In this document: piece by piece, positions 1 to 64,000 of the stretch
How the letters are laid out: the number at the start of each line of letters is the position of its first letter
Position numbering within the stretch: position 1 is the first letter of the stretch
Assembly (NCBI GenBank): GCA_045594665.1
Contig: JAZNYX010000053.1
Location: 5,747-69,746 of the forward strand
Source: Clostridia bacterium
Lineage (GTDB): Bacteria; Bacillota; Clostridia; UMGS1883
Length of the DNA stretch: 64,000 nt
Direction: 5' to 3'
Translations under genes and position numbers: made by a program
Notes under the pieces: generated by a model
Told to the model about the DNA's origin: nothing
What the model saw: the letters and a program-made list of their open reading frames with translations, nothing else
Database searches by the model: none

Positions 1-421
1 GGCAATGGACATGAATAAGACTGTATACGCAGTTCCCGGAAATATTGATGATAAGCTGAGTCAGGGAACGAATGAGCTTATCCGTGACGGGGCAGTGCCG
101 CTCTTAAATGCCATTGAAGTTATAGATGAACTGATTTCCGGTAATCCCGACTTTTTTGTAAGGGAAAAGGAAGCGGGAAGACCAATTTATGAGGATGAAA
201 GGTATATAGAGGAAGAACCTGAAAGAAAGAATGTGTCTCTGCAAGGGCTATCAGAATATGAAGCAGAAATTGTAAACATAATAACAAGCGGAGCGGATAC
301 ACAAAATTTGATTGAAGAAAGAATCTCATTTGAACCGTCAAGACTGACGGCACTTATTCAAATGATGGAGATAAAAGGTATTATAAAAAAAGGACGCGGA
401 AATAAATACGCGGTAAGATAA
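1..421 (+). CDS. dprA: DNA processing protein DprA, C-terminal part (5' end outside window)
   Basis: Frame is open to the window edge. VYAVPGNIDDKLSQGTNELIRDGA plus a C-terminal winged-helix-like tail are typical of DprA. dprA-topA synteny is conserved. Confidence 0.8.
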   Translation, partial: AMDMNKTVYAVPGNIDDKLSQGTNELIRDGAVPLLNAIEVIDELISGNPDFFVREKEAGRPIYEDERYIEEEPERKNVSLQGLSEYEAEIVNIITSGADTQNLIEERISFEPSRLTALIQMMEIKGIIKKGRGNKYAVR

Positions 422-437
422 CAGGAGGGGGATGCTC

Positions 438-2513
438 ATGGCAAACTATCTTGTAATAGTTGAGTCACCGGCAAAAGCAAAGACAATAAATAAATATCTC
501 GGAAAAAATTATACGGTTATTGCTTCTATGGGTCATATGCGTGACCTGCCTAAAAGTCAGCTCGGAATAGAAATTGAAAACAATTATGAGCCTAAGTATA
601 TTACAATCCGTGGTAAGGGGGAGCTGCTTACAAAGCTCAAGAAAGCCGCAAAGACTGCGGATAAAGTATATCTTGCAACTGACCCTGACCGCGAGGGAGA
701 AGCAATAAGCTGGCATCTTGCCAATATTCTGGATATCGATGCTACCAAAAAGTGCAGAATAACCTTTAATGAGGTTACTAAAAGTGCTGTAACGGCATCA
801 CTTAAAGAGGCTCGTCCCATTGACGAAAACTTGGTAGACGCTCAGCAGGCACGCCGTGTTCTTGACAGAATAGTGGGTTATCAGATAAGCCCCATTTTGT
901 GGAAGAAGGTTAAAAAGGGCCTTAGTGCAGGGCGTGTTCAGTCTGTGGCAACAAAGCTTGTTGTAGACCGTGAACGTGAGATTAATGCATTTGAACCCAA
1001 GGAATACTGGACTATCAGTGTACCCCTTAGTAAAAAAGGTGAGAAAAAGTCCATTCTTGCAAAATTCTACGGCATTGGCGGAAAGAAAAAGGAGCTTACA
1101 AGCTCCGGTGATACACAAAAAATACTTGACATGACAGAGGGCAGTGCTTTTGTTGTAAAAAGTGCAAACTACAGCGAAAAAATGAATCAGCCTGCACCTC
1201 CCTTTATCACGAGTACACTTCAGCAGGAGGCAAGCAGAAAGCTTGGCTTTACATCAAGGAGAACAATGTCTGCCGCACAGCAGCTTTATGAAGGCGTAGA
1301 CGTTCCCGGGAAGGGGACACTCGGTCTTATAACATATATGAGAACCGACTCCCTCCGTCTTAATCCCGATGCACAAAATGCGGCACGAGGAATTATTGCG
1401 GAGAAGTTTGGAAAAGAGTATTTACCAAAGGCCCCCAGAAACTATAAGACAGGGAAAAATGCTCAGGATGCTCACGAAGCAATCAGACCGTCTGTGCCCT
1501 CAATTGAGCCTGAAATGATAAAATCTTCGGTAAGTGCCGACCTTTATAAGCTTTACAAGCTGATTTGGGAAAGATTTATTGCATGCCAGATGACAAATGC
1601 AGTTTATAATACCCTCTCTGCGGAGTTTGATGCAAATGGTGCCACATTCCGTTCAAATGCAAAGACACTTAAATTTGCAGGCTACCGTGCAGTGTATGTA
1701 GAGGGAAGCGAAGAAGCCGAGGAAAAGGATGCAAAGAGCCTTCCCGTGCTGGAGGAGGGCATGGAGCTTACGGCGGGTAAAGTGGAGAAAGAACAGCATT
1801 TTACCGAGCCTCCGGCAAGATATACAGAGGCATCTCTCATTAAGGCTATGGAGGAAAACGGCATAGGCCGTCCCAGTACCTACGCTCCCACAATTACCAC
1901 AATTCTCGGCAGAGATTATGTAACAAGGGAAAAGCGTATGCTTAAGCCTACTGAGCTTGGAACAATTGTTACCGATATTATGGCGGAAAATTTTGAGGAT
2001 ATTGTAGATGTTGATTTTACTGCCAATATGGAAAAACAGCTTGATGATATTGAAACGGGCAGTGCAAAATGGGTAAAGGTTATAGACGATTTCTACCGTC
2101 CCTTTGAGGCAGTGCTTAAAAAGGCGGAAAAGTCCATTGAAAAGGTTAAAATAGCCGATGAGGTATCCGACGAAATCTGCGAAAAGTGCGGAAGAAATAT
2201 GGTAATAAAGCTTGGAAGATTCGGAAAATTCCTGGCTTGTCCCGGTTTCCCCGAATGTAAAAACGCGAAGCCTATTTTAAAGGACACAGGCGTTAAATGC
2301 CCCAAGTGCGACGGAAGAATTGTGGAAAGACGCAGTCAGAAAGGTAAGAAATATTTCTCCTGTGAAAACGCTCCCAAGTGCGATTTTATCCTTTGGGATG
2401 AACCTACAAAGACTCCCTGTCCCTCCTGCGGCGGCGTAATGACAAGAAAGTATCTTAAACGGGGAAGTGTAACGGTTTGTTCTAACCCTGACTGTGAAAC
2501 TAATAAGAAGTAA
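438..2513 (+). CDS. topA: DNA topoisomerase I
   Basis: Toprim start LVIVESPAKAKTI, DPDREGE motif, catalytic region, C-terminal Cys4 zinc ribbons. AGGAGG at 423-428 favours ATG 438 over the track start 432. Confidence 0.95.
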   Translation: MANYLVIVESPAKAKTINKYLGKNYTVIASMGHMRDLPKSQLGIEIENNYEPKYITIRGKGELLTKLKKAAKTADKVYLATDPDREGEAISWHLANILDIDATKKCRITFNEVTKSAVTASLKEARPIDENLVDAQQARRVLDRIVGYQISPILWKKVKKGLSAGRVQSVATKLVVDREREINAFEPKEYWTISVPLSKKGEKKSILAKFYGIGGKKKELTSSGDTQKILDMTEGSAFVVKSANYSEKMNQPAPPFITSTLQQEASRKLGFTSRRTMSAAQQLYEGVDVPGKGTLGLITYMRTDSLRLNPDAQNAARGIIAEKFGKEYLPKAPRNYKTGKNAQDAHEAIRPSVPSIEPEMIKSSVSADLYKLYKLIWERFIACQMTNAVYNTLSAEFDANGATFRSNAKTLKFAGYRAVYVEGSEEAEEKDAKSLPVLEEGMELTAGKVEKEQHFTEPPARYTEASLIKAMEENGIGRPSTYAPTITTILGRDYVTREKRMLKPTELGTIVTDIMAENFEDIVDVDFTANMEKQLDDIETGSAKWVKVIDDFYRPFEAVLKKAEKSIEKVKIADEVSDEICEKCGRNMVIKLGRFGKFLACPGFPECKNAKPILKDTGVKCPKCDGRIVERRSQKGKKYFSCENAPKCDFILWDEPTKTPCPSCGGVMTRKYLKRGSVTVCSNPDCETNKK

Positions 2514-2515
2514 TG

Positions 2516-2740
2516 CGGGATGTTAAAAATGCCCAGAACATTCGTTGGCGGTTTTATAATTTGAGATAACACTATTTTATAATAACAAGGTTTTCGGTAG
2601 AAATCCGCAAGACGGATTTCCGCTTTGATGCCAACGAATTACGAACAAACTTCACCTCTCGACGTACCCTCGTACGCCTTCGGGTAACCCACGGCAAGCC
2701 GTGGTTCAGTTTGTTCGTTCTGAACATTTTTTCCTATCCC
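2516..2740 (+). repeat. Structured intergenic repeat, copy 1 (subfamily A)
   Basis: 5' GGGATGTTAAAAATG and 3' TTTTTTCCTATCCC termini. Internal hairpin GAAATCCG/CGGATTTC. 3' domain GAACAAACTTCACCTCTCG...GGTTCAGTTTGTTC is shared with the copies at 29834, 33604 and 36671. Confidence 0.85.
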
Positions 2741-2841
2741 TTAAATTCATAAAACTAAATTGTCATTCTGAGGAGCTTGCTACGAAGAATCTCTTAGAAT
2801 GACAATTTCACATTTAAAACTTTTTAATCGAGGATGTTACT

Positions 2842-4152
2842 ATGGAGCTTAAAATAATCGGGGCTGGCCTTGCCGGCTGTGAAGCGGCTTGGCAAGCGGC
2901 ACAAAGAGGAATTAAGGTAAAGCTTTATGAAATGAAGCCTGCCGTTTTTTCCCCTGCCCATACAAACGAAAACCTGTGCGAGCTTGTCTGCTCCAATTCC
3001 CTTAAGGGAAACGGGCTTGATAATGCCTGTGGCCTGCTTAAAGAAGAAATGCGGCGGATGGGAAGCCTTGTCATAAAATGTGCCGATGAAACAAAGGTGC
3101 CTGCAGGCGGTGCATTGGCAGTAGACCGTGACCGCTTTGCATCTCTTGTGACAAGCTATATTAAGCAGCATCCCAACATAGAACTCATAAACGAAACTGT
3201 AAGCGAAATTGATACGGATGAATTTACCATAATCGCAACAGGACCGCTTACCCATGAAAAGCTCAGTATATCAATCGCAAATCTGACGGGAGGGGACAGC
3301 TTGTTCTTTTTTGATGCGGCGGCTCCCGTAATAACTCGTGAAAGCATTGATGAAACGAAAACCTACCTTGCGGCAAGGTATAACAAGGGAACAGCCGATT
3401 ACATCAACTGCCCCATGGAAAAAGACGAATATGAAGCCTTTTATGATGCCCTCATAAATGCCGAGCGTGCTCCGCTTCACGAGGGTGTGGAGAATATAAA
3501 GGTTTTCGAGGGCTGTATGCCCGTTGAAATTATGGCACAAAGAGGTAGAGAAACGCTTTGCTTCGGACCTCTTAAGCCTAAAGGACTTCCAAATCCCCAA
3601 ACGGGCAAAGAGCCGTATGCGGTGCTTCAGCTTCGCCGTGATAACACCGAGGGAACTTTATATAACCTTGTGGGCTTTCAGACTAATTTAAAGTTTGGTG
3701 AGCAAAAGAGGGTTTTCTCCATGATTCCCGGTCTTGAAAATGCGGAATTTGTCCGCTATGGCGTAATGCACAGAAATACTTATATAAATTCCCCTGCCGT
3801 TTTAAACCCCGATTACAGCCTGATAAAATACCCCAAGGTATTTTTTGCAGGGCAGATAACGGGCGTGGAGGGATATGTGGAATCGGCTTCTTCGGGAATG
3901 ATTGCAGGAATTAATGCCGCAAGAAGGCTTATGGGAAAGGAAAGCGTTGTTTTTCCTGCCTCCACGTGCAGCGGTGCACTTATAAAGTATATTACCGATC
4001 GTGAAAATAAAAAATTCCAACCCATGAATGCTAATTTCGGCATTATCGACTGGGAAAGAGTGAAGATTAAAAACAAAAAAGAACGTTATGAATATATTTC
4101 CTCCCTTGCACTTAAAGCATTAGAGGAAGTAATTGAAAAAGAGAATATATAG
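2842..4152 (+). CDS. trmFO: Methylenetetrahydrofolate--tRNA-(uracil54-C5)-methyltransferase TrmFO
   Basis: N-terminal FAD fold IIGAGLAGCEAAWQ, ~435 aa, topA-trmFO synteny as in other Firmicutes. Confidence 0.93.
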   Translation: MELKIIGAGLAGCEAAWQAAQRGIKVKLYEMKPAVFSPAHTNENLCELVCSNSLKGNGLDNACGLLKEEMRRMGSLVIKCADETKVPAGGALAVDRDRFASLVTSYIKQHPNIELINETVSEIDTDEFTIIATGPLTHEKLSISIANLTGGDSLFFFDAAAPVITRESIDETKTYLAARYNKGTADYINCPMEKDEYEAFYDALINAERAPLHEGVENIKVFEGCMPVEIMAQRGRETLCFGPLKPKGLPNPQTGKEPYAVLQLRRDNTEGTLYNLVGFQTNLKFGEQKRVFSMIPGLENAEFVRYGVMHRNTYINSPAVLNPDYSLIKYPKVFFAGQITGVEGYVESASSGMIAGINAARRLMGKESVVFPASTCSGALIKYITDRENKKFQPMNANFGIIDWERVKIKNKKERYEYISSLALKALEEVIEKENI

Positions 4153-4158
4153 ACTAAA

Positions 4159-4191
4159 AATAATGCTGTGACAATGTGTCACAGCATTATT
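4159..4191. terminator. Hairpin terminator between convergent trmFO and membrane-protein gene
   Basis: Perfect 15-bp stem AATAATGCTGTGACA / TGTCACAGCATTATT with a 3-nt loop, starting 7 nt after the trmFO stop. Confidence 0.6.
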
Positions 4192-4195
4192 TAAA

Positions 4196-4288
4196 GGGGA
4201 TAGGAAATTTCACGATTTAATCGCGAGCAAAATTTGTCAGTTTTGTATTTAGTCAGGTCGCGAAATGGGTGAAGCGGCACGCTTCTTT
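4196..4288 (-). repeat. Degenerate or miniature relative of the intergenic repeat family
   Basis: Minus-strand reading ends in TTTCCTATCCCC and contains CTTCACC plus a stem TTCAC..TCGCGA / TCGCGA..GTGAA. It lies directly after the stop of the minus-strand gene 4289-4705. Confidence 0.4.
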
Positions 4289-4705
4289 TTAGTCTATATC
4301 ACGGTCACAACCTGCAACGCACTTTACAAGGCACGCAGTAGAAGTAATTATCAGTGAGAAAAACGTAAGAAGCAGTCCCGTTATGATTGCTCCGGCAATA
4401 CTGGTTGCCGCAAAGGTAATAGCAAGAAGTATTACCGACGTGAGAACCGTACCTAAAATCCCCGCAAGGAAAAGAGGAAGAATGGGACACAGGCAATCTC
4501 GGAGATACGGTCTGCCGGGCGACAGTGCCAAAAGTGATATTGCAAGATAACCCACAGCTATACCGAAAGTAGTCCACAAAAATGCAGGAGCTACGGTTAT
4601 AACAGCAGTAATTCTGAGAACTGTTGCAACTACGCCGATAATAATACTTGCGATAATAGCAAGAGCACCGCAGCTATTTCTGCAGCTGCAAGAACAATTA
4701 TACAT
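4289..4705 (-). CDS. Cys-rich polytopic membrane protein, function unknown
   Basis: GGGAGGTG RBS 7 nt upstream. About 4 hydrophobic segments. Cys clusters at both ends (MYNCSCSCRNSC..., ...ACLVKCVAGCD). Confidence 0.6.
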   Translation of the reverse strand: MYNCSCSCRNSCGALAIIASIIIGVVATVLRITAVITVAPAFLWTTFGIAVGYLAISLLALSPGRPYLRDCLCPILPLFLAGILGTVLTSVILLAITFAATSIAGAIITGLLLTFFSLIITSTACLVKCVAGCDRDID

Positions 4706-4755
4706 AGTTATTCACCTCCCATTTCAGCATATGTGAAAGGGAGGTGTTTTGTTAC

Positions 4756-5094
4756 TTATCTAATACCACAAGATTTTGCGTATGCCGTAACTATTTCTAA
4801 AAGATTTGAAATCTGTTCATCGGTCATATCTGAAATGAATTTGTGAAGAACAGTTTCGACATTTTTTGAAGATATTCCAAAGAGAAGATAGTCGGCGCTG
4901 ACATCAAGAACTTTGCATATATCTCTCAGTTTGCCTACGGAGATTCCGGACAAACCACGCTCAATATTACTTATTTGCTGAGGATTGCTTATATCAGCCT
5001 TTTCGGCTAAAGCTTCTTGGGTAAGGTTCCTTTTTGCTCTTATTTCTTTTATCCTTGCACCGATTTCGGCGTTGGTTTTGTTAAATCTGTTCAT
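4756..5094 (-). CDS. XRE-family helix-turn-helix transcriptional regulator
   Basis: IKEIRAKRNLTQEALAEKADISNPQQISNIERG is a classic HTH_3 motif. AGGAG RBS present. Confidence 0.85.
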   Translation of the reverse strand: MNRFNKTNAEIGARIKEIRAKRNLTQEALAEKADISNPQQISNIERGLSGISVGKLRDICKVLDVSADYLLFGISSKNVETVLHKFISDMTDEQISNLLEIVTAYAKSCGIR

Positions 5095-5192
5095 AAATTC
5101 ACTCCTGAAAACAATTAATGTTTACAAGTTTATTATAAAAGCTTTATCTTGAATTATGAACATGGCTAAAAGTTTATAAGTAAACCTTTTAC

Positions 5193-5221
5193 TTGACTTA
5201 ATGCGAAAAAAATGTTATTAT
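5193..5221 (+). promoter_or_regulatory. Sigma-A type promoter for the SLOG gene
   Basis: TTGACT, 17 nt, TATTAT. Confidence 0.5.
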
Positions 5222-5253
5222 ACTAAAGAATCAAAATAAAAGGATATAGGATA

Positions 5254-5772
5254 ATGACTTGTGAAAATGAAAAAAATCAAACCTGTTGTTTCTTTGGTCA
5301 TAGAAAAATAAACGAAACAACAGAACTAAAAAACAAGCTAAATAAAGTCATAGAAGATTTAATAATAAATAAAAAGATTGACACCTTTCTTTTTGGCAGT
5401 AAAAGCGAATTTAATGACTTATGTCTTAGTACTGTCGCTAAATTAAAGGTAAAATACCCATATATCAAAAGAGTGTATGTTCGTGCTGAATATCCGTATA
5501 TAGATGAAAACTACAAAAATTATCTGTTAGGAAGCTATGAAGAAACCTACTATCCACAAAAAATAATAAACGCAGGGAAAGCCGCATATGTAGAAAGAAA
5601 TTGCGAAATGATTGATAAGAGCAGTATCTGTGTGGTGTACTATGATGAAAGCTATCTGCCAAATCGTAAAAACAATAAAAGCGGAACAAAAATTGCCTGT
5701 GACTATGCTGTGCAAAAGGGCAATGAAATAATAAATGTAAACGAAGCGGTAGAAGATAAAAATGTCAGATAA
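5254..5772 (+). CDS. SLOG-superfamily (DUF1273 / YpsA-like) protein
   Basis: The N-terminal CCFFGHRK motif followed by a Rossmann-like alternation resembles the DUF1273 CFTGHR signature. Assigned by eye only. Confidence 0.6.
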   Translation: MTCENEKNQTCCFFGHRKINETTELKNKLNKVIEDLIINKKIDTFLFGSKSEFNDLCLSTVAKLKVKYPYIKRVYVRAEYPYIDENYKNYLLGSYEETYYPQKIINAGKAAYVERNCEMIDKSSICVVYYDESYLPNRKNNKSGTKIACDYAVQKGNEIINVNEAVEDKNVR

Positions 5773-5796
5773 TAAAAATTTACATAGAGCAAATAC

Positions 5797-5843
5797 AAAA
5801 AAAGCTACACAATGGGGACTGTCCCCATTGTGTAGCTTTTTTT
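5797..5843. terminator. Bidirectional intrinsic terminator
   Basis: AAAAAAAGCTACACAATGGGGA / TCCCCATTGTGTAGCTTTTTTT, with A-run and T-run flanks, between convergent genes. Confidence 0.75.
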
Positions 5844-5844
5844 G

Positions 5845-6168
5845 TTAGCGGTTTTGGTAGTACGTTTTCAATAGTTGATATATAGTTTTAATTTCCGGAA
5901 CCGACAAATGCTCCAGAATATTTTTAATTTCAAGAATGTCTGAATGTTCTTCTTCGGAAACAATTTTTTTCCTATTGTCTGTGAGTCCTAAAATATAGTC
6001 AACGGAAACGTTAAGCTCTTTTCCTATATTATAGAGTGTCTGTACTGCAGGGGCTTTTCTTCCGGCTTCAATTTCCCACAAAAAATTCCTAGAGATTCCT
6101 ATATTTTCTGAAAGCTTTTCAAGTGTTAATTTCTTTTGTGTACGTATAGCTTTTATTCTCATTCCCAT
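5845..6168 (-). CDS. XRE-family helix-turn-helix transcriptional regulator
   Basis: IKAIRTQKKLTLEKLSENIGISRNFLWEIEAGRK is an HTH_3 motif. The GGTGGA RBS favours the internal ATG 6168 over the track start 6192. Confidence 0.8.
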   Translation of the reverse strand: MGMRIKAIRTQKKLTLEKLSENIGISRNFLWEIEAGRKAPAVQTLYNIGKELNVSVDYILGLTDNRKKIVSEEEHSDILEIKNILEHLSVPEIKTIYQLLKTYYQNR

Positions 6169-6202
6169 AGTCGATAATTCCACCACAATCACCTCTCTTT
6201 TA

Positions 6203-6248
6203 TTTTACAACAATTAGCTATAATTAAAACTTGCTTATTGTTGTAAAA
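6203..6248. promoter_or_regulatory. Candidate operator: perfect 12-bp inverted repeat
   Basis: TTTTACAACAAT (6203-6214) and ATTGTTGTAAAA (6237-6248), in the divergent XRE/lipoprotein control region. TGTAAAAC recurs at 6275-6282. Confidence 0.5.
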
Positions 6249-6263
6249 CACACCAAAAAAGTA

Positions 6264-6292
6264 TTGCAATTAGGTGTAAAACGTGTTATAAT
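6264..6292 (+). promoter_or_regulatory. Sigma-A type promoter for the lipoprotein gene
   Basis: TTGCAA, 17 nt, TATAAT. Confidence 0.5.
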
Positions 6293-6345
6293 GTGTAGGA
6301 CGCTTGAGAAAGCTGTCGAATAAATTAAAATTAGGAGAGATACAT

Positions 6346-7020
6346 ATGAGAAAAACAATTAAAACACTATCCGCACTGATATTGGCTTTTTTACTGATGT
6401 TTTCCTTTGCTGCCTGTGAAAAGAATGCTGAAGTAAAAGAAAGTGCCGGGGAGAATATTGCAGAAAAAGATAAAGAAACCGTGGAAGAGGTTGTAGAAGA
6501 TTTCTTTGATGCTTACACCGAAATGGACTTTGAAAAGGCAACTGAATTTACGAAAAGAAATTCTGATGCTTATGACGTTATCAAAGACATAATAGCGAAT
6601 ATGCCTTTTGATGAAATTGCCGATGAAAGTCCCGAAATGGCTGACGCATTTGAAGAAATGATAAAGGATGTATTTGGTGCAGTAGAAGTTAATATTGAAG
6701 AAATAAAGGTGGACGGAGATAAAGCCGAGGTAATTTATGAAACAAATGCAGGGGCAATAGAGGACATTTTCGAGACATTTGAAGAAGAGGGAGATGCAAG
6801 ACTTGAGGCAAGCCTTGAAAGCATAAGCGAGGAAGACCTTGCCGAATTAGCGTTGTTGTCCGAAGAGGAACAGTTTCAGTTCGGAATGGAGCTTGCCCTT
6901 GAAGTAATGGAGGAGCTTTTTGACGAAATGATTGAAGAATTTAACGATGCAGATTTGGAAGAAGCAACCATAAAGCTTGAAAAAGACGGAAGCGACTGGG
7001 AAATTACTGAAATGGAATAA
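6346..7020 (+). CDS. Acidic lipoprotein, function unknown
   Basis: Signal peptide with lipobox (LMFSFAAC). The mature part is very Glu/Asp rich. AGGAGA RBS lies before ATG 6346. Confidence 0.7.
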   Translation: MRKTIKTLSALILAFLLMFSFAACEKNAEVKESAGENIAEKDKETVEEVVEDFFDAYTEMDFEKATEFTKRNSDAYDVIKDIIANMPFDEIADESPEMADAFEEMIKDVFGAVEVNIEEIKVDGDKAEVIYETNAGAIEDIFETFEEEGDARLEASLESISEEDLAELALLSEEEQFQFGMELALEVMEELFDEMIEEFNDADLEEATIKLEKDGSDWEITEME

Positions 7021-7056
7021 ATAAAGAAACGGATGCATTTGCATCCGTTTCTTTAT

Positions 7057-7818
7057 TTATTCCATAAGACCGATATTCCTCTCAAGGACACCTTTCCCCC
7101 TCCAGGAAAAGGCTCGGTTTTTATACTTTTTCATAAATCCACGGTTTGAAAGGCTTTCAAGCTCGGAGAGGGAAATAGAGTCAATTAAATCCTCGGTAAA
7201 CTCTTTCAGTGGTTTTGGTGTAATATTATTATGTGGGCAAACCCTCTGGCACGTGTCGCAACCAAATACAAGACCTGATTTTTTTAGTATGGCGATTTCA
7301 CTTTCCGTGAGGTCGCCTTTTTTCTGGCTTATATGAGAGGCACATTTGTTAATATCAAATTCTTCTCCCAAGGCACCGCCGGGGCAATTTTCTATGCACC
7401 GATTACAGCCCATACAGGCTTTTTGAAGCGGTGTGTCGGGGGCTAAATCTAAATCACATAAAATATATCCTATGAAAAAGTAGCTCCCGAAATCATCGTT
7501 AATAAGCATTTTGTTTTTTCCGTAGAACCCAAGCCCTGCCTCATAAGCTAACCTTCTGTCAACTTCGGGACCGATATCGGCAAAAATTTCGCACTCCGTA
7601 TCGGAGGCAAGGGTACGAATGAAGTCGCATACAGGGGAGAGCTTTTCCTTTATAACCAAGTGGTAATCAAGACCTCTTGCATATAAAGAAAGATTACCGT
7701 CACTCTCACCGCAGTAGTAGGGAAAAAGGCAGACTATTGCACTTTTTTCTCCATAGCGTGCAATGCCGCACTTTTCAATGCCAAGAGAATGTATGAAATT
7801 AAAAATTTTGTTTTTCAT
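7057..7818 (-). CDS. queG: Epoxyqueuosine reductase QueG-like 4Fe-4S protein
   Basis: Two ferredoxin-type clusters (CMGCNRCIENCP, CDTCQRVCP) follow a DUF1730-like N-terminus. Confidence 0.65.
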   Translation of the reverse strand: MKNKIFNFIHSLGIEKCGIARYGEKSAIVCLFPYYCGESDGNLSLYARGLDYHLVIKEKLSPVCDFIRTLASDTECEIFADIGPEVDRRLAYEAGLGFYGKNKMLINDDFGSYFFIGYILCDLDLAPDTPLQKACMGCNRCIENCPGGALGEEFDINKCASHISQKKGDLTESEIAILKKSGLVFGCDTCQRVCPHNNITPKPLKEFTEDLIDSISLSELESLSNRGFMKKYKNRAFSWRGKGVLERNIGLME

Positions 7819-7823
7819 AGCCG

Positions 7824-8519
7824 TCAGTCTTCCGTTCTTATCATTGAAATTGCAAGATAAACTTTTTCAAATCCCATTTTCCGAAGAAGCTTTGCACAGT
7901 AGTTGGAGGTTGCACCTGTTGTATAAATATCGTCTACCAAAAGTACCGTTCCACTATAGGAGTTTTCCGTTGCGAAAAAGCACTTTTTTACATTTTCACG
8001 ACGTTCGGAAAGATTCAGCGTGTGCTGAGGCTTTCCGTCTGTGGTTTTGCGGAGAGTGGGGACACATGGAATATTCAGGGTTTTTGAAAGCTCCCTTGCA
8101 ATAAGCTCCGCTTGATTATAACCACGGTTTTTAAACGCCGCTTTGTCCTGCGGTACAAAGGTTATGAAGTCAAAGCTTGTATAGTAGGGTGAATTAATTA
8201 CTTTATCTGCCAGTACATATGCTATTCCTTTTGCATAATATGGGTGACCTGCTTTAAGTGCAAGGACTGCGTTCTTGGCTTTTTCTTTATATATAAGCGG
8301 TATAAATGCATGCTCAAAATACGTTCTGTTAAAACGGCAGCTTGCACATATAATGTGTGAGGTTTCTTCCACAGGTCTGCCGCAAATTTTGCAGGCTTTT
8401 CCCTTGATGTAGGGGAGGGACGTCATACAACTATTGCAAACGGGGGTCTTACTCTGTAGGATTTTTTCGCAAAAGGGGCATTTTGGAGGGAAGACGAGGT
8501 CAAGTAGCTTATTAAGCAT
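7824..8519 (-). CDS. comFC: ComF family protein (phosphoribosyltransferase-like)
   Basis: N-terminal Cys4 zinc finger and PRTase motif VLLVDDIYTTGAT. Overlaps the recD2 stop. Confidence 0.8.
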   Translation of the reverse strand: MLNKLLDLVFPPKCPFCEKILQSKTPVCNSCMTSLPYIKGKACKICGRPVEETSHIICASCRFNRTYFEHAFIPLIYKEKAKNAVLALKAGHPYYAKGIAYVLADKVINSPYYTSFDFITFVPQDKAAFKNRGYNQAELIARELSKTLNIPCVPTLRKTTDGKPQHTLNLSERRENVKKCFFATENSYSGTVLLVDDIYTTGATSNYCAKLLRKMGFEKVYLAISMIRTED

Positions 8520-10716
8520 TTTTCACGCTCTCCCTTAATCTTTTTTCAAGACTGCTGTAGCGAAGTTGTAATTTATTATTCTTTACCATGGCAGAAACGC
8601 TTTGCAGATTCCCCACCAGAATTACAAGCTTTTTTCCTCTTGTCACAGCCGTATAGAGAAGATTCCTTGTCATCAGCATGGGAGGGAAGGGGCATACGGG
8701 GATTATAACCGCACTCCATTCACTGCCCTGACTTTTGTGTACAGTAAGGGCATATGCCATTTCCAAATCCTCCACAGAGGAAAAATCATATTCCACAATT
8801 TTGTTATCATCAAAAAGAATCCTCATAGATTTTTCTTTCTGCGATATATCAAGTATAGTTCCAATATCGCCGTTGTATATGCCGAAGCCGTCACCGCTTC
8901 CGTCGGGGAGGGTCCAAATCATATCATAGTTGTTTCGTGTCTGAATTACTTTATCGCCTACACGGAAAATCCGCTCACCGAATTTCTTTTCCTTTTTGTC
9001 CTTTGATGGGGGATTGAGCCTGCTTTGTAAAACCTTGTTGAGGTTAATCGTCCCCACAATGCCCTTTCGTGACGGTGAAAGCACCTGAATATCACTGATG
9101 CTGTCAAATCCGTAAACCTTGCCAAGCCTTCCCATGCAAAGCTCACAAATTGTTTCAAGAGCGTCCTCAGGAGTTCTGCCCATAAAGAAAAAGTCTGTTT
9201 TACTGTCGTTTTCCAGAGGCATTTCACCCATGTTGATTCTGTGGGCATTGGTTACTATTCGGCTCTGCTCCGCCTGTCTGAATACTTCGTTCAGCCTTAC
9301 CGCAGGGATAACACCGCTTTGAAGCATATCGTGCAAGACATTTCCTGCACCTACCGAGGGGAGTTGGTCGCTGTCACCTGCCATGATAAGGCATGTCCCT
9401 CTTTTAAGGGCTTTTAAAAGCGAGCCGAAAAGAATAATGTCAACCATGCTCATCTCATCAACTATTACAACATCGGCATCAATGGGGTTGTACTCATTTC
9501 TGGCGAAACGCTGATTTTGTGCATCGTTCACCTCTACCTCCAAAAGACGGTGAAGCGTTTTTGCCTCCATGCCGCAGGACTCGGAAAGCCTTTTAGCGGC
9601 TTTTCCCGTGGGGGCACAGAGGGCAATTTTATATTCATGGCTTTGGAAAATTTCCATAATAATTTTCATAATGGTAGTTTTTCCCGTTCCGGGACCGCCC
9701 GTAATTATGAGCACACCACCGTTAAGTGCCTTTTTCACGGCTTCACTTTGCATTGCAGACAGCTCAATTAAGCTGTTTTTGGAATGGATAAATATATCCT
9801 TCGGAATATCCTTTGAATACGGCTTTGCAAGTGCCATAAGCTCACTAAGCTTAACCGATGCGGAAAGCTCCATGTTATAATAAAGGGGGAGATATACAAA
9901 ATCCTCCTCAAATATCAGCTTGGCATCATATTTCATTTGTGCAAGTGCCATCTCAACCTCACCAATGTCACAACCGAGAAAAGATGCCGTGCTTTCGGAG
10001 AGCTCGGAATATTTAAGGCAGGTATGCCCGTTTAATGCCGCATAGGTAAGCATATATACAATTCCGCCCGAAATTCTTCCGGGGTGGTTTTTGGGAAGCT
10101 TCATTTCCTGTGCAATGCGATCAGCGGTTTTAAAACCGATTCGTTCAACGCTTTCGCACAGGATATATGGATTTTCCTTTACAAGCTCTATTGCTTTTTG
10201 TCCGAAAATCTTATGCACCTTCAGTGCAAGGTTGGGTGTAACCCCGTATTCCTGAAGGAAAATAACGGTTTGTGCCGCATCCTGACGGATAAGGAAGGAT
10301 TCGGAAATTTTTTTTGCACGGTTTAGTGAAATGCCGTTTATCTCGGCAAGCCTTTCAGGGGAAAGAGCAATAACCTCCAAGGCTTCCTCCCCGAATTTAC
10401 TGACAATTTTTTTTGCCGTAGCCTCGCGTATACCGCTTATAATTCCGCTTGAAAGGTAAGAGAGAACAGCACTGACCTTTTTGGGCAGTGCTCTTTCCAT
10501 GGAAGTAACGGAAAACTGCTCCCCGTAGGATGGGTGATTTACCCATTTGCCTGTCATAACCACCTGCTCACCCGGAGCAATAAAGGGCATGTGTCCGCAT
10601 GCCGTAACAAGGGAATTGTTACAGTTTATATCGCACACTGTGTATCCGTTATCTTCATTCTGATATATTATTTCATAAATCTCGCCGTTAAGCGTCTGGG
10701 TTTCTTCGGGCATCAT
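8512..10716 (-). CDS. recD2: ATP-dependent RecD2-type DNA helicase
   Basis: Walker A GGPGTGKTT, DEMSMVD, SF1B motifs, C-terminal SH3-like region. Internal start MMPEETQ (10716) preferred over track start 10845. Confidence 0.9.
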   Translation of the reverse strand: MMPEETQTLNGEIYEIIYQNEDNGYTVCDINCNNSLVTACGHMPFIAPGEQVVMTGKWVNHPSYGEQFSVTSMERALPKKVSAVLSYLSSGIISGIREATAKKIVSKFGEEALEVIALSPERLAEINGISLNRAKKISESFLIRQDAAQTVIFLQEYGVTPNLALKVHKIFGQKAIELVKENPYILCESVERIGFKTADRIAQEMKLPKNHPGRISGGIVYMLTYAALNGHTCLKYSELSESTASFLGCDIGEVEMALAQMKYDAKLIFEEDFVYLPLYYNMELSASVKLSELMALAKPYSKDIPKDIFIHSKNSLIELSAMQSEAVKKALNGGVLIITGGPGTGKTTIMKIIMEIFQSHEYKIALCAPTGKAAKRLSESCGMEAKTLHRLLEVEVNDAQNQRFARNEYNPIDADVVIVDEMSMVDIILFGSLLKALKRGTCLIMAGDSDQLPSVGAGNVLHDMLQSGVIPAVRLNEVFRQAEQSRIVTNAHRINMGEMPLENDSKTDFFFMGRTPEDALETICELCMGRLGKVYGFDSISDIQVLSPSRKGIVGTINLNKVLQSRLNPPSKDKKEKKFGERIFRVGDKVIQTRNNYDMIWTLPDGSGDGFGIYNGDIGTILDISQKEKSMRILFDDNKIVEYDFSSVEDLEMAYALTVHKSQGSEWSAVIIPVCPFPPMLMTRNLLYTAVTRGKKLVILVGNLQSVSAMVKNNKLQLRYSSLEKRLRESVKNA

Positions 10717-10965
10717 ATGTGTTCCTTCCAATACGAATCTCGATAATGCAATTGTCGGGCAGCCCTGCTGCAAAAGAGCTAAGCTCCGATTTTTTGCAAT
10801 ACATTGTCGTTTCCGGTTTGATACTGTTACCCTTGTAAATAACAAAGGCTATCATCATTAGTGCAATTATTAAAGCAGTAATCGCACCATACATATACTA
10901 TCACCAATACTATTATATGAATGTTAAAGCCGAGAAGTCAATGAAGATTGGAACAGTATAAAAAA

Positions 10966-11025
10966 TGTAGGGGTCGATGCCTACATCGACCCGTTTTCGG
11001 GCGGATGAGGGCATCCGCCCCTACA
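10966..11025. repeat. GTAGGGG...CCCCTAC compound palindrome, likely metK terminator region
   Basis: Outer stem TGTAGGGG/CCCCTACA encloses two hairpins (GGTCGATG..ATCGACC and GGGCGGATG..CATCCGCCC). A related palindrome is at 40721-40764. Confidence 0.6.
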
Positions 11026-11040
11026 ACATTCCATTTCAAT

Positions 11041-12222
11041 TTACAGATACTTCTTCAATACTTCTACCTTGTCAAGTCTTTCCCAGGGAAGATTAAGTTC
11101 GTTTCTTCCGAAATGACCGTAAGCCGCTGTCTGATAATAGATAGGCTTTCTGAGGTCAAGAGTATTGATGATTGCAGAAGGACGAAGGTCAAAGTTTTCA
11201 TTTACAATCTCGCCCAGTTTTTCATCACTGAGCTTTCCTGTTCCGAAGGTGTCGATACGCACCGAAACGGGCTTTGCAACGCCGATTGCATATGCAAGCT
11301 GTATCTGACATTTATCTGCAAGGGAGGCCGCAACAATGTTTTTGGCAATGTAACGAGCCATATAGCAGGCGCTTCTGTCAACCTTCGTGGGGTCTTTTCC
11401 CGAAAATGCACCGCCACCATGGGGAGCATAGCCACCGTAGGTATCTACTATAATCTTTCTGCCGGTAAGACCGCTGTCACCCTGAGGCCCGCCTATTACA
11501 AATTTGCCTGTGGGATTAATGTGATAAATTGTATTTTCGTCAATGAGGGAAGCGTCCAGAACGGGCTTTATAACGCTTTCAATCATATCCTTTCTGATTT
11601 GCTCCTGACTTACGTCGGCAGTATGCTGTGTGGAAAGAACAACCGTGTCAATTCTTTTCACCTTGTCGCCGTCATATTCAACGGTTACCTGTGTCTTTCC
11701 GTCGGGACGAAGGTAGGGGAACAGCCCCTGCTTTCTTACCTCTGTAAGCTTCTTTGCCATTTTCTGTGCGTAGTAAATGGGGGCGGGGAGGTATTCCTCC
11801 GTTTCATTTGTGGCAAAGCCGAACATCATGCCCTGGTCGCCTGCACCGATGTCGTTACCGTCTGAAGTGCCTTCCTTTGCTTCCTTGGATTTATCAACGC
11901 CCAGTGCAATATCGGCAGACTGCTTGTTAAGCGTGCTGAGAATGGCAATGCCGTCTGCGGAAAATCCCATGTTGGGGTCTGTATAGCCGATATCCTCCAA
12001 TGTGCGTTTTACTATTGAGCGCACATCATAGGTGTGGGTGGTGGTGATTTCACCAAACACCATAACCATACCCGTTGCCGCACAGCTCTCGCAGGCAACA
12101 CGTGCCTCGGGGTCATGTGCTAAAATATCGTCTAAAACGGCATCGGAAATTTTATCGCAAACCTTATCGGGATGCCCCTCGGTAACTGATTCTGATGTAA
12201 AAAGCTTTTTGTTTGTAATCAT
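11041..12222 (-). CDS. metK: S-adenosylmethionine synthase
   Basis: [19 protein letters not shown] and GGGAFSGKD motifs. 393 aa. Confidence 0.97.
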
Positions 12223-12255
12223 TTGTAAGTCCTCCTGTGTTTTGTCAGATGTATA

Positions 12256-12810
12256 TTAGAAAATAAGTCCTAAAAGGCCGTATGAAAATATACTCATTAT
12301 AATTCCGGCACTTATTACTCCGCCCGTAATTGCAATCATTGCATCTTTGAATTTGAAGTCGAGGAAGCTTGCTATAAGTGCTCCCGACCATGCTCCCGTA
12401 CCGGGGAGGGGAATTGCCACGAAAAGAAACAGTCCCCATTTTGCGTATTTCGTAACCTTATCCTTGTTTTTCTCCACCTTTTGTTCAAGGTAGAGGGGAA
12501 TTTTTGAAAGGTGCTTTGTGGTTTTCATCCACGCACACATTTTTTTAATTAAGAGAAGAATAAAGGGAATCGGAATGAGATTTCCTATAATCGACACGAT
12601 AAATGAGGGGACAAGGGGCATATCAAGTGCCATAGCCAGCGGTATTGCACCGCGAAGCTCAATTAAGGGAATCATGGAAACCAAAACTATGTACACATAG
12701 TTTGCAAATTCCGCACCCAGTCCGATAAGCCCTACAAGCCATATGGCAAAAGAGTGTATGGCGGTTGTGATTTTATGCAATTCTACATACCTCCAAGTAA
12801 ATTTAGTCAC
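12256..12810 (-). CDS. Small membrane protein of the putative small multidrug export family (COG2426-like)
   Basis: Polytopic. PLIELRGAIPLA and GNLIPIPFILL resemble Sm_multidrug_ex proteins. Ends 33 nt upstream of metK. Confidence 0.65.
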   Translation of the reverse strand: MTKFTWRYVELHKITTAIHSFAIWLVGLIGLGAEFANYVYIVLVSMIPLIELRGAIPLAMALDMPLVPSFIVSIIGNLIPIPFILLLIKKMCAWMKTTKHLSKIPLYLEQKVEKNKDKVTKYAKWGLFLFVAIPLPGTGAWSGALIASFLDFKFKDAMIAITGGVISAGIIMSIFSYGLLGLIF

Positions 12811-12833
12811 AATTATTTCATTATATAATACAT

Positions 12834-12862
12834 ATTCTAATAAAAAATATGCGATTTGTCAA
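12834..12862 (-). promoter_or_regulatory. Sigma-A type promoter (minus strand) for the 12810-11041 operon
   Basis: Minus strand reads TTGACA, 17 nt, TAGAAT. Confidence 0.5.
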
Positions 12863-12935
12863 CCAAAAGGAGGATTTATGCCTCTGAAAAAAATAGAAAA
12901 ACAAAAAAATGTTCATTTTTTTTAAGAAAACAGAC

Positions 12936-12964
12936 TTGATTTTCGTCATTTGGCATGATAGAAT
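12936..12964 (+). promoter_or_regulatory. Sigma-A type promoter with extended -10 for the DUF4417 island
   Basis: TTGATT, 17 nt, TAGAAT, with TG one nt upstream of the -10. Confidence 0.5.
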
Positions 12965-13168
12965 GACCAAAAATCGAACAAATGTTTTTGAAAAAGGGGT
13001 GGTTTTATGATTGTAAAAGAAAAAGTACATTAGATAACTGTTCGAGCAGTTATCCAACGTACTTAATCACGGATATGCAAGATGCAAACCCTAACCAATT
13101 TGTATTTTAGCATATCTGTGAATTGAAATCAAGAATTAATTTTGATTCACAGGAGGAATTTTGCGAAA

Positions 13169-13786
13169 ATGACAAAGGAAAAATTTAATAATGTTTACGA
13201 TGTTTTCAATTCGTTTCTTGTAACTAATGCGGACTATGACGGCTATATTGAACTGCCTGTAGTAAAAACAAGCGATTTGTTACCTGATAAAGTCATAACA
13301 TTTTCAAAAGCAATGTCCAAAACATGGAACGATTTTGATTGCTGGGTGGCATTTTACGAGCATGACAGAAAATTTGAGCGGCTTTGGAATAATCCGAAGC
13401 AATACTTAAGTAAGCTCAAAAAATTCAAGGGCGTTATATCTCCCGATTTTAGCCTTTATCGAAATATGCCTCTTTGCATGCAAATGTGGAACACATACAG
13501 GGGAAGAGCGATAACTGTATGGTTGCAAAATAATGGCATTGAAGTTATTCCAAACGTAAGATTTGGAGATGAGAGGACTTTTTCTTTCTGCTTTGATGGA
13601 ATAGAAGAAAGCAAAACTGTTGCAGTGGGGACACATGGTTGTATTAAACGGAAAGAAGATAGAATTTTCTTCAAGGTAGGACTTGCACGACTGGTTCAAA
13701 GACTATCCCCAAAAACCATAATTGTTTATGGCAAGCTCCCGATAGTATTTTCAAGCCTTACAAGGATATGGGAATCAACATCATAG
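13169..13786 (+). CDS. DUF4417-like protein, C-terminus apparently frameshifted
   Basis: ISPDFSLYRNMP, WNTYRGR and VAVGTHGC resemble DUF4417. The natural C-terminus (PDSIFKPYKDMGINIIAFESEF...) continues in the +2 frame to a stop at 13831-13833. Confidence 0.55.
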   Translation: MTKEKFNNVYDVFNSFLVTNADYDGYIELPVVKTSDLLPDKVITFSKAMSKTWNDFDCWVAFYEHDRKFERLWNNPKQYLSKLKKFKGVISPDFSLYRNMPLCMQMWNTYRGRAITVWLQNNGIEVIPNVRFGDERTFSFCFDGIEESKTVAVGTHGCIKRKEDRIFFKVGLARLVQRLSPKTIIVYGKLPIVFSSLTRIWESTS

Positions 13787-13832
13787 CATTTGAAAGTGAG
13801 TTTTCAAAGTCCAGAGGGCAGGTGACTGCTTA

Positions 13833-14393
13833 ATGGGTGCAGGCAGAGCAGGGAATTTTGGAAACACCAAAGGGAGCTTTCTTGATGCTTTAAGTGATTT
13901 TTTAACCGCCGCATCATTAATTCCGGGAATTGATACCTTTGTGGACATAGCTGCAATACCCGTTGATATTGCAAGAGGAGATTTTGTTTCGGCAGGACTT
14001 GATTTGGTCGGGGCAATTCCCATCGCAGGAGAACTTGCCGATGCAAAAAAAACTGCTAAAGTGGCAGATAAAGTTATTGATGCAGTGAAAGTCACAGATA
14101 AGGTGTCTGACGCAGGAAAAACTATAAAAAGAATTTCTCCGGCAAAACTAACACAAACTCATAAGACAACATTGAGTAAAAAGCAATATAGCAACCTCGT
14201 AGAAAGCATAAGAAAGAATGGTATTACTGAGCCTATCAAATATGTTGAGTATAAAGGAACAAAATATGTTGTTGACGGTCACCATAGATTAAAGGCTGCT
14301 AAACAACTTAAGTTGGATAAAGTTCCAACACAAAAGGTTTCGCTTCCGTATAAAGGATATAAGACTATTGATGACCTACTTTGGTTTGATTAA
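13833..14393 (+). CDS. Orphan polymorphic-toxin-like module: PT-TG-like linker plus ParB/Srx-like nuclease domain
   Basis: LIPGIDTFVDIAAIPVDIARGDFVSAGLDLVGAIPIAGELADAKK resembles the pre-toxin TG domain. The C-terminus has KYVVDGHHRLKAAKQL (ParB-type DGHHR). Confidence 0.55.
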   Translation: MGAGRAGNFGNTKGSFLDALSDFLTAASLIPGIDTFVDIAAIPVDIARGDFVSAGLDLVGAIPIAGELADAKKTAKVADKVIDAVKVTDKVSDAGKTIKRISPAKLTQTHKTTLSKKQYSNLVESIRKNGITEPIKYVEYKGTKYVVDGHHRLKAAKQLKLDKVPTQKVSLPYKGYKTIDDLLWFD

Positions 14394-14409
14394 GAAAGGG
14401 GGTATAGCA

Positions 14410-15084
14410 ATGATATATATTACAGGTGATACACACATACCGGTGGATGTGCAAAAGCTTTCTACCAAGCGTTTTCCCAAGCAGAAAGAAATGACCAAAG
14501 ATGATTATATAATCATATGTGGTGATTTCGGTGGTGTATGGGATGGCAGCAATGAGGAGAAATATTGGATAAAATGGCTTAAAAACAAAAATTTTACAAC
14601 TCTTTTTATCGACGGCAACCATGAGAATTTTGAAATGCTCTACAATCTTCCAACGGTAGAATTTTGTGGAGGAATCGCACACAAAGTTGAAGATGGCATA
14701 TATCACTTAATCAGAGGAGAGGCATATAGCATTGACGGGAATAAGTTCTTTGTATTTGGAGGAGCAAGTTCCCACGATAAGGAGTATCGGACAGAAGGGA
14801 AAAATTGGTGGGCAGCAGAAATGCCCAGTGAGCAAGATTACAAAAATGCAGAGGAAAATCTGAAAAAAAATAATTTTAATTTTGATTTTGTCATAACTCA
14901 TTCTGCCCCGACATCTGTTCAAAAGAAGCTTGAATCAACATATGAGGTTAACAAGCTTACAGAATTTCTGGAAGAAGTAAAAAAGAATGTTGTGTGTACA
15001 AAATGGTTTTTCGGGCATTATCACAAAGATGTGGTAATTGATGATAAGTTTACAGCATTATTTGACAAAATTTTAGAGGTTTAG
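14410..15084 (+). CDS. Calcineurin-like metallophosphoesterase
   Basis: GDTH, GDFGG and GNHE motifs in order. GGGGG RBS lies before ATG 14410. Confidence 0.8.
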   Translation: MIYITGDTHIPVDVQKLSTKRFPKQKEMTKDDYIIICGDFGGVWDGSNEEKYWIKWLKNKNFTTLFIDGNHENFEMLYNLPTVEFCGGIAHKVEDGIYHLIRGEAYSIDGNKFFVFGGASSHDKEYRTEGKNWWAAEMPSEQDYKNAEENLKKNNFNFDFVITHSAPTSVQKKLESTYEVNKLTEFLEEVKKNVVCTKWFFGHYHKDVVIDDKFTALFDKILEV

Positions 15085-15093
15085 AAAAATGGC

Positions 15094-15126
15094 AAGACCT
15101 GTTCGGCGGAACAGGTCTTATTTGTT
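15094..15126 (+). terminator. Intrinsic terminator
   Basis: AAGACCTGTTC / GAACAGGTCTT stem, GGCG loop, then ATTTGTT. Confidence 0.7.
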
Positions 15127-15406
15127 AGGATTCTGTTTGGCGACAGGTGAGAACGTACAATTAAAAAAGTGCACCAACAAAGTTGATGCACCGAAAAATG
15201 CACGCTCCTTGTTTATTGCGACATAAACCATACTTGTTCAAAACTGTATGCAGAAAAAGCGTACATTTTTACCAAAAGGTAAAAAAGCACATACAATTTC
15301 AAACAATATTGGATTATGTCGCACCACAACTATAGCACACATACTAAAATTTGTCAATGAAATTAATCGGCAGCCCCGAAAAATAGAAAAAATCGGAATA
15401 TTTCCC

Positions 15407-15435
15407 TTGACATATCTTGACATATATGATATTAT
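15407..15435 (+). promoter_or_regulatory. Sigma-A type promoter for rpoBC
   Basis: TTGACA, 17 nt, TATTAT, with TG at the extended -10 position. A second TTGACA at 15417-15422 sits upstream of TATACT. Confidence 0.55.
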
Positions 15436-15666
15436 GTTATACTGCATTAAGATGCACCCATATCCCCTAAAACGTGGAAGATATGGGAAAAAATAAGGTT
15501 TTAACAACTACTTTTTGTGTTTTGCGGTATTGGTGCATTCTACAATCAATTCCGCAATGTGAATGAACTAAGAATTTGTTCACGGTGTGTTCCGAGTGCA
15601 TTCTACACAGGAATACGGAATATTTAAAGGAAGTTGTTCGTTATTAAATTTTGAAGAGGTGATTTT

Positions 15667-18600
15667 ATGAAGCCTATTAAATTAGGAAAGAATGAAAGAA
15701 TGACCTTCGCTAAAATCGATGAAGTTCTGGAAATGCCAAACCTTATCGATATGCAAAAAAGCTCCTATGAGTGGTTTATTAAGGAAGGTCTTCGCGAGGT
15801 TTTCCGTGATGTAAGCCCCATTACGGATTACGCAGGAAATCTCATTTTGGAATTTACCGATTACAGAATTGACGAACAGCCCAAGTACTCTATTGAGGAA
15901 TGTAAGGAAAGGGATACTAACTACGCAGCGCCGCTGAGGGTACAGGTTCGCCTTATCAACCAGGAAACAGGCGAAATCAAAGAACAGGAAATCTTCATGG
16001 GTGATTTCCCCCTTATGACAGAGCAGGGTACCTTCATTATTAATGGTGCAGAGCGTGTTATCGTTACACAGCTTGTTCGTTCACCCGGTATTTACTATGA
16101 GCAGAAGTTTGACAAGGTTGGTAAGAAGCTTGTCAATGCTACAGTAATCCCCAATCGTGGTGCATGGCTTGAATATGAAACAGATCCCAACGATGTTTTC
16201 TCTGTTCGTATAGACAGAACACGTAAGCTCCCCGTTACGGTTCTTATCAAGGCTATGGGTCTTGAAACAGAACCTGCAATATTAGAGCTTTTCGGTGAGG
16301 ATGAAAGAATCCTTGCAACCTTTGCAAAGGATACTACAAAGAATCGTGAGGAAGCACTTTTTGAAATTTATCGTAAGCTCCGTCCCGGTGAGCCTCCCAC
16401 GATTGACAGTGCTACCACCCTTATCAACGGTCTGTTCTTTGATGCAAAGAGATACGACCTTGCTAAGGTAGGCAGATATAAGTATAATAAGAAGCTTGCT
16501 ATGGCAGCTCGTCTTGAAGGACAGATTGCAGGAAGCGATATTGTCGATGAAAAGACAGGCGAAATTATTGTAGCAGAGGGAAATCGTATTGATGCATCTG
16601 CCGCTCAGATGATTGAGGACAAGGGTATTAACCGTGTTCTTGTTTCACTTGAGGATAAAAAGGTTGTTGTATTCTCAAACAACATGGTAGACCCCGAAAG
16701 ATATGCAGGCATCAGCCTTTACGATATTACACACGAGAAGGTAAGAAAGAATATTCTTGACGAAATTCTCGAAGAAGCGGCAGGCGATGTTGATACAATA
16801 AAGAAGCTTGCAGAGGAACGCATTGATGAGCTTGTTCCCAAGCACATTATTGTTGATGATATGTTTGCTTCCATTAACTACTGCAGCAATATCTGTGACG
16901 GTATCGGTCAGGTTGATGATATCGACCATCTCGGAAACCGCCGTCTCCGCAGTGTGGGCGAGCTTTTGCAGAACCAGTTCCGCATTGGTATCTCCCGTAT
17001 GGAGCGTGGCGTTCGTGAGAGAATGAGTATTCAGGAGCTTGATATTGTTACTCCTCAGTCTCTTATCAATATCCGTCCCGTTGTTGCAACAATCAAGGAG
17101 TTCTTCGGTTCATCACAGCTTTCACAGTTCATGGATCAGAATAACCCCCTTGCAGAGCTTACTCATAAGAGAAGACTTTCAGCACTTGGCCCCGGCGGTC
17201 TTTCAAGAGAACGTGCTGGCTTCCAGGTTCGTGACGTTCACTATACCCACTACGGCAGAATGTGTCCCATTGAGACTCCTGAAGGACCCAACATCGGTCT
17301 TATCAGCTCACTTTCCACATATGCACGTATCAATGAATACGGATTCATTGAAGCTCCCTACCGTAAGGTTATTAAGGGCGAGGGTGTTGTAACCAATGAA
17401 ATTGAATATATGACAGCAGATATCGAGGATAAGTATGTCGTAGCACAGGCTAACGAGCCTATTGACGAAAACGGCAGATTCCTTGATAAAAAGGTTTCTG
17501 CACGTTACAGAGAGGAAATTCTCGAAGTTCCCGCAGAAAACATTGACTACATGGACGTTTCACCCAAGCAGGTTGTATCTGTTGCTACAGCAATGATTCC
17601 TTTCCTTGAAAATGACGATGCTAACCGTGCCCTCATGGGTTCTAACATGCAGCGTCAGGCAGTTCCGCTTCTTAAACCCGAGTCTCCCATTATCGGTACC
17701 GGTATGGAATACAAGGCGGCTAAGGATAGCGGTGTTGTTGTACTTGCAAAGGAAGACGGTATTATCGAAAAAGTAGGCGCCGACGAAATCGTAATCAAGG
17801 ACAAGGATGGGGTAAGACATAATTATCACCTCCTTAAGTTCCTTCGTTCAAACCAGGGTACCTGTATCAATCAGCGTCCCATTGTTGAAGAAGGGGAAGA
17901 GGTTACAAAGGGTACCATCATTGCAGACGGTCCCGCTACCGATAACGGTGAAATCGCACTGGGCAGAAATATGCTCATCGGTTTCATGACATGGGAAGGT
18001 TACAACTACGAGGATGCCGTGCTTCTTAACGAAAAGCTGGTACGTGATGATATTTACACTTCCATTCATATTGAAGAATACGAATCCGAATCCCGTGATA
18101 CCAAGCTGGGACCGGAAGAAATCACACGCGACATTCCCAATGTGGGTGATGACGCACTTAAAAACCTTGACGAAAGAGGTATTATCCGTGTAGGTGCAGA
18201 AGTACGCTCCGGTGATATCCTCGTTGGTAAGGTTACTCCCAAGGGTGAAACAGAGCTTACCCCCGAAGAAAGACTTCTCCGTGCAATTTTCGGTGAGAAA
18301 GCACGTGAAGTTCGTGATACATCTCTCAGAGTTCCTCACGGTGAGGCAGGTATTATTGTTGACGTTAAGGTATTTACCCGTGCCAACAATGATGAGCTTC
18401 CTCCGGGAGTAAATGAAATTGTAAGATGTTATATCGCACAGAAGAGAAAAATCAGCGTTGGTGACAAGATGGCAGGCCGTCACGGTAATAAGGGTGTCGT
18501 TTCCAGAATTCTTCCCACAGAAGATATGCCCTTCCTTCCTGATGGTACTCCCCTTGATATCGTTCTTAATCCTCTGGGCGTTCCTTCCCGAATGAACATC

Positions 18601-19422
18601 GGACAGGTACTTGAAGTTCACTTGGGTATGGCAGCAAAGAGCCTCGGCTTTAAGGTTGCTACACCGGTATTTGACGGTGCAAACGAAAAAGATATTATGA
18701 ATCTTCTTGAAGAGGCAGGTCTTCGCCGTGATGGTAAGACAGTTCTCTACGACGGAAGAACGGGTCAGCCCTTTGATAACCCCGTAACAGTTGGTTATAT
18801 GTACTTCTTAAAGCTGCATCACCTTGTTGATGATAAGATTCATGCAAGAAGTACAGGTCCCTACTCACTGGTTACTCAGCAGCCTCTGGGCGGTAAAGCA
18901 CTGTTCGGTGGACAGAGATTCGGTGAAATGGAAGTTTGGGCACTTGAAGCATATGGTGCGGCTTACCTTCTTCAGGAAATTCTTACTGTTAAGTCAGATG
19001 ATATTGTAGGCCGTGTAAAGACCTATGAATCAATCGTTAAGGGTGAGAATGTTCCTGCACCCGGTATTCCCGAATCATTTAAGGTTCTTATTAAAGAGCT
19101 TCAGTCTCTTGCACTTGATGTCAGCGTGCTTAACTCCGAGGGCAGTGTCGTTGAGCTTAAGAGCGACGATGATGACGAACCCAATATGGATGAATACCGT
19201 GACGAGCTTCTCACTACCGTAAATGACGGAATGGCTCCCGGTTACACCGAGGTAAATCCCGAAGATGAGATTTACGGAATTGTCGAGGGAAATTTCTCCG
19301 ACGATGAAGAAGACGAAGAAGATGAAGACATTATGGCAGATTTCGATGACGATGATGATTTCGACATGGAACCCACTGATGAAGAACTCATGGAAATCGA
19401 AAATCAGAATATAAAGGATTAA
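15667..19422 (+). CDS. rpoB: DNA-directed RNA polymerase subunit beta
   Basis: Full-length RpoB motifs throughout, for example [11 protein letters not shown] and NMQRQAVPL. Long acidic C-terminal tail. Confidence 0.98.
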
Positions 19423-19438
19423 GGGAGGGGTAGTAATT

Positions 19439-22400
19439 ATGGAATTTAATACTTTTGAAGCAATGCAAATAGGCCTCGCATCTCCCGAAAAAATCAGAGA
19501 GTGGTCTTATGGTGAGGTTAAAAAGCCTGAAACTATAAATTACCGTACCTTAAAGCCCGAACGTGACGGTCTTTTCTGTGAAAAGATTTTCGGACCGCAG
19601 AAGGACTGGGAATGTCACTGCGGAAAGTATAAGAGAATCAGATATAAGGGCATTGTATGTGACCGATGCGGAGTTGAAGTTACAAAGTCTAAGGTTCGCC
19701 GCGAGAGAATGGGTCATATTGAGCTTGCAGCTCCTGTTTCTCATATCTGGTATTTCAAGGGTATTCCCAGCAGAATGGGACTTCTCCTTGATATTTCTCC
19801 CCATATTCTTGAAAAGGTGCTGTATTTTGCACAGTATATCGTAATTGATCCCGGTAAGACAGAGCTTAATAAGAAAGATCCTCTTACCGAAAAGGAATAT
19901 ATGGCTTACTACGAAAAGTACGGCGACCGTTTCCGTGCAGGTATGGGTGCTGAAGCCATTAAAGAGCTTCTGGCTGAGGTTGATATTGATGCTCTCAGTG
20001 CAGAGCTTAAGGAGGAACTTCAGACTGCACAGGGACAAAAGAAGGTTAAGATTTCAAAGAGACTTGAGGTTGTTGAATCTTTCAGAAAGTCCAATAACCG
20101 TCCCGAATGGATGATTCTTGACTGCGTTCCCGTAATTCCTCCGGAAATCCGTCCCATGGTTCAGCTTGACGGCGGAAGATTTGCTACAAGTGACCTTAAC
20201 GACCTCTATAGAAGAGTTATTAACAGAAATAACCGTCTTAAGAGACTTCTTGAGCTTGGTGCTCCCAACATTATCGTAAGAAATGAAAAGAGAATGCTTC
20301 AGGAAGCTGTTGACGCACTTATCGACAACGGCAGACGCGGCAGACCCGTAACAGGTCCCGGAAACCGTGCTCTTAAATCTCTTTCCGATATGCTTAAGGG
20401 TAAGCAGGGTCGTTTCCGTCAGAATCTTTTGGGTAAGCGTGTTGACTATTCAGGACGAAGCGTTATCGTAGTTGGTCCCGCTCTTAAGATTTATCAGTGC
20501 GGTCTTCCCAAGGAAATGGCACTTGAGCTTTTCAAGCCCTTCGTTATGAAGAGACTTGTTGAAAACGGAAGTGCACACAACATCAAGAGTGCAAAGAGAA
20601 TGGTTGAAAGAGCACGCAATGAGGTTTGGGACGTGCTTGAAAGCGTAATTAAAGAGCATCCCGTTCTTCTTAACCGTGCACCAACGCTTCACAGACTTGG
20701 TATTCAGGCGTTTGAGCCTATTTTGGTAGAAGGCAGAGCAATCAGACTTCATCCCCTTGTATGTACAGCGTTCAACGCTGACTTCGACGGTGACCAGATG
20801 GCTGTTCACGTTCCCCTTTCTCCCGAAGCACAGGCAGAGGCAAGATTCCTTATGCTCAGTGCTAATAACCTCCTTAAACCTCAGGACGGCCGTCCTGTTA
20901 CCGTTCCCACACAGGATATGGTACTCGGTAGCTATTACCTTACCCTTGTTAAACCCAAGGAAGTAAAGATTACCGATGCAGGCGACAGTGACCTTGAGGC
21001 AGGAAAGGTATACAAATATTACGACGCAGTTCATGCTCAGAATATTGAGCTTGAAGCACAGGGCAAGAAGAAAATCGAATTTACCGAAGAAGGAGTGGGA
21101 ACATTCCCCGGAGAAATCGGTGAAGGAAAATATTTTGCAAGCATAAATGAAGCTATGATGGCTTATGATTGCGGCGATGTAGGACTTCACGCTCCCGTTA
21201 AGGTAAGAATTGAAAAGGAAATTGACGGTGTAATCGAAAGCAGAATCGTTGAGGTTACAGTTGGTAGACTTATATTTAATGAAGTTATTCCCCAGGACCT
21301 CGGATTCGTTGACAGGACAAATCCTGAAAACGCATTCCTGCCCGAAATTCAGTTCCTTGCAGACAAGAAATCTCTCGGTAAGATTGTTGACGCTTGTATC
21401 AAGGTGCACGGCACAACAAAGACTGCCGAAGTTCTTGACTCCATTAAAGAGCTTGGCTACAAATTCTCAACCCGCGGTGCTATCACCATCAGCGTAAGCG
21501 ACATGGAGATTCCCGGAAGTAAGGCAGAGCGTCTTATGGAAGCAGAGGAAGAAGTAGAAAAGATTACAAAGCTCTACAGAAAGGGTCTTATTACTGATGA
21601 CGAGCGTTACAGAAAGGTTATCGAAACCTGGCAGGGTGCTAACGACAGAATTACAAAGGCTCTTATGGATAATCTTGATAAATACAACCCCATCTACATG
21701 ATGGCAACATCAGGTGCCCGTGGTAGTATCAACCAGATAAGACAGCTTGCAGGTATGCGTGGTCTTATGGCTAATACCCAGGGACGTACAGTGGAAATTC
21801 CCATTCGTGCTTCTTTCCGTGAAGGTCTGAATATTCTTGAGTATTTCATTTCTACTCACGGTGCTCGTAAGGGTCTTGCCGATACGGCTCTTCGTACTGC
21901 CGACTCAGGTTACCTTACACGTCGTCTTGTTGACGTATCACAGGATGTTATTATCCGTGAGGTTGACTGTAAGACACACGACGGTATCAATGTTTCCGAA
22001 ATCGTAGAGGGTAAGGATGTTATCGAGCCTTTGGAAGAGCGTCTTATCGGCAGAGTAAACTGCGACGATATCGTTCATCCTGAAACAGGCGAGGTTATTG
22101 TTCCCGAAAACACCCTTATGAATAAGGAATTGGCAGACAAGGTTGTGGCAGCCGGTGTGAAAGAGGTTAAGATCAGAAGCGTTCTTAACTGTCATGCAAA
22201 GGTTGGCGTTTGTGCTCACTGCTATGGTGCGAACCTTGCAAGCCGCGGCGAGCTTGTTAATATCGGTGAAGCAGTTGGTATCATTGCGGCTCAGTCAATC
22301 GGTGAGCCCGGTACACAGCTTACCATGAGAACGTTCCATACCGGTGGTGTTGCCGGTGACGATATCACACAGGGTCTTCCCCGTGTCGAAGAGCTTTTCG

Positions 22401-23146
22401 AAGCAAGAAAGCCCAAGGGTCTTGCAATTGTAACAGACATCGCAGGTACTGTTACGGTTAATAAGACCAAGAGTAAGACCGAGGTAATGATTGCTGATTC
22501 CGAAGGTATGGCTCAGACTTACCTCATTCCTTACGGTTCAACTCTTAAGGTTAACGACGGTGATGTGGTAGAAGCAGGTGATGAACTTACAACAGGTTCA
22601 ATCAACCCCCACGACATTTTGAGAATAAAAAACCTTCGTGCTGTTCAGGAATACCTTGTTAAGGAAGTTCAGAAGGTTTACCGTCAGCAGGCCGTTGACA
22701 TTGCCGACAAGCACATCGAGGTTATTGTTCGTCAGATGATGCGTAAGGTTAAAATCGAGGAGAGTGGCGACAGTAATTATCTTGTTGGCGAAACAGAGGA
22801 CAGAATCAAGTTCGGTGAGCTTGTAGAGCAGTATAAGGCTGAAGGCAAGAATCCTCCCGTAGGCGAGGAACTTCTCCTTGGTATTACAAAGGCAGCTCTT
22901 GCAACAGATTCATTCCTTTCCGCAGCCTCATTCCAGGAAACAACAAGAGTGCTTACAGATGCGGCTATAAAGGGTAAGATTGATCCCCTTGTAGGTCTTA
23001 AGGAAAATGTTATCATCGGTAAGCTTATTCCTGCAGGTACAGGTGTTCCCATGTATCATGATGTAGAGGTGGAAACAGCCGGAAGCGACTATTCCGACAT
23101 TCTCGCCGATATGGTACAGAACATGAATGCATCGGGTATTAAATAA
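19439..23146 (+). CDS. rpoC: DNA-directed RNA polymerase subunit beta'
   Basis: Zn finger [20 protein letters not shown] and catalytic NADFDGDQM. Confidence 0.98.
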
Positions 23147-23163
23147 TTAAGAGTAAAACGAAT

Positions 23164-23207
23164 AAAAAGGAAGAATCTTTGTTTTTTCAAAAGATTCTTC
23201 CTTTTTT
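23164..23207 (+). terminator. Intrinsic terminator after rpoC
   Basis: AAAAAGGAAGAATCTTT / AAAGATTCTTCCTTTTTT. Confidence 0.7.
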
Positions 23208-23229
23208 GCAGACTTGTTTAAAAAAATGC

Positions 23230-23258
23230 TTGACATTTCCTGTTTGCTTTGTTATAGT
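23230..23258 (+). promoter_or_regulatory. Sigma-A type promoter of the str operon
   Basis: TTGACA, 17 nt, TATAGT. Confidence 0.6.
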
Positions 23259-23338
23259 ATTATAGTGCTATAGGTGTGAAAGTGGGCTTTTGCCGTGTTT
23301 TCACAAATATTGCAAAAGATATTATTGGAGGTGAAATC

Positions 23339-23752
23339 ATGCCAACCTTTAATCAGCTTGTCAGAAAGGGCAGGGAAACATCTGTAACAAAGTCTACAGC
23401 TCCCGCACTTCAGAAGGGTCTTAACTCCCTCAAGAAGGCTCAGACTGATCAGAGCTCACCGCAGAAGAGAGGTGTTTGTACTAACGTAAAGACACAGACT
23501 CCTAAAAAGCCTAACTCAGCTCTTCGTAAGATTGCCAGAGTAAGACTTTCTAACGGTATCGAAGTAACAAGCTATATCCCCGGCGTAGGTCACAACCTGC
23601 AGGAGCATAGCGTTGTTCTTATCCGTGGCGGTAGAGTAAAGGATCTTCCCGGTGTTCGTTACCACATTATCCGCGGTACTCTTGATACTGCAGGTGTTAA
23701 CGGTAGACTCCAGAGTAGATCTAAGTACGGTGCAAAGAGACCGAAGAAGTAA
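23339..23752 (+). CDS. rpsL: 30S ribosomal protein S12
   Basis: [12 protein letters not shown] start, [18 protein letters not shown] motif. Track start 23276 rejected. Confidence 0.97.
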
Positions 23753-23883
23753 TTTTTCCGTGCGAGAAACGCACAAACAGTGTGACGTACGGATTTATAT
23801 ATATTTGTCGTTGCACTTACGGCGGCAGAGTGCCGCAGAGTACCTATGAATTCATTTAAAATTTTATGAAGGAGGGAAGAATA

Positions 23884-24354
23884 GTGCCAAGAAGAGGTTT
23901 TATTCCCAAAAGAGACGTATTACCGGATCCGGTATACAATGACAAGGTGGTAACTCGCCTTATCAATAATATCATGCTTGATGGTAAGAAGGGTACTGCA
24001 CAGAAGATTGTGTACGGTGCTTTCGAAATCATCCAGGAAAAGACAGGTAAAGAGCCTGTTGAAGTTTTCCGCGCAGCTATGGACAACATTATGCCCGTTC
24101 TTGAAGTTAAGGCAAGACGTGTCGGTGGTGCAACCTATCAGGTTCCCATGGAAGTTCGTCCCGAAAGAAGACAGACACTTGGTCTTCGTTGGCTTACAAC
24201 TTACTCAAGAGCAAGAAGCGAAAGAACTATGGCTGAAAGACTTGCAGGTGAAATCATGGATGCTACAAACAACCTTGGTTCAGCTGTAAAGAAGAGAGAA
24301 GATACTCACAAGATGGCAGAAGCTAACAAGGCATTTGCTCATTATCGTTGGTAA
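23884..24354 (+). CDS. rpsG: 30S ribosomal protein S7
   Basis: GTG start giving (M)PRRG, GGAGGG RBS, 156 aa. Confidence 0.95.
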
Positions 24355-24396
24355 TCTTTCTGTTATTTGTTTTTTTAGTTTTATAAGGAGGATATT

Positions 24397-26478
24397 ATGG
24401 CTAGAGAATATTCACTGCAGAAAACCAGAAATATCGGTATCATGGCTCACATCGATGCCGGTAAAACTACAACAACAGAAAGAATACTTTTCTACACCGG
24501 TGTAAACTATAAGATCGGTGAAACTCATGACGGTAGCGCTACCATGGACTGGATGGAGCAGGAGCAGGAGAGAGGTATTACCATCACTTCCGCTGCTACA
24601 ACAGCTCATTGGAACGACCACAGAATCAACATCATCGATACACCCGGACACGTTGACTTCACCGTTGAAGTTGAGCGTTCTCTCCGTGTACTCGACGGCT
24701 CTGTTACAGTATTCTGTGCAAAGGGCGGCGTTGAGCCTCAGAGTGAAACTGTTTGGAGACAGGCAGATAAGTATAACGTACCCAGAATGGCTTATGTAAA
24801 TAAGATGGACATCCTTGGTGCGGATTTCTATAATGTTGTAAAAATGATGAAGGAACGTCTTCAGTGTAATGCCGTTCCGATTCAGCTTCCTATTGGTAAG
24901 GAAGACGATTTCAAAGGTCTTATTGACCTTGTTGAAATGAAAGCATATGTTTACTATGACAATCTTGGTAAGGATATCCGTGAGGAAGAAATTCCTGCAG
25001 ATATGCTTGCTGATGCCGAAAGCTACAGAGCTGAACTCGTAGAGCATGTTGCTGAAACAGATGAAGAGCTCATGATGAAATATCTTGAGGGTGAAGAGCT
25101 CACAATCGAAGAAATTAAGAAGGGTATCCGTACAGCTACAATCAATGTTACAATGATTCCCGTATGCTGCGGTACTTCTTACAGAAACAAGGGCGTTCAG
25201 AAGCTTCTTGACGCAGTTGTTGACTATATGCCCTCTCCTCTTGACATTCCTGCAATCAAGGGTATCAACCCCAAGACAGAGGAAGAAGAGGAAAGACCCG
25301 CAGACGATAACGGTCCGTTCAGTGCCCTTGCATTCAAGGTTATGACAGACCCCTTCGTTGGTAAGCTCTGCTTCTTCAGAGTTTACTCAGGTAAGATTGA
25401 AACAGGTTCTTACGTTCTTAACAGCTCCAGAGATTCTAAGGAAAGACTTGGTCGTATCCTTCAGATGCATGCAAACTCTCGTAAGGATATCGACATTGTT
25501 TACAGCGGTGATATCGCTGCTGCAGTAGGTCTTAAGAATACAGGTACAGGTGACACTCTTTGTGCCGACAACGCACCTATTATTCTTGAATCTATGGAAT
25601 TCCCGGAACCCGTTATCCGTGTTGCAATCGAGCCTAAGACAAAAGCAGGTCAGGAAAAGATGGGTATTGCTCTTGCAAAGCTTGCAGAAGAAGATCCCAC
25701 TTTCAACACATATACAGATGAAGAAACAGGTCAGACAATTATCGCAGGTATGGGTGAACTCCATCTTGAAATTATCGTTGACCGTCTTCTCCGCGAGTTC
25801 AAGGTTGAGGCTAACGTAGGTAAGCCTCAGGTATCTTATCGTGAAACAATCACAAAGACTGTTGACCAGGATCACAAGTACGCTCGTCAGAGTGGTGGTA
25901 AGGGTCAGTACGGTCATGTTAAGATTACTGTTGAACCCCTTGAACCCGGTGCAGGTTACGAATTCGTTAACAAGATTGTCGGCGGTGCTATTCCCAAGGA
26001 ATACATCCCCGCAGTTGATGCAGGTATTCAGGGTGCTATGCAGTCCGGTGTACTTGCAGGCTACAATGTAGTTGACGTTAGAGTAACACTTTATGATGGT
26101 TCTTACCACGAAGTTGACTCTTCTGAAATGGCGTTCAAGATTGCCGGTTCTATGGCATTCAAGGAAGCCTGCAGAAAGGCTAACCCCGTTCTTAAGGAAC
26201 CCATCATGCAGGTTGACGTTAGCGTTCCCGAAGAATACATGGGTGACGTAATCGGTGACCTTTCTTCACGCCGTGGTCAGATCCAGGGTATGGAAGCAAG
26301 AAACGGTGCACAGGCAATCGGTGCTTACGTTCCCCTTTCCGAAATGTTCGGTTATGCTACTGACCTTCGAAGTAATACCCAGGGTCGTGCAAGCTACTCC
26401 ATGAGCCCCTCTCACTATGAAGAGGTTCCCAAGAGCATTATGGACGAGATTATCTCTCTCAGAAATAAGGGAGAATAA
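24397..26478 (+). CDS. fusA: Elongation factor G
   Basis: [17 protein letters not shown], 693 aa. Confidence 0.98.
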
Positions 26479-26565
26479 GAAACTAGAAAAAACTAGTTGA
26501 TTTTCAATTAATTTTGTATTATAATTAATTACAAATAAATCCAATTAATAAAGGAGGAAATTACA

Positions 26566-27768
26566 ATGGCAAAGGCTACGTTTGAAAGAAATAAGCCCCA
26601 TGTAAACATTGGTACAATCGGTCACGTTGACCATGGTAAGACTTCTCTTACCGCAGCAATCACAAAGGTACTTGGTATGAAGGGTCAGGCTGACTTCACA
26701 GCTTACGATCAGATCGACAAGGCACCCGAAGAAAAAGCAAGAGGAATCACGATTTCTACTGCACACGTTGAGTATGAAACAGATACTCGTCACTACGCAC
26801 ACGTTGACTGCCCCGGACATGCTGACTACGTTAAGAACATGATCACAGGTGCAGCTCAGATGGACGGTGCTATCCTTGTTGTATCTGCAGCAGATGGTCC
26901 CATGCCTCAGACTCGTGAGCATATCCTTCTCAGCCGTCAGGTTGGCGTTCCCTATATCGTAGTATTCATGAATAAGAGAGACCAGGTTGACGATGACGAG
27001 CTTCTTGAACTCGTTGAAATGGAAATCCGTGATCTTCTTACAGAGTACGAATTCCCGGGAGATGACATCCCGATCGTTTGCGGTAGCGCACTTCAGGTTC
27101 TTGAGTCTACTTCTACAGACATCAATGCTCCCGAATATGCTCCTATCGTTGAGCTTATGAACAAAGTTGACGAGTACATTCCTACTCCTCAGCGTCCCAC
27201 AGATCTTCCCTTCCTTATGCCCGTCGAGGACGTATTCTCAATCACAGGTCGTGGTACAGTTGCTACAGGCCGTGTTGAAAGAGGTACACTTCTTGTTAAC
27301 GAAGAAGTTGAAATCGTTGGTCTTGCAGACGAGGCTCGTAAGGTTGTTGTAACAGGTATCGAAATGTTCAGAAAGCTTCTTCCTCAGGCTGAAGCTGGTG
27401 ACAACATCGGTGCACTTCTCCGTGGTGTTCAGAGAACTGAAATCGAAAGAGGACAGGTTCTTGCTAAGCCCGGCAGCATTCATCCTCATACAAAGTTCAA
27501 GGGCGAAGTTTACGTTCTTACTAAGGATGAAGGTGGCCGTCATACACCTTTCTTCAACAACTACCGTCCCCAGTTCTACTTCAGAACAACAGACGTTACA
27601 GGTGAAATCGCTCTTCCCGCAGGCACAGAAATGTGTATGCCTGGCGATAACGTAACAATCTCTGTTGCACTTCAGAAGGCTATCGCTATCGAAGAAGGTC
27701 TTCGTTTCGCTATCCGTGAAGGTGGTAGAACAGTAGGCAGCGGCGTTGTATCTGCAATCGAAGAATAA
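26566..27768 (+). CDS. tuf: Elongation factor Tu
   Basis: [20 protein letters not shown], 400 aa. Confidence 0.98.
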
Positions 27769-27788
27769 TCTATTGCATACGCATTAAT

Positions 27789-27819
27789 AAAAGAGTGAGC
27801 AGCTTTGCTCACTCTTTTT
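27789..27819 (+). terminator. Intrinsic terminator after tuf
   Basis: AAGAGTGAGC / GCTCACTCTT followed by TTTT. Confidence 0.75.
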
Positions 27820-27967
27820 GTATGCAGAAAAGTGCTTTTGGTTTACCTTGCTTAAGTTTGGACGTCTGTAATAAACAAGGATTTTGTCGTTTTTGGTTGC
27901 AAAATGTAATATTTTATGTTATAATTCTGTTAAATTAAGCCGTTATAAAAACACAAATGAGGTGGTT

Positions 27968-28948
27968 ATGGTGAACGATGTGAAAGGCACGTTGACTGTG
28001 GAGAAAGAGCAAAATACCCAATATGATGCGATACTGAGGGAGCAAAGAGCCTTAATAGCGGAAAAACGAAAAAGACGCCGTAGGAAGAAGCAACTTATAA
28101 ATATGATTACCATTTGTCTGATTCTTCTTTTTGCGTGCATATGGGCAATAGCGTTCATAAGCACCAAGGATAAAGGTGTTAGCAGCGAGGGTGGCGGCGA
28201 GAATTTCGGAAACACCATTATCCCCGATGATGCACTTGAAATCAATGAGCTAAGCCTCTATAGGGATATTTCCTATTACAAAGAGGATAACGAGGAACGC
28301 TATAATGCGTATGCAGAGCTTAACCCACAAATGGCAAAGGAAGATATTGTGTGGAGAGTCAACGCCTATCAGGACAAAGATAAATATGAATATGATGTAG
28401 AAGCTTCCGGATACGATGACCCCACTATAATAGTAAATAAATACTATAAGGTTCCCGAAGGGTACAAGCCTCCCGACCTTCAGCAGTTTGACGGGCAATA
28501 TCTGAGGAAAGATACAGGCGAGGCTTATAAAAAAATGCGTGATGATGCAAGACGTGCAGGGTACAGAATTCGCGTGGTGTCAGGCTACAGAAGCGTTGAA
28601 TACCAAAAAAATCTGTATAACAGATACCTTGCTACCGATACAAAGGAAAATGTAGACCGTTACAGTGCAAGACCGGGCTACAGTGAGCATCATACAGGCA
28701 TGGCAATGGATATTTTCGGCTCACGTGACGGACTTCGCGAATTTGAGAACACCCCCGAGTACGAATGGGTAAGAGATAATTGCTATAAGTACGGATTTAT
28801 AATAAGGTATCTTAAGGAAACGGAAGACATAACAGGCTACGAAGCTGAGCCCTGGCATCTTCGCTATGTGGGCGTAGAAGTCAGCACCGATATGAAAGAG
28901 AAGGGAATAAACAGCTTCGAGGAATACCATGCAAAATATTTAGGATAA
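27968..28948 (+). CDS. M15B (VanY-type) D-alanyl-D-alanine carboxypeptidase with N-terminal membrane anchor
   Basis: SGYRSVEYQ, SEHHTG and PWHLRYVG motifs. GAGGTGG RBS lies before ATG 27968. Confidence 0.8.
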   Translation: MVNDVKGTLTVEKEQNTQYDAILREQRALIAEKRKRRRRKKQLINMITICLILLFACIWAIAFISTKDKGVSSEGGGENFGNTIIPDDALEINELSLYRDISYYKEDNEERYNAYAELNPQMAKEDIVWRVNAYQDKDKYEYDVEASGYDDPTIIVNKYYKVPEGYKPPDLQQFDGQYLRKDTGEAYKKMRDDARRAGYRIRVVSGYRSVEYQKNLYNRYLATDTKENVDRYSARPGYSEHHTGMAMDIFGSRDGLREFENTPEYEWVRDNCYKYGFIIRYLKETEDITGYEAEPWHLRYVGVEVSTDMKEKGINSFEEYHAKYLG

Positions 28949-28970
28949 AATATTTTAGGAGATGAATAGT

Positions 28971-29828
28971 ATGTTTTGTAAATCTTGCGGAACTCAGCTA
29001 AATGACGGTGCGAAGTTTTGTAAAAACTGCGGCACAGCCGTTACATATGTAAGCGAAAAGAAAACAGCCGTGGAAAACACTGAAAAGTTTACCCCCGTGC
29101 AGCCCCAGCCTCCCGTGCAGGAGGTGAAGCAGACTGTCTATACACCCCCTGTTCAGCCTGCGATACCGCAAAAGAAAAAGGGTACATCACCCGTTCTTTA
29201 TGTGGTGCTTGGTATTGTTACGGTGCTACTAATTGCCGCAATAGTTGTTTTGGTGATGACTGTTAATAAAAAGAACAATAATGGCGGCGATGATAAAGGC
29301 GGTGTTGTAGAAAAAGAATATGAAATTTTCCTCACGGTAGACGAATATCAGGAAGAAACAGATGAAAAGTCCTGTACATTAAGCGGTACTATATCAACCG
29401 AGAAGGAAAAGGCAACGCTCAGCATTAACGGACAGAAGATTACCACTGTATCGGAAGATGACGGGGAAAAGGTATGGTCAAAGAAGGTAAATCTTGAAGA
29501 AGGAACAAACTCTTTTGATATTGTGCTTTATACTAAAGACAACACAAAGACAAAAACCGAGAATGTGGAAATAGAATATAAAAAGCCTTTGCTTTACCCC
29601 GAGGGAACAGTTCTTATAAAAGCAGACCCCGACGGTGTTAATATAAGACCTACTCCCGAAATCAGCGAAGAGAGGGTAATGCTTATTCCGTACGACGATT
29701 TTCAGTCGCAGTTTATATGCCAGGGTGAAGAACATCTTGATGAGGAGGAATTTATCTGGTGTAAGGTAATGACTCCCGACGGCAAAATCGGCTGGGTTAG
29801 ATCGGACTTAATGAAACCGCTTCAATAA
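28971..29828 (+). CDS. Zinc-ribbon / TM / SH3b-like domain protein
   Basis: CKSCGTQLNDGAKFCKNCG zinc ribbon, Pro-rich linker, one TM segment, C-terminal GKIGWVRSDL SH3-like motif. Confidence 0.6.
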   Translation: MFCKSCGTQLNDGAKFCKNCGTAVTYVSEKKTAVENTEKFTPVQPQPPVQEVKQTVYTPPVQPAIPQKKKGTSPVLYVVLGIVTVLLIAAIVVLVMTVNKKNNNGGDDKGGVVEKEYEIFLTVDEYQEETDEKSCTLSGTISTEKEKATLSINGQKITTVSEDDGEKVWSKKVNLEEGTNSFDIVLYTKDNTKTKTENVEIEYKKPLLYPEGTVLIKADPDGVNIRPTPEISEERVMLIPYDDFQSQFICQGEEHLDEEEFIWCKVMTPDGKIGWVRSDLMKPLQ

Positions 29829-29833
29829 AAAGT

Positions 29834-30063
29834 GGGGATGTTAAAAATGTCCAGACCGCAAAAAGGCAACTTAAAAGAAAATTTAGATAGCATAAATAAT
29901 AAATAATACATTACTGTTGAAAAATCGTATTTATACGATTTTTCTTCTTTTTTAAGCCTTTTTGCTATGAACAAACTTCACCTCTCGCTGTATACACATA
30001 CAGCTTCGGGAAAGCCCCTTCGGGGTTCAGTTTGTCCATTCTGAAGCATTTTTTCCTATCCCC
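29834..30063 (+). repeat. Structured intergenic repeat, copy 2 (subfamily B)
   Basis: GGGGATGTTAAAAATG ... TTTTTTCCTATCCCC. Stems GCAAAAAGGC/GCCTTTTTGC, GAAAAATCGTAT/ATACGATTTTTC, CTGTAT/ATACAG and CCCC-TTCG-GGGG. Confidence 0.85.
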
Positions 30064-30146
30064 ACGTAAAGGCGATATAAAAAACAGACTTTTTTATATC
30101 AAATTCCTTCATTTCGAATTTTGAACTTCGCATTTTGAACTATCCA

Positions 30147-30554
30147 TTAGCCTGAAAAGTCTTCTATCATTTGCAGTGCCTCGCTTATACTGTCAAATCT
30201 GATTCCCTCTGCAAGCTGCGCTCTGTCTGATTCGGGGAGCAGATTAACGCTGATGTCGTAGGTCTGCCACAGCTTTTCCTCACTGCCACTCCCTAAGTAA
30301 AGTGCCAGAATGCCGTCCTGCTCTTTTAAAATGTATTTCGGAACGGTTTCCTCGCTTTTTTTTACAGTGAGGTCATTTTCTTTGCTTGAAACACTGCTTA
30401 TCTTTTCTCTTTCCGGCGTAACGGAAACACGTTCGTAAAGAGAGCGTGATCTGGATTTTTCGCCGCGTACCCCCTGAATATACCCTATCATTGATGAGAA
30501 AAATGTAGTGGTTATAAGAATGGCTGCAAAAACAGCTTTTCTGTTAAAATTCAT
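30147..30554 (-). CDS. BofC-like domain protein (membrane anchored)
   Basis: N-terminal TM segment. C-terminal YILKEQDGILALY...LLPESDRAQLAEGIRFDS..ALQMIEDF resembles the BofC C-terminal domain. Confidence 0.45.
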   Translation of the reverse strand: MNFNRKAVFAAILITTTFFSSMIGYIQGVRGEKSRSRSLYERVSVTPEREKISSVSSKENDLTVKKSEETVPKYILKEQDGILALYLGSGSEEKLWQTYDISVNLLPESDRAQLAEGIRFDSISEALQMIEDFSG

Positions 30555-30715
30555 ATAAAAAGCTCCTTTTGTGCGTGATTTAACCCTATTTTTTCCGTAT
30601 AAAACCGATATTATTCAAATAATGTGTGCTTTGTAACACTTTTTTAATGCTTTGGTGTTATACTAAATGCTGTATAGGTATTTTACATAGTATGACTCAT
30701 GGGAGGTGCACGCTG

Positions 30716-33034
30716 ATGCAACGAACTAAAGCTTCCGGACAAAAATCAAAAGCTTCAAAAAGCAAGTTTAAAAGAGTGGCAATCAGAATCCTTATCGGCA
30801 TAGGCATTTTAACTTTTATGCTGATAATGGGTGTAATCGGACTGCTTTTCGGAGCACTTTACGGCTACGTAGAAGATGCCGAGCTTGTAAATGTTGATAA
30901 TATGCGTCTTAATCTTACTTCGTTTGTCTATGTTCAGGATTCACAAACGGGGGAAATGATAGAATATGAGCAGCTTTACGATACGGAAAATCGTGTCTGG
31001 GTTTCAGGCTCCAAGATTCCTGAGCATTTGAAAAATGCTTTTGTGGCTATTGAGGATGAGCGTTTTTACAGTCACAGCGGTATCGACTATAAGCGTTTTA
31101 TAGGTGCGGCAGTTCAGTATATTACCAAGGACGGAAATTCCAGCTACGGCGGAAGTACCATTACACAGCAGCTTATTAAGAATATCACTCGTGATGATGA
31201 TTATTCCATTAAGAGAAAAATTCAGGAGGCATACCGTGCGTATAATCTGGAAAAGGAGCTTTCCAAGGATGAAATTTTAGAGTATTATCTTAATACTATT
31301 TATCTCAGCCAGAAGTGTAACGGTGTGGCAAGTGCTGCAATGACATACTTTGGAAAGGATGTATCAAAGCTGTCTTTGGCAGAATGTGCTTCTATTGCAG
31401 GTATTACTCAGTTTCCAACAAAGTACGACCCTCTTGTAAACCCTGAAAACAATAAGCAAAGACAATTGGTTATTCTCAAAAAAATGAGAGAGCTTGGCTT
31501 TATTACTCAAAAAGAGTATGAACAGGCAAAAAGTGAGGAACTAAAATTTGTCAAAAAGGACGGAGAACAGTCCGAGCGTTATCAAAGCTATTTTGTAGAT
31601 GCGGCAATTGACCAGGTCATTGAAGATTTGATGAAAGAGTATAACTATACAAAGGATTACGCAAGTAAGATTTTGTATAACGGCGGACTTAAGATATATC
31701 TTTCAATGGACCCCAAGATTCAGGAGGCAATGGACAATGTATATAATGACCCTTCTGCATTTCAGAAGGCTTCGGGAACTTTGCAACCTCAGTCATCTAT
31801 GGTGATTATGGATCCCTACAGCGGACAGATTAAAGCTCTTACAGGGGGCAGGGGAGAAAAGGACGGCAACCGTACACTTAACCGTGCTACACATACGCTT
31901 CGTCAGCCCGGATCAACCATAAAGCCCCTTTCCGTATATACCCCTGCCGTTGAATACGGCTTGGTGACACCTACGTCAATAGTTAATGACGCCCCCGTTT
32001 CTTTCGGGAATTGGTCTCCGAGAAATGATGACAGAAATTTTGCCGGAAGGATAACGGTTGCGGCGGCACTCCGCGGCTCCAGAAACGTACCTGCGGTAAA
32101 AATATGTAACTATACCACGGCAGAGGCGGCATTTAACTTTGTAAAGAATAATTTCCGCATAGATTCTGTGGTAGAAAATAGAAAGTCAAACGGAAAGACC
32201 TTTTCCGACATAGGGCTTGCCCCGATAGCACTGGGCGGCCTTACCGACGGTGTAACGGTTCTTGATATGTGTGCCGCATACAGTGCTTTCCCCAACGGCG
32301 GTAAATATATCGAGCCTACGACATATACCAAGGTGCTTGATTCCGAGGGTAATGTGCTTTTGGAGCATAAGGCTACGGAATATACTGCCATGAGCGAAAC
32401 GACTGCAGAACAAATGATAAGCATGATGACAGGCGTTGTAACAGGCGGAACAGGTACTTCTGCAAGAATACCCAATGTTCGTGCAGCAGGTAAAACAGGT
32501 ACTACTTCAAGTAATAATGACAGATGGTTTGTAGGATTTACACCCTATTACGTGGGTGCGGTATGGTTTGGTTATGACCAGCCTGCCCCCCTTCGCGGAT
32601 TCTCTCCCAATCCTGCAGCAGTTGCATGGAGAAAGGTTATGACCGAGGTTCATAAGGGCCTTCCCGATAAGCCTTTCCTGGAGGATGAGGTTAAGGGAAA
32701 GTATAACATACTGATTTGTAAGGACAGCGGTATGAGAGCGACACCCTCATGTAAGAATCTGGGCGGAAAGCTTTACGAAAAGAGCAAGATTCCCACAAAA
32801 CGTTGCAGTGAGCATCCCTATTCATTTAATAAAAATGATATTGCCGAGGGCGGTGTGCTGACAGAGAAAGATGAAGAAATAGAGGGTATTGTAGACGAGA
32901 ACGAAGAAACAGAAAATCCCTCCGAAAACGTGCCCGACGTGCCCGACGTACCTCAGGAGCCTCAGACGCCTCAACAACCGCCTGCACCCTCAGACGGTGC
33001 ACCTGTGACGGGTGATGTTGTAGAGGGAGTCTAA
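30716..33034 (+). CDS. Class A penicillin-binding protein (PBP1A family)
   Basis: Glycosyltransferase motifs (AIEDERFYSH, GGSTITQQL). Transpeptidase motifs STIKP, SRN, KTGT. GGGAGGTG RBS lies before ATG 30716. Confidence 0.9.
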   Translation: MQRTKASGQKSKASKSKFKRVAIRILIGIGILTFMLIMGVIGLLFGALYGYVEDAELVNVDNMRLNLTSFVYVQDSQTGEMIEYEQLYDTENRVWVSGSKIPEHLKNAFVAIEDERFYSHSGIDYKRFIGAAVQYITKDGNSSYGGSTITQQLIKNITRDDDYSIKRKIQEAYRAYNLEKELSKDEILEYYLNTIYLSQKCNGVASAAMTYFGKDVSKLSLAECASIAGITQFPTKYDPLVNPENNKQRQLVILKKMRELGFITQKEYEQAKSEELKFVKKDGEQSERYQSYFVDAAIDQVIEDLMKEYNYTKDYASKILYNGGLKIYLSMDPKIQEAMDNVYNDPSAFQKASGTLQPQSSMVIMDPYSGQIKALTGGRGEKDGNRTLNRATHTLRQPGSTIKPLSVYTPAVEYGLVTPTSIVNDAPVSFGNWSPRNDDRNFAGRITVAAALRGSRNVPAVKICNYTTAEAAFNFVKNNFRIDSVVENRKSNGKTFSDIGLAPIALGGLTDGVTVLDMCAAYSAFPNGGKYIEPTTYTKVLDSEGNVLLEHKATEYTAMSETTAEQMISMMTGVVTGGTGTSARIPNVRAAGKTGTTSSNNDRWFVGFTPYYVGAVWFGYDQPAPLRGFSPNPAAVAWRKVMTEVHKGLPDKPFLEDEVKGKYNILICKDSGMRATPSCKNLGGKLYEKSKIPTKRCSEHPYSFNKNDIAEGGVLTEKDEEIEGIVDENEETENPSENVPDVPDVPQEPQTPQQPPAPSDGAPVTGDVVEGV

Positions 33035-33058
33035 TAATATAAACCAAAGGAGAAAGCT

Positions 33059-33595
33059 ATGAATTATAAAGAATATTTAGTAAAAAGAAAGTTAGGCGCC
33101 GCAGAAATATTGGTTACGGTTATGCTTTATTTCGCAGCGTTTATGTTGGCTCTTTGCTGCCTTTATTATCTGCGTATGCTTGGCGGCATTGAAAGTTTAT
33201 TGGCAGCGGGTGCATTTTACCTGGCGTATATTCTCGCATCCAGACTCAAGAAAGAATTTGAGTATATAATTGTTGAAGACTCGGTAGATATTGATGTCAT
33301 TTTCAATGCATCAAAAAGAAAAAATCTGATATCTTTTTCCGTAAAGCAAATTGAGGTAATGGCGGCAATAAATGATGCGAAATATAATAGCCGTCTTAAG
33401 GAACAATTTGATAAGGTTATAGATGCTTCCACATGGAAAAAAGGTGCCGTAGTATATTTCACCATTCTTGAAAATAAGGGACAAAAGACAATTGTAAAGT
33501 TCGAACCGTCTTTAGCATGTCTGGAATATATGAAGAAATATGCTCCCGACAAAATTCACATAAGCACTGCGGCAGACGATAACGAATTTGAATAA
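33059..33595 (+). CDS. Hypothetical two-TM membrane protein
   Basis: GGAGA RBS and two N-terminal hydrophobic helices. No motif recognised. Confidence 0.5.
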   Translation: MNYKEYLVKRKLGAAEILVTVMLYFAAFMLALCCLYYLRMLGGIESLLAAGAFYLAYILASRLKKEFEYIIVEDSVDIDVIFNASKRKNLISFSVKQIEVMAAINDAKYNSRLKEQFDKVIDASTWKKGAVVYFTILENKGQKTIVKFEPSLACLEYMKKYAPDKIHISTAADDNEFE

Positions 33596-33603
33596 AACAT
33601 ATT

Positions 33604-33836
33604 GGGGATGTTAAAAAACTCCGGATCGCAAAAAGGCAGAAATAAAGTAATTTATGAAAAGCATAAAAGCTAAAGAAAGCTGTATTTTGGTTGAAAAATC
33701 TCAGTATACTCGATTTTTCCCCATTTTAAGCCTTTTTGCTACGAACAAACTTCACCTCTCGCTGTATACACATACAGCTTCGGGCACACCCCTTCGGGGT
33801 TCAGTTTGTCCGTTCTGAAGCTTTTTTCCTATCCCC
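33604..33836 (+). repeat. Structured intergenic repeat, copy 3 (subfamily B)
   Basis: Termini and 3' domain are near-identical to copy 2. Stem GCAAAAAGGC (33628-33637) / GCCTTTTTGC (33730-33739). Confidence 0.85.
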
Positions 33837-33877
33837 AAGAAAGAGGGGTGTAAAGCTTTTTTACACCCCTCTTTCTT
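33837..33877. other. Perfect 18-bp hairpin abutting repeat copy 3
   Basis: AAGAAAGAGGGGTGTAAA / TTTACACCCCTCTTTCTT with a 5-nt loop. No T-run on either side of the 3' arm. Confidence 0.6.
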
Positions 33878-33910
33878 AAAAAATGCCTGTATGGCGGAAC
33901 GGAGTAAGAT

Positions 33911-35398
33911 ATGCTGTTTTTAAATACCGATATGATAAGAGAAGCGGAAGCACGTGCCATGGAAAATGTCAGTGCAAGAGAGCTTATTGAAAATGCGGCA
34001 TTTGCCTGTTATAAGGAAATAAAGGAGTTTAATTCCTTTAGAGTATATTGCGGTAAGGGTAATAACGGAAGCGACGGTTATCAGGTTGCAATTTTACTTA
34101 AGAGAGCCGGAAAGAGGGTAGAAATTGTTCAGGTAGAGCCGCCTCAAAACGATGATTGCCGAGCACTCTGTAAAAAAGCAATGGAGGAGGATATTCCCAT
34201 TATTCAAGGCGCTTTATTTCCTACAGAGGAATTTGAGTGCAGTGTGGATGCAATTTTCGGTATAGGTATCAAGGGAGAAATAGAAAATACGGATATAATC
34301 CGTGCCATTGAAATGATTAATTCATCAGGGACTTACGTGGTTTCCTGCGATGTTCCCAGCGGATTTGACAGTGATATGGGAAAAAAGTGTACAGTTTCGG
34401 TGAAAGCGGACAAAACCATTACTTTTACAGCACCCAAAAGGGGGATGCTTTCAAACGAAAGCGTTGATTTGTGCGGAGAAATAGTTATAGCGGAAGTGGG
34501 AATCCCCGTAGATTATAACAGTATCACTCAAAGCACCTGCGTGCCTCTTACACAGAAGCTGGCGGCAACTATTATACCTAAAAGAAGCCGATATTCCCAT
34601 AAGGGTACTTTCGGTACGGCGGTAATTGTTGCAGGAAGTAAAACAATGCCCGGTGCAGCGGTAATGGCGGCACAGGCGGCATTAAGAAGCGGGTGCGGAC
34701 TGGTAAAAATGATTGCTCCTTCACCCATATGCCCTATTTTGAATATATTGGTAAAGGAGGCAATTGTTATTCCTGTACCTGAACAGGAGGGGATAATGAT
34801 TCCCGAACTTTCACGGGAGGCTTATGAAGCCATCCAAACTGCCGACAGTGTTCTTGTAGGGTGCGGAATCGGAAGAGGAAGTCACCATCTGATGATTAAA
34901 AATATACTAAGTGCGGCGAATTGCGGCATTATAATTGATGCGGACGCAGTAAATGCACTTGCAGGCAGAACCGATATTATAAAGAACAAAAATATTCTCT
35001 TAACACCTCACGTAAAGGAATTTTCCCGAATAAGTCAATTGGAGGTAGGGGACATAGAAAGCCGCCGTATACAAATTGCTGATAAATTTGCCTGCGATAT
35101 GGGAATAAACCTCCTTTTGAAAGGAGCAAGAACGGTTATAACCTACGGCGGAAGCAATAAATATGTCAGTCTTAATTCCACAAGTGCACTGGCTAAGGCA
35201 GGCAGCGGCGATGTGCTTTCGGGAATAATAGCTTCTTTTGCGGCACAGGGACTTTCCCTTACCGACAGTGCGGCACTCGGGTGTTATATTCATTCCCGTG
35301 CAGGGCTTATTGCAGAAAAGGAAATCGGGGCATACGCTACCATCAGCGGAGATTTAATTGAGCTTATTCCTGCGGCTATAAGAGAAATTACGAGGTAA
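33911..35398 (+). CDS. nnr: Bifunctional NAD(P)H-hydrate epimerase / ADP-dependent dehydratase
   Basis: YjeF_N (GKGNNGSDG) plus a carbohydrate-kinase-like C-terminus (GSGDVLSG). Confidence 0.88.
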   Translation: MLFLNTDMIREAEARAMENVSARELIENAAFACYKEIKEFNSFRVYCGKGNNGSDGYQVAILLKRAGKRVEIVQVEPPQNDDCRALCKKAMEEDIPIIQGALFPTEEFECSVDAIFGIGIKGEIENTDIIRAIEMINSSGTYVVSCDVPSGFDSDMGKKCTVSVKADKTITFTAPKRGMLSNESVDLCGEIVIAEVGIPVDYNSITQSTCVPLTQKLAATIIPKRSRYSHKGTFGTAVIVAGSKTMPGAAVMAAQAALRSGCGLVKMIAPSPICPILNILVKEAIVIPVPEQEGIMIPELSREAYEAIQTADSVLVGCGIGRGSHHLMIKNILSAANCGIIIDADAVNALAGRTDIIKNKNILLTPHVKEFSRISQLEVGDIESRRIQIADKFACDMGINLLLKGARTVITYGGSNKYVSLNSTSALAKAGSGDVLSGIIASFAAQGLSLTDSAALGCYIHSRAGLIAEKEIGAYATISGDLIELIPAAIREITR

Positions 35399-35502
35399 AA
35401 TTTGTTTTTATTGTATCAGCTTAAAGGTTTATGTGCATAATGAAGGTGTAGATGCACAGCCATAATCTTTCAATGGCTACATAGTTTTGGAATAAGTTAC
35501 AT

Positions 35503-35531
35503 TTGACCTTTTGCCGAGAATATAGTATAAT
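35503..35531 (+). promoter_or_regulatory. Sigma-A type promoter for mazEF
   Basis: TTGACC, 17 nt, TATAAT. Confidence 0.5.
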
Positions 35532-35565
35532 AGACATATATTTGCTATAAGGGAGGGCGTGTCAG

Positions 35566-35865
35566 ATGAAACTTTGGACAAATCGCAAAATATCTGTCAC
35601 ATTGCCCGATTTCTTGGTTGAGGAGATGGATAAAATTGCCTTGACACTTAATCGGTCACGGAGTGAAATCATGGCGTTGGCAGTAAAGCAGTATGTCGGT
35701 GAAAGAAAGAAAATTGAATTAAAGCAGCAAATGAAAAAGGGATATCTGGAAATGGGCGAGATAAATCTTAATCTTGCTCGGGAATCTCTGTTATCCGATG
35801 AAAACGCATGTGAAATCTACGAGAAATATTTGGGGGAAGAAAAAATCCCTTCATCGGAGGAATGA
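35566..35865 (+). CDS. mazE: Ribbon-helix-helix antitoxin (EndoAI / MazE-like)
   Basis: ISVTLPDFLVEEMDKIA...SRSEIMALAV is a CopG/RHH motif. Lies immediately upstream of mazF. Confidence 0.75.
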   Translation: MKLWTNRKISVTLPDFLVEEMDKIALTLNRSRSEIMALAVKQYVGERKKIELKQQMKKGYLEMGEINLNLARESLLSDENACEIYEKYLGEEKIPSSEE

Positions 35866-35868
35866 AAC

Positions 35869-36219
35869 TTGATTGTAAAACGCGGTGATATTTTTTATGC
35901 TGATTTAAGTCCCGTTGTAGGCTCAGAGCAGGGCGGTATAAGACCTGTATTGGTGGTTCAGAATGACGTGGGTAATAAATATAGCCCTACTGTTATTGCG
36001 GCGGCAATAACCAGTAAGATTAATAAGGCAAAGCTTCCCACCCATATTGAGCTTGACGCACAGAAGTACGGTCTTTCGCGTGACAGCGTGATACTTCTTG
36101 AACAGGTCAGGACCATTGACAAACAGCGGCTTCGGGAGAAAATCGGCAAATTAGATGAACTGCAAATGATAAAAGTTAATGATGCCATTTCCGTCAGCTT
36201 CGGATTGGTAGAAAACTGA
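35869..36219 (+). CDS. mazF: Type II toxin endoribonuclease MazF / EndoA
   Basis: [30 protein letters not shown] is a PemK family signature. TTG start with GGAGG RBS. Confidence 0.9.
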
Positions 36220-36235
36220 AAGGATTGTGTTACGA

Positions 36236-36616
36236 ATGAAAAAGACTTTGGCGATTATCTTAAGTGCTATAGGCGTATTTGCGGCAGCATATGCAGCACA
36301 GCCGGGGACAAATGAGGATCCCCTTGTGACTAAAAGCTATCTTGATCAAATGACACGCTTTAACGTTGTGGAGGTTCCCCAGGGAAAAAGTGTGTACGGA
36401 GATTCCGGTACGGAAATGATTCTCCGTCAGGGAGAATGCACCATTATAGGGACTCAGAAAGGCGGAGTAAGTGACGTTACCATGGGTTATGACCTTGCCG
36501 ACGGTATAGAGGTGCAGGGAAATCACCTTCTTATCGTTCCCGTAAATGACGGCAGAGGCGTAAAGGCTTTATCAAACTGCCTTATTATGATAAAGGGCGG
36601 ATATGAGATAAGATAA
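36236..36616 (+). CDS. Secreted hypothetical protein
   Basis: Signal peptide KKTLAIILSAIGVFAAAYA. No motif recognised. Confidence 0.5.
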   Translation: MKKTLAIILSAIGVFAAAYAAQPGTNEDPLVTKSYLDQMTRFNVVEVPQGKSVYGDSGTEMILRQGECTIIGTQKGGVSDVTMGYDLADGIEVQGNHLLIVPVNDGRGVKALSNCLIMIKGGYEIR

Positions 36617-36670
36617 ATGCAAAATTAATGAAGAGGGTGCAAAAAATCATTTTTTGCACCCTCTTCATTT

Positions 36671-36907
36671 GGGGATGGAAAAAATAGTGCAGAACGGACA
36701 AACTGAGCCACGGCTTGCCGTGGGTTACCCGAAGGCGTACGCGGGTACGTCGAGAGGTGAAGTTTGTTCGTAGTTCATTGGCATAAAAAAGAGGAAATCC
36801 GTAAAATTTACGGATTTCCACCAAAAACCATATTTTCAAGAATTTTTTTAGTTTTAGAAATACATATTGAGAGCCAATGAACGGTCGGTGCTGCTTTTTG
36901 CATCCCC
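36671..36907 (-). repeat. Structured intergenic repeat, copy 4 (subfamily A, inverted)
   Basis: The reverse complement reads GGGGATGCAAAAAGC ... TTTTTTCCATCCCC. Stems GTTCATTGGC/GCCAATGAAC, GGAAATCCGTAAA/TTTACGGATTTCC, CGTAC/GTACG and CCACGG/CCGTGG. Confidence 0.85.
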
Positions 36908-38080
36908 TTACATATGTTCGGATACAAATTCGCCAATTCTTTCCAGTGCTTTTTCTATGTTTTTAATGCTATAGGCATAACTGCAGCGGATAAAGCCTTC
37001 GCCGCTTTCGCCAAAGGCTGTGCCGGGTACTACGGCTACCTTTTTTTCATAAAGGAGCTTTGTGGCAAATTCCTCGCTTGTAAGTCCCGTGGCACTTATA
37101 TTGGGAAATACGTAGAACGCACCAAGGGGTTCAAAGCAGCTAAGTCCCATTTCGCGAAAGCCGTTTACCATAACACGGCGGCGATGGTCGTATTCACTAC
37201 GCATGTATTCGACCTCGTCATCACAGCTTCGCATTGCCTCAATAGCCGCATACTGGCTAGTGGTGGGGGCACACATAATTGCGTACTGATGAATTTTCGT
37301 CATCTGCTTTATAACAGGTTCGGGACCACAGGCATAGCCGAGCCTCCAACCCGTCATTGCAAATGCCTTACTAAAGCCGTTTACGGTTACTGTCCTTTCC
37401 CACATATCATCTATTGCCGCAAAGGGAACATGGGGATTTCCCGTATAATTAAGCTCGCCGTAAATTTCGTCCGAAAGAACAAAAAGATTATGCTCTTTTA
37501 CAATCTTTGCGATTTTTTCAAGATCCTCCTTTTCCATTACAGCCCCTGTGGGGTTATTGGGGAATGGAAGAATAAGAAGCTTTGACTTAGGTGTGATTTT
37601 TTCAAGGAGCTTTTCGGCAGTCAGCTTGAAATTATCCTTTTCCTCTGTCTGAATAGTAACGGGAGTTCCCCCTGCCATAATAGTGCAGGGCTTGTAGCAA
37701 ACGAAGCAGGGTTCGGGAATCAGCACCTCATCCCCGGGAGAAATTATTGCACGTATAAGAAGGTCAATAGCTTCGCTTCCGCCTACGGTAACAAGAGTCT
37801 CCGTTTTGGGATTGTAGCGTAGATTATACTTTCGCATCAAATAGCTGCAAATCTCGCTTCTAAGCTCTAACAGACCGCTGTTTGCACTGTAGTGGGTGCG
37901 TCCCTTTTCCAAGGAATAAATACCTGCCTCCCTGACTGCCCATGGGGTTACAAAGTCAGGCTCGCCTACGCCTAAGGATATTACGTCCTTCATCTCGGCA
38001 GCCACATCAAAAAATTTTCGGATGCCGCTGGGTGCAAGGGAAGAAATGTTTTCCGATATTAGTTTTGAATAATCTATCAT
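36908..38080 (-). CDS. Class I/II pyridoxal-phosphate aminotransferase
   Basis: 390 aa. SKAFAMTGWRLGY carries the PLP lysine. NPTG motif present. Confidence 0.85.
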   Translation of the reverse strand: MIDYSKLISENISSLAPSGIRKFFDVAAEMKDVISLGVGEPDFVTPWAVREAGIYSLEKGRTHYSANSGLLELRSEICSYLMRKYNLRYNPKTETLVTVGGSEAIDLLIRAIISPGDEVLIPEPCFVCYKPCTIMAGGTPVTIQTEEKDNFKLTAEKLLEKITPKSKLLILPFPNNPTGAVMEKEDLEKIAKIVKEHNLFVLSDEIYGELNYTGNPHVPFAAIDDMWERTVTVNGFSKAFAMTGWRLGYACGPEPVIKQMTKIHQYAIMCAPTTSQYAAIEAMRSCDDEVEYMRSEYDHRRRVMVNGFREMGLSCFEPLGAFYVFPNISATGLTSEEFATKLLYEKKVAVVPGTAFGESGEGFIRCSYAYSIKNIEKALERIGEFVSEHM

Positions 38081-38559
38081 ATGCTGATAACCTCCCGGTT
38101 ATCTTCTTCCTTTTCGGTGAAGAAAATTCCGTCCTTTTTGTAGGTCTTAAGCTCGAAATGAGTTGCCGTGGAAACAACGCTCTCCATGGGAGCAAGCCTC
38201 TCGGACACAAACATTGCAACCTCTTTTAAGCTTTTACCCTCAACTGTTACAAGAAGGTCATACGCACCTGACATGAGTGTGACGGATTTTACCTGAGGGA
38301 ACTTGTAAATACGCTCGGCAACGGTATCAAAGCCACCGCCGCGCTGGGGAGTAAGCTTTATTTCGATATTGGCAGTAGTGGTTTCCCTGCCTGCCAGCTC
38401 CCAGTTTATAATGGTTTTATAGCCAAGGATGATGTTTTCATCTTCCAGCTCCTTTATGGCGGCCTTTACTTCACCCTCCTCTATACCAAGCATAATCGCA
38501 ATCTTGGATGAAGTCAGACGGCTGTCCGATTCAAGCAGCGATAAGATTTTGTTTTTCAT
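38077..38559 (-). CDS. Lrp/AsnC family transcriptional regulator
   Basis: N-terminal HTH (ILSLLESDSRLTSSKIAIMLGI) plus a RAM-like C-terminus. Overlaps the aminotransferase start. Confidence 0.85.
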   Translation of the reverse strand: MKNKILSLLESDSRLTSSKIAIMLGIEEGEVKAAIKELEDENIILGYKTIINWELAGRETTTANIEIKLTPQRGGGFDTVAERIYKFPQVKSVTLMSGAYDLLVTVEGKSLKEVAMFVSERLAPMESVVSTATHFELKTYKKDGIFFTEKEEDNREVISI

Positions 38560-38687
38560 AGTAATCACCCTTTCTTTTTTTGAATAATACTATTATAATG
38601 GATTCATACAGAAAAATCTACTGTTTTTTAGCGAAATACAGAAAAAACTTTTAAAAATTTATAAAAACAAAAAGTATCAAAAAGAAA

Positions 38688-38716
38688 TTGAAATTACGCA
38701 GTAGTTATGTTATAAT
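38688..38716 (+). promoter_or_regulatory. Sigma-A type promoter for glmS
   Basis: TTGAAA, 17 nt, TATAAT. Leaves a ~200-nt leader. Confidence 0.5.
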
Positions 38717-38923
38717 GAGTTTGCAAAGCAAACTTTAGTTTGCACAACGTTAAGTAAAGTTTACATATCGAATGCGGACTTTCCTAAAATATATTGTATT
38801 ATGACCCTTGTGAAAAGAAAATGCAACCCAAGGTTGCAAAATGTTTGGAAACAGGTTGCTGGACATTATATTAAAGGTTTGATAATATAAATGTATTAAT
38901 GGTGGAAAAGGAGAGCTAATATA

Positions 38924-40711
38924 ATGTGCGGAATAGTTGGATACATCGGAACAAAAAGTGCAGCACCCATTCTTCTGGAGGGGCTTTCAAAGCTTGAATA
39001 CAGAGGATATGATTCTGCCGGAATTGCAGTTGCAGAGAATAACAGTGTGCAGCTTTATAAAGCGGTAGGTAAGCTTGAAAATCTTGTGAAAAAGACAAAT
39101 GGTGGCAATGAAATGCCTGAAACCATCGGTATAGGCCATACCAGATGGGCAACTCACGGCAAGCCTACAGAAAACAATGCGCATCCTCATGCCTCTGCCC
39201 GTTTTACCCTGGTACATAACGGTATTATCGAAAACGAAGCAGCACTCAGAAAGCAGTATCTTTCGGATGTTGAATTTTACAGCGACACCGATACAGAGGT
39301 TATTGTACACCTTTTGGAAAAATTTATTAAAGAGGATAAAGATGTCAAGGTTGCAATTGCACATATTATAGGCGAACTTGAGGGTTCTTTTGCTCTTGCA
39401 ATTATTGATAAAGAGGATATGAACACAATCTACGCCGTAAAGAATAAGTCCCCGCTTCTTGTAGGTAAGGGTGACGGGTTCAATATGATTGGCTCGGATG
39501 CCATGGCGATGATTGCAAATACAGATACATTCTATGAAATTCACGATAAGGAATTTGCGGTAATCACCCGTGACAGTATTGACATATATACATCATATGC
39601 AAAAAAGGTGGAGCGTGACTGCTTCCATGCTGAAATTGATGTTTCCGATACGGAAAAGGGAACATACCCTCACTTTATGCTTAAGGAAATTGAGGAGCAG
39701 CCCCTCGTTATCCGCAGAATTATGCAGCAGTATTCCGATGAAGAAGGAAATCTTGTTGTAGACAAGGATATTATAAAAGACATCAAGGCAAGTGACAGAA
39801 TTTATATTATTGCCTGCGGAACGAGCTATCATGCAGGTCTTGTAGGGCAGACGTATATAGAACAGCTTGCAAAAATCCCAACTATGAGCTATATTGCCAG
39901 CGAATTTGTTCATAATATGCCGCTTCTTTCAAAGAAGCCCTTCTTTATCTTTATTTCCCAAAGCGGTGAAACTGCAGACAGCCGTGCCGTTTTGGTAAAG
40001 GTAAAGGAAATGGGACATAAGTGCCTTACAATTACCAACGTAAAAGGCTCTACTCTTTCCAGAGAAGCAGACCACACAATGATTCTTCATGCAGGTCCTG
40101 AAATTGCAGTTGCATCTACCAAGGCATACACTGCCCAGATGGCAGTTCTGGCAGTGCTTGCAAACGCTCTTTCGGATAGCCCCATGAACCTTAAATATGA
40201 GCTTGCAAAGGCGGCAACAGTTATGGAAGGCCTTTGTAACAACCGTGAGCATTTCCATGAGCTTTCAAAGGAATTCTTTGCGACAACACGCAACTGCTTC
40301 TATATCGGAAGAAGTACCGACTACTATGTATGTCTTGAAGCGGCACTGAAAATAAAAGAAATTTCATATATTCAGGCAGAGGGGTTTGCTGCAGGAGAGC
40401 TTAAGCACGGCACAATCGCCCTTATTGAAAAGGATACTCCCGTAATTGCATTTGTTACAAAGGAATCGGTAAACCTTAATACTCGCAGTAACATTAAAGA
40501 GGTTCGCGCCAGAGGTGCTAAGGTGCTTACCATTTCTCTTAAGAGAATCAGTGCTCATAGCGACCAGATTGTTATCAGTGATGTGGATGAAATGTTTGCT
40601 CCCCTTGTAAGTGCACTTCCCATGCAGTATCTTGCATACTATGCGGCACTTATCCGCGGATGCGATATTGATAAGCCGAGAAACCTTGCAAAATCAGTAA
40701 CGGTAGAGTAA
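38924..40711 (+). CDS. glmS: Glutamine--fructose-6-phosphate aminotransferase
   Basis: MCGIVGY N-terminal nucleophile, two SIS domains, C-terminal KSVTVE. Confidence 0.97.
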   Translation: MCGIVGYIGTKSAAPILLEGLSKLEYRGYDSAGIAVAENNSVQLYKAVGKLENLVKKTNGGNEMPETIGIGHTRWATHGKPTENNAHPHASARFTLVHNGIIENEAALRKQYLSDVEFYSDTDTEVIVHLLEKFIKEDKDVKVAIAHIIGELEGSFALAIIDKEDMNTIYAVKNKSPLLVGKGDGFNMIGSDAMAMIANTDTFYEIHDKEFAVITRDSIDIYTSYAKKVERDCFHAEIDVSDTEKGTYPHFMLKEIEEQPLVIRRIMQQYSDEEGNLVVDKDIIKDIKASDRIYIIACGTSYHAGLVGQTYIEQLAKIPTMSYIASEFVHNMPLLSKKPFFIFISQSGETADSRAVLVKVKEMGHKCLTITNVKGSTLSREADHTMILHAGPEIAVASTKAYTAQMAVLAVLANALSDSPMNLKYELAKAATVMEGLCNNREHFHELSKEFFATTRNCFYIGRSTDYYVCLEAALKIKEISYIQAEGFAAGELKHGTIALIEKDTPVIAFVTKESVNLNTRSNIKEVRARGAKVLTISLKRISAHSDQIVISDVDEMFAPLVSALPMQYLAYYAALIRGCDIDKPRNLAKSVTVE

Positions 40712-40720
40712 ATAATTGAA

Positions 40721-40764
40721 AATTAATGTAGGGGCGGATGTATGCACCGGCCCCTACATTAATT
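40721..40764. repeat. GTAGGGGC...GCCCCTAC palindrome, likely glmS terminator
   Basis: Perfect 15-bp stem AATTAATGTAGGGGC / GCCCCTACATTAATT with a 14-nt loop, starting 10 nt after the glmS stop. Confidence 0.6.
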
Positions 40765-40778
40765 ATAAGGTGGTAGTT

Positions 40779-41915
40779 ATGAAATCTAATTCAATAAATA
40801 AGCTTTCCTTTTATCTTCAGATGCTTCGTGCACGCTACGGCGACGGAGAATATTTCATTGAAATGAACATAAGCTTTAAATCGGGGACGAAGCAGTTTCC
40901 CGCATCCGTAAAAAAAGACGGCGAGAAGCTTGTGCTTTCCTTTTCGGGAACAAAGAAAGACTTTGAGTGGAAAGAAATTGAGAATATTGCCAAGGATTAC
41001 GATGCAATGGTGCTTGTGTACAAAGAGCGAGGCACCGATGCAATCATCAATGCCGACGACAGAAACGTAACCCTTAAATATGACGATATTGCTCCTATAG
41101 AAAATAACACCACCGCAACCGTAGGGGAAAGGCAGTATCTTATAGCACCGCCAAAGGCAAACGATTTGCTTAAAGAAATAGGCATAATGGGGCAAAACGG
41201 AAAAATAAAAAACGATATGGTGCGAAAATATAATCAGATAGACCATTTCGTGGAGCTTATTGCCGACTACTTAAAAAAGCTTGACGGAAAAATTGAAGTG
41301 CTTGACTGTGCCTGCGGAAAAAGCTATCTTTCTTTTGCACTTAATTATTATTTGAAGGATGTGCTCAAAAAGGACTGCCATGTAACGGGCGTTGACTATT
41401 CCGAAATTGTTATAGAGGCATCACGGAAAAGTGCAAAAAACTTAGGATATAACAACATGACCTTTGTGAAAGCGGATTTAACCACCTACACTCCTGAAAG
41501 AAAGCCCGATGTGGTTATCAGTCTGCACGCCTGCGATACGGCTACCGACATGGCAATCGGTGCGGCAATTAATGCAGGGGCAAAGGCGATTTTTGCCGTT
41601 CCCTGCTGCCATAAGGAGCTTCTCAGTCAATATTCTTACGAGCCTTTTGCTCCCCTTTTAAAGCACGGCATATTTAAGGCAAGACAGGCTGATTTGCTTA
41701 CGGATTCTCTAAGATGCCTGCTTCTTGAAGCTTCGGGCTACAGCGTTACACCGCAGGAATATATTTCTCCCGTGGAAACACCCAAAAACCTGCTGATAAA
41801 AGCATTTAAAGACGGCAAAAACGCAAAAAAGGCAACACGCGAATATTATGAACTGAAAAAAATGCTGGGTATTACGCCCAAACTTGAGACACTTATAAAG
41901 ATGGAGGCAGAATAA
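40779..41915 (+). CDS. Class I SAM-dependent methyltransferase (Methyltransf_32-like)
   Basis: VLDCACGKSYLSF (motif I) and ISLHACDTATD. AAGGTGG RBS lies before ATG 40779. Confidence 0.7.
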   Translation: MKSNSINKLSFYLQMLRARYGDGEYFIEMNISFKSGTKQFPASVKKDGEKLVLSFSGTKKDFEWKEIENIAKDYDAMVLVYKERGTDAIINADDRNVTLKYDDIAPIENNTTATVGERQYLIAPPKANDLLKEIGIMGQNGKIKNDMVRKYNQIDHFVELIADYLKKLDGKIEVLDCACGKSYLSFALNYYLKDVLKKDCHVTGVDYSEIVIEASRKSAKNLGYNNMTFVKADLTTYTPERKPDVVISLHACDTATDMAIGAAINAGAKAIFAVPCCHKELLSQYSYEPFAPLLKHGIFKARQADLLTDSLRCLLLEASGYSVTPQEYISPVETPKNLLIKAFKDGKNAKKATREYYELKKMLGITPKLETLIKMEAE

Positions 41916-42460
41916 TGGATTTTAGCGAAAAGACAGTAAAAAAAGAGTACATCTTTAAAGGAGAGGTAATAAATCTCCGTGTGGATACGGTGACAACACC
42001 GTCGGGCAATCTTGCCACGAGAGAGCTTGTAGAGCATCCCGGCGGCGTGTGCGTGGTTCCGCTGTTTGACGACGGAACAATCATCATGGAATGGCAGTAC
42101 CGCCGTCCCTTTGATACAAATACATATGAGATTCCCGCAGGAAAGCTCCATTACGGAGAGGACCCCTTAGAATGCGGAAAGCGTGAGCTTGAGGAGGAAA
42201 CAGGATATTGTGCAAAAAACTACACATATCTTGGCAAGATGTACCCCACTCCCGGCTTTTGCGGAGAGGTTGTTCATATGTATTTGGCAACCGATTTGTA
42301 CGAGGGCAGTGTAAACCGTGACGAGGATGAATTTATGGAGCTTGAAAGAGTGCCTCTTAGTGAAGTTACGGACAAGGTGCTGAGCGGAGAAATCGTAGAT
42401 GCAAAGACTTGTATTGCGATTTTGAAGGTAAACGAAATGAAAAACAGAGGAATGATTTAA
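41915..42460 (+). CDS. NUDIX hydrolase (ADP-ribose pyrophosphatase-like)
   Basis: Nudix box GKLHYGEDPLECGKRELEEETG. Confidence 0.8.
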   Translation: MDFSEKTVKKEYIFKGEVINLRVDTVTTPSGNLATRELVEHPGGVCVVPLFDDGTIIMEWQYRRPFDTNTYEIPAGKLHYGEDPLECGKRELEEETGYCAKNYTYLGKMYPTPGFCGEVVHMYLATDLYEGSVNRDEDEFMELERVPLSEVTDKVLSGEIVDAKTCIAILKVNEMKNRGMI

Positions 42461-43746
42461 TGAAGGTTTCATTCTATGCATTGGGCTGTAAAGTAAATCA
42501 ATACGAAATAGATTGCTATTCAAAAATATTTGCCGACAGCGGTTGGGAAATCGGAAGCTTTTGTGAAAAATGCGATGCATATGTAATAAACACCTGTGCA
42601 ATAACGAATATCGGGGAGAGAAAGAGCAGGCAGATAATCCGCCGTGCAAAGAAGCAAAACCCCGATGCAGTAATAGCCGTAACGGGGTGCTATGCCCAGA
42701 CAAAGGCTGAGGAAGTAAAAAGCATGAGTGAGGCGGATGTAGTGCTGGGAACGGCTAACCGTGCTCATATATGCCGAATTGTAGAAGCCAAAATTAAGGG
42801 CGAGGATATAGACCTTCTTTGCGATATTATGAAGGAGAGGGACTATGAAGAATTAGAATGTGAGGGCACTGCCGAGCGCACACGTGCCTATATCAAAATT
42901 CAGGACGGGTGCGATAATTTCTGCTCCTACTGCATAGTACCCTATGCCCGTGGACCTGTGAGAAGCCGAAGTCTTGAAAACATTGTCCCCGAAGCAAAGA
43001 GACTGGCAGAAGCAGGCTTTCGCGAAATAGTACTGACGGGAATCAGCGTTGCCTCCTACGGCAAGGATTTGAAAAACGGCAGTACCTTGAAAAATGTCAT
43101 CGAGGAAGTGTGCAAGGTTGAGGGGATCGAAAGAGTTCGCCTAAGCAGTATTTCACCAAACATTTTTGATGACGAATTTATAGATTTCATTGCTAATGAG
43201 AAAAAAATGTGCCGTCATTTTCATATATCCCTCCAAAGCGGAAGCAGCAGTGTGCTTAAACGTATGAACAGAAAGTATAGTGCAGAGGAGTACCTTGATA
43301 CATTGGGAAGAATCCGTAAGGCTATGCCCGACAGTGGAATAACAACTGACATTATCTGCGGATTTCCCGAAGAAAGCGATGAAGAATTTCTTGAAACCAT
43401 GGAATTTGTGAAGAAGGCACGCTTTTTGAAGGTACATGTGTTCCCTTATTCCGAAAGAAGCGGAACTGTTGCGGCACGAATGGAGCAAGTACCCCATAAC
43501 ATCCGCGAAGAACGTGCGGCAAAGCTTACCGCCTTGACCGAAGAGATTGCAAAGGAAGTGGAAAAGGGCTTCGTCGGACAAAACATGGAAGTTCTATTTG
43601 AGCAGACACAGGGAGAATATGCCGAAGGACTTTCGGGAAATTATCTTCGCATTTATGTAAAAGGCGGAGACGACCTTACAGGCGAAATCCGAAGCGTAAA
43701 AATAAAAGAAATCAAAGACGGCAAAATCTACGGCGAAATAATATAG
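42460..43746 (+). CDS. mtaB: tRNA methylthiotransferase, MtaB-like radical SAM
   Basis: LGCKVNQYE N-terminus, CDNFCSYC radical-SAM cluster, C-terminal TRAM-like domain. Start overlaps the nudix stop (TAATG). Confidence 0.8.
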   Translation: MKVSFYALGCKVNQYEIDCYSKIFADSGWEIGSFCEKCDAYVINTCAITNIGERKSRQIIRRAKKQNPDAVIAVTGCYAQTKAEEVKSMSEADVVLGTANRAHICRIVEAKIKGEDIDLLCDIMKERDYEELECEGTAERTRAYIKIQDGCDNFCSYCIVPYARGPVRSRSLENIVPEAKRLAEAGFREIVLTGISVASYGKDLKNGSTLKNVIEEVCKVEGIERVRLSSISPNIFDDEFIDFIANEKKMCRHFHISLQSGSSSVLKRMNRKYSAEEYLDTLGRIRKAMPDSGITTDIICGFPEESDEEFLETMEFVKKARFLKVHVFPYSERSGTVAARMEQVPHNIREERAAKLTALTEEIAKEVEKGFVGQNMEVLFEQTQGEYAEGLSGNYLRIYVKGGDDLTGEIRSVKIKEIKDGKIYGEII

Positions 43747-43754
43747 TGATAAGT

Positions 43755-43798
43755 AAAAACCCAATCCGATGCAGATTAAAGCAGGGATTGGGTTTTTG
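43755..43798 (+). terminator. Intrinsic terminator
   Basis: AACCCAATCC / GGATTGGGTT followed by TTTGTGTTTTTT. Confidence 0.7.
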
Positions 43799-43884
43799 TG
43801 TTTTTTCCCTCAAAGGTCTTTACAAAGACATAAAAAAGCGGTACAATATTATATTATGGGATAGTGCCGTAGGGAGGGAAAAGC

Positions 43885-44232
43885 TTGAAAAAAGGTGACA
43901 TATTTTTAATTATAATCGCTGTAGCTTTTCTTTTTCTGTGGTTCATTCCCAAGGAGCAGGGCGGCGAGGCGGCAATCTATGTTGACGGAAAGATTTATAA
44001 GCGGATTCCCCTTGATAAAGATGCAGAAATTTTAGTAAGCAGTGAATTTGGGGAAAACACGGTTTCCGTAAAAAATGGCGTTGTTACCATAAACCATACC
44101 GATTGCCCGGACAAGCTTTGTGAAAAAGAAAAAATCGATTCTTCGGGAGGAAGCATTGTGTGCCTCCCCAATAGACTTAGTATAATTATAGAAAATACCA
44201 AATCGGAAAATAAAACGGATGTATTATTATGA
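43885..44232 (+). CDS. NusG domain II-containing membrane-anchored protein
   Basis: TM segment, then VKNGVVTINHTDCPDKLC...GGSIVCLPNRL, which is typical of NusG_II proteins paired with a Gx transporter. Confidence 0.7.
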   Translation: MKKGDIFLIIIAVAFLFLWFIPKEQGGEAAIYVDGKIYKRIPLDKDAEILVSSEFGENTVSVKNGVVTINHTDCPDKLCEKEKIDSSGGSIVCLPNRLSIIIENTKSENKTDVLL

Positions 44233-44720
44233 TAAAGACAAAGGATATTACAAGGACAGCGGCACTTGTCGCCGTAGCAGTGCTTTTAGGATATGTGGAA
44301 AGCCTGTTTCCCCCCATTGCCGCAGGGGTAAAGCTTGGGCTTGCAAATACTGTGGTTCTGGCTTCTCTTTATACGCAGAGCGTAGGGAAGGCATGGGTTA
44401 TTGCCATTTTAAAGGTGCTTTTGTGTATGATGCTGTTTGGTAACGGTGCGGCACTTTTATACAGCCTCAGCGGTGCAATTATGAGCGTATTCGTAATGAG
44501 CATTGCAAAGAAAACGGGGCAGTTTTCCCTTGTGGGAGTAAGCAGCTTAGGCGGAGTTTTTCATAATATGGCACAGCTTTTGTGTGCATATTTCATTATA
44601 GGAAAAGGCGTGCTCTTTTACATGCCCGTGCTTTTACTGTCGGGCGTTGTATGCGGAATCCTTACGGGAATTGCCGCACATATTATTGTGAAAAGGAGGG
44701 ATTTATTTGGCAAGGAATGA
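44229..44720 (+). CDS. Gx transporter family protein (heptaprenyl diphosphate synthase component I-like)
   Basis: Polytopic. LGYVESLFPP motif. Overlaps the upstream stop. Confidence 0.7.
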   Translation: MIKTKDITRTAALVAVAVLLGYVESLFPPIAAGVKLGLANTVVLASLYTQSVGKAWVIAILKVLLCMMLFGNGAALLYSLSGAIMSVFVMSIAKKTGQFSLVGVSSLGGVFHNMAQLLCAYFIIGKGVLFYMPVLLLSGVVCGILTGIAAHIIVKRRDLFGKE

Positions 44721-45870
44721 TTATTTGCATTTGTCGGAAGAAAAAGCTCGCGAAATTGAAGAAAAGCTAAAGCTTCCGCTAAAGCAGGTCATAAGGCGGA
44801 ACAATGACCGTGACCGTGCCAAAATATGGCGTCCATGCTACGTTCGCGATATAGAAAAAATCCTCCACCACCCTTATTACAACCGCTATACCGATAAAAC
44901 ACAGGTTTTTTCCTTTTTTAAGGATGACGATATTACACGCCGTGCCCTCCATGTGCAGTTGGTATCAAGAATTGCCCGTAACATCGGGCGGCTCTTGGGG
45001 CTTCAGCTTGACCTTATTGAAGCAATAGCCCTGGGGCACGATATCGGGCATACGCCATTCGGGCATGCAGGGGAAAGGCTCTTGGGAGAAATATACCACT
45101 GCCGGACGGGAAGATATTTTAATCATAACGTACACAGCGTAAGAGTGCTGGATAAGATATTCAATCTGAATATCAGTCTTGACACCCTGGACGGAATACT
45201 TTGCCATAACGGCGAGCTTGAGCTTAAGGAATATTACCCGTCACCCATTTCGGGCTTTGATGAGTTCGATAAAAAAGTGGAAGGCTGTTATATTGACCGC
45301 GATAATGTAAAGAAGCTTATTCCCTCAACCTTGGAGGGCTGTGTTGTCCGTGTCAGCGATATAATTGCATATATCGGAAAGGACAGGCAGGACGCAGAGC
45401 GTGCAGGGGTAAAGATTCCCTACGCAGGAACGGATAATTCCCATATGATAAATAACTTCGTGGTTAACATTGTGGAAAACAGCTTTGGCAAAGACTCAAT
45501 CAGAATGGACGGAGAATATTTTGAAGCACTGAAGAAGGCAAAAAGTGATAACTACGAACGTATTTATCTGGCGGACAGCGTCAATGAGCAGTATAACACC
45601 TGCCTTAAGACAATGTTTGAGTTGCTTTATGAAAAGCTTATAAAGGATTTGGCGGATAAGGACAGCCTCATTTACCGCCACCATATCGATTATGTGAATA
45701 CACGCAGGGGATATTATAAGTCCGAAACGCCTTACGAGGAGGAAAATACTCCCGATGATATTGTAACGGACTATATTGCATCGATGACGGATGACTATTT
45801 TATAGATATATGTGCTCATCTATTGCCCGATGCACCCACGGTAAAATACATTGGTTATTTCGATAAATAA
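44707..45870 (+). CDS. HD-domain dGTP triphosphohydrolase-like protein
   Basis: RALHVQLVSRIAR...LGHDIGHTPFGHAGE. TTG start with AGGAGG RBS. Confidence 0.75.
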   Translation: MARNDYLHLSEEKAREIEEKLKLPLKQVIRRNNDRDRAKIWRPCYVRDIEKILHHPYYNRYTDKTQVFSFFKDDDITRRALHVQLVSRIARNIGRLLGLQLDLIEAIALGHDIGHTPFGHAGERLLGEIYHCRTGRYFNHNVHSVRVLDKIFNLNISLDTLDGILCHNGELELKEYYPSPISGFDEFDKKVEGCYIDRDNVKKLIPSTLEGCVVRVSDIIAYIGKDRQDAERAGVKIPYAGTDNSHMINNFVVNIVENSFGKDSIRMDGEYFEALKKAKSDNYERIYLADSVNEQYNTCLKTMFELLYEKLIKDLADKDSLIYRHHIDYVNTRRGYYKSETPYEEENTPDDIVTDYIASMTDDYFIDICAHLLPDAPTVKYIGYFDK

Positions 45871-45885
45871 GAAAGGAAAATGATT

Positions 45886-47532
45886 ATGGATAACAAAAAA
45901 ATGGCGGAGCTTTTACTGCCGAATATTACAAAGACTCCCGAATATTATGAAAACCTTTACCCCGAAAGAAATCTTCCCGAGGGTGCAAAGGTTACAAGAC
46001 TCGGTCCCAGCCCCACAGGATTTATTCATCTGGGAAACCTTTTCGGTGCAATCACCGATGAAAGATTAGCTCATCTTTCGGGCGGTGTATTTTATCTTCG
46101 CATAGAGGACACCGATAACAAGCGTGAGGTTGAGGGTGCTGTAGATGTGGTTATCAACACTCTGCGTTATTTCGGTGTGGAATTTGACGAGGGTGCAACA
46201 AGCGACGGTGAAAAAGGTGATTACGGCCCCTACCGCCAGAGACAGCGTGCAGAGATTTATCAGACCTTTGCAAAGTGGCTTATTGAGCAGGGTATGGCAT
46301 ACCCCTGCTTCTGCAGTGAGGAAGAGCTTAGCGCAATGCGTGAAAAGCAGACAGAGCTTAAGGAAAACTTCGGCTACTATGGCAAATGGGCAGTTCACAG
46401 AAATATTACCGTTGAAGAAGCACAGAAAAACATAGAGGAAGGCAAGCCTTTCGTTCTTCGCTTCCGTGCTCCCGAAAACATGGGTAAGACCTTTACCGTC
46501 AAGGATGCAATCCGCGGTGAGCTTACTATGCCCGAAAATGAACAGGACGTGGTTATCCTTAAATCAGACGGAATTCCCACGTACCATTTTGCACACGTGG
46601 TAGACGATCACCTTATGCGTACCACCCACGTAGTACGCGGTGAGGAATGGCTTGCAACGCTTCCCATTCATGTACAGCTTTTCAGAGCAATGGGCTGGAA
46701 AGCACCTACTTATTGCCATACTGCACAGCTTATGAAGATTGATAACGGCGTGAAGCGTAAGCTCAGTAAGCGTAAAGACCCCGAGCTTTCCCTTGATTAT
46801 TATAAGAGTGAGGGCTATCTTCCCGGAGCGGTATGGGAATATCTCATGACCGTGCTTAACTCAAACTACGAGCAGTGGAGAATGGACAACCCCGATAAAG
46901 ATGTGAAAGAATTTGAATTTACCGCTAAGAAAATGGGAATCAGCGGTTCGCTCTTTGATATAGACAAGCTTAACGATGTCAGCAAAAATTATCTTGCCAC
47001 TCTTGACAGCCAGACCGTTTACGATTACATTACCGCATGGGCAAAGGAATGTGACGAGGAATATTACGATCTCCTTACCCGTGACAAGGATTTTGCAATC
47101 GGCATGATTGGTATAGGCAGAGGCGGAGAAAAGCCCCGTAAGGATATCAGCCACTGGAAGCAGTCCAAGGATTTCTACAGCTTCTTTTTTGACGAACTGT
47201 TTAAAATTGAGGACAGCTTCCCCGAAAACGTTTCCGAGGAGGACAGAAAGATTATTCTTTCAAAGTATATGGAAACATACGACCATAGTGATGACCAGTC
47301 CACATGGTTTTCAAAGGTTCGTGCAATTGGTGAGGAACTCGGCTATGCACCTCAGCCCAAGCTTTACAAGAAGAATCCCGAAAGCTATAAGGGGCATGTA
47401 GGTGATGTCAGCGGAGTAATCCGTGTTGCTGTAACAGGCAGAGGTAATTCTCCCGACGTATGGTGCATTCAGCAGGTGTTGGGCGAGGTACGCACCATGG
47501 AGAGGATAAAGAGGGCATATGAGCAGAAATAA
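45886..47532 (+). CDS. gltX: Glutamate--tRNA ligase
   Basis: PSPTGFIHLGN (HIGH-type) and KLSKRK (KMSKS-type) motifs. Confidence 0.75.
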   Translation: MDNKKMAELLLPNITKTPEYYENLYPERNLPEGAKVTRLGPSPTGFIHLGNLFGAITDERLAHLSGGVFYLRIEDTDNKREVEGAVDVVINTLRYFGVEFDEGATSDGEKGDYGPYRQRQRAEIYQTFAKWLIEQGMAYPCFCSEEELSAMREKQTELKENFGYYGKWAVHRNITVEEAQKNIEEGKPFVLRFRAPENMGKTFTVKDAIRGELTMPENEQDVVILKSDGIPTYHFAHVVDDHLMRTTHVVRGEEWLATLPIHVQLFRAMGWKAPTYCHTAQLMKIDNGVKRKLSKRKDPELSLDYYKSEGYLPGAVWEYLMTVLNSNYEQWRMDNPDKDVKEFEFTAKKMGISGSLFDIDKLNDVSKNYLATLDSQTVYDYITAWAKECDEEYYDLLTRDKDFAIGMIGIGRGGEKPRKDISHWKQSKDFYSFFFDELFKIEDSFPENVSEEDRKIILSKYMETYDHSDDQSTWFSKVRAIGEELGYAPQPKLYKKNPESYKGHVGDVSGVIRVAVTGRGNSPDVWCIQQVLGEVRTMERIKRAYEQK

Positions 47533-48649
47533 AAAGCTTGCCATAGTTTTTTCGGTGATGACCTGTGCGATTATTCTTCTTGTTATAATGCTTATAAAAG
47601 AGTTTGGCACGGCAAACGAAAAGAAGCCTGCAATAAATGAGCCTTCCAAAGTTACCGTTACGCTTAAAGCGGTGGGGGATAATCTTATTCATTCCCCCAT
47701 ATACAATTCCTGCAAAACGGAGGACGGATTTGATTTTGACGGACTTTATACCAATATCACGCCCCACATAAAGGATGCGGACATTGCCGCAATAAATCAG
47801 GAGACCATTTTTGTAGATTCCGTGTCTGCACTTAGCGGATATCCTGCCTTCGGCACACCACCTCAGGTCGGGGAGAGTGTGGTAAAAGCAGGCTTCAATC
47901 TTGTAACACACGCCACAAATCATACTTATGATAAGGGCGCGGACGCCGTTTTTCATACTATAGACTTCTGGAAAAAGCATAAGGACGTTACGGTTATCGG
48001 AATAAATGAAAATCAAGATAGGCAGGACAGCATCACCGTTTGGGAAAAGGACGATTTAAAAATTGCACTTTTGAATTTTACTTATGGACTTAACGGCGGG
48101 AGACCGCCTGCCGATAAATCCTATCTTATAAATATATTCGGCAGAGGCGAGAGGGAGGCACAAATTCTTGCTAAAGCGGAGGAAGCTGCCGATATTACGG
48201 TGGTATTCCTGCATTTTGGCACGGAGTATACACATAAGCCGACAAAAGCACAAATTAAAGATGTGGAGTTTTTGACGCAGAACGGTGCAGATATTATCAT
48301 CGGTACACACCCCCATGTGATTCAGCCTGTGTGCGAACATATTTCAGAGAATGGAAACAAGGCGGTAGTTTTCTATAGCTTGGGTAATTTTGTTTCCAAT
48401 CAGAAAGAAAACCCAAAAATCCTCGGAGGCATGGCAGATATCAAAATTAGTAAAGAGGGAGATTCGGTAAGCATTGATAGCTACGAAATGCTCCCGACAG
48501 TAACTCATCGGGAGAATGGTATGTACAGCGTGTATATGCTAAGTGATTATACAGATGAGCTTGTAAAGAAAAATACCCGAGGAAGCTCGCTTTCGGTAGA
48601 TAAGCTTCAGACTATGTTTGATGATGTGATGAATATAGAAGTAAAATAA
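47519..48649 (+). CDS. CapA family (PGA_cap metallophosphatase) protein, membrane anchored
   Basis: N-terminal TM segment. KAVGDNLIHSPIY and HFGTEY motifs. Confidence 0.75.
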   Translation: MSRNKKLAIVFSVMTCAIILLVIMLIKEFGTANEKKPAINEPSKVTVTLKAVGDNLIHSPIYNSCKTEDGFDFDGLYTNITPHIKDADIAAINQETIFVDSVSALSGYPAFGTPPQVGESVVKAGFNLVTHATNHTYDKGADAVFHTIDFWKKHKDVTVIGINENQDRQDSITVWEKDDLKIALLNFTYGLNGGRPPADKSYLINIFGRGEREAQILAKAEEAADITVVFLHFGTEYTHKPTKAQIKDVEFLTQNGADIIIGTHPHVIQPVCEHISENGNKAVVFYSLGNFVSNQKENPKILGGMADIKISKEGDSVSIDSYEMLPTVTHRENGMYSVYMLSDYTDELVKKNTRGSSLSVDKLQTMFDDVMNIEVK

Positions 48650-48650
48650 T

Positions 48651-48700
48651 AAAAGGCAGTATTTTTATTGCATTTAATGCATTAAAAATACTGCCTTTTA
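48651..48700. terminator. Bidirectional terminator at the host / prophage junction
   Basis: AAAAGGCAGTATTTTTA / TAAAAATACTGCCTTTT long stem between convergent capA and the repressor gene. Confidence 0.7.
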
Positions 48701-48713
48701 TATTTTACCAGTA

Positions 48714-49322
48714 TTACAACTTCGTTGTAAATGACACAGCCTTACCCAATATACGGATATTCTTCGCCTGCTTTTTTGTATATACAATAGGTTTATACTT
48801 AGGATTTTCCGAAACTAAGGTTATGGAATCGGGTGCTTGGTAAACTCTTTTGAGTGTTGCTTCATCGTCTACCAAAACTGCGGCTATCTCGCCGTCATCA
48901 ATTGATTCCTGCTTGCGGATGAAAACCACATCGCCGTCCTTTATGCCTGCACCTGTCATGGAATCTCCGTGAACACGCAAGCAGAAGTCAGCTCCGCAGT
49001 CATCGACGGGGGAATAATATTCGTATTCCTCCGAGGCAAAAATCGGCTGACCTGCTGCAATTTCTCCAAGCAACGGCAGCTTCTTTTTGCTTATTTTCAT
49101 TGCGGCTTCAGGAAGAACATCCTCCTCCCAGCCCATCAGATACGAGGGGGTACAACCAAAAATTTTAGCCATCTCAAGCACTGTTGCGTGCTTGGGATTT
49201 TTTATTTCCCCGCTTTCATAGCGTTGCACCGTAGCTTCCTTAACGCCAAGTGCATTGGCAACGTCCAAAAGAGTCATCCCGAGTGCTGTACGCCTTTCCT
49301 TAATTCTTTCATGTAATTTCAT
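48714..49322 (-). CDS. CI/LexA-type phage repressor (XRE HTH plus S24 peptidase)
   Basis: HTH LGMTLLDVANALGVKEATVQRYESG. S24 domain with VHGDSM and a later catalytic Lys region (ATLKRV). Confidence 0.9.
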   Translation of the reverse strand: MKLHERIKERRTALGMTLLDVANALGVKEATVQRYESGEIKNPKHATVLEMAKIFGCTPSYLMGWEEDVLPEAAMKISKKKLPLLGEIAAGQPIFASEEYEYYSPVDDCGADFCLRVHGDSMTGAGIKDGDVVFIRKQESIDDGEIAAVLVDDEATLKRVYQAPDSITLVSENPKYKPIVYTKKQAKNIRILGKAVSFTTKL

Positions 49323-49379
49323 AATAATTTTCCTTTCATTAATACTTGGAAAAACTGCTTCTACAACGATTATAACACA

Positions 49380-49498
49380 ACTTACTTAAAATGCAAGAAA
49401 AATTTTTAAAAACTTACGTAAAAAGTATTGACTTTCGTCATTTCGTGTTTTATACTGACTTACGTAAAAAGTAAGAAAGTAAAAATACTTACATGAAA
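49380..49498. promoter_or_regulatory. Phage immunity region: early rightward promoter flanked by repeated operators
   Basis: TTGACT (49428-33), 17 nt, TATACT (49451-56). ACTTACGTAAAAAGTA occurs at 49412-49427 and 49458-49473. Diverged copies at 49380-49393 and 49487-49498. Confidence 0.6.
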
Positions 49499-49512
49499 GG
49501 AAAGAATTAACC

Positions 49513-49779
49513 ATGAAATATGAAGGTAAATTTTGTGTTGTGTGCGGAAGAAGAATCCCCGAACTTTCACGCCGAAAGAAAACCTGCAGTGATTTTTGCC
49601 ACCGCAGAAAAAAATGTGGCTATGCACCCTACCTTGGATATGCCAAGCTTCCCTATGATGATTTGACCGCACTCCAACAGGAGGCACACAGCAAAGGAAT
49701 GAGCTACGGCAAATATATGGCAAGTCTGTCCTCTCATGCAGAGAGCAGCAGGAAAGGAGGAGAAAGCATATGCCGATGA
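49513..49779 (+). CDS. Small phage protein with Cys4 zinc-ribbon-like N-terminus
   Basis: CVVCGRR...CSDFC. First rightward gene. Confidence 0.5.
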   Translation: MKYEGKFCVVCGRRIPELSRRKKTCSDFCHRRKKCGYAPYLGYAKLPYDDLTALQQEAHSKGMSYGKYMASLSSHAESSRKGGESICR

Positions 49780-49970
49780 TAATTCAATGTCCCTTTTACA
49801 AAATGGACAGCCATCTTAAGCTCTACTGTGAGGGATGCAGTATGAAGTTTCCCGATATTGCGGCACGGAGAGATTATATTGAAAATTATTGTGCAAACCA
49901 TATTAACTGGCAAAAATGCAGCGTGGCACACTCAATGCAGCGTTATTATGACAGAAAGGACGAAAGGTAA
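49770..49970 (+). CDS. Small Cys-rich phage protein
   Basis: Overlaps neighbours on both sides. CPFY..CEGC..C..C pattern. Confidence 0.45.
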   Translation: MPMIIQCPFYKMDSHLKLYCEGCSMKFPDIAARRDYIENYCANHINWQKCSVAHSMQRYYDRKDER

Positions 49971-50230
49971 TGAATTATAAAAATGAGATTATGCGGAGAG
50001 ATAAACGTATCGAAACCTACAAAAATACAGAAGAGGAACTTAGGGAAGAAATTACAGCTTTAAGACAGCTTCTTGATTGTGCGGCGGCAAACATTGTGCT
50101 TTTGACAAAGGAAAAAGGCGGAAAGGTTACCTTATCTAAAACCGAGGTTAGTGATGCCCTTGGTAAATATCATCTTAGTGCAAAGCGTGACAAGGACGGA
50201 AATTACGCACTGGAGATAAAAGAGGAATGA
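49970..50230 (+). CDS. Small coiled-coil phage protein
   Basis: TAATG and ATGA overlaps with neighbours. Confidence 0.45.
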   Translation: MNYKNEIMRRDKRIETYKNTEEELREEITALRQLLDCAAANIVLLTKEKGGKVTLSKTEVSDALGKYHLSAKRDKDGNYALEIKEE

Positions 50231-51654
50231 ATATAATCTGGACGCCTCAACCCAGACAAAGGGCTTTTATGGAGAGGAAGGAAACGGAAGCTCTCTACGG
50301 CGGTGCGGCAGGCGGAGGAAAAAGCGACTGTGCAATAGCCGAGGCACTAAGGCAGGTGCATATACCCCATTATCGCGGTTTGATTTTAAGAAAAACCTAC
50401 CCACAGCTTTCGGAAATGGTAGACAGAAGCCGTGAGATATACTCCCCTGCGTTTCCCGATGCCAAGTTTAATGACCAAAAGCACTGTTGGACATTTCCTT
50501 CGGGAGCGAAAATCTACTTTGGAGCCATGCAGCATACAAAGGACAGAACCAACTATCAGGGAAAACGCTACGACTTTATAGATTTTGATGAGCTGACGCA
50601 TTTTACATGGGATGAATACAGCTATCTTTTCAGCCGTAACCGTCCCAACGGCCCCGGTACACGCTGTTATATCAGGGCGCAGGCAAACCCCGGAGGAATA
50701 GGGCACGGCTGGGTGAAGGAACGTTTCATTACGCCTGCTCCGCCAATGACACCTATTTATGATGAGGTAAAGATAATGTTCCCCGACGGGAAAAGCGAGC
50801 TTCGCCGTCAAAGCAGAATTTTTGTTCCGTCAAGTGTTTTTGATAATAAAATTCTGATGCAAAATGACCCCGACTATATTACAAGGCTTGCCTCGCTTCC
50901 CGAAAATGAGAAAAAAGCACTTTTATACGGCGATTGGGACAGCTTTTCGGGACAGGTTTTTACGGAATGGAGAAACAACCCCGACGGATATGAAAACCGC
51001 AGAAATACTCACGTAATAAACCCTTTTAAAATTCCCTCCTCATGGAAAATATACCGTGGATTTGACTTTGGTTATTCACGTCCCTTTTCGGTGGGATGGT
51101 ATTGCGTGGACCATGACGGCAGGCTGTACAGGATTAAGGAGCTTTACGGATGTACAGGCACTCCCAACGAAGGTGTAAGATGGGAGCCGGGGCGGATTGC
51201 ACGTGAAATCAGGCGTATTGAAAATGATGATATTAATCTTCGCGGTAAGTATATAAACGGCATTGCTGACCCTTCCATTTTTGATGAAAGCCGCGGCGAA
51301 AGCGTAGGCAGACTGATGGAAAGGGAGGGTGTATATTTTGAAAAAGCAGACAATACCCGTATAGCAGGGAAGATGCAGCTTCATAACAGGTTAGCATTTG
51401 ATGACGAGGGTATTCCCATGCTGTACATATTTTCCACCTGCAAGCATTTTATAAGAACAGTTCCTTCGCTTGTTTACAGTCAGATTGATGTTGAGGACAT
51501 CGACACAACAGCAGAGGATCATATATATGATGAAGTCCGCTATATTGCTATGACAAATCCCATAAATCCGCCTCCCAAAAAACAGCCTCAGATAATGTAT
51601 GATCCGCTTAGTACAGATGATTACAAGCACTATAACTATTACAGATTAGGATGA
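50227..51654 (+). CDS. terL: Terminase large subunit
   Basis: Walker A GGAAGGGKSD, Walker B-like FIDFDE, C-terminal nuclease-like region. Confidence 0.88.
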   Translation: MNIIWTPQPRQRAFMERKETEALYGGAAGGGKSDCAIAEALRQVHIPHYRGLILRKTYPQLSEMVDRSREIYSPAFPDAKFNDQKHCWTFPSGAKIYFGAMQHTKDRTNYQGKRYDFIDFDELTHFTWDEYSYLFSRNRPNGPGTRCYIRAQANPGGIGHGWVKERFITPAPPMTPIYDEVKIMFPDGKSELRRQSRIFVPSSVFDNKILMQNDPDYITRLASLPENEKKALLYGDWDSFSGQVFTEWRNNPDGYENRRNTHVINPFKIPSSWKIYRGFDFGYSRPFSVGWYCVDHDGRLYRIKELYGCTGTPNEGVRWEPGRIAREIRRIENDDINLRGKYINGIADPSIFDESRGESVGRLMEREGVYFEKADNTRIAGKMQLHNRLAFDDEGIPMLYIFSTCKHFIRTVPSLVYSQIDVEDIDTTAEDHIYDEVRYIAMTNPINPPPKKQPQIMYDPLSTDDYKHYNYYRLG

Positions 51655-51658
51655 TGGA

Positions 51659-52201
51659 ATGAAAAGAGAAAAATACGACTGGAAAGCAATTAAAACCGAG
51701 TTTGTTACGGGAGAGGACTCTGCGGTAGCTCTTGCAAAAAAACACGGAATTAATAAGGCCACACTCTACCGTCATTATCAGATAGAGCGTTGGAGTGAGG
51801 CAAGGCAGGAATACAGAGAAAATGTTATGGAAAAATGTGCTGACAATGCAGCCTGCATAGCGGCAATAAAACTGGCAAAGGAAATTGATATAGCCGATAA
51901 GCTTTCCGATGTGCTAAATGAAGCAATAGAGGATAAAAAGCAGTTTTACCGATACATCGTAAAGGAAAAGAACGGAAGTGACAGCGGCGAGGAGGAACGC
52001 ATATTCGGGAAAATGGATATGCAGTCACTCAATAATGCAATAAAAGCACTTTCCGCCCTTCAGGAGATAAAATGCGTGATGTACGGAATCCTGACACCCA
52101 TTGAGGAAAGGAAGCTTCAGATAGGCAGGGAAAAGGAATCGGAGGGTGAAGTAGTAGCGGAAACGGGAGTGGTGATACTCCCGCCGGTGAATGATGATTA
52201 A
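51659..52201 (+). CDS. HTH protein resembling a terminase small subunit
   Basis: DWKAIKTEFVTGEDSAVALAKKHGINKATLYRH..ERW resembles the N-terminus of Firmicute phage small terminases. Position after TerL is atypical. Confidence 0.45.
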   Translation: MKREKYDWKAIKTEFVTGEDSAVALAKKHGINKATLYRHYQIERWSEARQEYRENVMEKCADNAACIAAIKLAKEIDIADKLSDVLNEAIEDKKQFYRYIVKEKNGSDSGEEERIFGKMDMQSLNNAIKALSALQEIKCVMYGILTPIEERKLQIGREKESEGEVVAETGVVILPPVNDD

Positions 52202-52221
52202 TTACAAAGGAGAGGAAAAAA

Positions 52222-53862
52222 TTGAAGATAAGTAGTTTTTTTGCCCCCAAAAGCAATTTTGCCTCAAAGCGAAAAATCGGGGAAAGCGAAATTGCAATGG
52301 CAGGGCAGATATTAAAGGATTATAAAAATGCCAAAGCGGTTTTAGAGGAACGAATCGTAGAAAACGAGCAGTGGTGGAAACTTCGGCATAAGGACTACAG
52401 CAAGGATAGGACAGAAAAAAAGGATGCAGGAAGCAGTAGTGCATGGCTTTTTAATGCCCTGGCAAACAAGCACGCCGATGCCATGGACAGCTTTCCCGAG
52501 GCGACGGTTCTTCCGAGGGAAAAGGATGATGAGGAGGAGGCAAAGAAGCTTTCCGCCATTATCCCTGCAATTATGGAACACAACAATTTTGAGGAGATAT
52601 ATTCAAATAACTGGTGGTATAAACTCAAGCACGGCTGTTGTGCTTACGGAGTTTTCTGGAACAGCGAGCTTGAAGGAGGACTTGGTGATATTCAGATAAA
52701 GAAAATTGACCTTTTGAATGTTTTTTGGGAGCCGGGTATTACCGATATTCAGAAAAGCAGAAATCTTTTTATTGTAAGTCTTCGCGACCAAGATGTTTTA
52801 GAATGTGAATACCCTTCCCTTCGAGGCAAGAATTTGGGAAACAGCGTGGATATCAAGGAGTACATTTATGACAGCACTGTTGACACATCAGGAAAAGTAG
52901 CGGTTGTGGACTGGTACTATAAAGTAAGGAACGAGAATGGAAAAACGCTTCTTCACTACTCTAAATTCGTGGGAGAAAATTTGCTTTTTGCCTCTGAAAA
53001 CTTAGAGGAATACGCCTACAGAGGTTGGTACGACCACGGCGAATACCCTATAGTTTTAGACAGCTTGTTTCCCGAGGAGGGAACGCCTGCAGGCTTTGGC
53101 TTTGTGGCAGTTACCAAAAATCCGCAGATGTATATTGACAAGCTTAATGATGCCATTTTAGAAAATACGCTGATGGCGTCAAAACCCAGATATTTTGCAA
53201 AAATCAGTGCAGGGGTAAATGAAAACGAATTTCTTGACTGGTCACGCCCCATAGTACATGTAGAGGGTGATATTAACGAGGAAAGACTGCGTCCCATCAG
53301 CGTGATGCAGCTTCCGCCCTCCTGTATGGAAATGCTTAGAATGAAAATAGACGAGCTTAAGGAAACAAGCTCCAACAGTGACTTTAACCGAGGTGCCGCC
53401 GTAAACGGCGTAACTGCGGCATCGGCAATAGCGGCATTGCAGGAGGCAGGAAACAAGGTCAGCCGTGATATGCTTAAGGCAACATACCGTGCCTATACCA
53501 AGATAAATTATCTGTGCATAGAGCTTATACGTCAGTTTTACACGGAGCTTAGAAGCTTCCGCATAAATAACCCTGACGGAGGTTATGAATTTACCGAGTA
53601 CAGTAATACAAATATCAGAATCCCTCAAAAGGGAGATGGGTACCGCAAAAGCGTATTTGATATTGCGGTAAAGACACAGAAGAAAAGTCCCTACAGCCGT
53701 CTTTCGCAAAATGAGCTTGCAAAGGAGCTTTTCAACATAGGTTTTTTCAATCCTCAAAATGCAATGCAGTCGCTAAGTGCTCTTGAAATCATGGATTTTG
53801 ACGGTAAAGCGGCAATTGAAGCGAAAATAAGGGAAATAGCTAACTATGAAAGGATGAATTGA
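52222..53862 (+). CDS. Portal protein
   Basis: 546 aa, directly after the terminase genes and before scaffold and capsid. TTG start with AAGGAGAGG RBS. Confidence 0.7.
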   Translation: MKISSFFAPKSNFASKRKIGESEIAMAGQILKDYKNAKAVLEERIVENEQWWKLRHKDYSKDRTEKKDAGSSSAWLFNALANKHADAMDSFPEATVLPREKDDEEEAKKLSAIIPAIMEHNNFEEIYSNNWWYKLKHGCCAYGVFWNSELEGGLGDIQIKKIDLLNVFWEPGITDIQKSRNLFIVSLRDQDVLECEYPSLRGKNLGNSVDIKEYIYDSTVDTSGKVAVVDWYYKVRNENGKTLLHYSKFVGENLLFASENLEEYAYRGWYDHGEYPIVLDSLFPEEGTPAGFGFVAVTKNPQMYIDKLNDAILENTLMASKPRYFAKISAGVNENEFLDWSRPIVHVEGDINEERLRPISVMQLPPSCMEMLRMKIDELKETSSNSDFNRGAAVNGVTAASAIAALQEAGNKVSRDMLKATYRAYTKINYLCIELIRQFYTELRSFRINNPDGGYEFTEYSNTNIRIPQKGDGYRKSVFDIAVKTQKKSPYSRLSQNELAKELFNIGFFNPQNAMQSLSALEIMDFDGKAAIEAKIREIANYERMN

Positions 53863-53863
53863 T

Positions 53864-54562
53864 ATGAAAAAACAAGAAGAAATGCTTGCAATCTCTGCCG
53901 AAAGCGCGCAGAGCGGAGATAGTAAAGAGGCTGAAAAAATGGCAGCAATCAGCCGGCTGCCCGCGGGCGAAGAAGGTCTTGCCGCCGAAGACACAAAAAA
54001 CAAAGATGATGAATTCCGCAGCCTTATTAAAGGCGAATATAAGGAGCAGTTTAATAAGGCAGTGCAGAAAATCATCACAAAGAGACTAAAGGAGGTGAAA
54101 GAAGTGAAGGGAGCATCAGAAAAAACTGCAAGAGTTATAGAAAGACTCCTTGCAGAAAACAGTTATCTCAAAAAGGAACAAACAAGAAGGGCGCACGATA
54201 CAGAGGTTAATTCTCTTGTGACTGAGTGGAAAAAGCAGGCAGAGGAAACTAAGAAGTTGTACAGTGATTTTGACCTTAAGAAGGAACTTGAAAATCCCGA
54301 ATTTAGCAGGCTTTTGAAGCTTGGCGTGAGCATGAAGACCGCTTACGAGGTTCTCAATATTGACTCCATTTTGGATAAAAACTCAAAGAATGCAGAAAAA
54401 ATGGTGGTTGATTCAATCAGACTTAAGGGAAACCGCCCTGTTGAAAACGGAAGCGAGGACGCAGGCGGAATTATTCTTTCAAGCAATGTTTCAAAGCTTA
54501 ATAAAAAGCAGAGAGCAGAGCTTGCAAAGAGAGCGGCAAAGGGAGAAAGAATCAGTTTCTGA
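53864..54562 (+). CDS. Scaffolding protein
   Basis: Highly charged, predicted helical, between portal and capsid. Confidence 0.6.
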   Translation: MKKQEEMLAISAESAQSGDSKEAEKMAAISRLPAGEEGLAAEDTKNKDDEFRSLIKGEYKEQFNKAVQKIITKRLKEVKEVKGASEKTARVIERLLAENSYLKKEQTRRAHDTEVNSLVTEWKKQAEETKKLYSDFDLKKELENPEFSRLLKLGVSMKTAYEVLNIDSILDKNSKNAEKMVVDSIRLKGNRPVENGSEDAGGIILSSNVSKLNKKQRAELAKRAAKGERISF

Positions 54563-54591
54563 AAAAGAAAGAGAAAGAAAGGATGAAGTAA

Positions 54592-55911
54592 ATGTTTAAG
54601 TTTAATTTGCAGCATTTTGCTGCAGGCAATGTTGTACATACCTCAAGCGGTATTGCAAATTCTAACACAGGTGAGGTAGCTTCCTATGGTGAAGCAGGCG
54701 GTCTTTCAAATGAAATGAAGACCTATTATTCAGACTATCTTATTGATATGGCAGAGCCCAAGCTGGTGCATGACCAGTTCGGACAGAAGTGTACTATCCC
54801 CAAGAATGGCGGTAAGACTATTGAATTTCGTAAGTACGATCCCCTTCCCAAGATGACTACACCCCTTGTAGAGGGAGTAACTCCCGACGGGCAGAAGATG
54901 GAACTGGGCGTTGTCAGGGCAGAGGTCAAGCAGTACGGTGGCTTTATTGAGCTTTCCGATATTCTTATGCTTGCGGCTATTGATAACAATCTTGTTCAGG
55001 CAACCAAGCTTTTGGGCGGTCAGGCAGGAAGAACCCTTGACGCAATCACAAGAGAGGTTCTCTGCGGCGGTACAAACGTACAGTTTGCCGAAGGGCAGGT
55101 TGCATCAAGAAGCCTTCTTACAGGCGGAAAGGAATCAGGCAATCATTATCTTACGGTTGACAGTATAAGACGTGCAGTGCGTTATATTAAGAAAATGAAT
55201 GCGGAAACGATTAACGGAAGCTATGTGGGTATTATTCACCCCGATACAGCTTACGACCTTATGAGCGATCCCAAATGGATTAACGTTAAGACATATTCCG
55301 ACCCCGAGGGTATCTATCAGGGTGAAATCGGTAAGATTGAAAACGTAAGATTCGTTGAAAGCTCCGAAGCAAAGGTAATTCACGCAGAGGACCTTTGCAA
55401 GGAAAGCAGAAATCTTACAGTTTCCTCCTACAGCACACTTTCATCTGTAGGCAAGGTGACACATGGAGAAGGAAGCTTGTACAAGCTTGTCGTAGAGGAG
55501 TCTCTTACGGAGGAAGATGCAGCAAGACTTGTGGATGCAACCATTCAGCTTGGTGTGGAAGACAGTATTGAAGTATTAAGTGTAGGCGGTGTTGATATAG
55601 AGAATAAAGCCCTCTATCTTTATGCAGAGCCTGCCAATACTCCTTCAGGTGGCGATGTTTTATACCCCGGTGAAGCGGGCTTTAAGGGTTGTGACGTTTA
55701 TGTAACCCTTATTATCGGCGATAACGCTTACGGTACTACGGAAATCTCAGGCGGCGGTTTGCAGCACATTGTAAAGCAGCTCGGCTCTGCAGGAAGTGCC
55801 GACCCCCTTAATCAGCGTGCTACAGCAGGCTGGAAGGCTACAAAGGCGGCTGTAAGACTTGTAGAACCCTACATGATTCGTATAGAAACAGCAAGCACAT
55901 TCGGTAACTAA
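54592..55911 (+). CDS. Major capsid protein
   Basis: 439 aa after the scaffold gene. N-terminal FNLQHFA motif is common in Firmicute phage head proteins. Confidence 0.75.
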   Translation: MFKFNLQHFAAGNVVHTSSGIANSNTGEVASYGEAGGLSNEMKTYYSDYLIDMAEPKLVHDQFGQKCTIPKNGGKTIEFRKYDPLPKMTTPLVEGVTPDGQKMELGVVRAEVKQYGGFIELSDILMLAAIDNNLVQATKLLGGQAGRTLDAITREVLCGGTNVQFAEGQVASRSLLTGGKESGNHYLTVDSIRRAVRYIKKMNAETINGSYVGIIHPDTAYDLMSDPKWINVKTYSDPEGIYQGEIGKIENVRFVESSEAKVIHAEDLCKESRNLTVSSYSTLSSVGKVTHGEGSLYKLVVEESLTEEDAARLVDATIQLGVEDSIEVLSVGGVDIENKALYLYAEPANTPSGGDVLYPGEAGFKGCDVYVTLIIGDNAYGTTEISGGGLQHIVKQLGSAGSADPLNQRATAGWKATKAAVRLVEPYMIRIETASTFGN

Positions 55912-55976
55912 ATTTAAAATATTCGTTCTGCGGCGGTAAAGCCGCAGAACGTAATAAAACACAGGAGGAATATTTT

Positions 55977-56258
55977 ATGGCAACTAAAAATACTTTGGAA
56001 AAAACAAAGGCAAAGGTCGTTGATGAAAATTCATTGGTGGAAATTGAGCTTTTCCGTGACAATAAGGACTACAAGGACAATGTTTTTGTGGCAGTAAACG
56101 GGGAAAGCTGTGTAATTGCCCGTGGTAAAAAGGTAAAAATCAAAAAGAAGTTTGCAGACATAATCGCTCTTTCCATGAAGCAGGATGTCAAGACTGCCCG
56201 TCTTATGGAGAGTACGTCAGATGAGTTTTTTGCCCAGGCAGCCGCAAGAAATATTTAA
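55977..56258 (+). CDS. Phage hypothetical protein (head-associated by position)
   Basis: AGGAGG RBS. 93 aa. Confidence 0.4.
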   Translation: MATKNTLEKTKAKVVDENSLVEIELFRDNKDYKDNVFVAVNGESCVIARGKKVKIKKKFADIIALSMKQDVKTARLMESTSDEFFAQAAARNI

Positions 56259-56273
56259 AGGGAGGTAGTGCCT

Positions 56274-57383
56274 ATGGCAAGCTTTAATCTCGGAAGAATA
56301 AAAGGCGATAAAGGTGATAAGGGCGATACAGGTGCAAAGGGTGACAAGGGCGATAGAGGAGAAAGAGGGGAAAAAGGAAGCGATGCTCAAACTCCCGTTT
56401 TCACAATAGGTGATACAAAGACGCTTCCTTCATCTGAGGAAGCGTATGTGGAATTAAATACAAAGGATATATTAAATCCCGTTCTCAGCTTTTCCATTCC
56501 CCGCGGTCATGACGGAAAAGACGCCGACGGCGACATGAAGTCAGCAGTGTATGATCCTGAGGGACTAAATCAGGATATATTTGCTTACGCAAGGAATCTT
56601 GCAGATGCTTGTATAAAAAAAGACGGCGGAAGGCTTTCGGGTGCTCTTGATGCAGGTGAAAATTCTCTGGAACTTCCTTGTGTGCGTAATGTGTCGGTTG
56701 TCACGTCACTTCCCGAAAGCGGAGCAAACGGCGATATCTGCATTATAGTAGAGGAGGAAAACGGCAAAAAGCTTGGCGAGTGTGCAGTTGGTACTTCATT
56801 TTTGGTAACTGAGGGAGAAACCGAGTGCGAATATATCATTATCGGAAAAAACTTTCATGGGGAAAACAGTGTGACACTTGTAAGAAAACACCTTACGGAT
56901 ATAGTCCTTCAGTTAGATACCAGTGCCCGTGTGTCATATGCTATGAGTGATACAGATGTATTCCTTGAAACAATGTATATAAACCTTTTCCCCGAAAGAA
57001 TAAGAAAGCTTCTGATGCTTACAAACATTGAAAACGGTTTTATGCGCAGGTGCTTTCCGCTCGCTTATACGGAGCTTTATTCCATGGAATATTTTTCCTC
57101 GACGGACCTGAGATGTGCCACAAAAAAGGGAACTTCCACAAAGAGCGTATACTTCACAAGAAGCGTATCCGATAGCAACAATGCCTACGGGGTGTCGGAT
57201 GTAGGAAATTTTACCACTCTGAGAAAATCTGCACAATACCCTTTAAGACCGGCAATAGTGCTTCCTTACGATACCGTGGTGGCAAACACGGAATATAATT
57301 CTTCTCCGGCAGTGAAGCTTTATGACGCGCCCTGCGGAATATATGTTTTCTCCGGCGGAAAATGGAAGGAGTGTAGGGATTGA
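56274..57383 (+). CDS. Collagen-like repeat protein (fibre or decoration)
   Basis: Nine G-X-Y triplets (GDKGDKGDTGAKGDKGDRGERGEKGSD) at 56304-56384. GGAGG RBS favours ATG 56274. Confidence 0.7.
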   Translation: MASFNLGRIKGDKGDKGDTGAKGDKGDRGERGEKGSDAQTPVFTIGDTKTLPSSEEAYVELNTKDILNPVLSFSIPRGHDGKDADGDMKSAVYDPEGLNQDIFAYARNLADACIKKDGGRLSGALDAGENSLELPCVRNVSVVTSLPESGANGDICIIVEEENGKKLGECAVGTSFLVTEGETECEYIIIGKNFHGENSVTLVRKHLTDIVLQLDTSARVSYAMSDTDVFLETMYINLFPERIRKLLMLTNIENGFMRRCFPLAYTELYSMEYFSSTDLRCATKKGTSTKSVYFTRSVSDSNNAYGVSDVGNFTTLRKSAQYPLRPAIVLPYDTVVANTEYNSSPAVKLYDAPCGIYVFSGGKWKECRD

Positions 57384-57736
57384 TGCGTACAATTAACTCT
57401 GTAATAGAGCAGACTTCTAAACTGCACCCCGACACTATTTCCGATGCTATTAAGTGCCGCTGGCTCAGCGAGCTTGACGGAAAGATAATGCGTGAAACCA
57501 TGCATAAGAATGACTTTAAGCCATATTCCTTTCCAGAAGACGGAGAAAGAGAGCTTGTGGTGGGAGAACCATACGACAACATATATGAACTGTACCTTAT
57601 TGCTATGAGCGACTTTTTCAGCGGAGAAATGGCAAACTACAGTGCATCTGCAATCTTGTTCGAGCAGGCATATTCGGAATTTCGTAAGAATTACCTGAGA
57701 AATAATATTCCTCACGGGCAAAAATTTATATATTAA
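57380..57736 (+). CDS. Phage hypothetical protein
   Basis: Overlapping start (ATGA-type) within the structural module. Confidence 0.4.
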   Translation: MMRTINSVIEQTSKLHPDTISDAIKCRWLSELDGKIMRETMHKNDFKPYSFPEDGERELVVGEPYDNIYELYLIAMSDFFSGEMANYSASAILFEQAYSEFRKNYLRNNIPHGQKFIY

Positions 57737-57748
57737 GGAGGAGTATGT

Positions 57749-59530
57749 ATGCATCTTCCCATAATTAAAGGTGGCAGCAGGTATAAAAAAAGCACCACAT
57801 ACTTCGGGGGCATTAATATGCTTCAGGATTTTTCGGAGGGTGAGCTTTGTGAGTGTAACGGAATTTCTCATTTGAGCTTTCCTGCCATTACTCAAAGACA
57901 AAAAAGCGAGTCAGTGTTTGAGTGCAATGCCCCCTCTGCCATGATTTTCGGAAAAAAAGAATGTATTGCCGCAGACGGAGGACTGTACTACGACCGCAAA
58001 AAGGTGGCTACGCTCACCCCGGGAAGAAAGAACCTTGCGATTTTAGGTGATAAAATCGCGGTTTTCCCAGATAAGATTTTTTACGATACCAAAACGGGAA
58101 GTACGGGTGACCTTCAGGGTGAGTGTAAAAGCCACGATGGCGTAACGGTAACCTTTTCCAAAAGCTCTATTAGTGTTCCCTCCGTTTACAATGAAGAAAC
58201 CATTTTGGTGGAAAGACTTTCATTTCTCAAAGACACTGACATTTTCACTTATAATTCCGTGACCTGCAAAAATGCGGAATATACCTTTTCGGGCTTTAAA
58301 CTAAAGAAAATACAAGAGCTTGCCCCTGATGTCATATTCAGGGAAAAGTGTGAAAAAAATCAGTACAGGCGTGTCGTGAGCATCCGTGAAGATGAGGAAA
58401 CAGGTAGCTTTGTGGTGGATAATGAACTCATATCCGTAAATAACAGTGTAAAAAATCTGTTTTCACAGCTGAAGAGCGGAGACGTGGTAGAAATATCGGG
58501 ATGTAAGAAATATGCAAGTAATAACAAGACGGCACAAATTGTTTCTGCATCGGCATCCGTTCTTCGGTTCGCCGATGAAACCTTTACAGAGTCAGAGGAA
58601 ACCGCCGTAATTACAATTAAGCGAAAGATTCCCGATTTTTCATGTGTGTGCAGTTATGAAAACAGACTGTGGGGCTGTGAGGGAAATACTATATACGCCT
58701 CGGCGTTGGGTGATATGACAAACTTCTTCATATACAAGAATCTATCCACCGACAGCTTCAGTGTAATGTCAAATTCTGCAGGGGATTTTACAGCCTGCGT
58801 GCCATTTGGTAACTGTTGCTTATTCTTTAAGGAGAACGGCTGTTTTAAGCTTTACGGAAACCGTCCGTCAAATTTTCAGCTTACCGAAAGCTACGGAGGC
58901 GGAGTCCTTGGTACGGATTCAAAAAGCATCGTAAGTATCGGAGGCAGAATTATATATAAGGGAAGCGGCGGAATCTACACGTTTTACGGCGGAGTACCCC
59001 AATGCATTTCTCAGAAGCTGATGGGAATTACAATGGATAACGCCGTTTCGGGAAGCGACGGAAAACGGTTCTATATAACTGCCGATACAGAGGAAGGCAG
59101 AGAAGAATTTGTCTGGGACATGGAAAGAAACTTGTGGAGCAAATCAGGAGTAAGGGATGTTATAGGTTATTCTTTCTATGGCGGAAATTTATATCGCTTG
59201 CACCCTCACGGAGTGGAAAAGCTTTTAGAGGAAACGGATGATAAAGCCGATTGGAGCATTACTCTTTGCCCATTTGACGAGGATTACCACAAAACCAAAA
59301 ATTACACAAGACTCTATATAAGCGTTCACCTTTTCGAAAACGCATACATAAACACTCAGATTAGCTGTGATAACGGGCCCTGGAGTGATGTTCACACCTG
59401 CTATGCAAATGAGAAGAAGTATTTGAATATACCCTGCGTTATAAAAAGCTGTCACAGCGTAAAGCTGAGGCTTTCGGGAAAAGGGAAGTGCCTTCTTGAA
59501 TCGATAACCAGAGAATTTTCAGTTAATTAA
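57749..59530 (+). CDS. Phage structural protein, function unknown
   Basis: 593 aa, GGAGG RBS. No motif recognised. Confidence 0.45.
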   Translation: MHLPIIKGGSRYKKSTTYFGGINMLQDFSEGELCECNGISHLSFPAITQRQKSESVFECNAPSAMIFGKKECIAADGGLYYDRKKVATLTPGRKNLAILGDKIAVFPDKIFYDTKTGSTGDLQGECKSHDGVTVTFSKSSISVPSVYNEETILVERLSFLKDTDIFTYNSVTCKNAEYTFSGFKLKKIQELAPDVIFREKCEKNQYRRVVSIREDEETGSFVVDNELISVNNSVKNLFSQLKSGDVVEISGCKKYASNNKTAQIVSASASVLRFADETFTESEETAVITIKRKIPDFSCVCSYENRLWGCEGNTIYASALGDMTNFFIYKNLSTDSFSVMSNSAGDFTACVPFGNCCLFFKENGCFKLYGNRPSNFQLTESYGGGVLGTDSKSIVSIGGRIIYKGSGGIYTFYGGVPQCISQKLMGITMDNAVSGSDGKRFYITADTEEGREEFVWDMERNLWSKSGVRDVIGYSFYGGNLYRLHPHGVEKLLEETDDKADWSITLCPFDEDYHKTKNYTRLYISVHLFENAYINTQISCDNGPWSDVHTCYANEKKYLNIPCVIKSCHSVKLRLSGKGKCLLESITREFSVN

Positions 59531-59543
59531 AGAGGTGAGAGCT

Positions 59544-59729
59544 ATGTTCATGCAATTAGCGGATTTAAACGGAAAGTCAGCAGAGGAAGCTGTGCGTATC
59601 ATAGAGGACTATCTGCGATCAAACCAAGAGCTTTTAGAGTATATATTAACACATCTTGACAGCTCCAACATTATTGAAATTGATTTAAGCAAAACAAATA
59701 TTTATAAGGGGGATGAAAATGAGCTATAA
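59544..59729 (+). CDS. Phage hypothetical protein
   Basis: AGAGGTG RBS. 61 aa. Confidence 0.35.
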   Translation: MFMQLADLNGKSAEEAVRIIEDYLRSNQELLEYILTHLDSSNIIEIDLSKTNIYKGDENEL

Positions 59730-60777
59730 CAAAGATACCGACTATCAGGCAAAAATTAATGAAGCGGTAAAAAAGGGCGACTACGAAAGTGCCGCCAAAT
59801 ATGAGCAAAGCCGAAATGAAAAGATTGACGGCGAAGGTCTCAGCACTGCAAAAACAAATAATTACAGCGGTTGGCTTGACAAGACCGATTATTCCAATGT
59901 AATACGCAGTCAGATTTCAAGCGGTGCATCAAGGAGCGATGTTGCCGATACTCTCAAAAAGAGAATCCAGAAGGCAAGCGGTACACAGGGGCTTAGTCAG
60001 TATGCCTACGACGATGTTTATGATGCTGCCGTAAGATATATAAGAGGAAGCGACTTTTCTTATGCAGAGCGTGCACCGCAGTATAGAGACAGCTACAGCG
60101 ATGACATAAGTGAGCTTATAAGAGAAATCAGAAGCATCAGGGATTTTAAATATAATCCTCAGGAGGACGAGCTTTATAAGTACTATCAGGAGCAGTATAA
60201 GCGTGAGGGAAAACGTGCAATGGCGGACCTTTTGGGAGAGCTTTCCGCAAATACCGGCGGTGTTGCTTCAAGCTATGCGGCTACGGCGGCATCACAGAGC
60301 CTTGATTATTACAATAAAAAGATGACCGATATAATCCCGGAGCTTTACAGCAAAGCCTTTGACAAATATCTTGAGGAGCTTGGAATTAAGGAAAAGCAGC
60401 TGAGCATACTGGGAGAACTTTCGGATAAGGAGTATTCAAAATATCTTGACGCCTTAAAGCAGTATAATACAGAGCGTGAATTTTCTTATGATGCCTATAT
60501 CGACAGCCTTGAAAACGAATATCGTCAGCGCGAGGAAGAGAGGGATATTCTTCGTGATGAAAGAGATTACGATCTTCAGATGCAAAAGCTTGAAGATAGC
60601 CGTCAGGGAGATAGGCAAAAAGAGGAACAGGACAAAATTGACAATGCGCTCTTAAAGTGGAAGCAAAGCGGAATTCTTGATAAGGAAAGTGCGGAAATTT
60701 TGGGACTTCCCGAGGGACTTCATACCAGCGACTACGACTATAAGAAAGCACAGCAGTATAAATTGTACTCAAGATAA
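59719..60777 (+). CDS. Phage hypothetical protein, charged and helical
   Basis: AAGGGGG RBS favours ATG 59719. Confidence 0.45.
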   Translation: MSYNKDTDYQAKINEAVKKGDYESAAKYEQSRNEKIDGEGLSTAKTNNYSGWLDKTDYSNVIRSQISSGASRSDVADTLKKRIQKASGTQGLSQYAYDDVYDAAVRYIRGSDFSYAERAPQYRDSYSDDISELIREIRSIRDFKYNPQEDELYKYYQEQYKREGKRAMADLLGELSANTGGVASSYAATAASQSLDYYNKKMTDIIPELYSKAFDKYLEELGIKEKQLSILGELSDKEYSKYLDALKQYNTEREFSYDAYIDSLENEYRQREEERDILRDERDYDLQMQKLEDSRQGDRQKEEQDKIDNALLKWKQSGILDKESAEILGLPEGLHTSDYDYKKAQQYKLYSR

Positions 60778-60812
60778 GTTTATATTATCGCCTTAATAAA
60801 GCAAAAAAAGAC

Positions 60813-60841
60813 TTGCCATAAGCGTCAAAAAAGCTTATAAT
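60813..60841 (+). promoter_or_regulatory. Sigma-A type promoter for nfnAB
   Basis: TTGCCA, 17 nt, TATAAT. Confidence 0.55.
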
Positions 60842-60873
60842 AAGTCTTATATACAGGCGAAAGGATGAACATT

Positions 60874-61716
60874 ATGTACAGGATTGCAGAAAAAGAGGTG
60901 CTTAATCCTACAGTTGTAAAAATGGTTGTTGAGGCTCCGCTTATTGCTAAAAAAGCACAGCCGGGACAATTCATTATTTTCAGAGCAAAGGAAGACAGTG
61001 AGCGTGTGCCGCTTACTATTGCCGATTACGACAGGGAACAGGGCAGTGTTACCATAATTTTTCAGATTGTGGGCGAGGCTACAATGGAGCTTAACTCCCT
61101 TAATGAGGGCGAATATATTCTGGACTTCGTAGGACCGCTCGGAACTCCCAGCAAAATTGACGGTCTTAAGAAGGTATGTGTTATCGGCGGAGGTGTAGGA
61201 TGTGCAATAGCATATCCCATTGCGAAGAAGCTTCACGAAATCGGAGCCGAGGTTCACTCGGTAACAGGTTTCAGAAATAAGGACTTAATAATCCTGGAGG
61301 ATGAATTTTCGAAAGTATCCGACGTTCTCAGGATAATGACCGATGACGGCAGCTACGGAGAAAAGGGCCTTGTTACAGAGGCACTTGAGAATCTTATCGC
61401 AGAGGGTAATGAATACGACGAGGTTATTGCCATCGGACCTCTTGTGATGATGAAATTCGTCGCTCTTACTACAAAGAAATACGGCATTAAAACCACGGTT
61501 TCCATGAACCCGATCATGGTGGACGGAACGGGCATGTGCGGTGGATGCCGTCTTACTGTAGGCGGAGAAACCAAATTTGCCTGCGTGGACGGCCCTGATT
61601 TTGACGGTCATTTAGTGGATTTTGACGAGGCTATAAGCCGCAGCGGTGTTTACAGAGAATTTGAAAACACACGCCGCGAAGAGCATTGTAACCTCTTTAA
61701 AAAGGAGGTAGAGTAA
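60874..61716 (+). CDS. nfnA: NfnA-type FAD/NAD(P)-binding, 2Fe-2S subunit (sulfide/dihydroorotate dehydrogenase-like)
   Basis: PGQFIIFR..ERVPLTIAD, GGGVGCA and the C-terminal MVDGTGMCGGCRLTVGGETKFACVDGP cluster closely resemble NfnA. Confidence 0.85.
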   Translation: MYRIAEKEVLNPTVVKMVVEAPLIAKKAQPGQFIIFRAKEDSERVPLTIADYDREQGSVTIIFQIVGEATMELNSLNEGEYILDFVGPLGTPSKIDGLKKVCVIGGGVGCAIAYPIAKKLHEIGAEVHSVTGFRNKDLIILEDEFSKVSDVLRIMTDDGSYGEKGLVTEALENLIAEGNEYDEVIAIGPLVMMKFVALTTKKYGIKTTVSMNPIMVDGTGMCGGCRLTVGGETKFACVDGPDFDGHLVDFDEAISRSGVYREFENTRREEHCNLFKKEVE

Positions 61717-61717
61717 T

Positions 61718-63109
61718 ATGCCGAATATGGATCCTAAAAAATGCCCCATGCCCTCACAAGAACCGAGCGTAAGAAAGCGTAACTTTGACGAAGTGGCAAC
61801 GGGCTACACCTACGAAATGGCAATAGAGGAAGCGAAAAGATGTCTTAATTGCAAAACCAAGCCCTGCCAGAGTAAGTGCCCCGTAGCAATTGATATTCCG
61901 AAGTTTATCGAAAAGCTTGCAAACGAGGATATCAAGGGTGCTTATGAGGTTATTTCGGAAAGCAGTGCTCTTCCGGCAGTATGCGGCAGAGTATGCCCTC
62001 AGGAAAGTCAGTGTGAAAGTGCTTGTGTTCGTGCAATAAAGGGTGAAAGCGTGGCAATCGGAAGACTTGAAAGGTTTGTAGCCGATTATTGCAGAGAGCA
62101 TTTTGAAGAAGAAATCCAAAAACCTAAGTTAAACGGACGCAGGGTTGCAATTGTGGGAGCAGGCCCCTCCGGGCTTACTGCCGCAGGAGACCTTGCAAAG
62201 CTTGGCTATGAGGTAACGGTTTTTGAGGCTCTGCATACACCGGGCGGCGTTTTGGTCTATGGTATTCCTGAATTCCGTCTTCCCAAGGCTATTGTTAAGG
62301 AAGAAATAACGAAGCTTGAGAAAATGGGCGTAAAAATTGAAACCAACATGGTTATCGGTAAGATAATAACCGTTGACGAACTGTTTGAAGAAGGCTTTGA
62401 GGCGGTATACATAGCAAGCGGTGCAGGGCTTCCCAGGTTTATGAATATTCCGGGAGAGGCACTTTGCGGAGTATATAGTGCAAACGAGTACCTTACCCGA
62501 GTAAATCTGATGAAGGCATACTTGCCCGATTCAAAAACGCCTATTAAAAAGAGCAGCCGTGTTGCAGTGGTCGGCGGAGGAAATGTTGCCATGGATGCGG
62601 CAAGAAGTGCCATGCGTCTGGGTGCCGATGAGGTTTATATAGTTTACCGCAGAGGCATGGAGGAGCTTCCGGCACGAAAGGAAGAAATTGAGCATGCCAT
62701 GGAGGAAGGAATTGTCTTTAAGACTCTTACAAACCCTGTCGAAATTTTAGGCGATGAAAAAGGCTGTGTATGCGGAATTAAATGCGTGCAAATGGAACTT
62801 GGCGAGCCTGACGAAAGCGGAAGAAGACGCCCTGTAGTTAAAGAAGGAAGCGAGTTCCTGTTAGAGCTTGATACGGTGATAATGTCCATAGGAACATCAC
62901 CCAACCCTCTTATAACTAAGACCACTCCCGGTCTTGAAACCAACCGTCATGGTTGTATTGTAACAAACGGTGATGACGGACTTACCTCCCGTGAGGGGGT
63001 ATATGCCGGTGGCGATGCCGTAACAGGTGCGGCAACCGTAATTCTTGCCATGGGTGCAGGAAAGAGTGCGGCAAAAGCCATTGATGAATACATCAAAAAC
63101 AAAAAGTGA
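61718..63109 (+). CDS. nfnB: NfnB-type NADPH-dependent glutamate synthase-like subunit
   Basis: Two 4Fe-4S motifs (CLNCKTKPCQSKCP, CGRVCPQESQCESAC), VAIVGAGPSG and VVGGGNVAMD dinucleotide folds. Confidence 0.88.
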   Translation: MPNMDPKKCPMPSQEPSVRKRNFDEVATGYTYEMAIEEAKRCLNCKTKPCQSKCPVAIDIPKFIEKLANEDIKGAYEVISESSALPAVCGRVCPQESQCESACVRAIKGESVAIGRLERFVADYCREHFEEEIQKPKLNGRRVAIVGAGPSGLTAAGDLAKLGYEVTVFEALHTPGGVLVYGIPEFRLPKAIVKEEITKLEKMGVKIETNMVIGKIITVDELFEEGFEAVYIASGAGLPRFMNIPGEALCGVYSANEYLTRVNLMKAYLPDSKTPIKKSSRVAVVGGGNVAMDAARSAMRLGADEVYIVYRRGMEELPARKEEIEHAMEEGIVFKTLTNPVEILGDEKGCVCGIKCVQMELGEPDESGRRRPVVKEGSEFLLELDTVIMSIGTSPNPLITKTTPGLETNRHGCIVTNGDDGLTSREGVYAGGDAVTGAATVILAMGAGKSAAKAIDEYIKNKK

Positions 63110-63127
63110 ATTTAAATTAAAAATAAG

Positions 63128-63169
63128 AATCCCTCATGAAACCACTCAGTGGTTTTATGGGGGATTTTT
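63128..63169 (+). terminator. Intrinsic terminator after nfnB
   Basis: AATCCCTCATGAAACCAC / GTGGTTTTATGGGGGATT followed by TTTT. Confidence 0.7.
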
Positions 63170-63185
63170 AGTTAGGAGAAGTGAA

Positions 63186-64000
63186 ATGAACAGTATTACA
63201 ATAAATATAAACGGGCAATTTATTAAGAAATCCACGAAAAACGCAGGGGCGGCAGGAAGTGCAAATTCTCGTGAGTTGAAATTTATATTTGACAAAAGCT
63301 GGGAAGGATTCGCAAAGAGAGTTATCTGGCGTGACAGCTTCGGAGAAAATGAAACCTCCGTCATTCTGACTCCGCAAATTGCATCCGAAACTTTGGAATA
63401 TTCCTCATATATTCCCCAGGAAGCCACTACAAAAACAGGCTGGTGCAGCTTCACAGTAGAGGGATATTACACAGCCTCGCCCGACAAGGTTATGATGAGT
63501 GTGCGCGATTGCCTTTTCGTTTCCCATGCAGAGGGAGAGGCAAATATTCCTCCCGTAACAAAGAGCGAGGCAATGCAGCTTCAAAGTGAAATTGAGGAAA
63601 TTATGCCAAAGGTAAACGACCTGATGGAAAAGACCAAAGGTGAAGTATCAGCACTTTCGCAAAGGCTGCTTTTGTGGGAGGAATATAACTCAAAAACTCA
63701 TTATGAGGCAGGTAACAAAGTTACTTTTAACGGCTCTTCCTTTGTATGCAGACAAAATTGCATCGGGGTATCGCCTGAAAATGAAGAATTCTGGCTTATG
63801 ATAGCCGCCCGCGGATATCGGGGAAGTAAAGGAAATCAAGGCCCTCAAGGAATCCGCGGAGAAGTGGGCGAAAAAGGTGAAAAGGGTGATAAAGGCGATA
63901 AAGGAGACCAAGGCGAAAGGGGAGAACGGGGTCTAAACGGCAGCGTTGTTCCCGCAAACGGATTTTACAGCTTCAGTGTTGATGAAAACGGTGACTTATG
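63186..64000 (+). CDS. Tail fibre / receptor-binding-like protein with collagen-like repeats (3' end outside window; not in the ORF track)
   Basis: My own translation from ATG 63186 (AGGAGA RBS) has no stop to the window end. Features: BppU-like N-terminus, a CBM5/12-like YEAGNKVTFNGSSFVCRQ...EFW motif, and 14 G-X-Y triplets at 63813-63938. Confidence 0.7.
   Translation, partial: MNSITININGQFIKKSTKNAGAAGSANSRELKFIFDKSWEGFAKRVIWRDSFGENETSVILTPQIASETLEYSSYIPQEATTKTGWCSFTVEGYYTASPDKVMMSVRDCLFVSHAEGEANIPPVTKSEAMQLQSEIEEIMPKVNDLMEKTKGEVSALSQRLLLWEEYNSKTHYEAGNKVTFNGSSFVCRQNCIGVSPENEEFWLMIAARGYRGSKGNQGPQGIRGEVGEKGEKGDKGDKGDQGERGERGLNGSVVPANGFYSFSVDENGDL

Follow-up and report, generated by a model that had tools for sequence, protein, structure and literature searches.

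RcGTA, BaGTA, VSH-1, and PBSX of B. subtilis are built from chromosomal, vertically inherited phage-derived particle genes that do not replicate themselves. The lysis genes of these systems form a separate unit, and their regulation is linked to the host or to the SOS response. A different arrangement is found in the morons of lambdoid prophages, which Juhala, Hendrix, and co-workers reportedly described as promoter-gene-terminator units between late genes. FpGTA is a podovirus-like GTA from Faecalibacterium prausnitzii that is encoded by two operons (Borodovich et al., Nat Commun 2026, PMC12946183), which are separated by 125 kb (PMC12946183). The window analyzed here, a stretch of 64,000 nucleotides, contains a phage-derived element of ~18 kb that begins at position 48714 and extends ~3.6 kb past the window end. 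The element features, in order, an S24 repressor, operon I (TerL, portal, scaffold, N4-type capsid, and tail nozzle), nfnAB, and operon II (Table 1). An earlier note on this DNA had described NfnA- and NfnB-like ORFs lying on the same strand between a phage structural gene and a collagen-repeat fibre gene, and matches to PRK06222, TIGR01316, and phrog_5073 confirm this description. Sequence comparisons make it reasonably probable that a host-type, predicted-functional nfnAB operon is nested between two operons of an FpGTA-like element that descends from a podovirus and has been domesticated. The 'phage' around nfnAB is most likely no infectious virus but a GTA-like particle cluster, domesticated and tied to the chromosome, and nfnAB therefore probably belongs to the host as a resident operon instead of being a metabolic gene of a virus.

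Table 1. Features of the nfnAB-containing element, with window coordinates
Feature	Position	Strand	Evidence or description
XRE-HTH and peptidase S24 repressor (LexA/CI type), left element edge	48714-49322	-	Pfam HTH_3 and Peptidase_S24; phrog_4
Divergent control region	49323-49512	.	promoter scan; boxes conserved across loci
Three small conserved ORFs	49513-50230	+	88 aa and 66 aa, Cys-rich; 86 aa, coiled-coil, overlapping terL start
Large terminase TerL	50227-51654	+	phrog_979, E = 2e-61; Pfam Terminase_6N in homologs
180-aa protein, N-terminus like small-terminase HTH	51659-52201	+	phrog_1206, E = 4e-9, residues 2-55
Portal, P22/SU10 type	52222-53862	+	Pfam P22_portal, E = 3e-28; phrog_156, E = 5e-80
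Scaffold-position protein	53864-54562	+	phrog_13908, E = 3e-42; between portal and capsid
Major capsid, N4-gp56 family	54592-55911	+	TIGR04387, 301 bits (cutoff 60); phrog_1357, E = 1e-81
Three virion-module genes	55977-57736	+	93 aa; 371-aa collagen-repeat/DUF6273; 118 aa
Tail nozzle, podovirus type	57749-59530	+	AlphaFold model and Foldseek
64-aa ORF and 354-aa all-helical protein closing operon I	59535-60777	+	201 homologs of the 354-aa protein
nfnAB promoter, TTGCCA-17-TATAAT	60813-60841	+	consensus scan; conservation in 13/13 carriers
nfnA	60865-61716	+	283 aa; FAD/[2Fe-2S] small subunit; PRK06222, 5JCA_S matches
nfnB	61718-63109	+	463 aa; large subunit, two [4Fe-4S], FAD, NADPH; TIGR01316, 4YLF_B matches
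nfnAB intrinsic terminator	63124-63170	+	22-bp hairpin by folding; equivalents in 13/13 carriers
Collagen-like tail fibre gene, 5' part, first of operon II	63186-64000	+	Pfam Collagen; phrog_5073, E = 2e-22

In both FpGTA and the window element, operon I encodes TerL, portal, scaffold, an N4-gp56-family capsid, a nozzle that matches 8eap, and a terminal helical 'TolA'-like protein, and operon II encodes fibre, RBP, holin, and endolysin (as seen in the relatives L009, L088, L098, and L100). Both lack replication or integration genes, and both occur in Oscillospirales gut anaerobes. The FpGTA capsid RCH50849.1 carries the same NCBI name as TIGR04387, the family of the window capsid. Prp, which belongs to FpGTA operon I, is found in L105 and L106, where it lies between the portal and capsid genes; it was not called in the window. 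The likeness to FpGTA (RCH50844-50852) rests on family, order, and fold. The widely separated operons of FpGTA contrast with those of the window element, which are contiguous with only nfnAB between them. Two relatives, L106 and L099, have operon I alone, in agreement with the separated operons of FpGTA. The window element also features an S24 repressor and conserved putative operators at its left end, whereas the words repressor and LexA do not occur in the FpGTA main text (PMC12946183), and its fibre is collagen-like and that of FpGTA BppU-like. RcGTA, BaGTA, VSH-1, and PBSX are siphovirus- or myovirus-like and thus of unrelated phage ancestry to the podovirus-like window element, and, unlike them, the window cluster has a housekeeping operon inside it. 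A flanking of Brachyspira VSH-1 by glt/oxd genes found no confirmation and was dropped from the comparison, the sole 'glt' match in PMC2897892 being citrate synthase.

The two nfn genes are intact ORFs on the + strand separated by 1 nt. NfnA matches NCBIfam PRK06222 with 411 bits (cutoff 220) and aligns end-to-end with the P. furiosus NfnI small subunit, 5JCA_S, with 319 bits. This alignment revealed that NfnA keeps RVPLTIAD and DGTGMCGxCR...FACVDGP (DGTGMCGGCR in the window), and the FAD and Asp/Cys3 [2Fe-2S] site of a PyrK/FNR-type small subunit is present. NfnB, which consists of Pfam Fer4_20 and Pyr_redox_2 domains, matches TIGR01316 with 591 bits (cutoff 472) and T. maritima NfnB, 4YLF_B, with 564 bits over residues 6-460. 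The alignment to 4YLF_B shows that CxxCxxxxCxxxCP, CGRVCPQExQCExxC, and both GxGxxG Rossmann motifs are kept, and NfnB has the two [4Fe-4S] sites, the FAD site, and the NADPH site of a GltD-like large subunit. The window NfnAB is like the structurally characterized NfnAB/NfnI (4YLF, 5JCA) in both subunits, in gene adjacency, and in all cofactor motifs, and genomic location is the sole difference; it is a putative electron-bifurcating NADH-dependent ferredoxin:NADP+ oxidoreductase. Exact sequence look-ups of the window NfnA and NfnB matched no record. In a reference scan (best 80 of 482 matches), NfnB is 72-81% identical to chromosomal copies in related genera, and no sequence feature sets the window NfnAB apart from these copies. 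The same best 80 of 482 matches hold one nfnB locus in each of seven carrier genomes, which are incomplete MAGs, and two nfnB loci in one complete non-carrier genome. The window nfnAB may be the working copy of its genome. The embedded NfnAB copies form a single clade with a support of 100/100.

The earlier note had ascribed to nfnAB a promoter and an intrinsic terminator of its own, and both were recovered. The promoter, with 11/12 consensus matches, is the top sigma-70-like site within 48500-64000 in the promoter scan. At the equivalent position, 13/13 carrier loci feature CTTGnnn-17-TATAAT, in which TATAAT is invariant and the surroundings have diverged. Folding places the terminator hairpin slightly wider than the span noted earlier (63128-63169), with a dG of -31 kcal/mol and a z of -6.2, and 0/200 shuffles fold as well. 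A hairpin with a T run is located at the nfnAB 3' end in 13/13 carriers, the sequence itself not being kept. The consensus terminator scan did not pick up the nfnAB terminator, probably because the stem reaches into the T run. The 1-nt gap, the single 5' promoter, and the single 3' terminator suggest that nfnA and nfnB are a co-transcribed pair. The terminator ends ~4 nt upstream of the fibre-gene RBS, AGGAGA (63175-63180). A candidate operon II promoter within the nfnB 3' end, a weak site at -176 found in 9/13 loci, was rejected because the site is part of the coding sequence and inseparable from protein constraint. The classic moron layout that the earlier note had recognized is therefore borne out in its anatomy (promoter, terminator, strand, and late-type neighbours). 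Lambdoid morons and nfnAB share an own promoter, an own intrinsic terminator, a same-strand position between late-type genes, and absence from related elements. Unlike lambdoid morons, nfnAB has the same composition as its neighbours and host, it encodes a core redox enzyme of two subunits and no accessory or fitness factor, and its carrier is probably no infectious phage.

The left end of the element is formed by the repressor, which matches the phrog_4 transcriptional repressor with E = 1e-47. The protein features an Ala-Gly cleavage site (EIAAGQP), a GDSM serine motif, and an LKR lysine, and these motifs predict an autocleavable, SOS-type S24 repressor. It is present at the left end of all loci in which that end is visible, adjoined by four different host flanks. 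The operon I promoter, TTGACT-17-TATACT, is located on the + strand of the divergent control region at 49428-49456 and has 10/12 matches in the promoter scan. It is bracketed by ACTTACGTAAAAAGTA boxes at 49412-49427 and 49458-49473, with a degenerate third near 49487, which are putative repressor operators. The boxes and the promoter are nearly unchanged in L089, L092, L098, L100, L105, and L106 despite structural proteins that are ~50% identical.

The three small ORFs that open operon I are kept in all element loci and have no PHROG match; they are candidate regulators or may include a TerS-like protein that lacks a DNA-binding domain. Two lineage differences separate L098 and L100 from the window: the 180-aa protein after TerL is reduced to 93 aa, and the capsid is without a ~90-aa lineage-specific insertion. 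The order of the three virion-module genes is kept in all loci. The nozzle was assigned from an AlphaFold model (pLDDT 88, pTM 0.77) whose top Foldseek matches are podovirus nozzles, including P22 gp10 8eap_D with E = 1e-12; sequence-only PDB searches with nozzle, capsid, and portal were uninformative. The upstream neighbour of nfnA is the gene of the 354-aa protein (59713-60777), the conserved last gene of the head/tail module. Its model (pLDDT 84) contains one 133-residue helix, and a fold search with it gave no significant match. The fibre gene extends beyond the window end and encodes 345-504 aa in relatives, where the genes after it code for a variable protein of 229-302 aa, a holin, and an Amidase_2 endolysin. 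These downstream genes of operon II were seen in L008, L009, L015, L022, L088-L091, L098, and L100, and an extra ORF of 83-92 aa is found in operon II of L098 and L100. Directly downstream of the fibre gene lies a hypervariable gene, with 37% identity between L008 and L009 compared to 85-91% for the neighbouring genes. The chromosomal particle genes expected of a GTA are thus all present (TerL, portal, scaffold, capsid, nozzle, fibre, holin, and endolysin). Domain and PHROG searches of the window and at least 10 relatives found no integrase, excisionase, or replication genes in the block. The element ends have no att-type direct repeats in common, and no tRNA or Rfam elements were found at them. 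A tailocin was ruled out by the presence of terminase, portal, and capsid, and a phi29-like small phage by the lack of a protein-primed polymerase.

The identical gene order with nfnAB in the same slot was found in at least 17 independent loci from different species, with structural-protein identities down to 42-50%, and this recurrence argues against a chance juxtaposition. The nfnAB-containing layout has a monophyly support of 54/100, and the reduced elements are monophyletic with 100/100 against genuine phage relatives. The latter lack nfnAB and have integrases or giant polyvalent proteins. A genuine prophage with an integrase has a TerL that shares 78% identity with the TerL of the element. 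In most lineages operon I has no terminator before nfnAB. L106 and L099 feature the repressor and operon I alone, with host genes directly after; in L099 several head genes give truncated matches and the right half is lacking. nfnAB is absent from L101, L106, L099, and L108-L110. The host genes on both sides of the block differ between distant carriers, and the left host flank differs also in L092, a close relative; a mobile unit would give this pattern as well. All homologs are located on chromosomal contigs, of up to 400 kb, and no free ~18-kb genome was seen among them. The earlier note had looked to phage-free relatives sharing one nfnAB flank as the sign of two separate insertions. No such flank was found, and ~70 relatives in which no head or tail genes adjoin nfnAB have it in unrelated contexts.

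Every phage-like gene has a dN/dS of 0.03-0.28, with 0.03-0.05 for TerL and portal, and the values for nfnA and nfnB are 0.03-0.09 and 0.03-0.07. All element genes are intact and under purifying selection across lineages with saturated dS. Within one close species group, dS is 0.38-0.67 in adjacent host genes and the same in element genes and nfnAB. The pairwise distances of operon I and NfnAB are correlated (r = 0.96, Mantel p ~0.0005), and the two flanks of nfnAB co-diverge with each other (r = 0.95). GC and RSCU of the phage-like genes match those of ordinary host genes (r = 0.91). The GC of nfnAB is 0.46-0.47 versus 0.43-0.46 in its neighbours, and its RSCU correlates equally with flanks and host (r = 0.88). 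The distinct composition of a moron-type insertion, which the earlier note had suggested checking for, was therefore not observed.

A scan of 2.9 million viral contigs in IMG/VR found no relatives of the window NfnB, and Megablast of 50000-64000 against sequenced phages gave no match. In 3/4 IMG/VR records, the boundary drawn by provirus callers falls precisely on the stop codon preceding nfnA. The literature searched contains no relevant report tying nfnAB to a prophage or NfnB to an AMG. The proposal of a phage-borne redox AMG is largely unsupported because integrase, replication genes, and att repeats are lacking, codon usage is host-like, dS is in step with the host, the gene content is GTA-like, the IMG/VR scan was null, and the provirus calls end before nfnA.

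The textbook moron anatomy, kept in all carriers, would also fit a transmissible temperate or recently defective podophage that moved nfnAB between hosts as a moron or AMG and expressed it from the prophage. Such a phage would account for the intact head, tail, fibre, and lysis set with a CI-like repressor, for the separate clade of embedded NfnAB copies, for the differing host flanks of distant carriers, and for the TerL similarity to an integrase-bearing prophage, and the absence of nfnAB from more distant relatives would mean that it was acquired once. This explanation is unlikely given that integrase, excisionase, replication genes, and att repeats are missing, that codon usage and dS are those of the host genes, and that the homologs are chromosomal. 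The null result in IMG/VR and the single nfnB locus per carrier genome among the best 80 of 482 matches also argue against it. All of the evidence for domestication is shared by a further explanation, in which nfnAB is still a nested host operon and the particles are a PBSX-like killing or altruistic-lysis device and not a means of DNA delivery. The FpGTA authors leave such a role open for FpGTA, and strain-specific targeting would be expected to make the gene behind the fibre hypervariable. The very strong purifying selection on TerL and portal argues that DNA packaging matters, and a particle with a short tail lacks the contractile sheath needed to kill like a tailocin, so that a killing device is likewise improbable here.

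That nfnAB is chromosomal and lies between two phage-derived segments was the alternative raised in the earlier note, and this part is closer to the truth; the segments are maintained operons of one phage-derived system and not remnants. Inert, decaying phage genes on either side, possibly from two separate insertions, would agree with the lack of integrase and replication genes, the host-like composition, and the truncated L099 locus. They are very unlikely in view of intact genes under purifying selection in dS-saturated lineages, a nearly invariant operator/promoter region, and co-diverging flanks, which jointly make up a complete particle-plus-lysis gene set. A capsid-forming phage satellite (cf-PICI-like) with nfnAB as cargo is hardly credible. 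The block is small and has its own terminase, portal, and capsid, and other authors point out that satellites partly fall under the criteria used to search for GTAs, but satellites integrate, excise, and replicate, and the block is without all three functions. Nozzle, fibre, holin, and endolysin are all encoded within the block, which therefore needs no helper for tail or lysis.

Under the favored explanation of a nested host operon in a domesticated element, the element would be unable to integrate, excise, or self-replicate and would be passed on with the chromosome. In the uninduced cell, the repressor would hold operon I silent and nfnAB alone would be expressed, from its own constitutive promoter, with the nfnB terminator shielding the fibre and lysis genes from housekeeping transcription. 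After repressor cleavage, the transcript from the operon I promoter would cross the head genes and continue into nfnAB. Operon II would then be reached by read-through or antitermination at the nfnB terminator, since the space between terminator and fibre RBS is too small for a promoter. The element may produce particles and package DNA at random. It is doubtful that the whole ~18-kb block including nfnAB is, now or recently, horizontally mobile among Oscillospirales, with the nfnB terminator gating fibre and lysis. If true, the block would carry the first virus- or GTA-borne electron-bifurcating transhydrogenase, and the nfnAB promoter/terminator unit would double as a checkpoint at which particle release needs antitermination at the nfnB terminator.

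The nature of the carrier bears on annotation: should it be a domesticated particle cluster, calling NfnAB an AMG would be a false positive, and the element is already being split at nfnA by automated provirus callers. The finding suggests that FpGTA-like elements have a large, uncultured branch in the Oscillospirales of gut and rumen. In this branch both operons and a likely regulator, the S24 repressor with its conserved putative operators, are together in one 18-kb block, so that a GTA type first described in 2026 could be tested with a compact set of genes. The terminator located right before the lysis module offers a hypothesis for how lysis may be kept silent beside a constitutive housekeeping operon.

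The two ORFs that the earlier note read as NfnA and NfnB are indeed these subunits, on the basis of family matches, structure-sequence matches and retained cofactor motifs. NfnA aligns end to end with the small subunit of P. furiosus NfnI (5JCA_S, 319 bits), with its FAD motif and its [2Fe-2S] motif of the Asp/Cys3 type retained. NfnB, encoded on the same strand after a gap of 1 nt, matches T. maritima NfnB (4YLF_B, 564 bits) and retains the two cysteine clusters and the two dinucleotide-binding motifs. The promoter and terminator assigned to the pair were both recovered, the terminator by folding; it was not picked up by a consensus scan, probably because the stem extends into the T tract. 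In 13/13 loci compared, the spacer 5' of nfnA features CTTGnnn-17-TATAAT, in which the -10 box is invariant and the rest is unalignable, and the spacer 3' of nfnB features a strong hairpin and T run that differs in sequence between loci and ends 15-25 nt ahead of the fibre RBS. Because both signals are kept, nfnAB is a conserved, insulated transcription unit. A reference-genome scan (best 80 of 482 matches) found one nfnB locus in each of 7 MAGs that carry nfnAB inside the phage-like block and two loci in one closed non-carrier genome, which is weak evidence that the embedded nfnB is the sole copy in carrier genomes.

Features of the window discussed in the text
Feature	Coordinates	Strand	Remarks
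MazE-like (RHH) / PemK-MazF toxin-antitoxin pair	35566-36219		right after YjeF gene
12.1-kb host segment	36618-48714		aminotransferase, Lrp, glmS, methyltransferase, NUDIX, MiaB-like, HD, tRNA synthetase, PGA_cap
XRE/S24 repressor	48714-49322	-	start of phage-like block; three small ORFs and then TerL come next
180-aa protein after TerL	51659-52201		N-terminal HTH resembling small terminase
Capsid protein	54592-55911		~90-residue insertion at residues ~267-356
nfnAB promoter	60813-60841	+	TTGCCA-17-TATAAT; top sigma-70-like site in 48500-64000
nfnA	60865-61716	+	283 aa; PRK06222 (NfnA-type family), 411 bits
nfnB	61718-63109	+	463 aa; TIGR01316, 591 bits
nfnAB terminator	63124-63170	+	22-bp hairpin, dG -31 kcal/mol, z = -6.2 (folding)

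As had been claimed, nfnAB lies between a phage structural gene and a collagen-repeat fibre-like gene. The 5' side (operon I) features TerL, a TerS-like protein, a P22-type portal, scaffold, capsid and more virion genes, and on the 3' side a collagen-repeat protein matches tail-fibre PHROGs; the window stops inside this gene. Operon II, as read from relatives, consists of a fibre of 345-504 aa, a variable protein of 229-302 aa, a holin and an Amidase_2 endolysin, and because relatives show the gene content past the window end the block is placed at ~18 kb including nfnAB. Beyond the endolysin, the host genes of L008 and L009 run convergently and encode an ABC-3 transporter, Fur and cardiolipin synthase. 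To the left, as far as 48649, lie housekeeping genes of the usual kind: rpoB, rpoC, EF-G, EF-Tu, YjeF, the MazEF pair and glmS, together with genes for an aminotransferase, a MiaB-like enzyme, a tRNA synthetase and PGA_cap. The capsid insertion is missing in the 341-aa capsids of L098 and L100 and in several IMG/VR relatives; it could form a surface or decoration domain that only this sub-lineage has. The homolog of the 180-aa protein has only 93 aa, without the N-terminal part, in the same two loci (L098:2511-2792 and L100:2516-2797), and this shortening could be relevant to packaging specificity. The gene after the fibre is 37% identical between L009:12994-13791 and L008:12994-13734, where neighbouring genes are 85-91% identical; this is how a receptor-binding protein that is being swapped or diversified would be expected to behave.

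Reference MAGs, metagenomes and read-archive assemblies yielded at least 17 independent loci with the order head module, 354-aa protein, nfnA, nfnB, fibre (L006-L010, L012, L013, L015, L022, L088-L091, L094, L096-L098, L100), across which structural proteins fall to 42-50% identity and NfnB remains at 80-97%. The placement of nfnAB is therefore conserved and not accidental, and the moron-type anatomy described in the earlier note is correct. The further proposal of a phage-borne redox auxiliary metabolic gene (AMG) is unsupported: integrase, excisionase and replication domains were found in no block gene of the window or of more than 10 relatives, and the viral-contig collection yielded no relatives of this NfnB. 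Three of four IMG/VR records of the element stop exactly at the stop codon before nfnA, the automated provirus records L001-L003 ending at the stop codon of that preceding gene. Provirus callers take nfnA as the host boundary, and because automated delineation ends there, public viral catalogues hold operon I without operon II.

We consider it probable that nfnAB is an operon of the host type and sits nested between operons I and II of a domesticated element resembling FpGTA, the gene transfer agent (GTA) of Faecalibacterium. Of 45 Oscillospirales copies compared, the embedded NfnAB copies group as a single clade (100/100 NJ bootstraps), and dN/dS values of 0.03-0.28 for every phage-like gene and 0.03-0.09 for nfnAB indicate purifying selection. 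In GC, GC3 and codon usage the phage-like genes are like ordinary genes of the host (r = 0.91). Pairwise distances of operon I correlate with those of NfnAB (r = 0.96, Mantel p about 0.0005) and of the fibre (r = 0.95), so the three have travelled together, and the alternative of a chromosomal nfnAB caught between two unrelated phage insertions is wrong. A mobile block that carries nfnAB is improbable, with some room left for it because host flanks differ among distant carriers and, on the left, also in the close relative L092. In this locus (L092:2306-2450; TerL 97% identical) the repressor gene comes directly after a 129-aa gene whose window counterpart ends at 36617; the 12.1-kb segment of host genes is absent from that spot, and the breakpoint coincides with the left edge of the element. 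Searches of the block ends found no common direct repeat and no tRNA or Rfam element. Within the window's close species group, dS is 0.38-0.44 for the adjacent tRNA synthetase, 0.60-0.67 for PGA_cap and 0.55 for YjeF, compared to 0.13-0.66 for element genes (two tiny ORFs excepted) and 0.37-0.66 for nfnAB. These equal values argue for descent with the chromosome within that group. The PemK-MazF toxin is 100% identical in L092, and in the close relative L090 PGA_cap and the repressor are separated by an inserted IS200-like (Y1_Tnp) transposase gene (L090:2060-2551).

FpGTA is podovirus-like, with 40-nm capsids that contain ~8.5-9 kb of random host DNA, and has no replication genes (Borodovich et al., PMC12946183). 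Its operon I (10.5 kb) encodes a TerS that lacks a DNA-binding domain, TerL, portal, scaffold, capsid and conserved hypotheticals, and its operon II (5.5 kb), located 125 kb away, encodes fibre, RBP, holin and endolysin (PMC12946183). Proteomics lists a capsid of the N4-gp56 family, Prp, a nozzle with a match to PDB 8eap and, closing operon I, an abundant protein annotated as 'TolA' (PMC12946183). Likewise, the window capsid matches the N4-gp56 model TIGR04387 (301 bits), the model of a 593-aa protein (pLDDT 88) matches nozzles of podoviruses, among them 8eap_D (E = 1e-12), Prp lies between portal and capsid in the relatives L105 and L106, and operon I ends with a long-helix protein. The block, known from its genes, thus matches FpGTA in content, order and folds, and it falls within the working GTA criteria of a second study.

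The relatives L106 and L099 (TerL 82%) have the repressor, control region and operon I as in the window, and after the terminal helical protein both have unrelated host genes and no nfnAB, fibre or lysis genes. The left flank of L105 is different again, being the rimP-nusA-infB operon. Genuine phage relatives are L101, a faecal virome scaffold with the holin directly after the helical protein, L107, with an integrase and a 2,711-aa protein, and L108-L110, which retain the local order 120 aa, nozzle, 53 aa, 455 aa, followed by a giant polyvalent protein of 1,900-3,840 aa. Giant proteins in this size range are encoded by genuine phage relatives of the head module at L107:1773-9908, L109:13514-21941 (with SNF2/ResIII helicase and LPD38 domains), L110:9907-15672 and L102:13404-21461; the reduced elements have lost this gene. 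A tree built from portal, capsid and nozzle joins all reduced elements in one clade (100/100); the operon-I-only type splits off first, and the nfnAB-containing type forms one weakly supported group (54/100). The tree and the bracketing relatives mark the block as derived by reduction from a podophage lineage, with nfnAB probably having arrived once at the joint of operons I and II. L099:2726-10001 has truncated matches for the portal, collagen protein, 118-aa protein and nozzle, and its right flank is unlike that of its near-identical sister L106; pseudogenisation could explain this, as could a scaffold that is poor or chimeric. The nearest relative without flanking head genes, L011, features a stand-alone GH25-LysM endolysin and holin pair (L011:1485-2852) among metabolic genes 6 kb upstream of nfnAB, which may be a separate lysis cluster.

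The repressor carries the LexA/CI autocleavage signature (AG site, GDSM, downstream KR), and in the divergent promoter region ACTTACGTAAAAAGTA boxes flank TTGACT-17-TATACT, almost invariant across both element types. This signature and control region suggest that operon I would be derepressed by SOS induction. In most carriers no terminator separates operon I from the nfnA promoter, and induced transcription should therefore enter nfnAB. The spacer from the nfnB terminator to the fibre RBS is too short for a promoter, so operon II would be driven by read-through, antitermination or a start inside nfnB, where a weak promoter site is located at -176 in 9/13 loci. In an uninduced cell, the nfnB terminator would block transcription from the housekeeping promoter from reaching the holin and endolysin. 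The block poses a neat regulatory puzzle, offers a useful caution for AMG calling and would add a new and compact form to a class of elements described only very recently.
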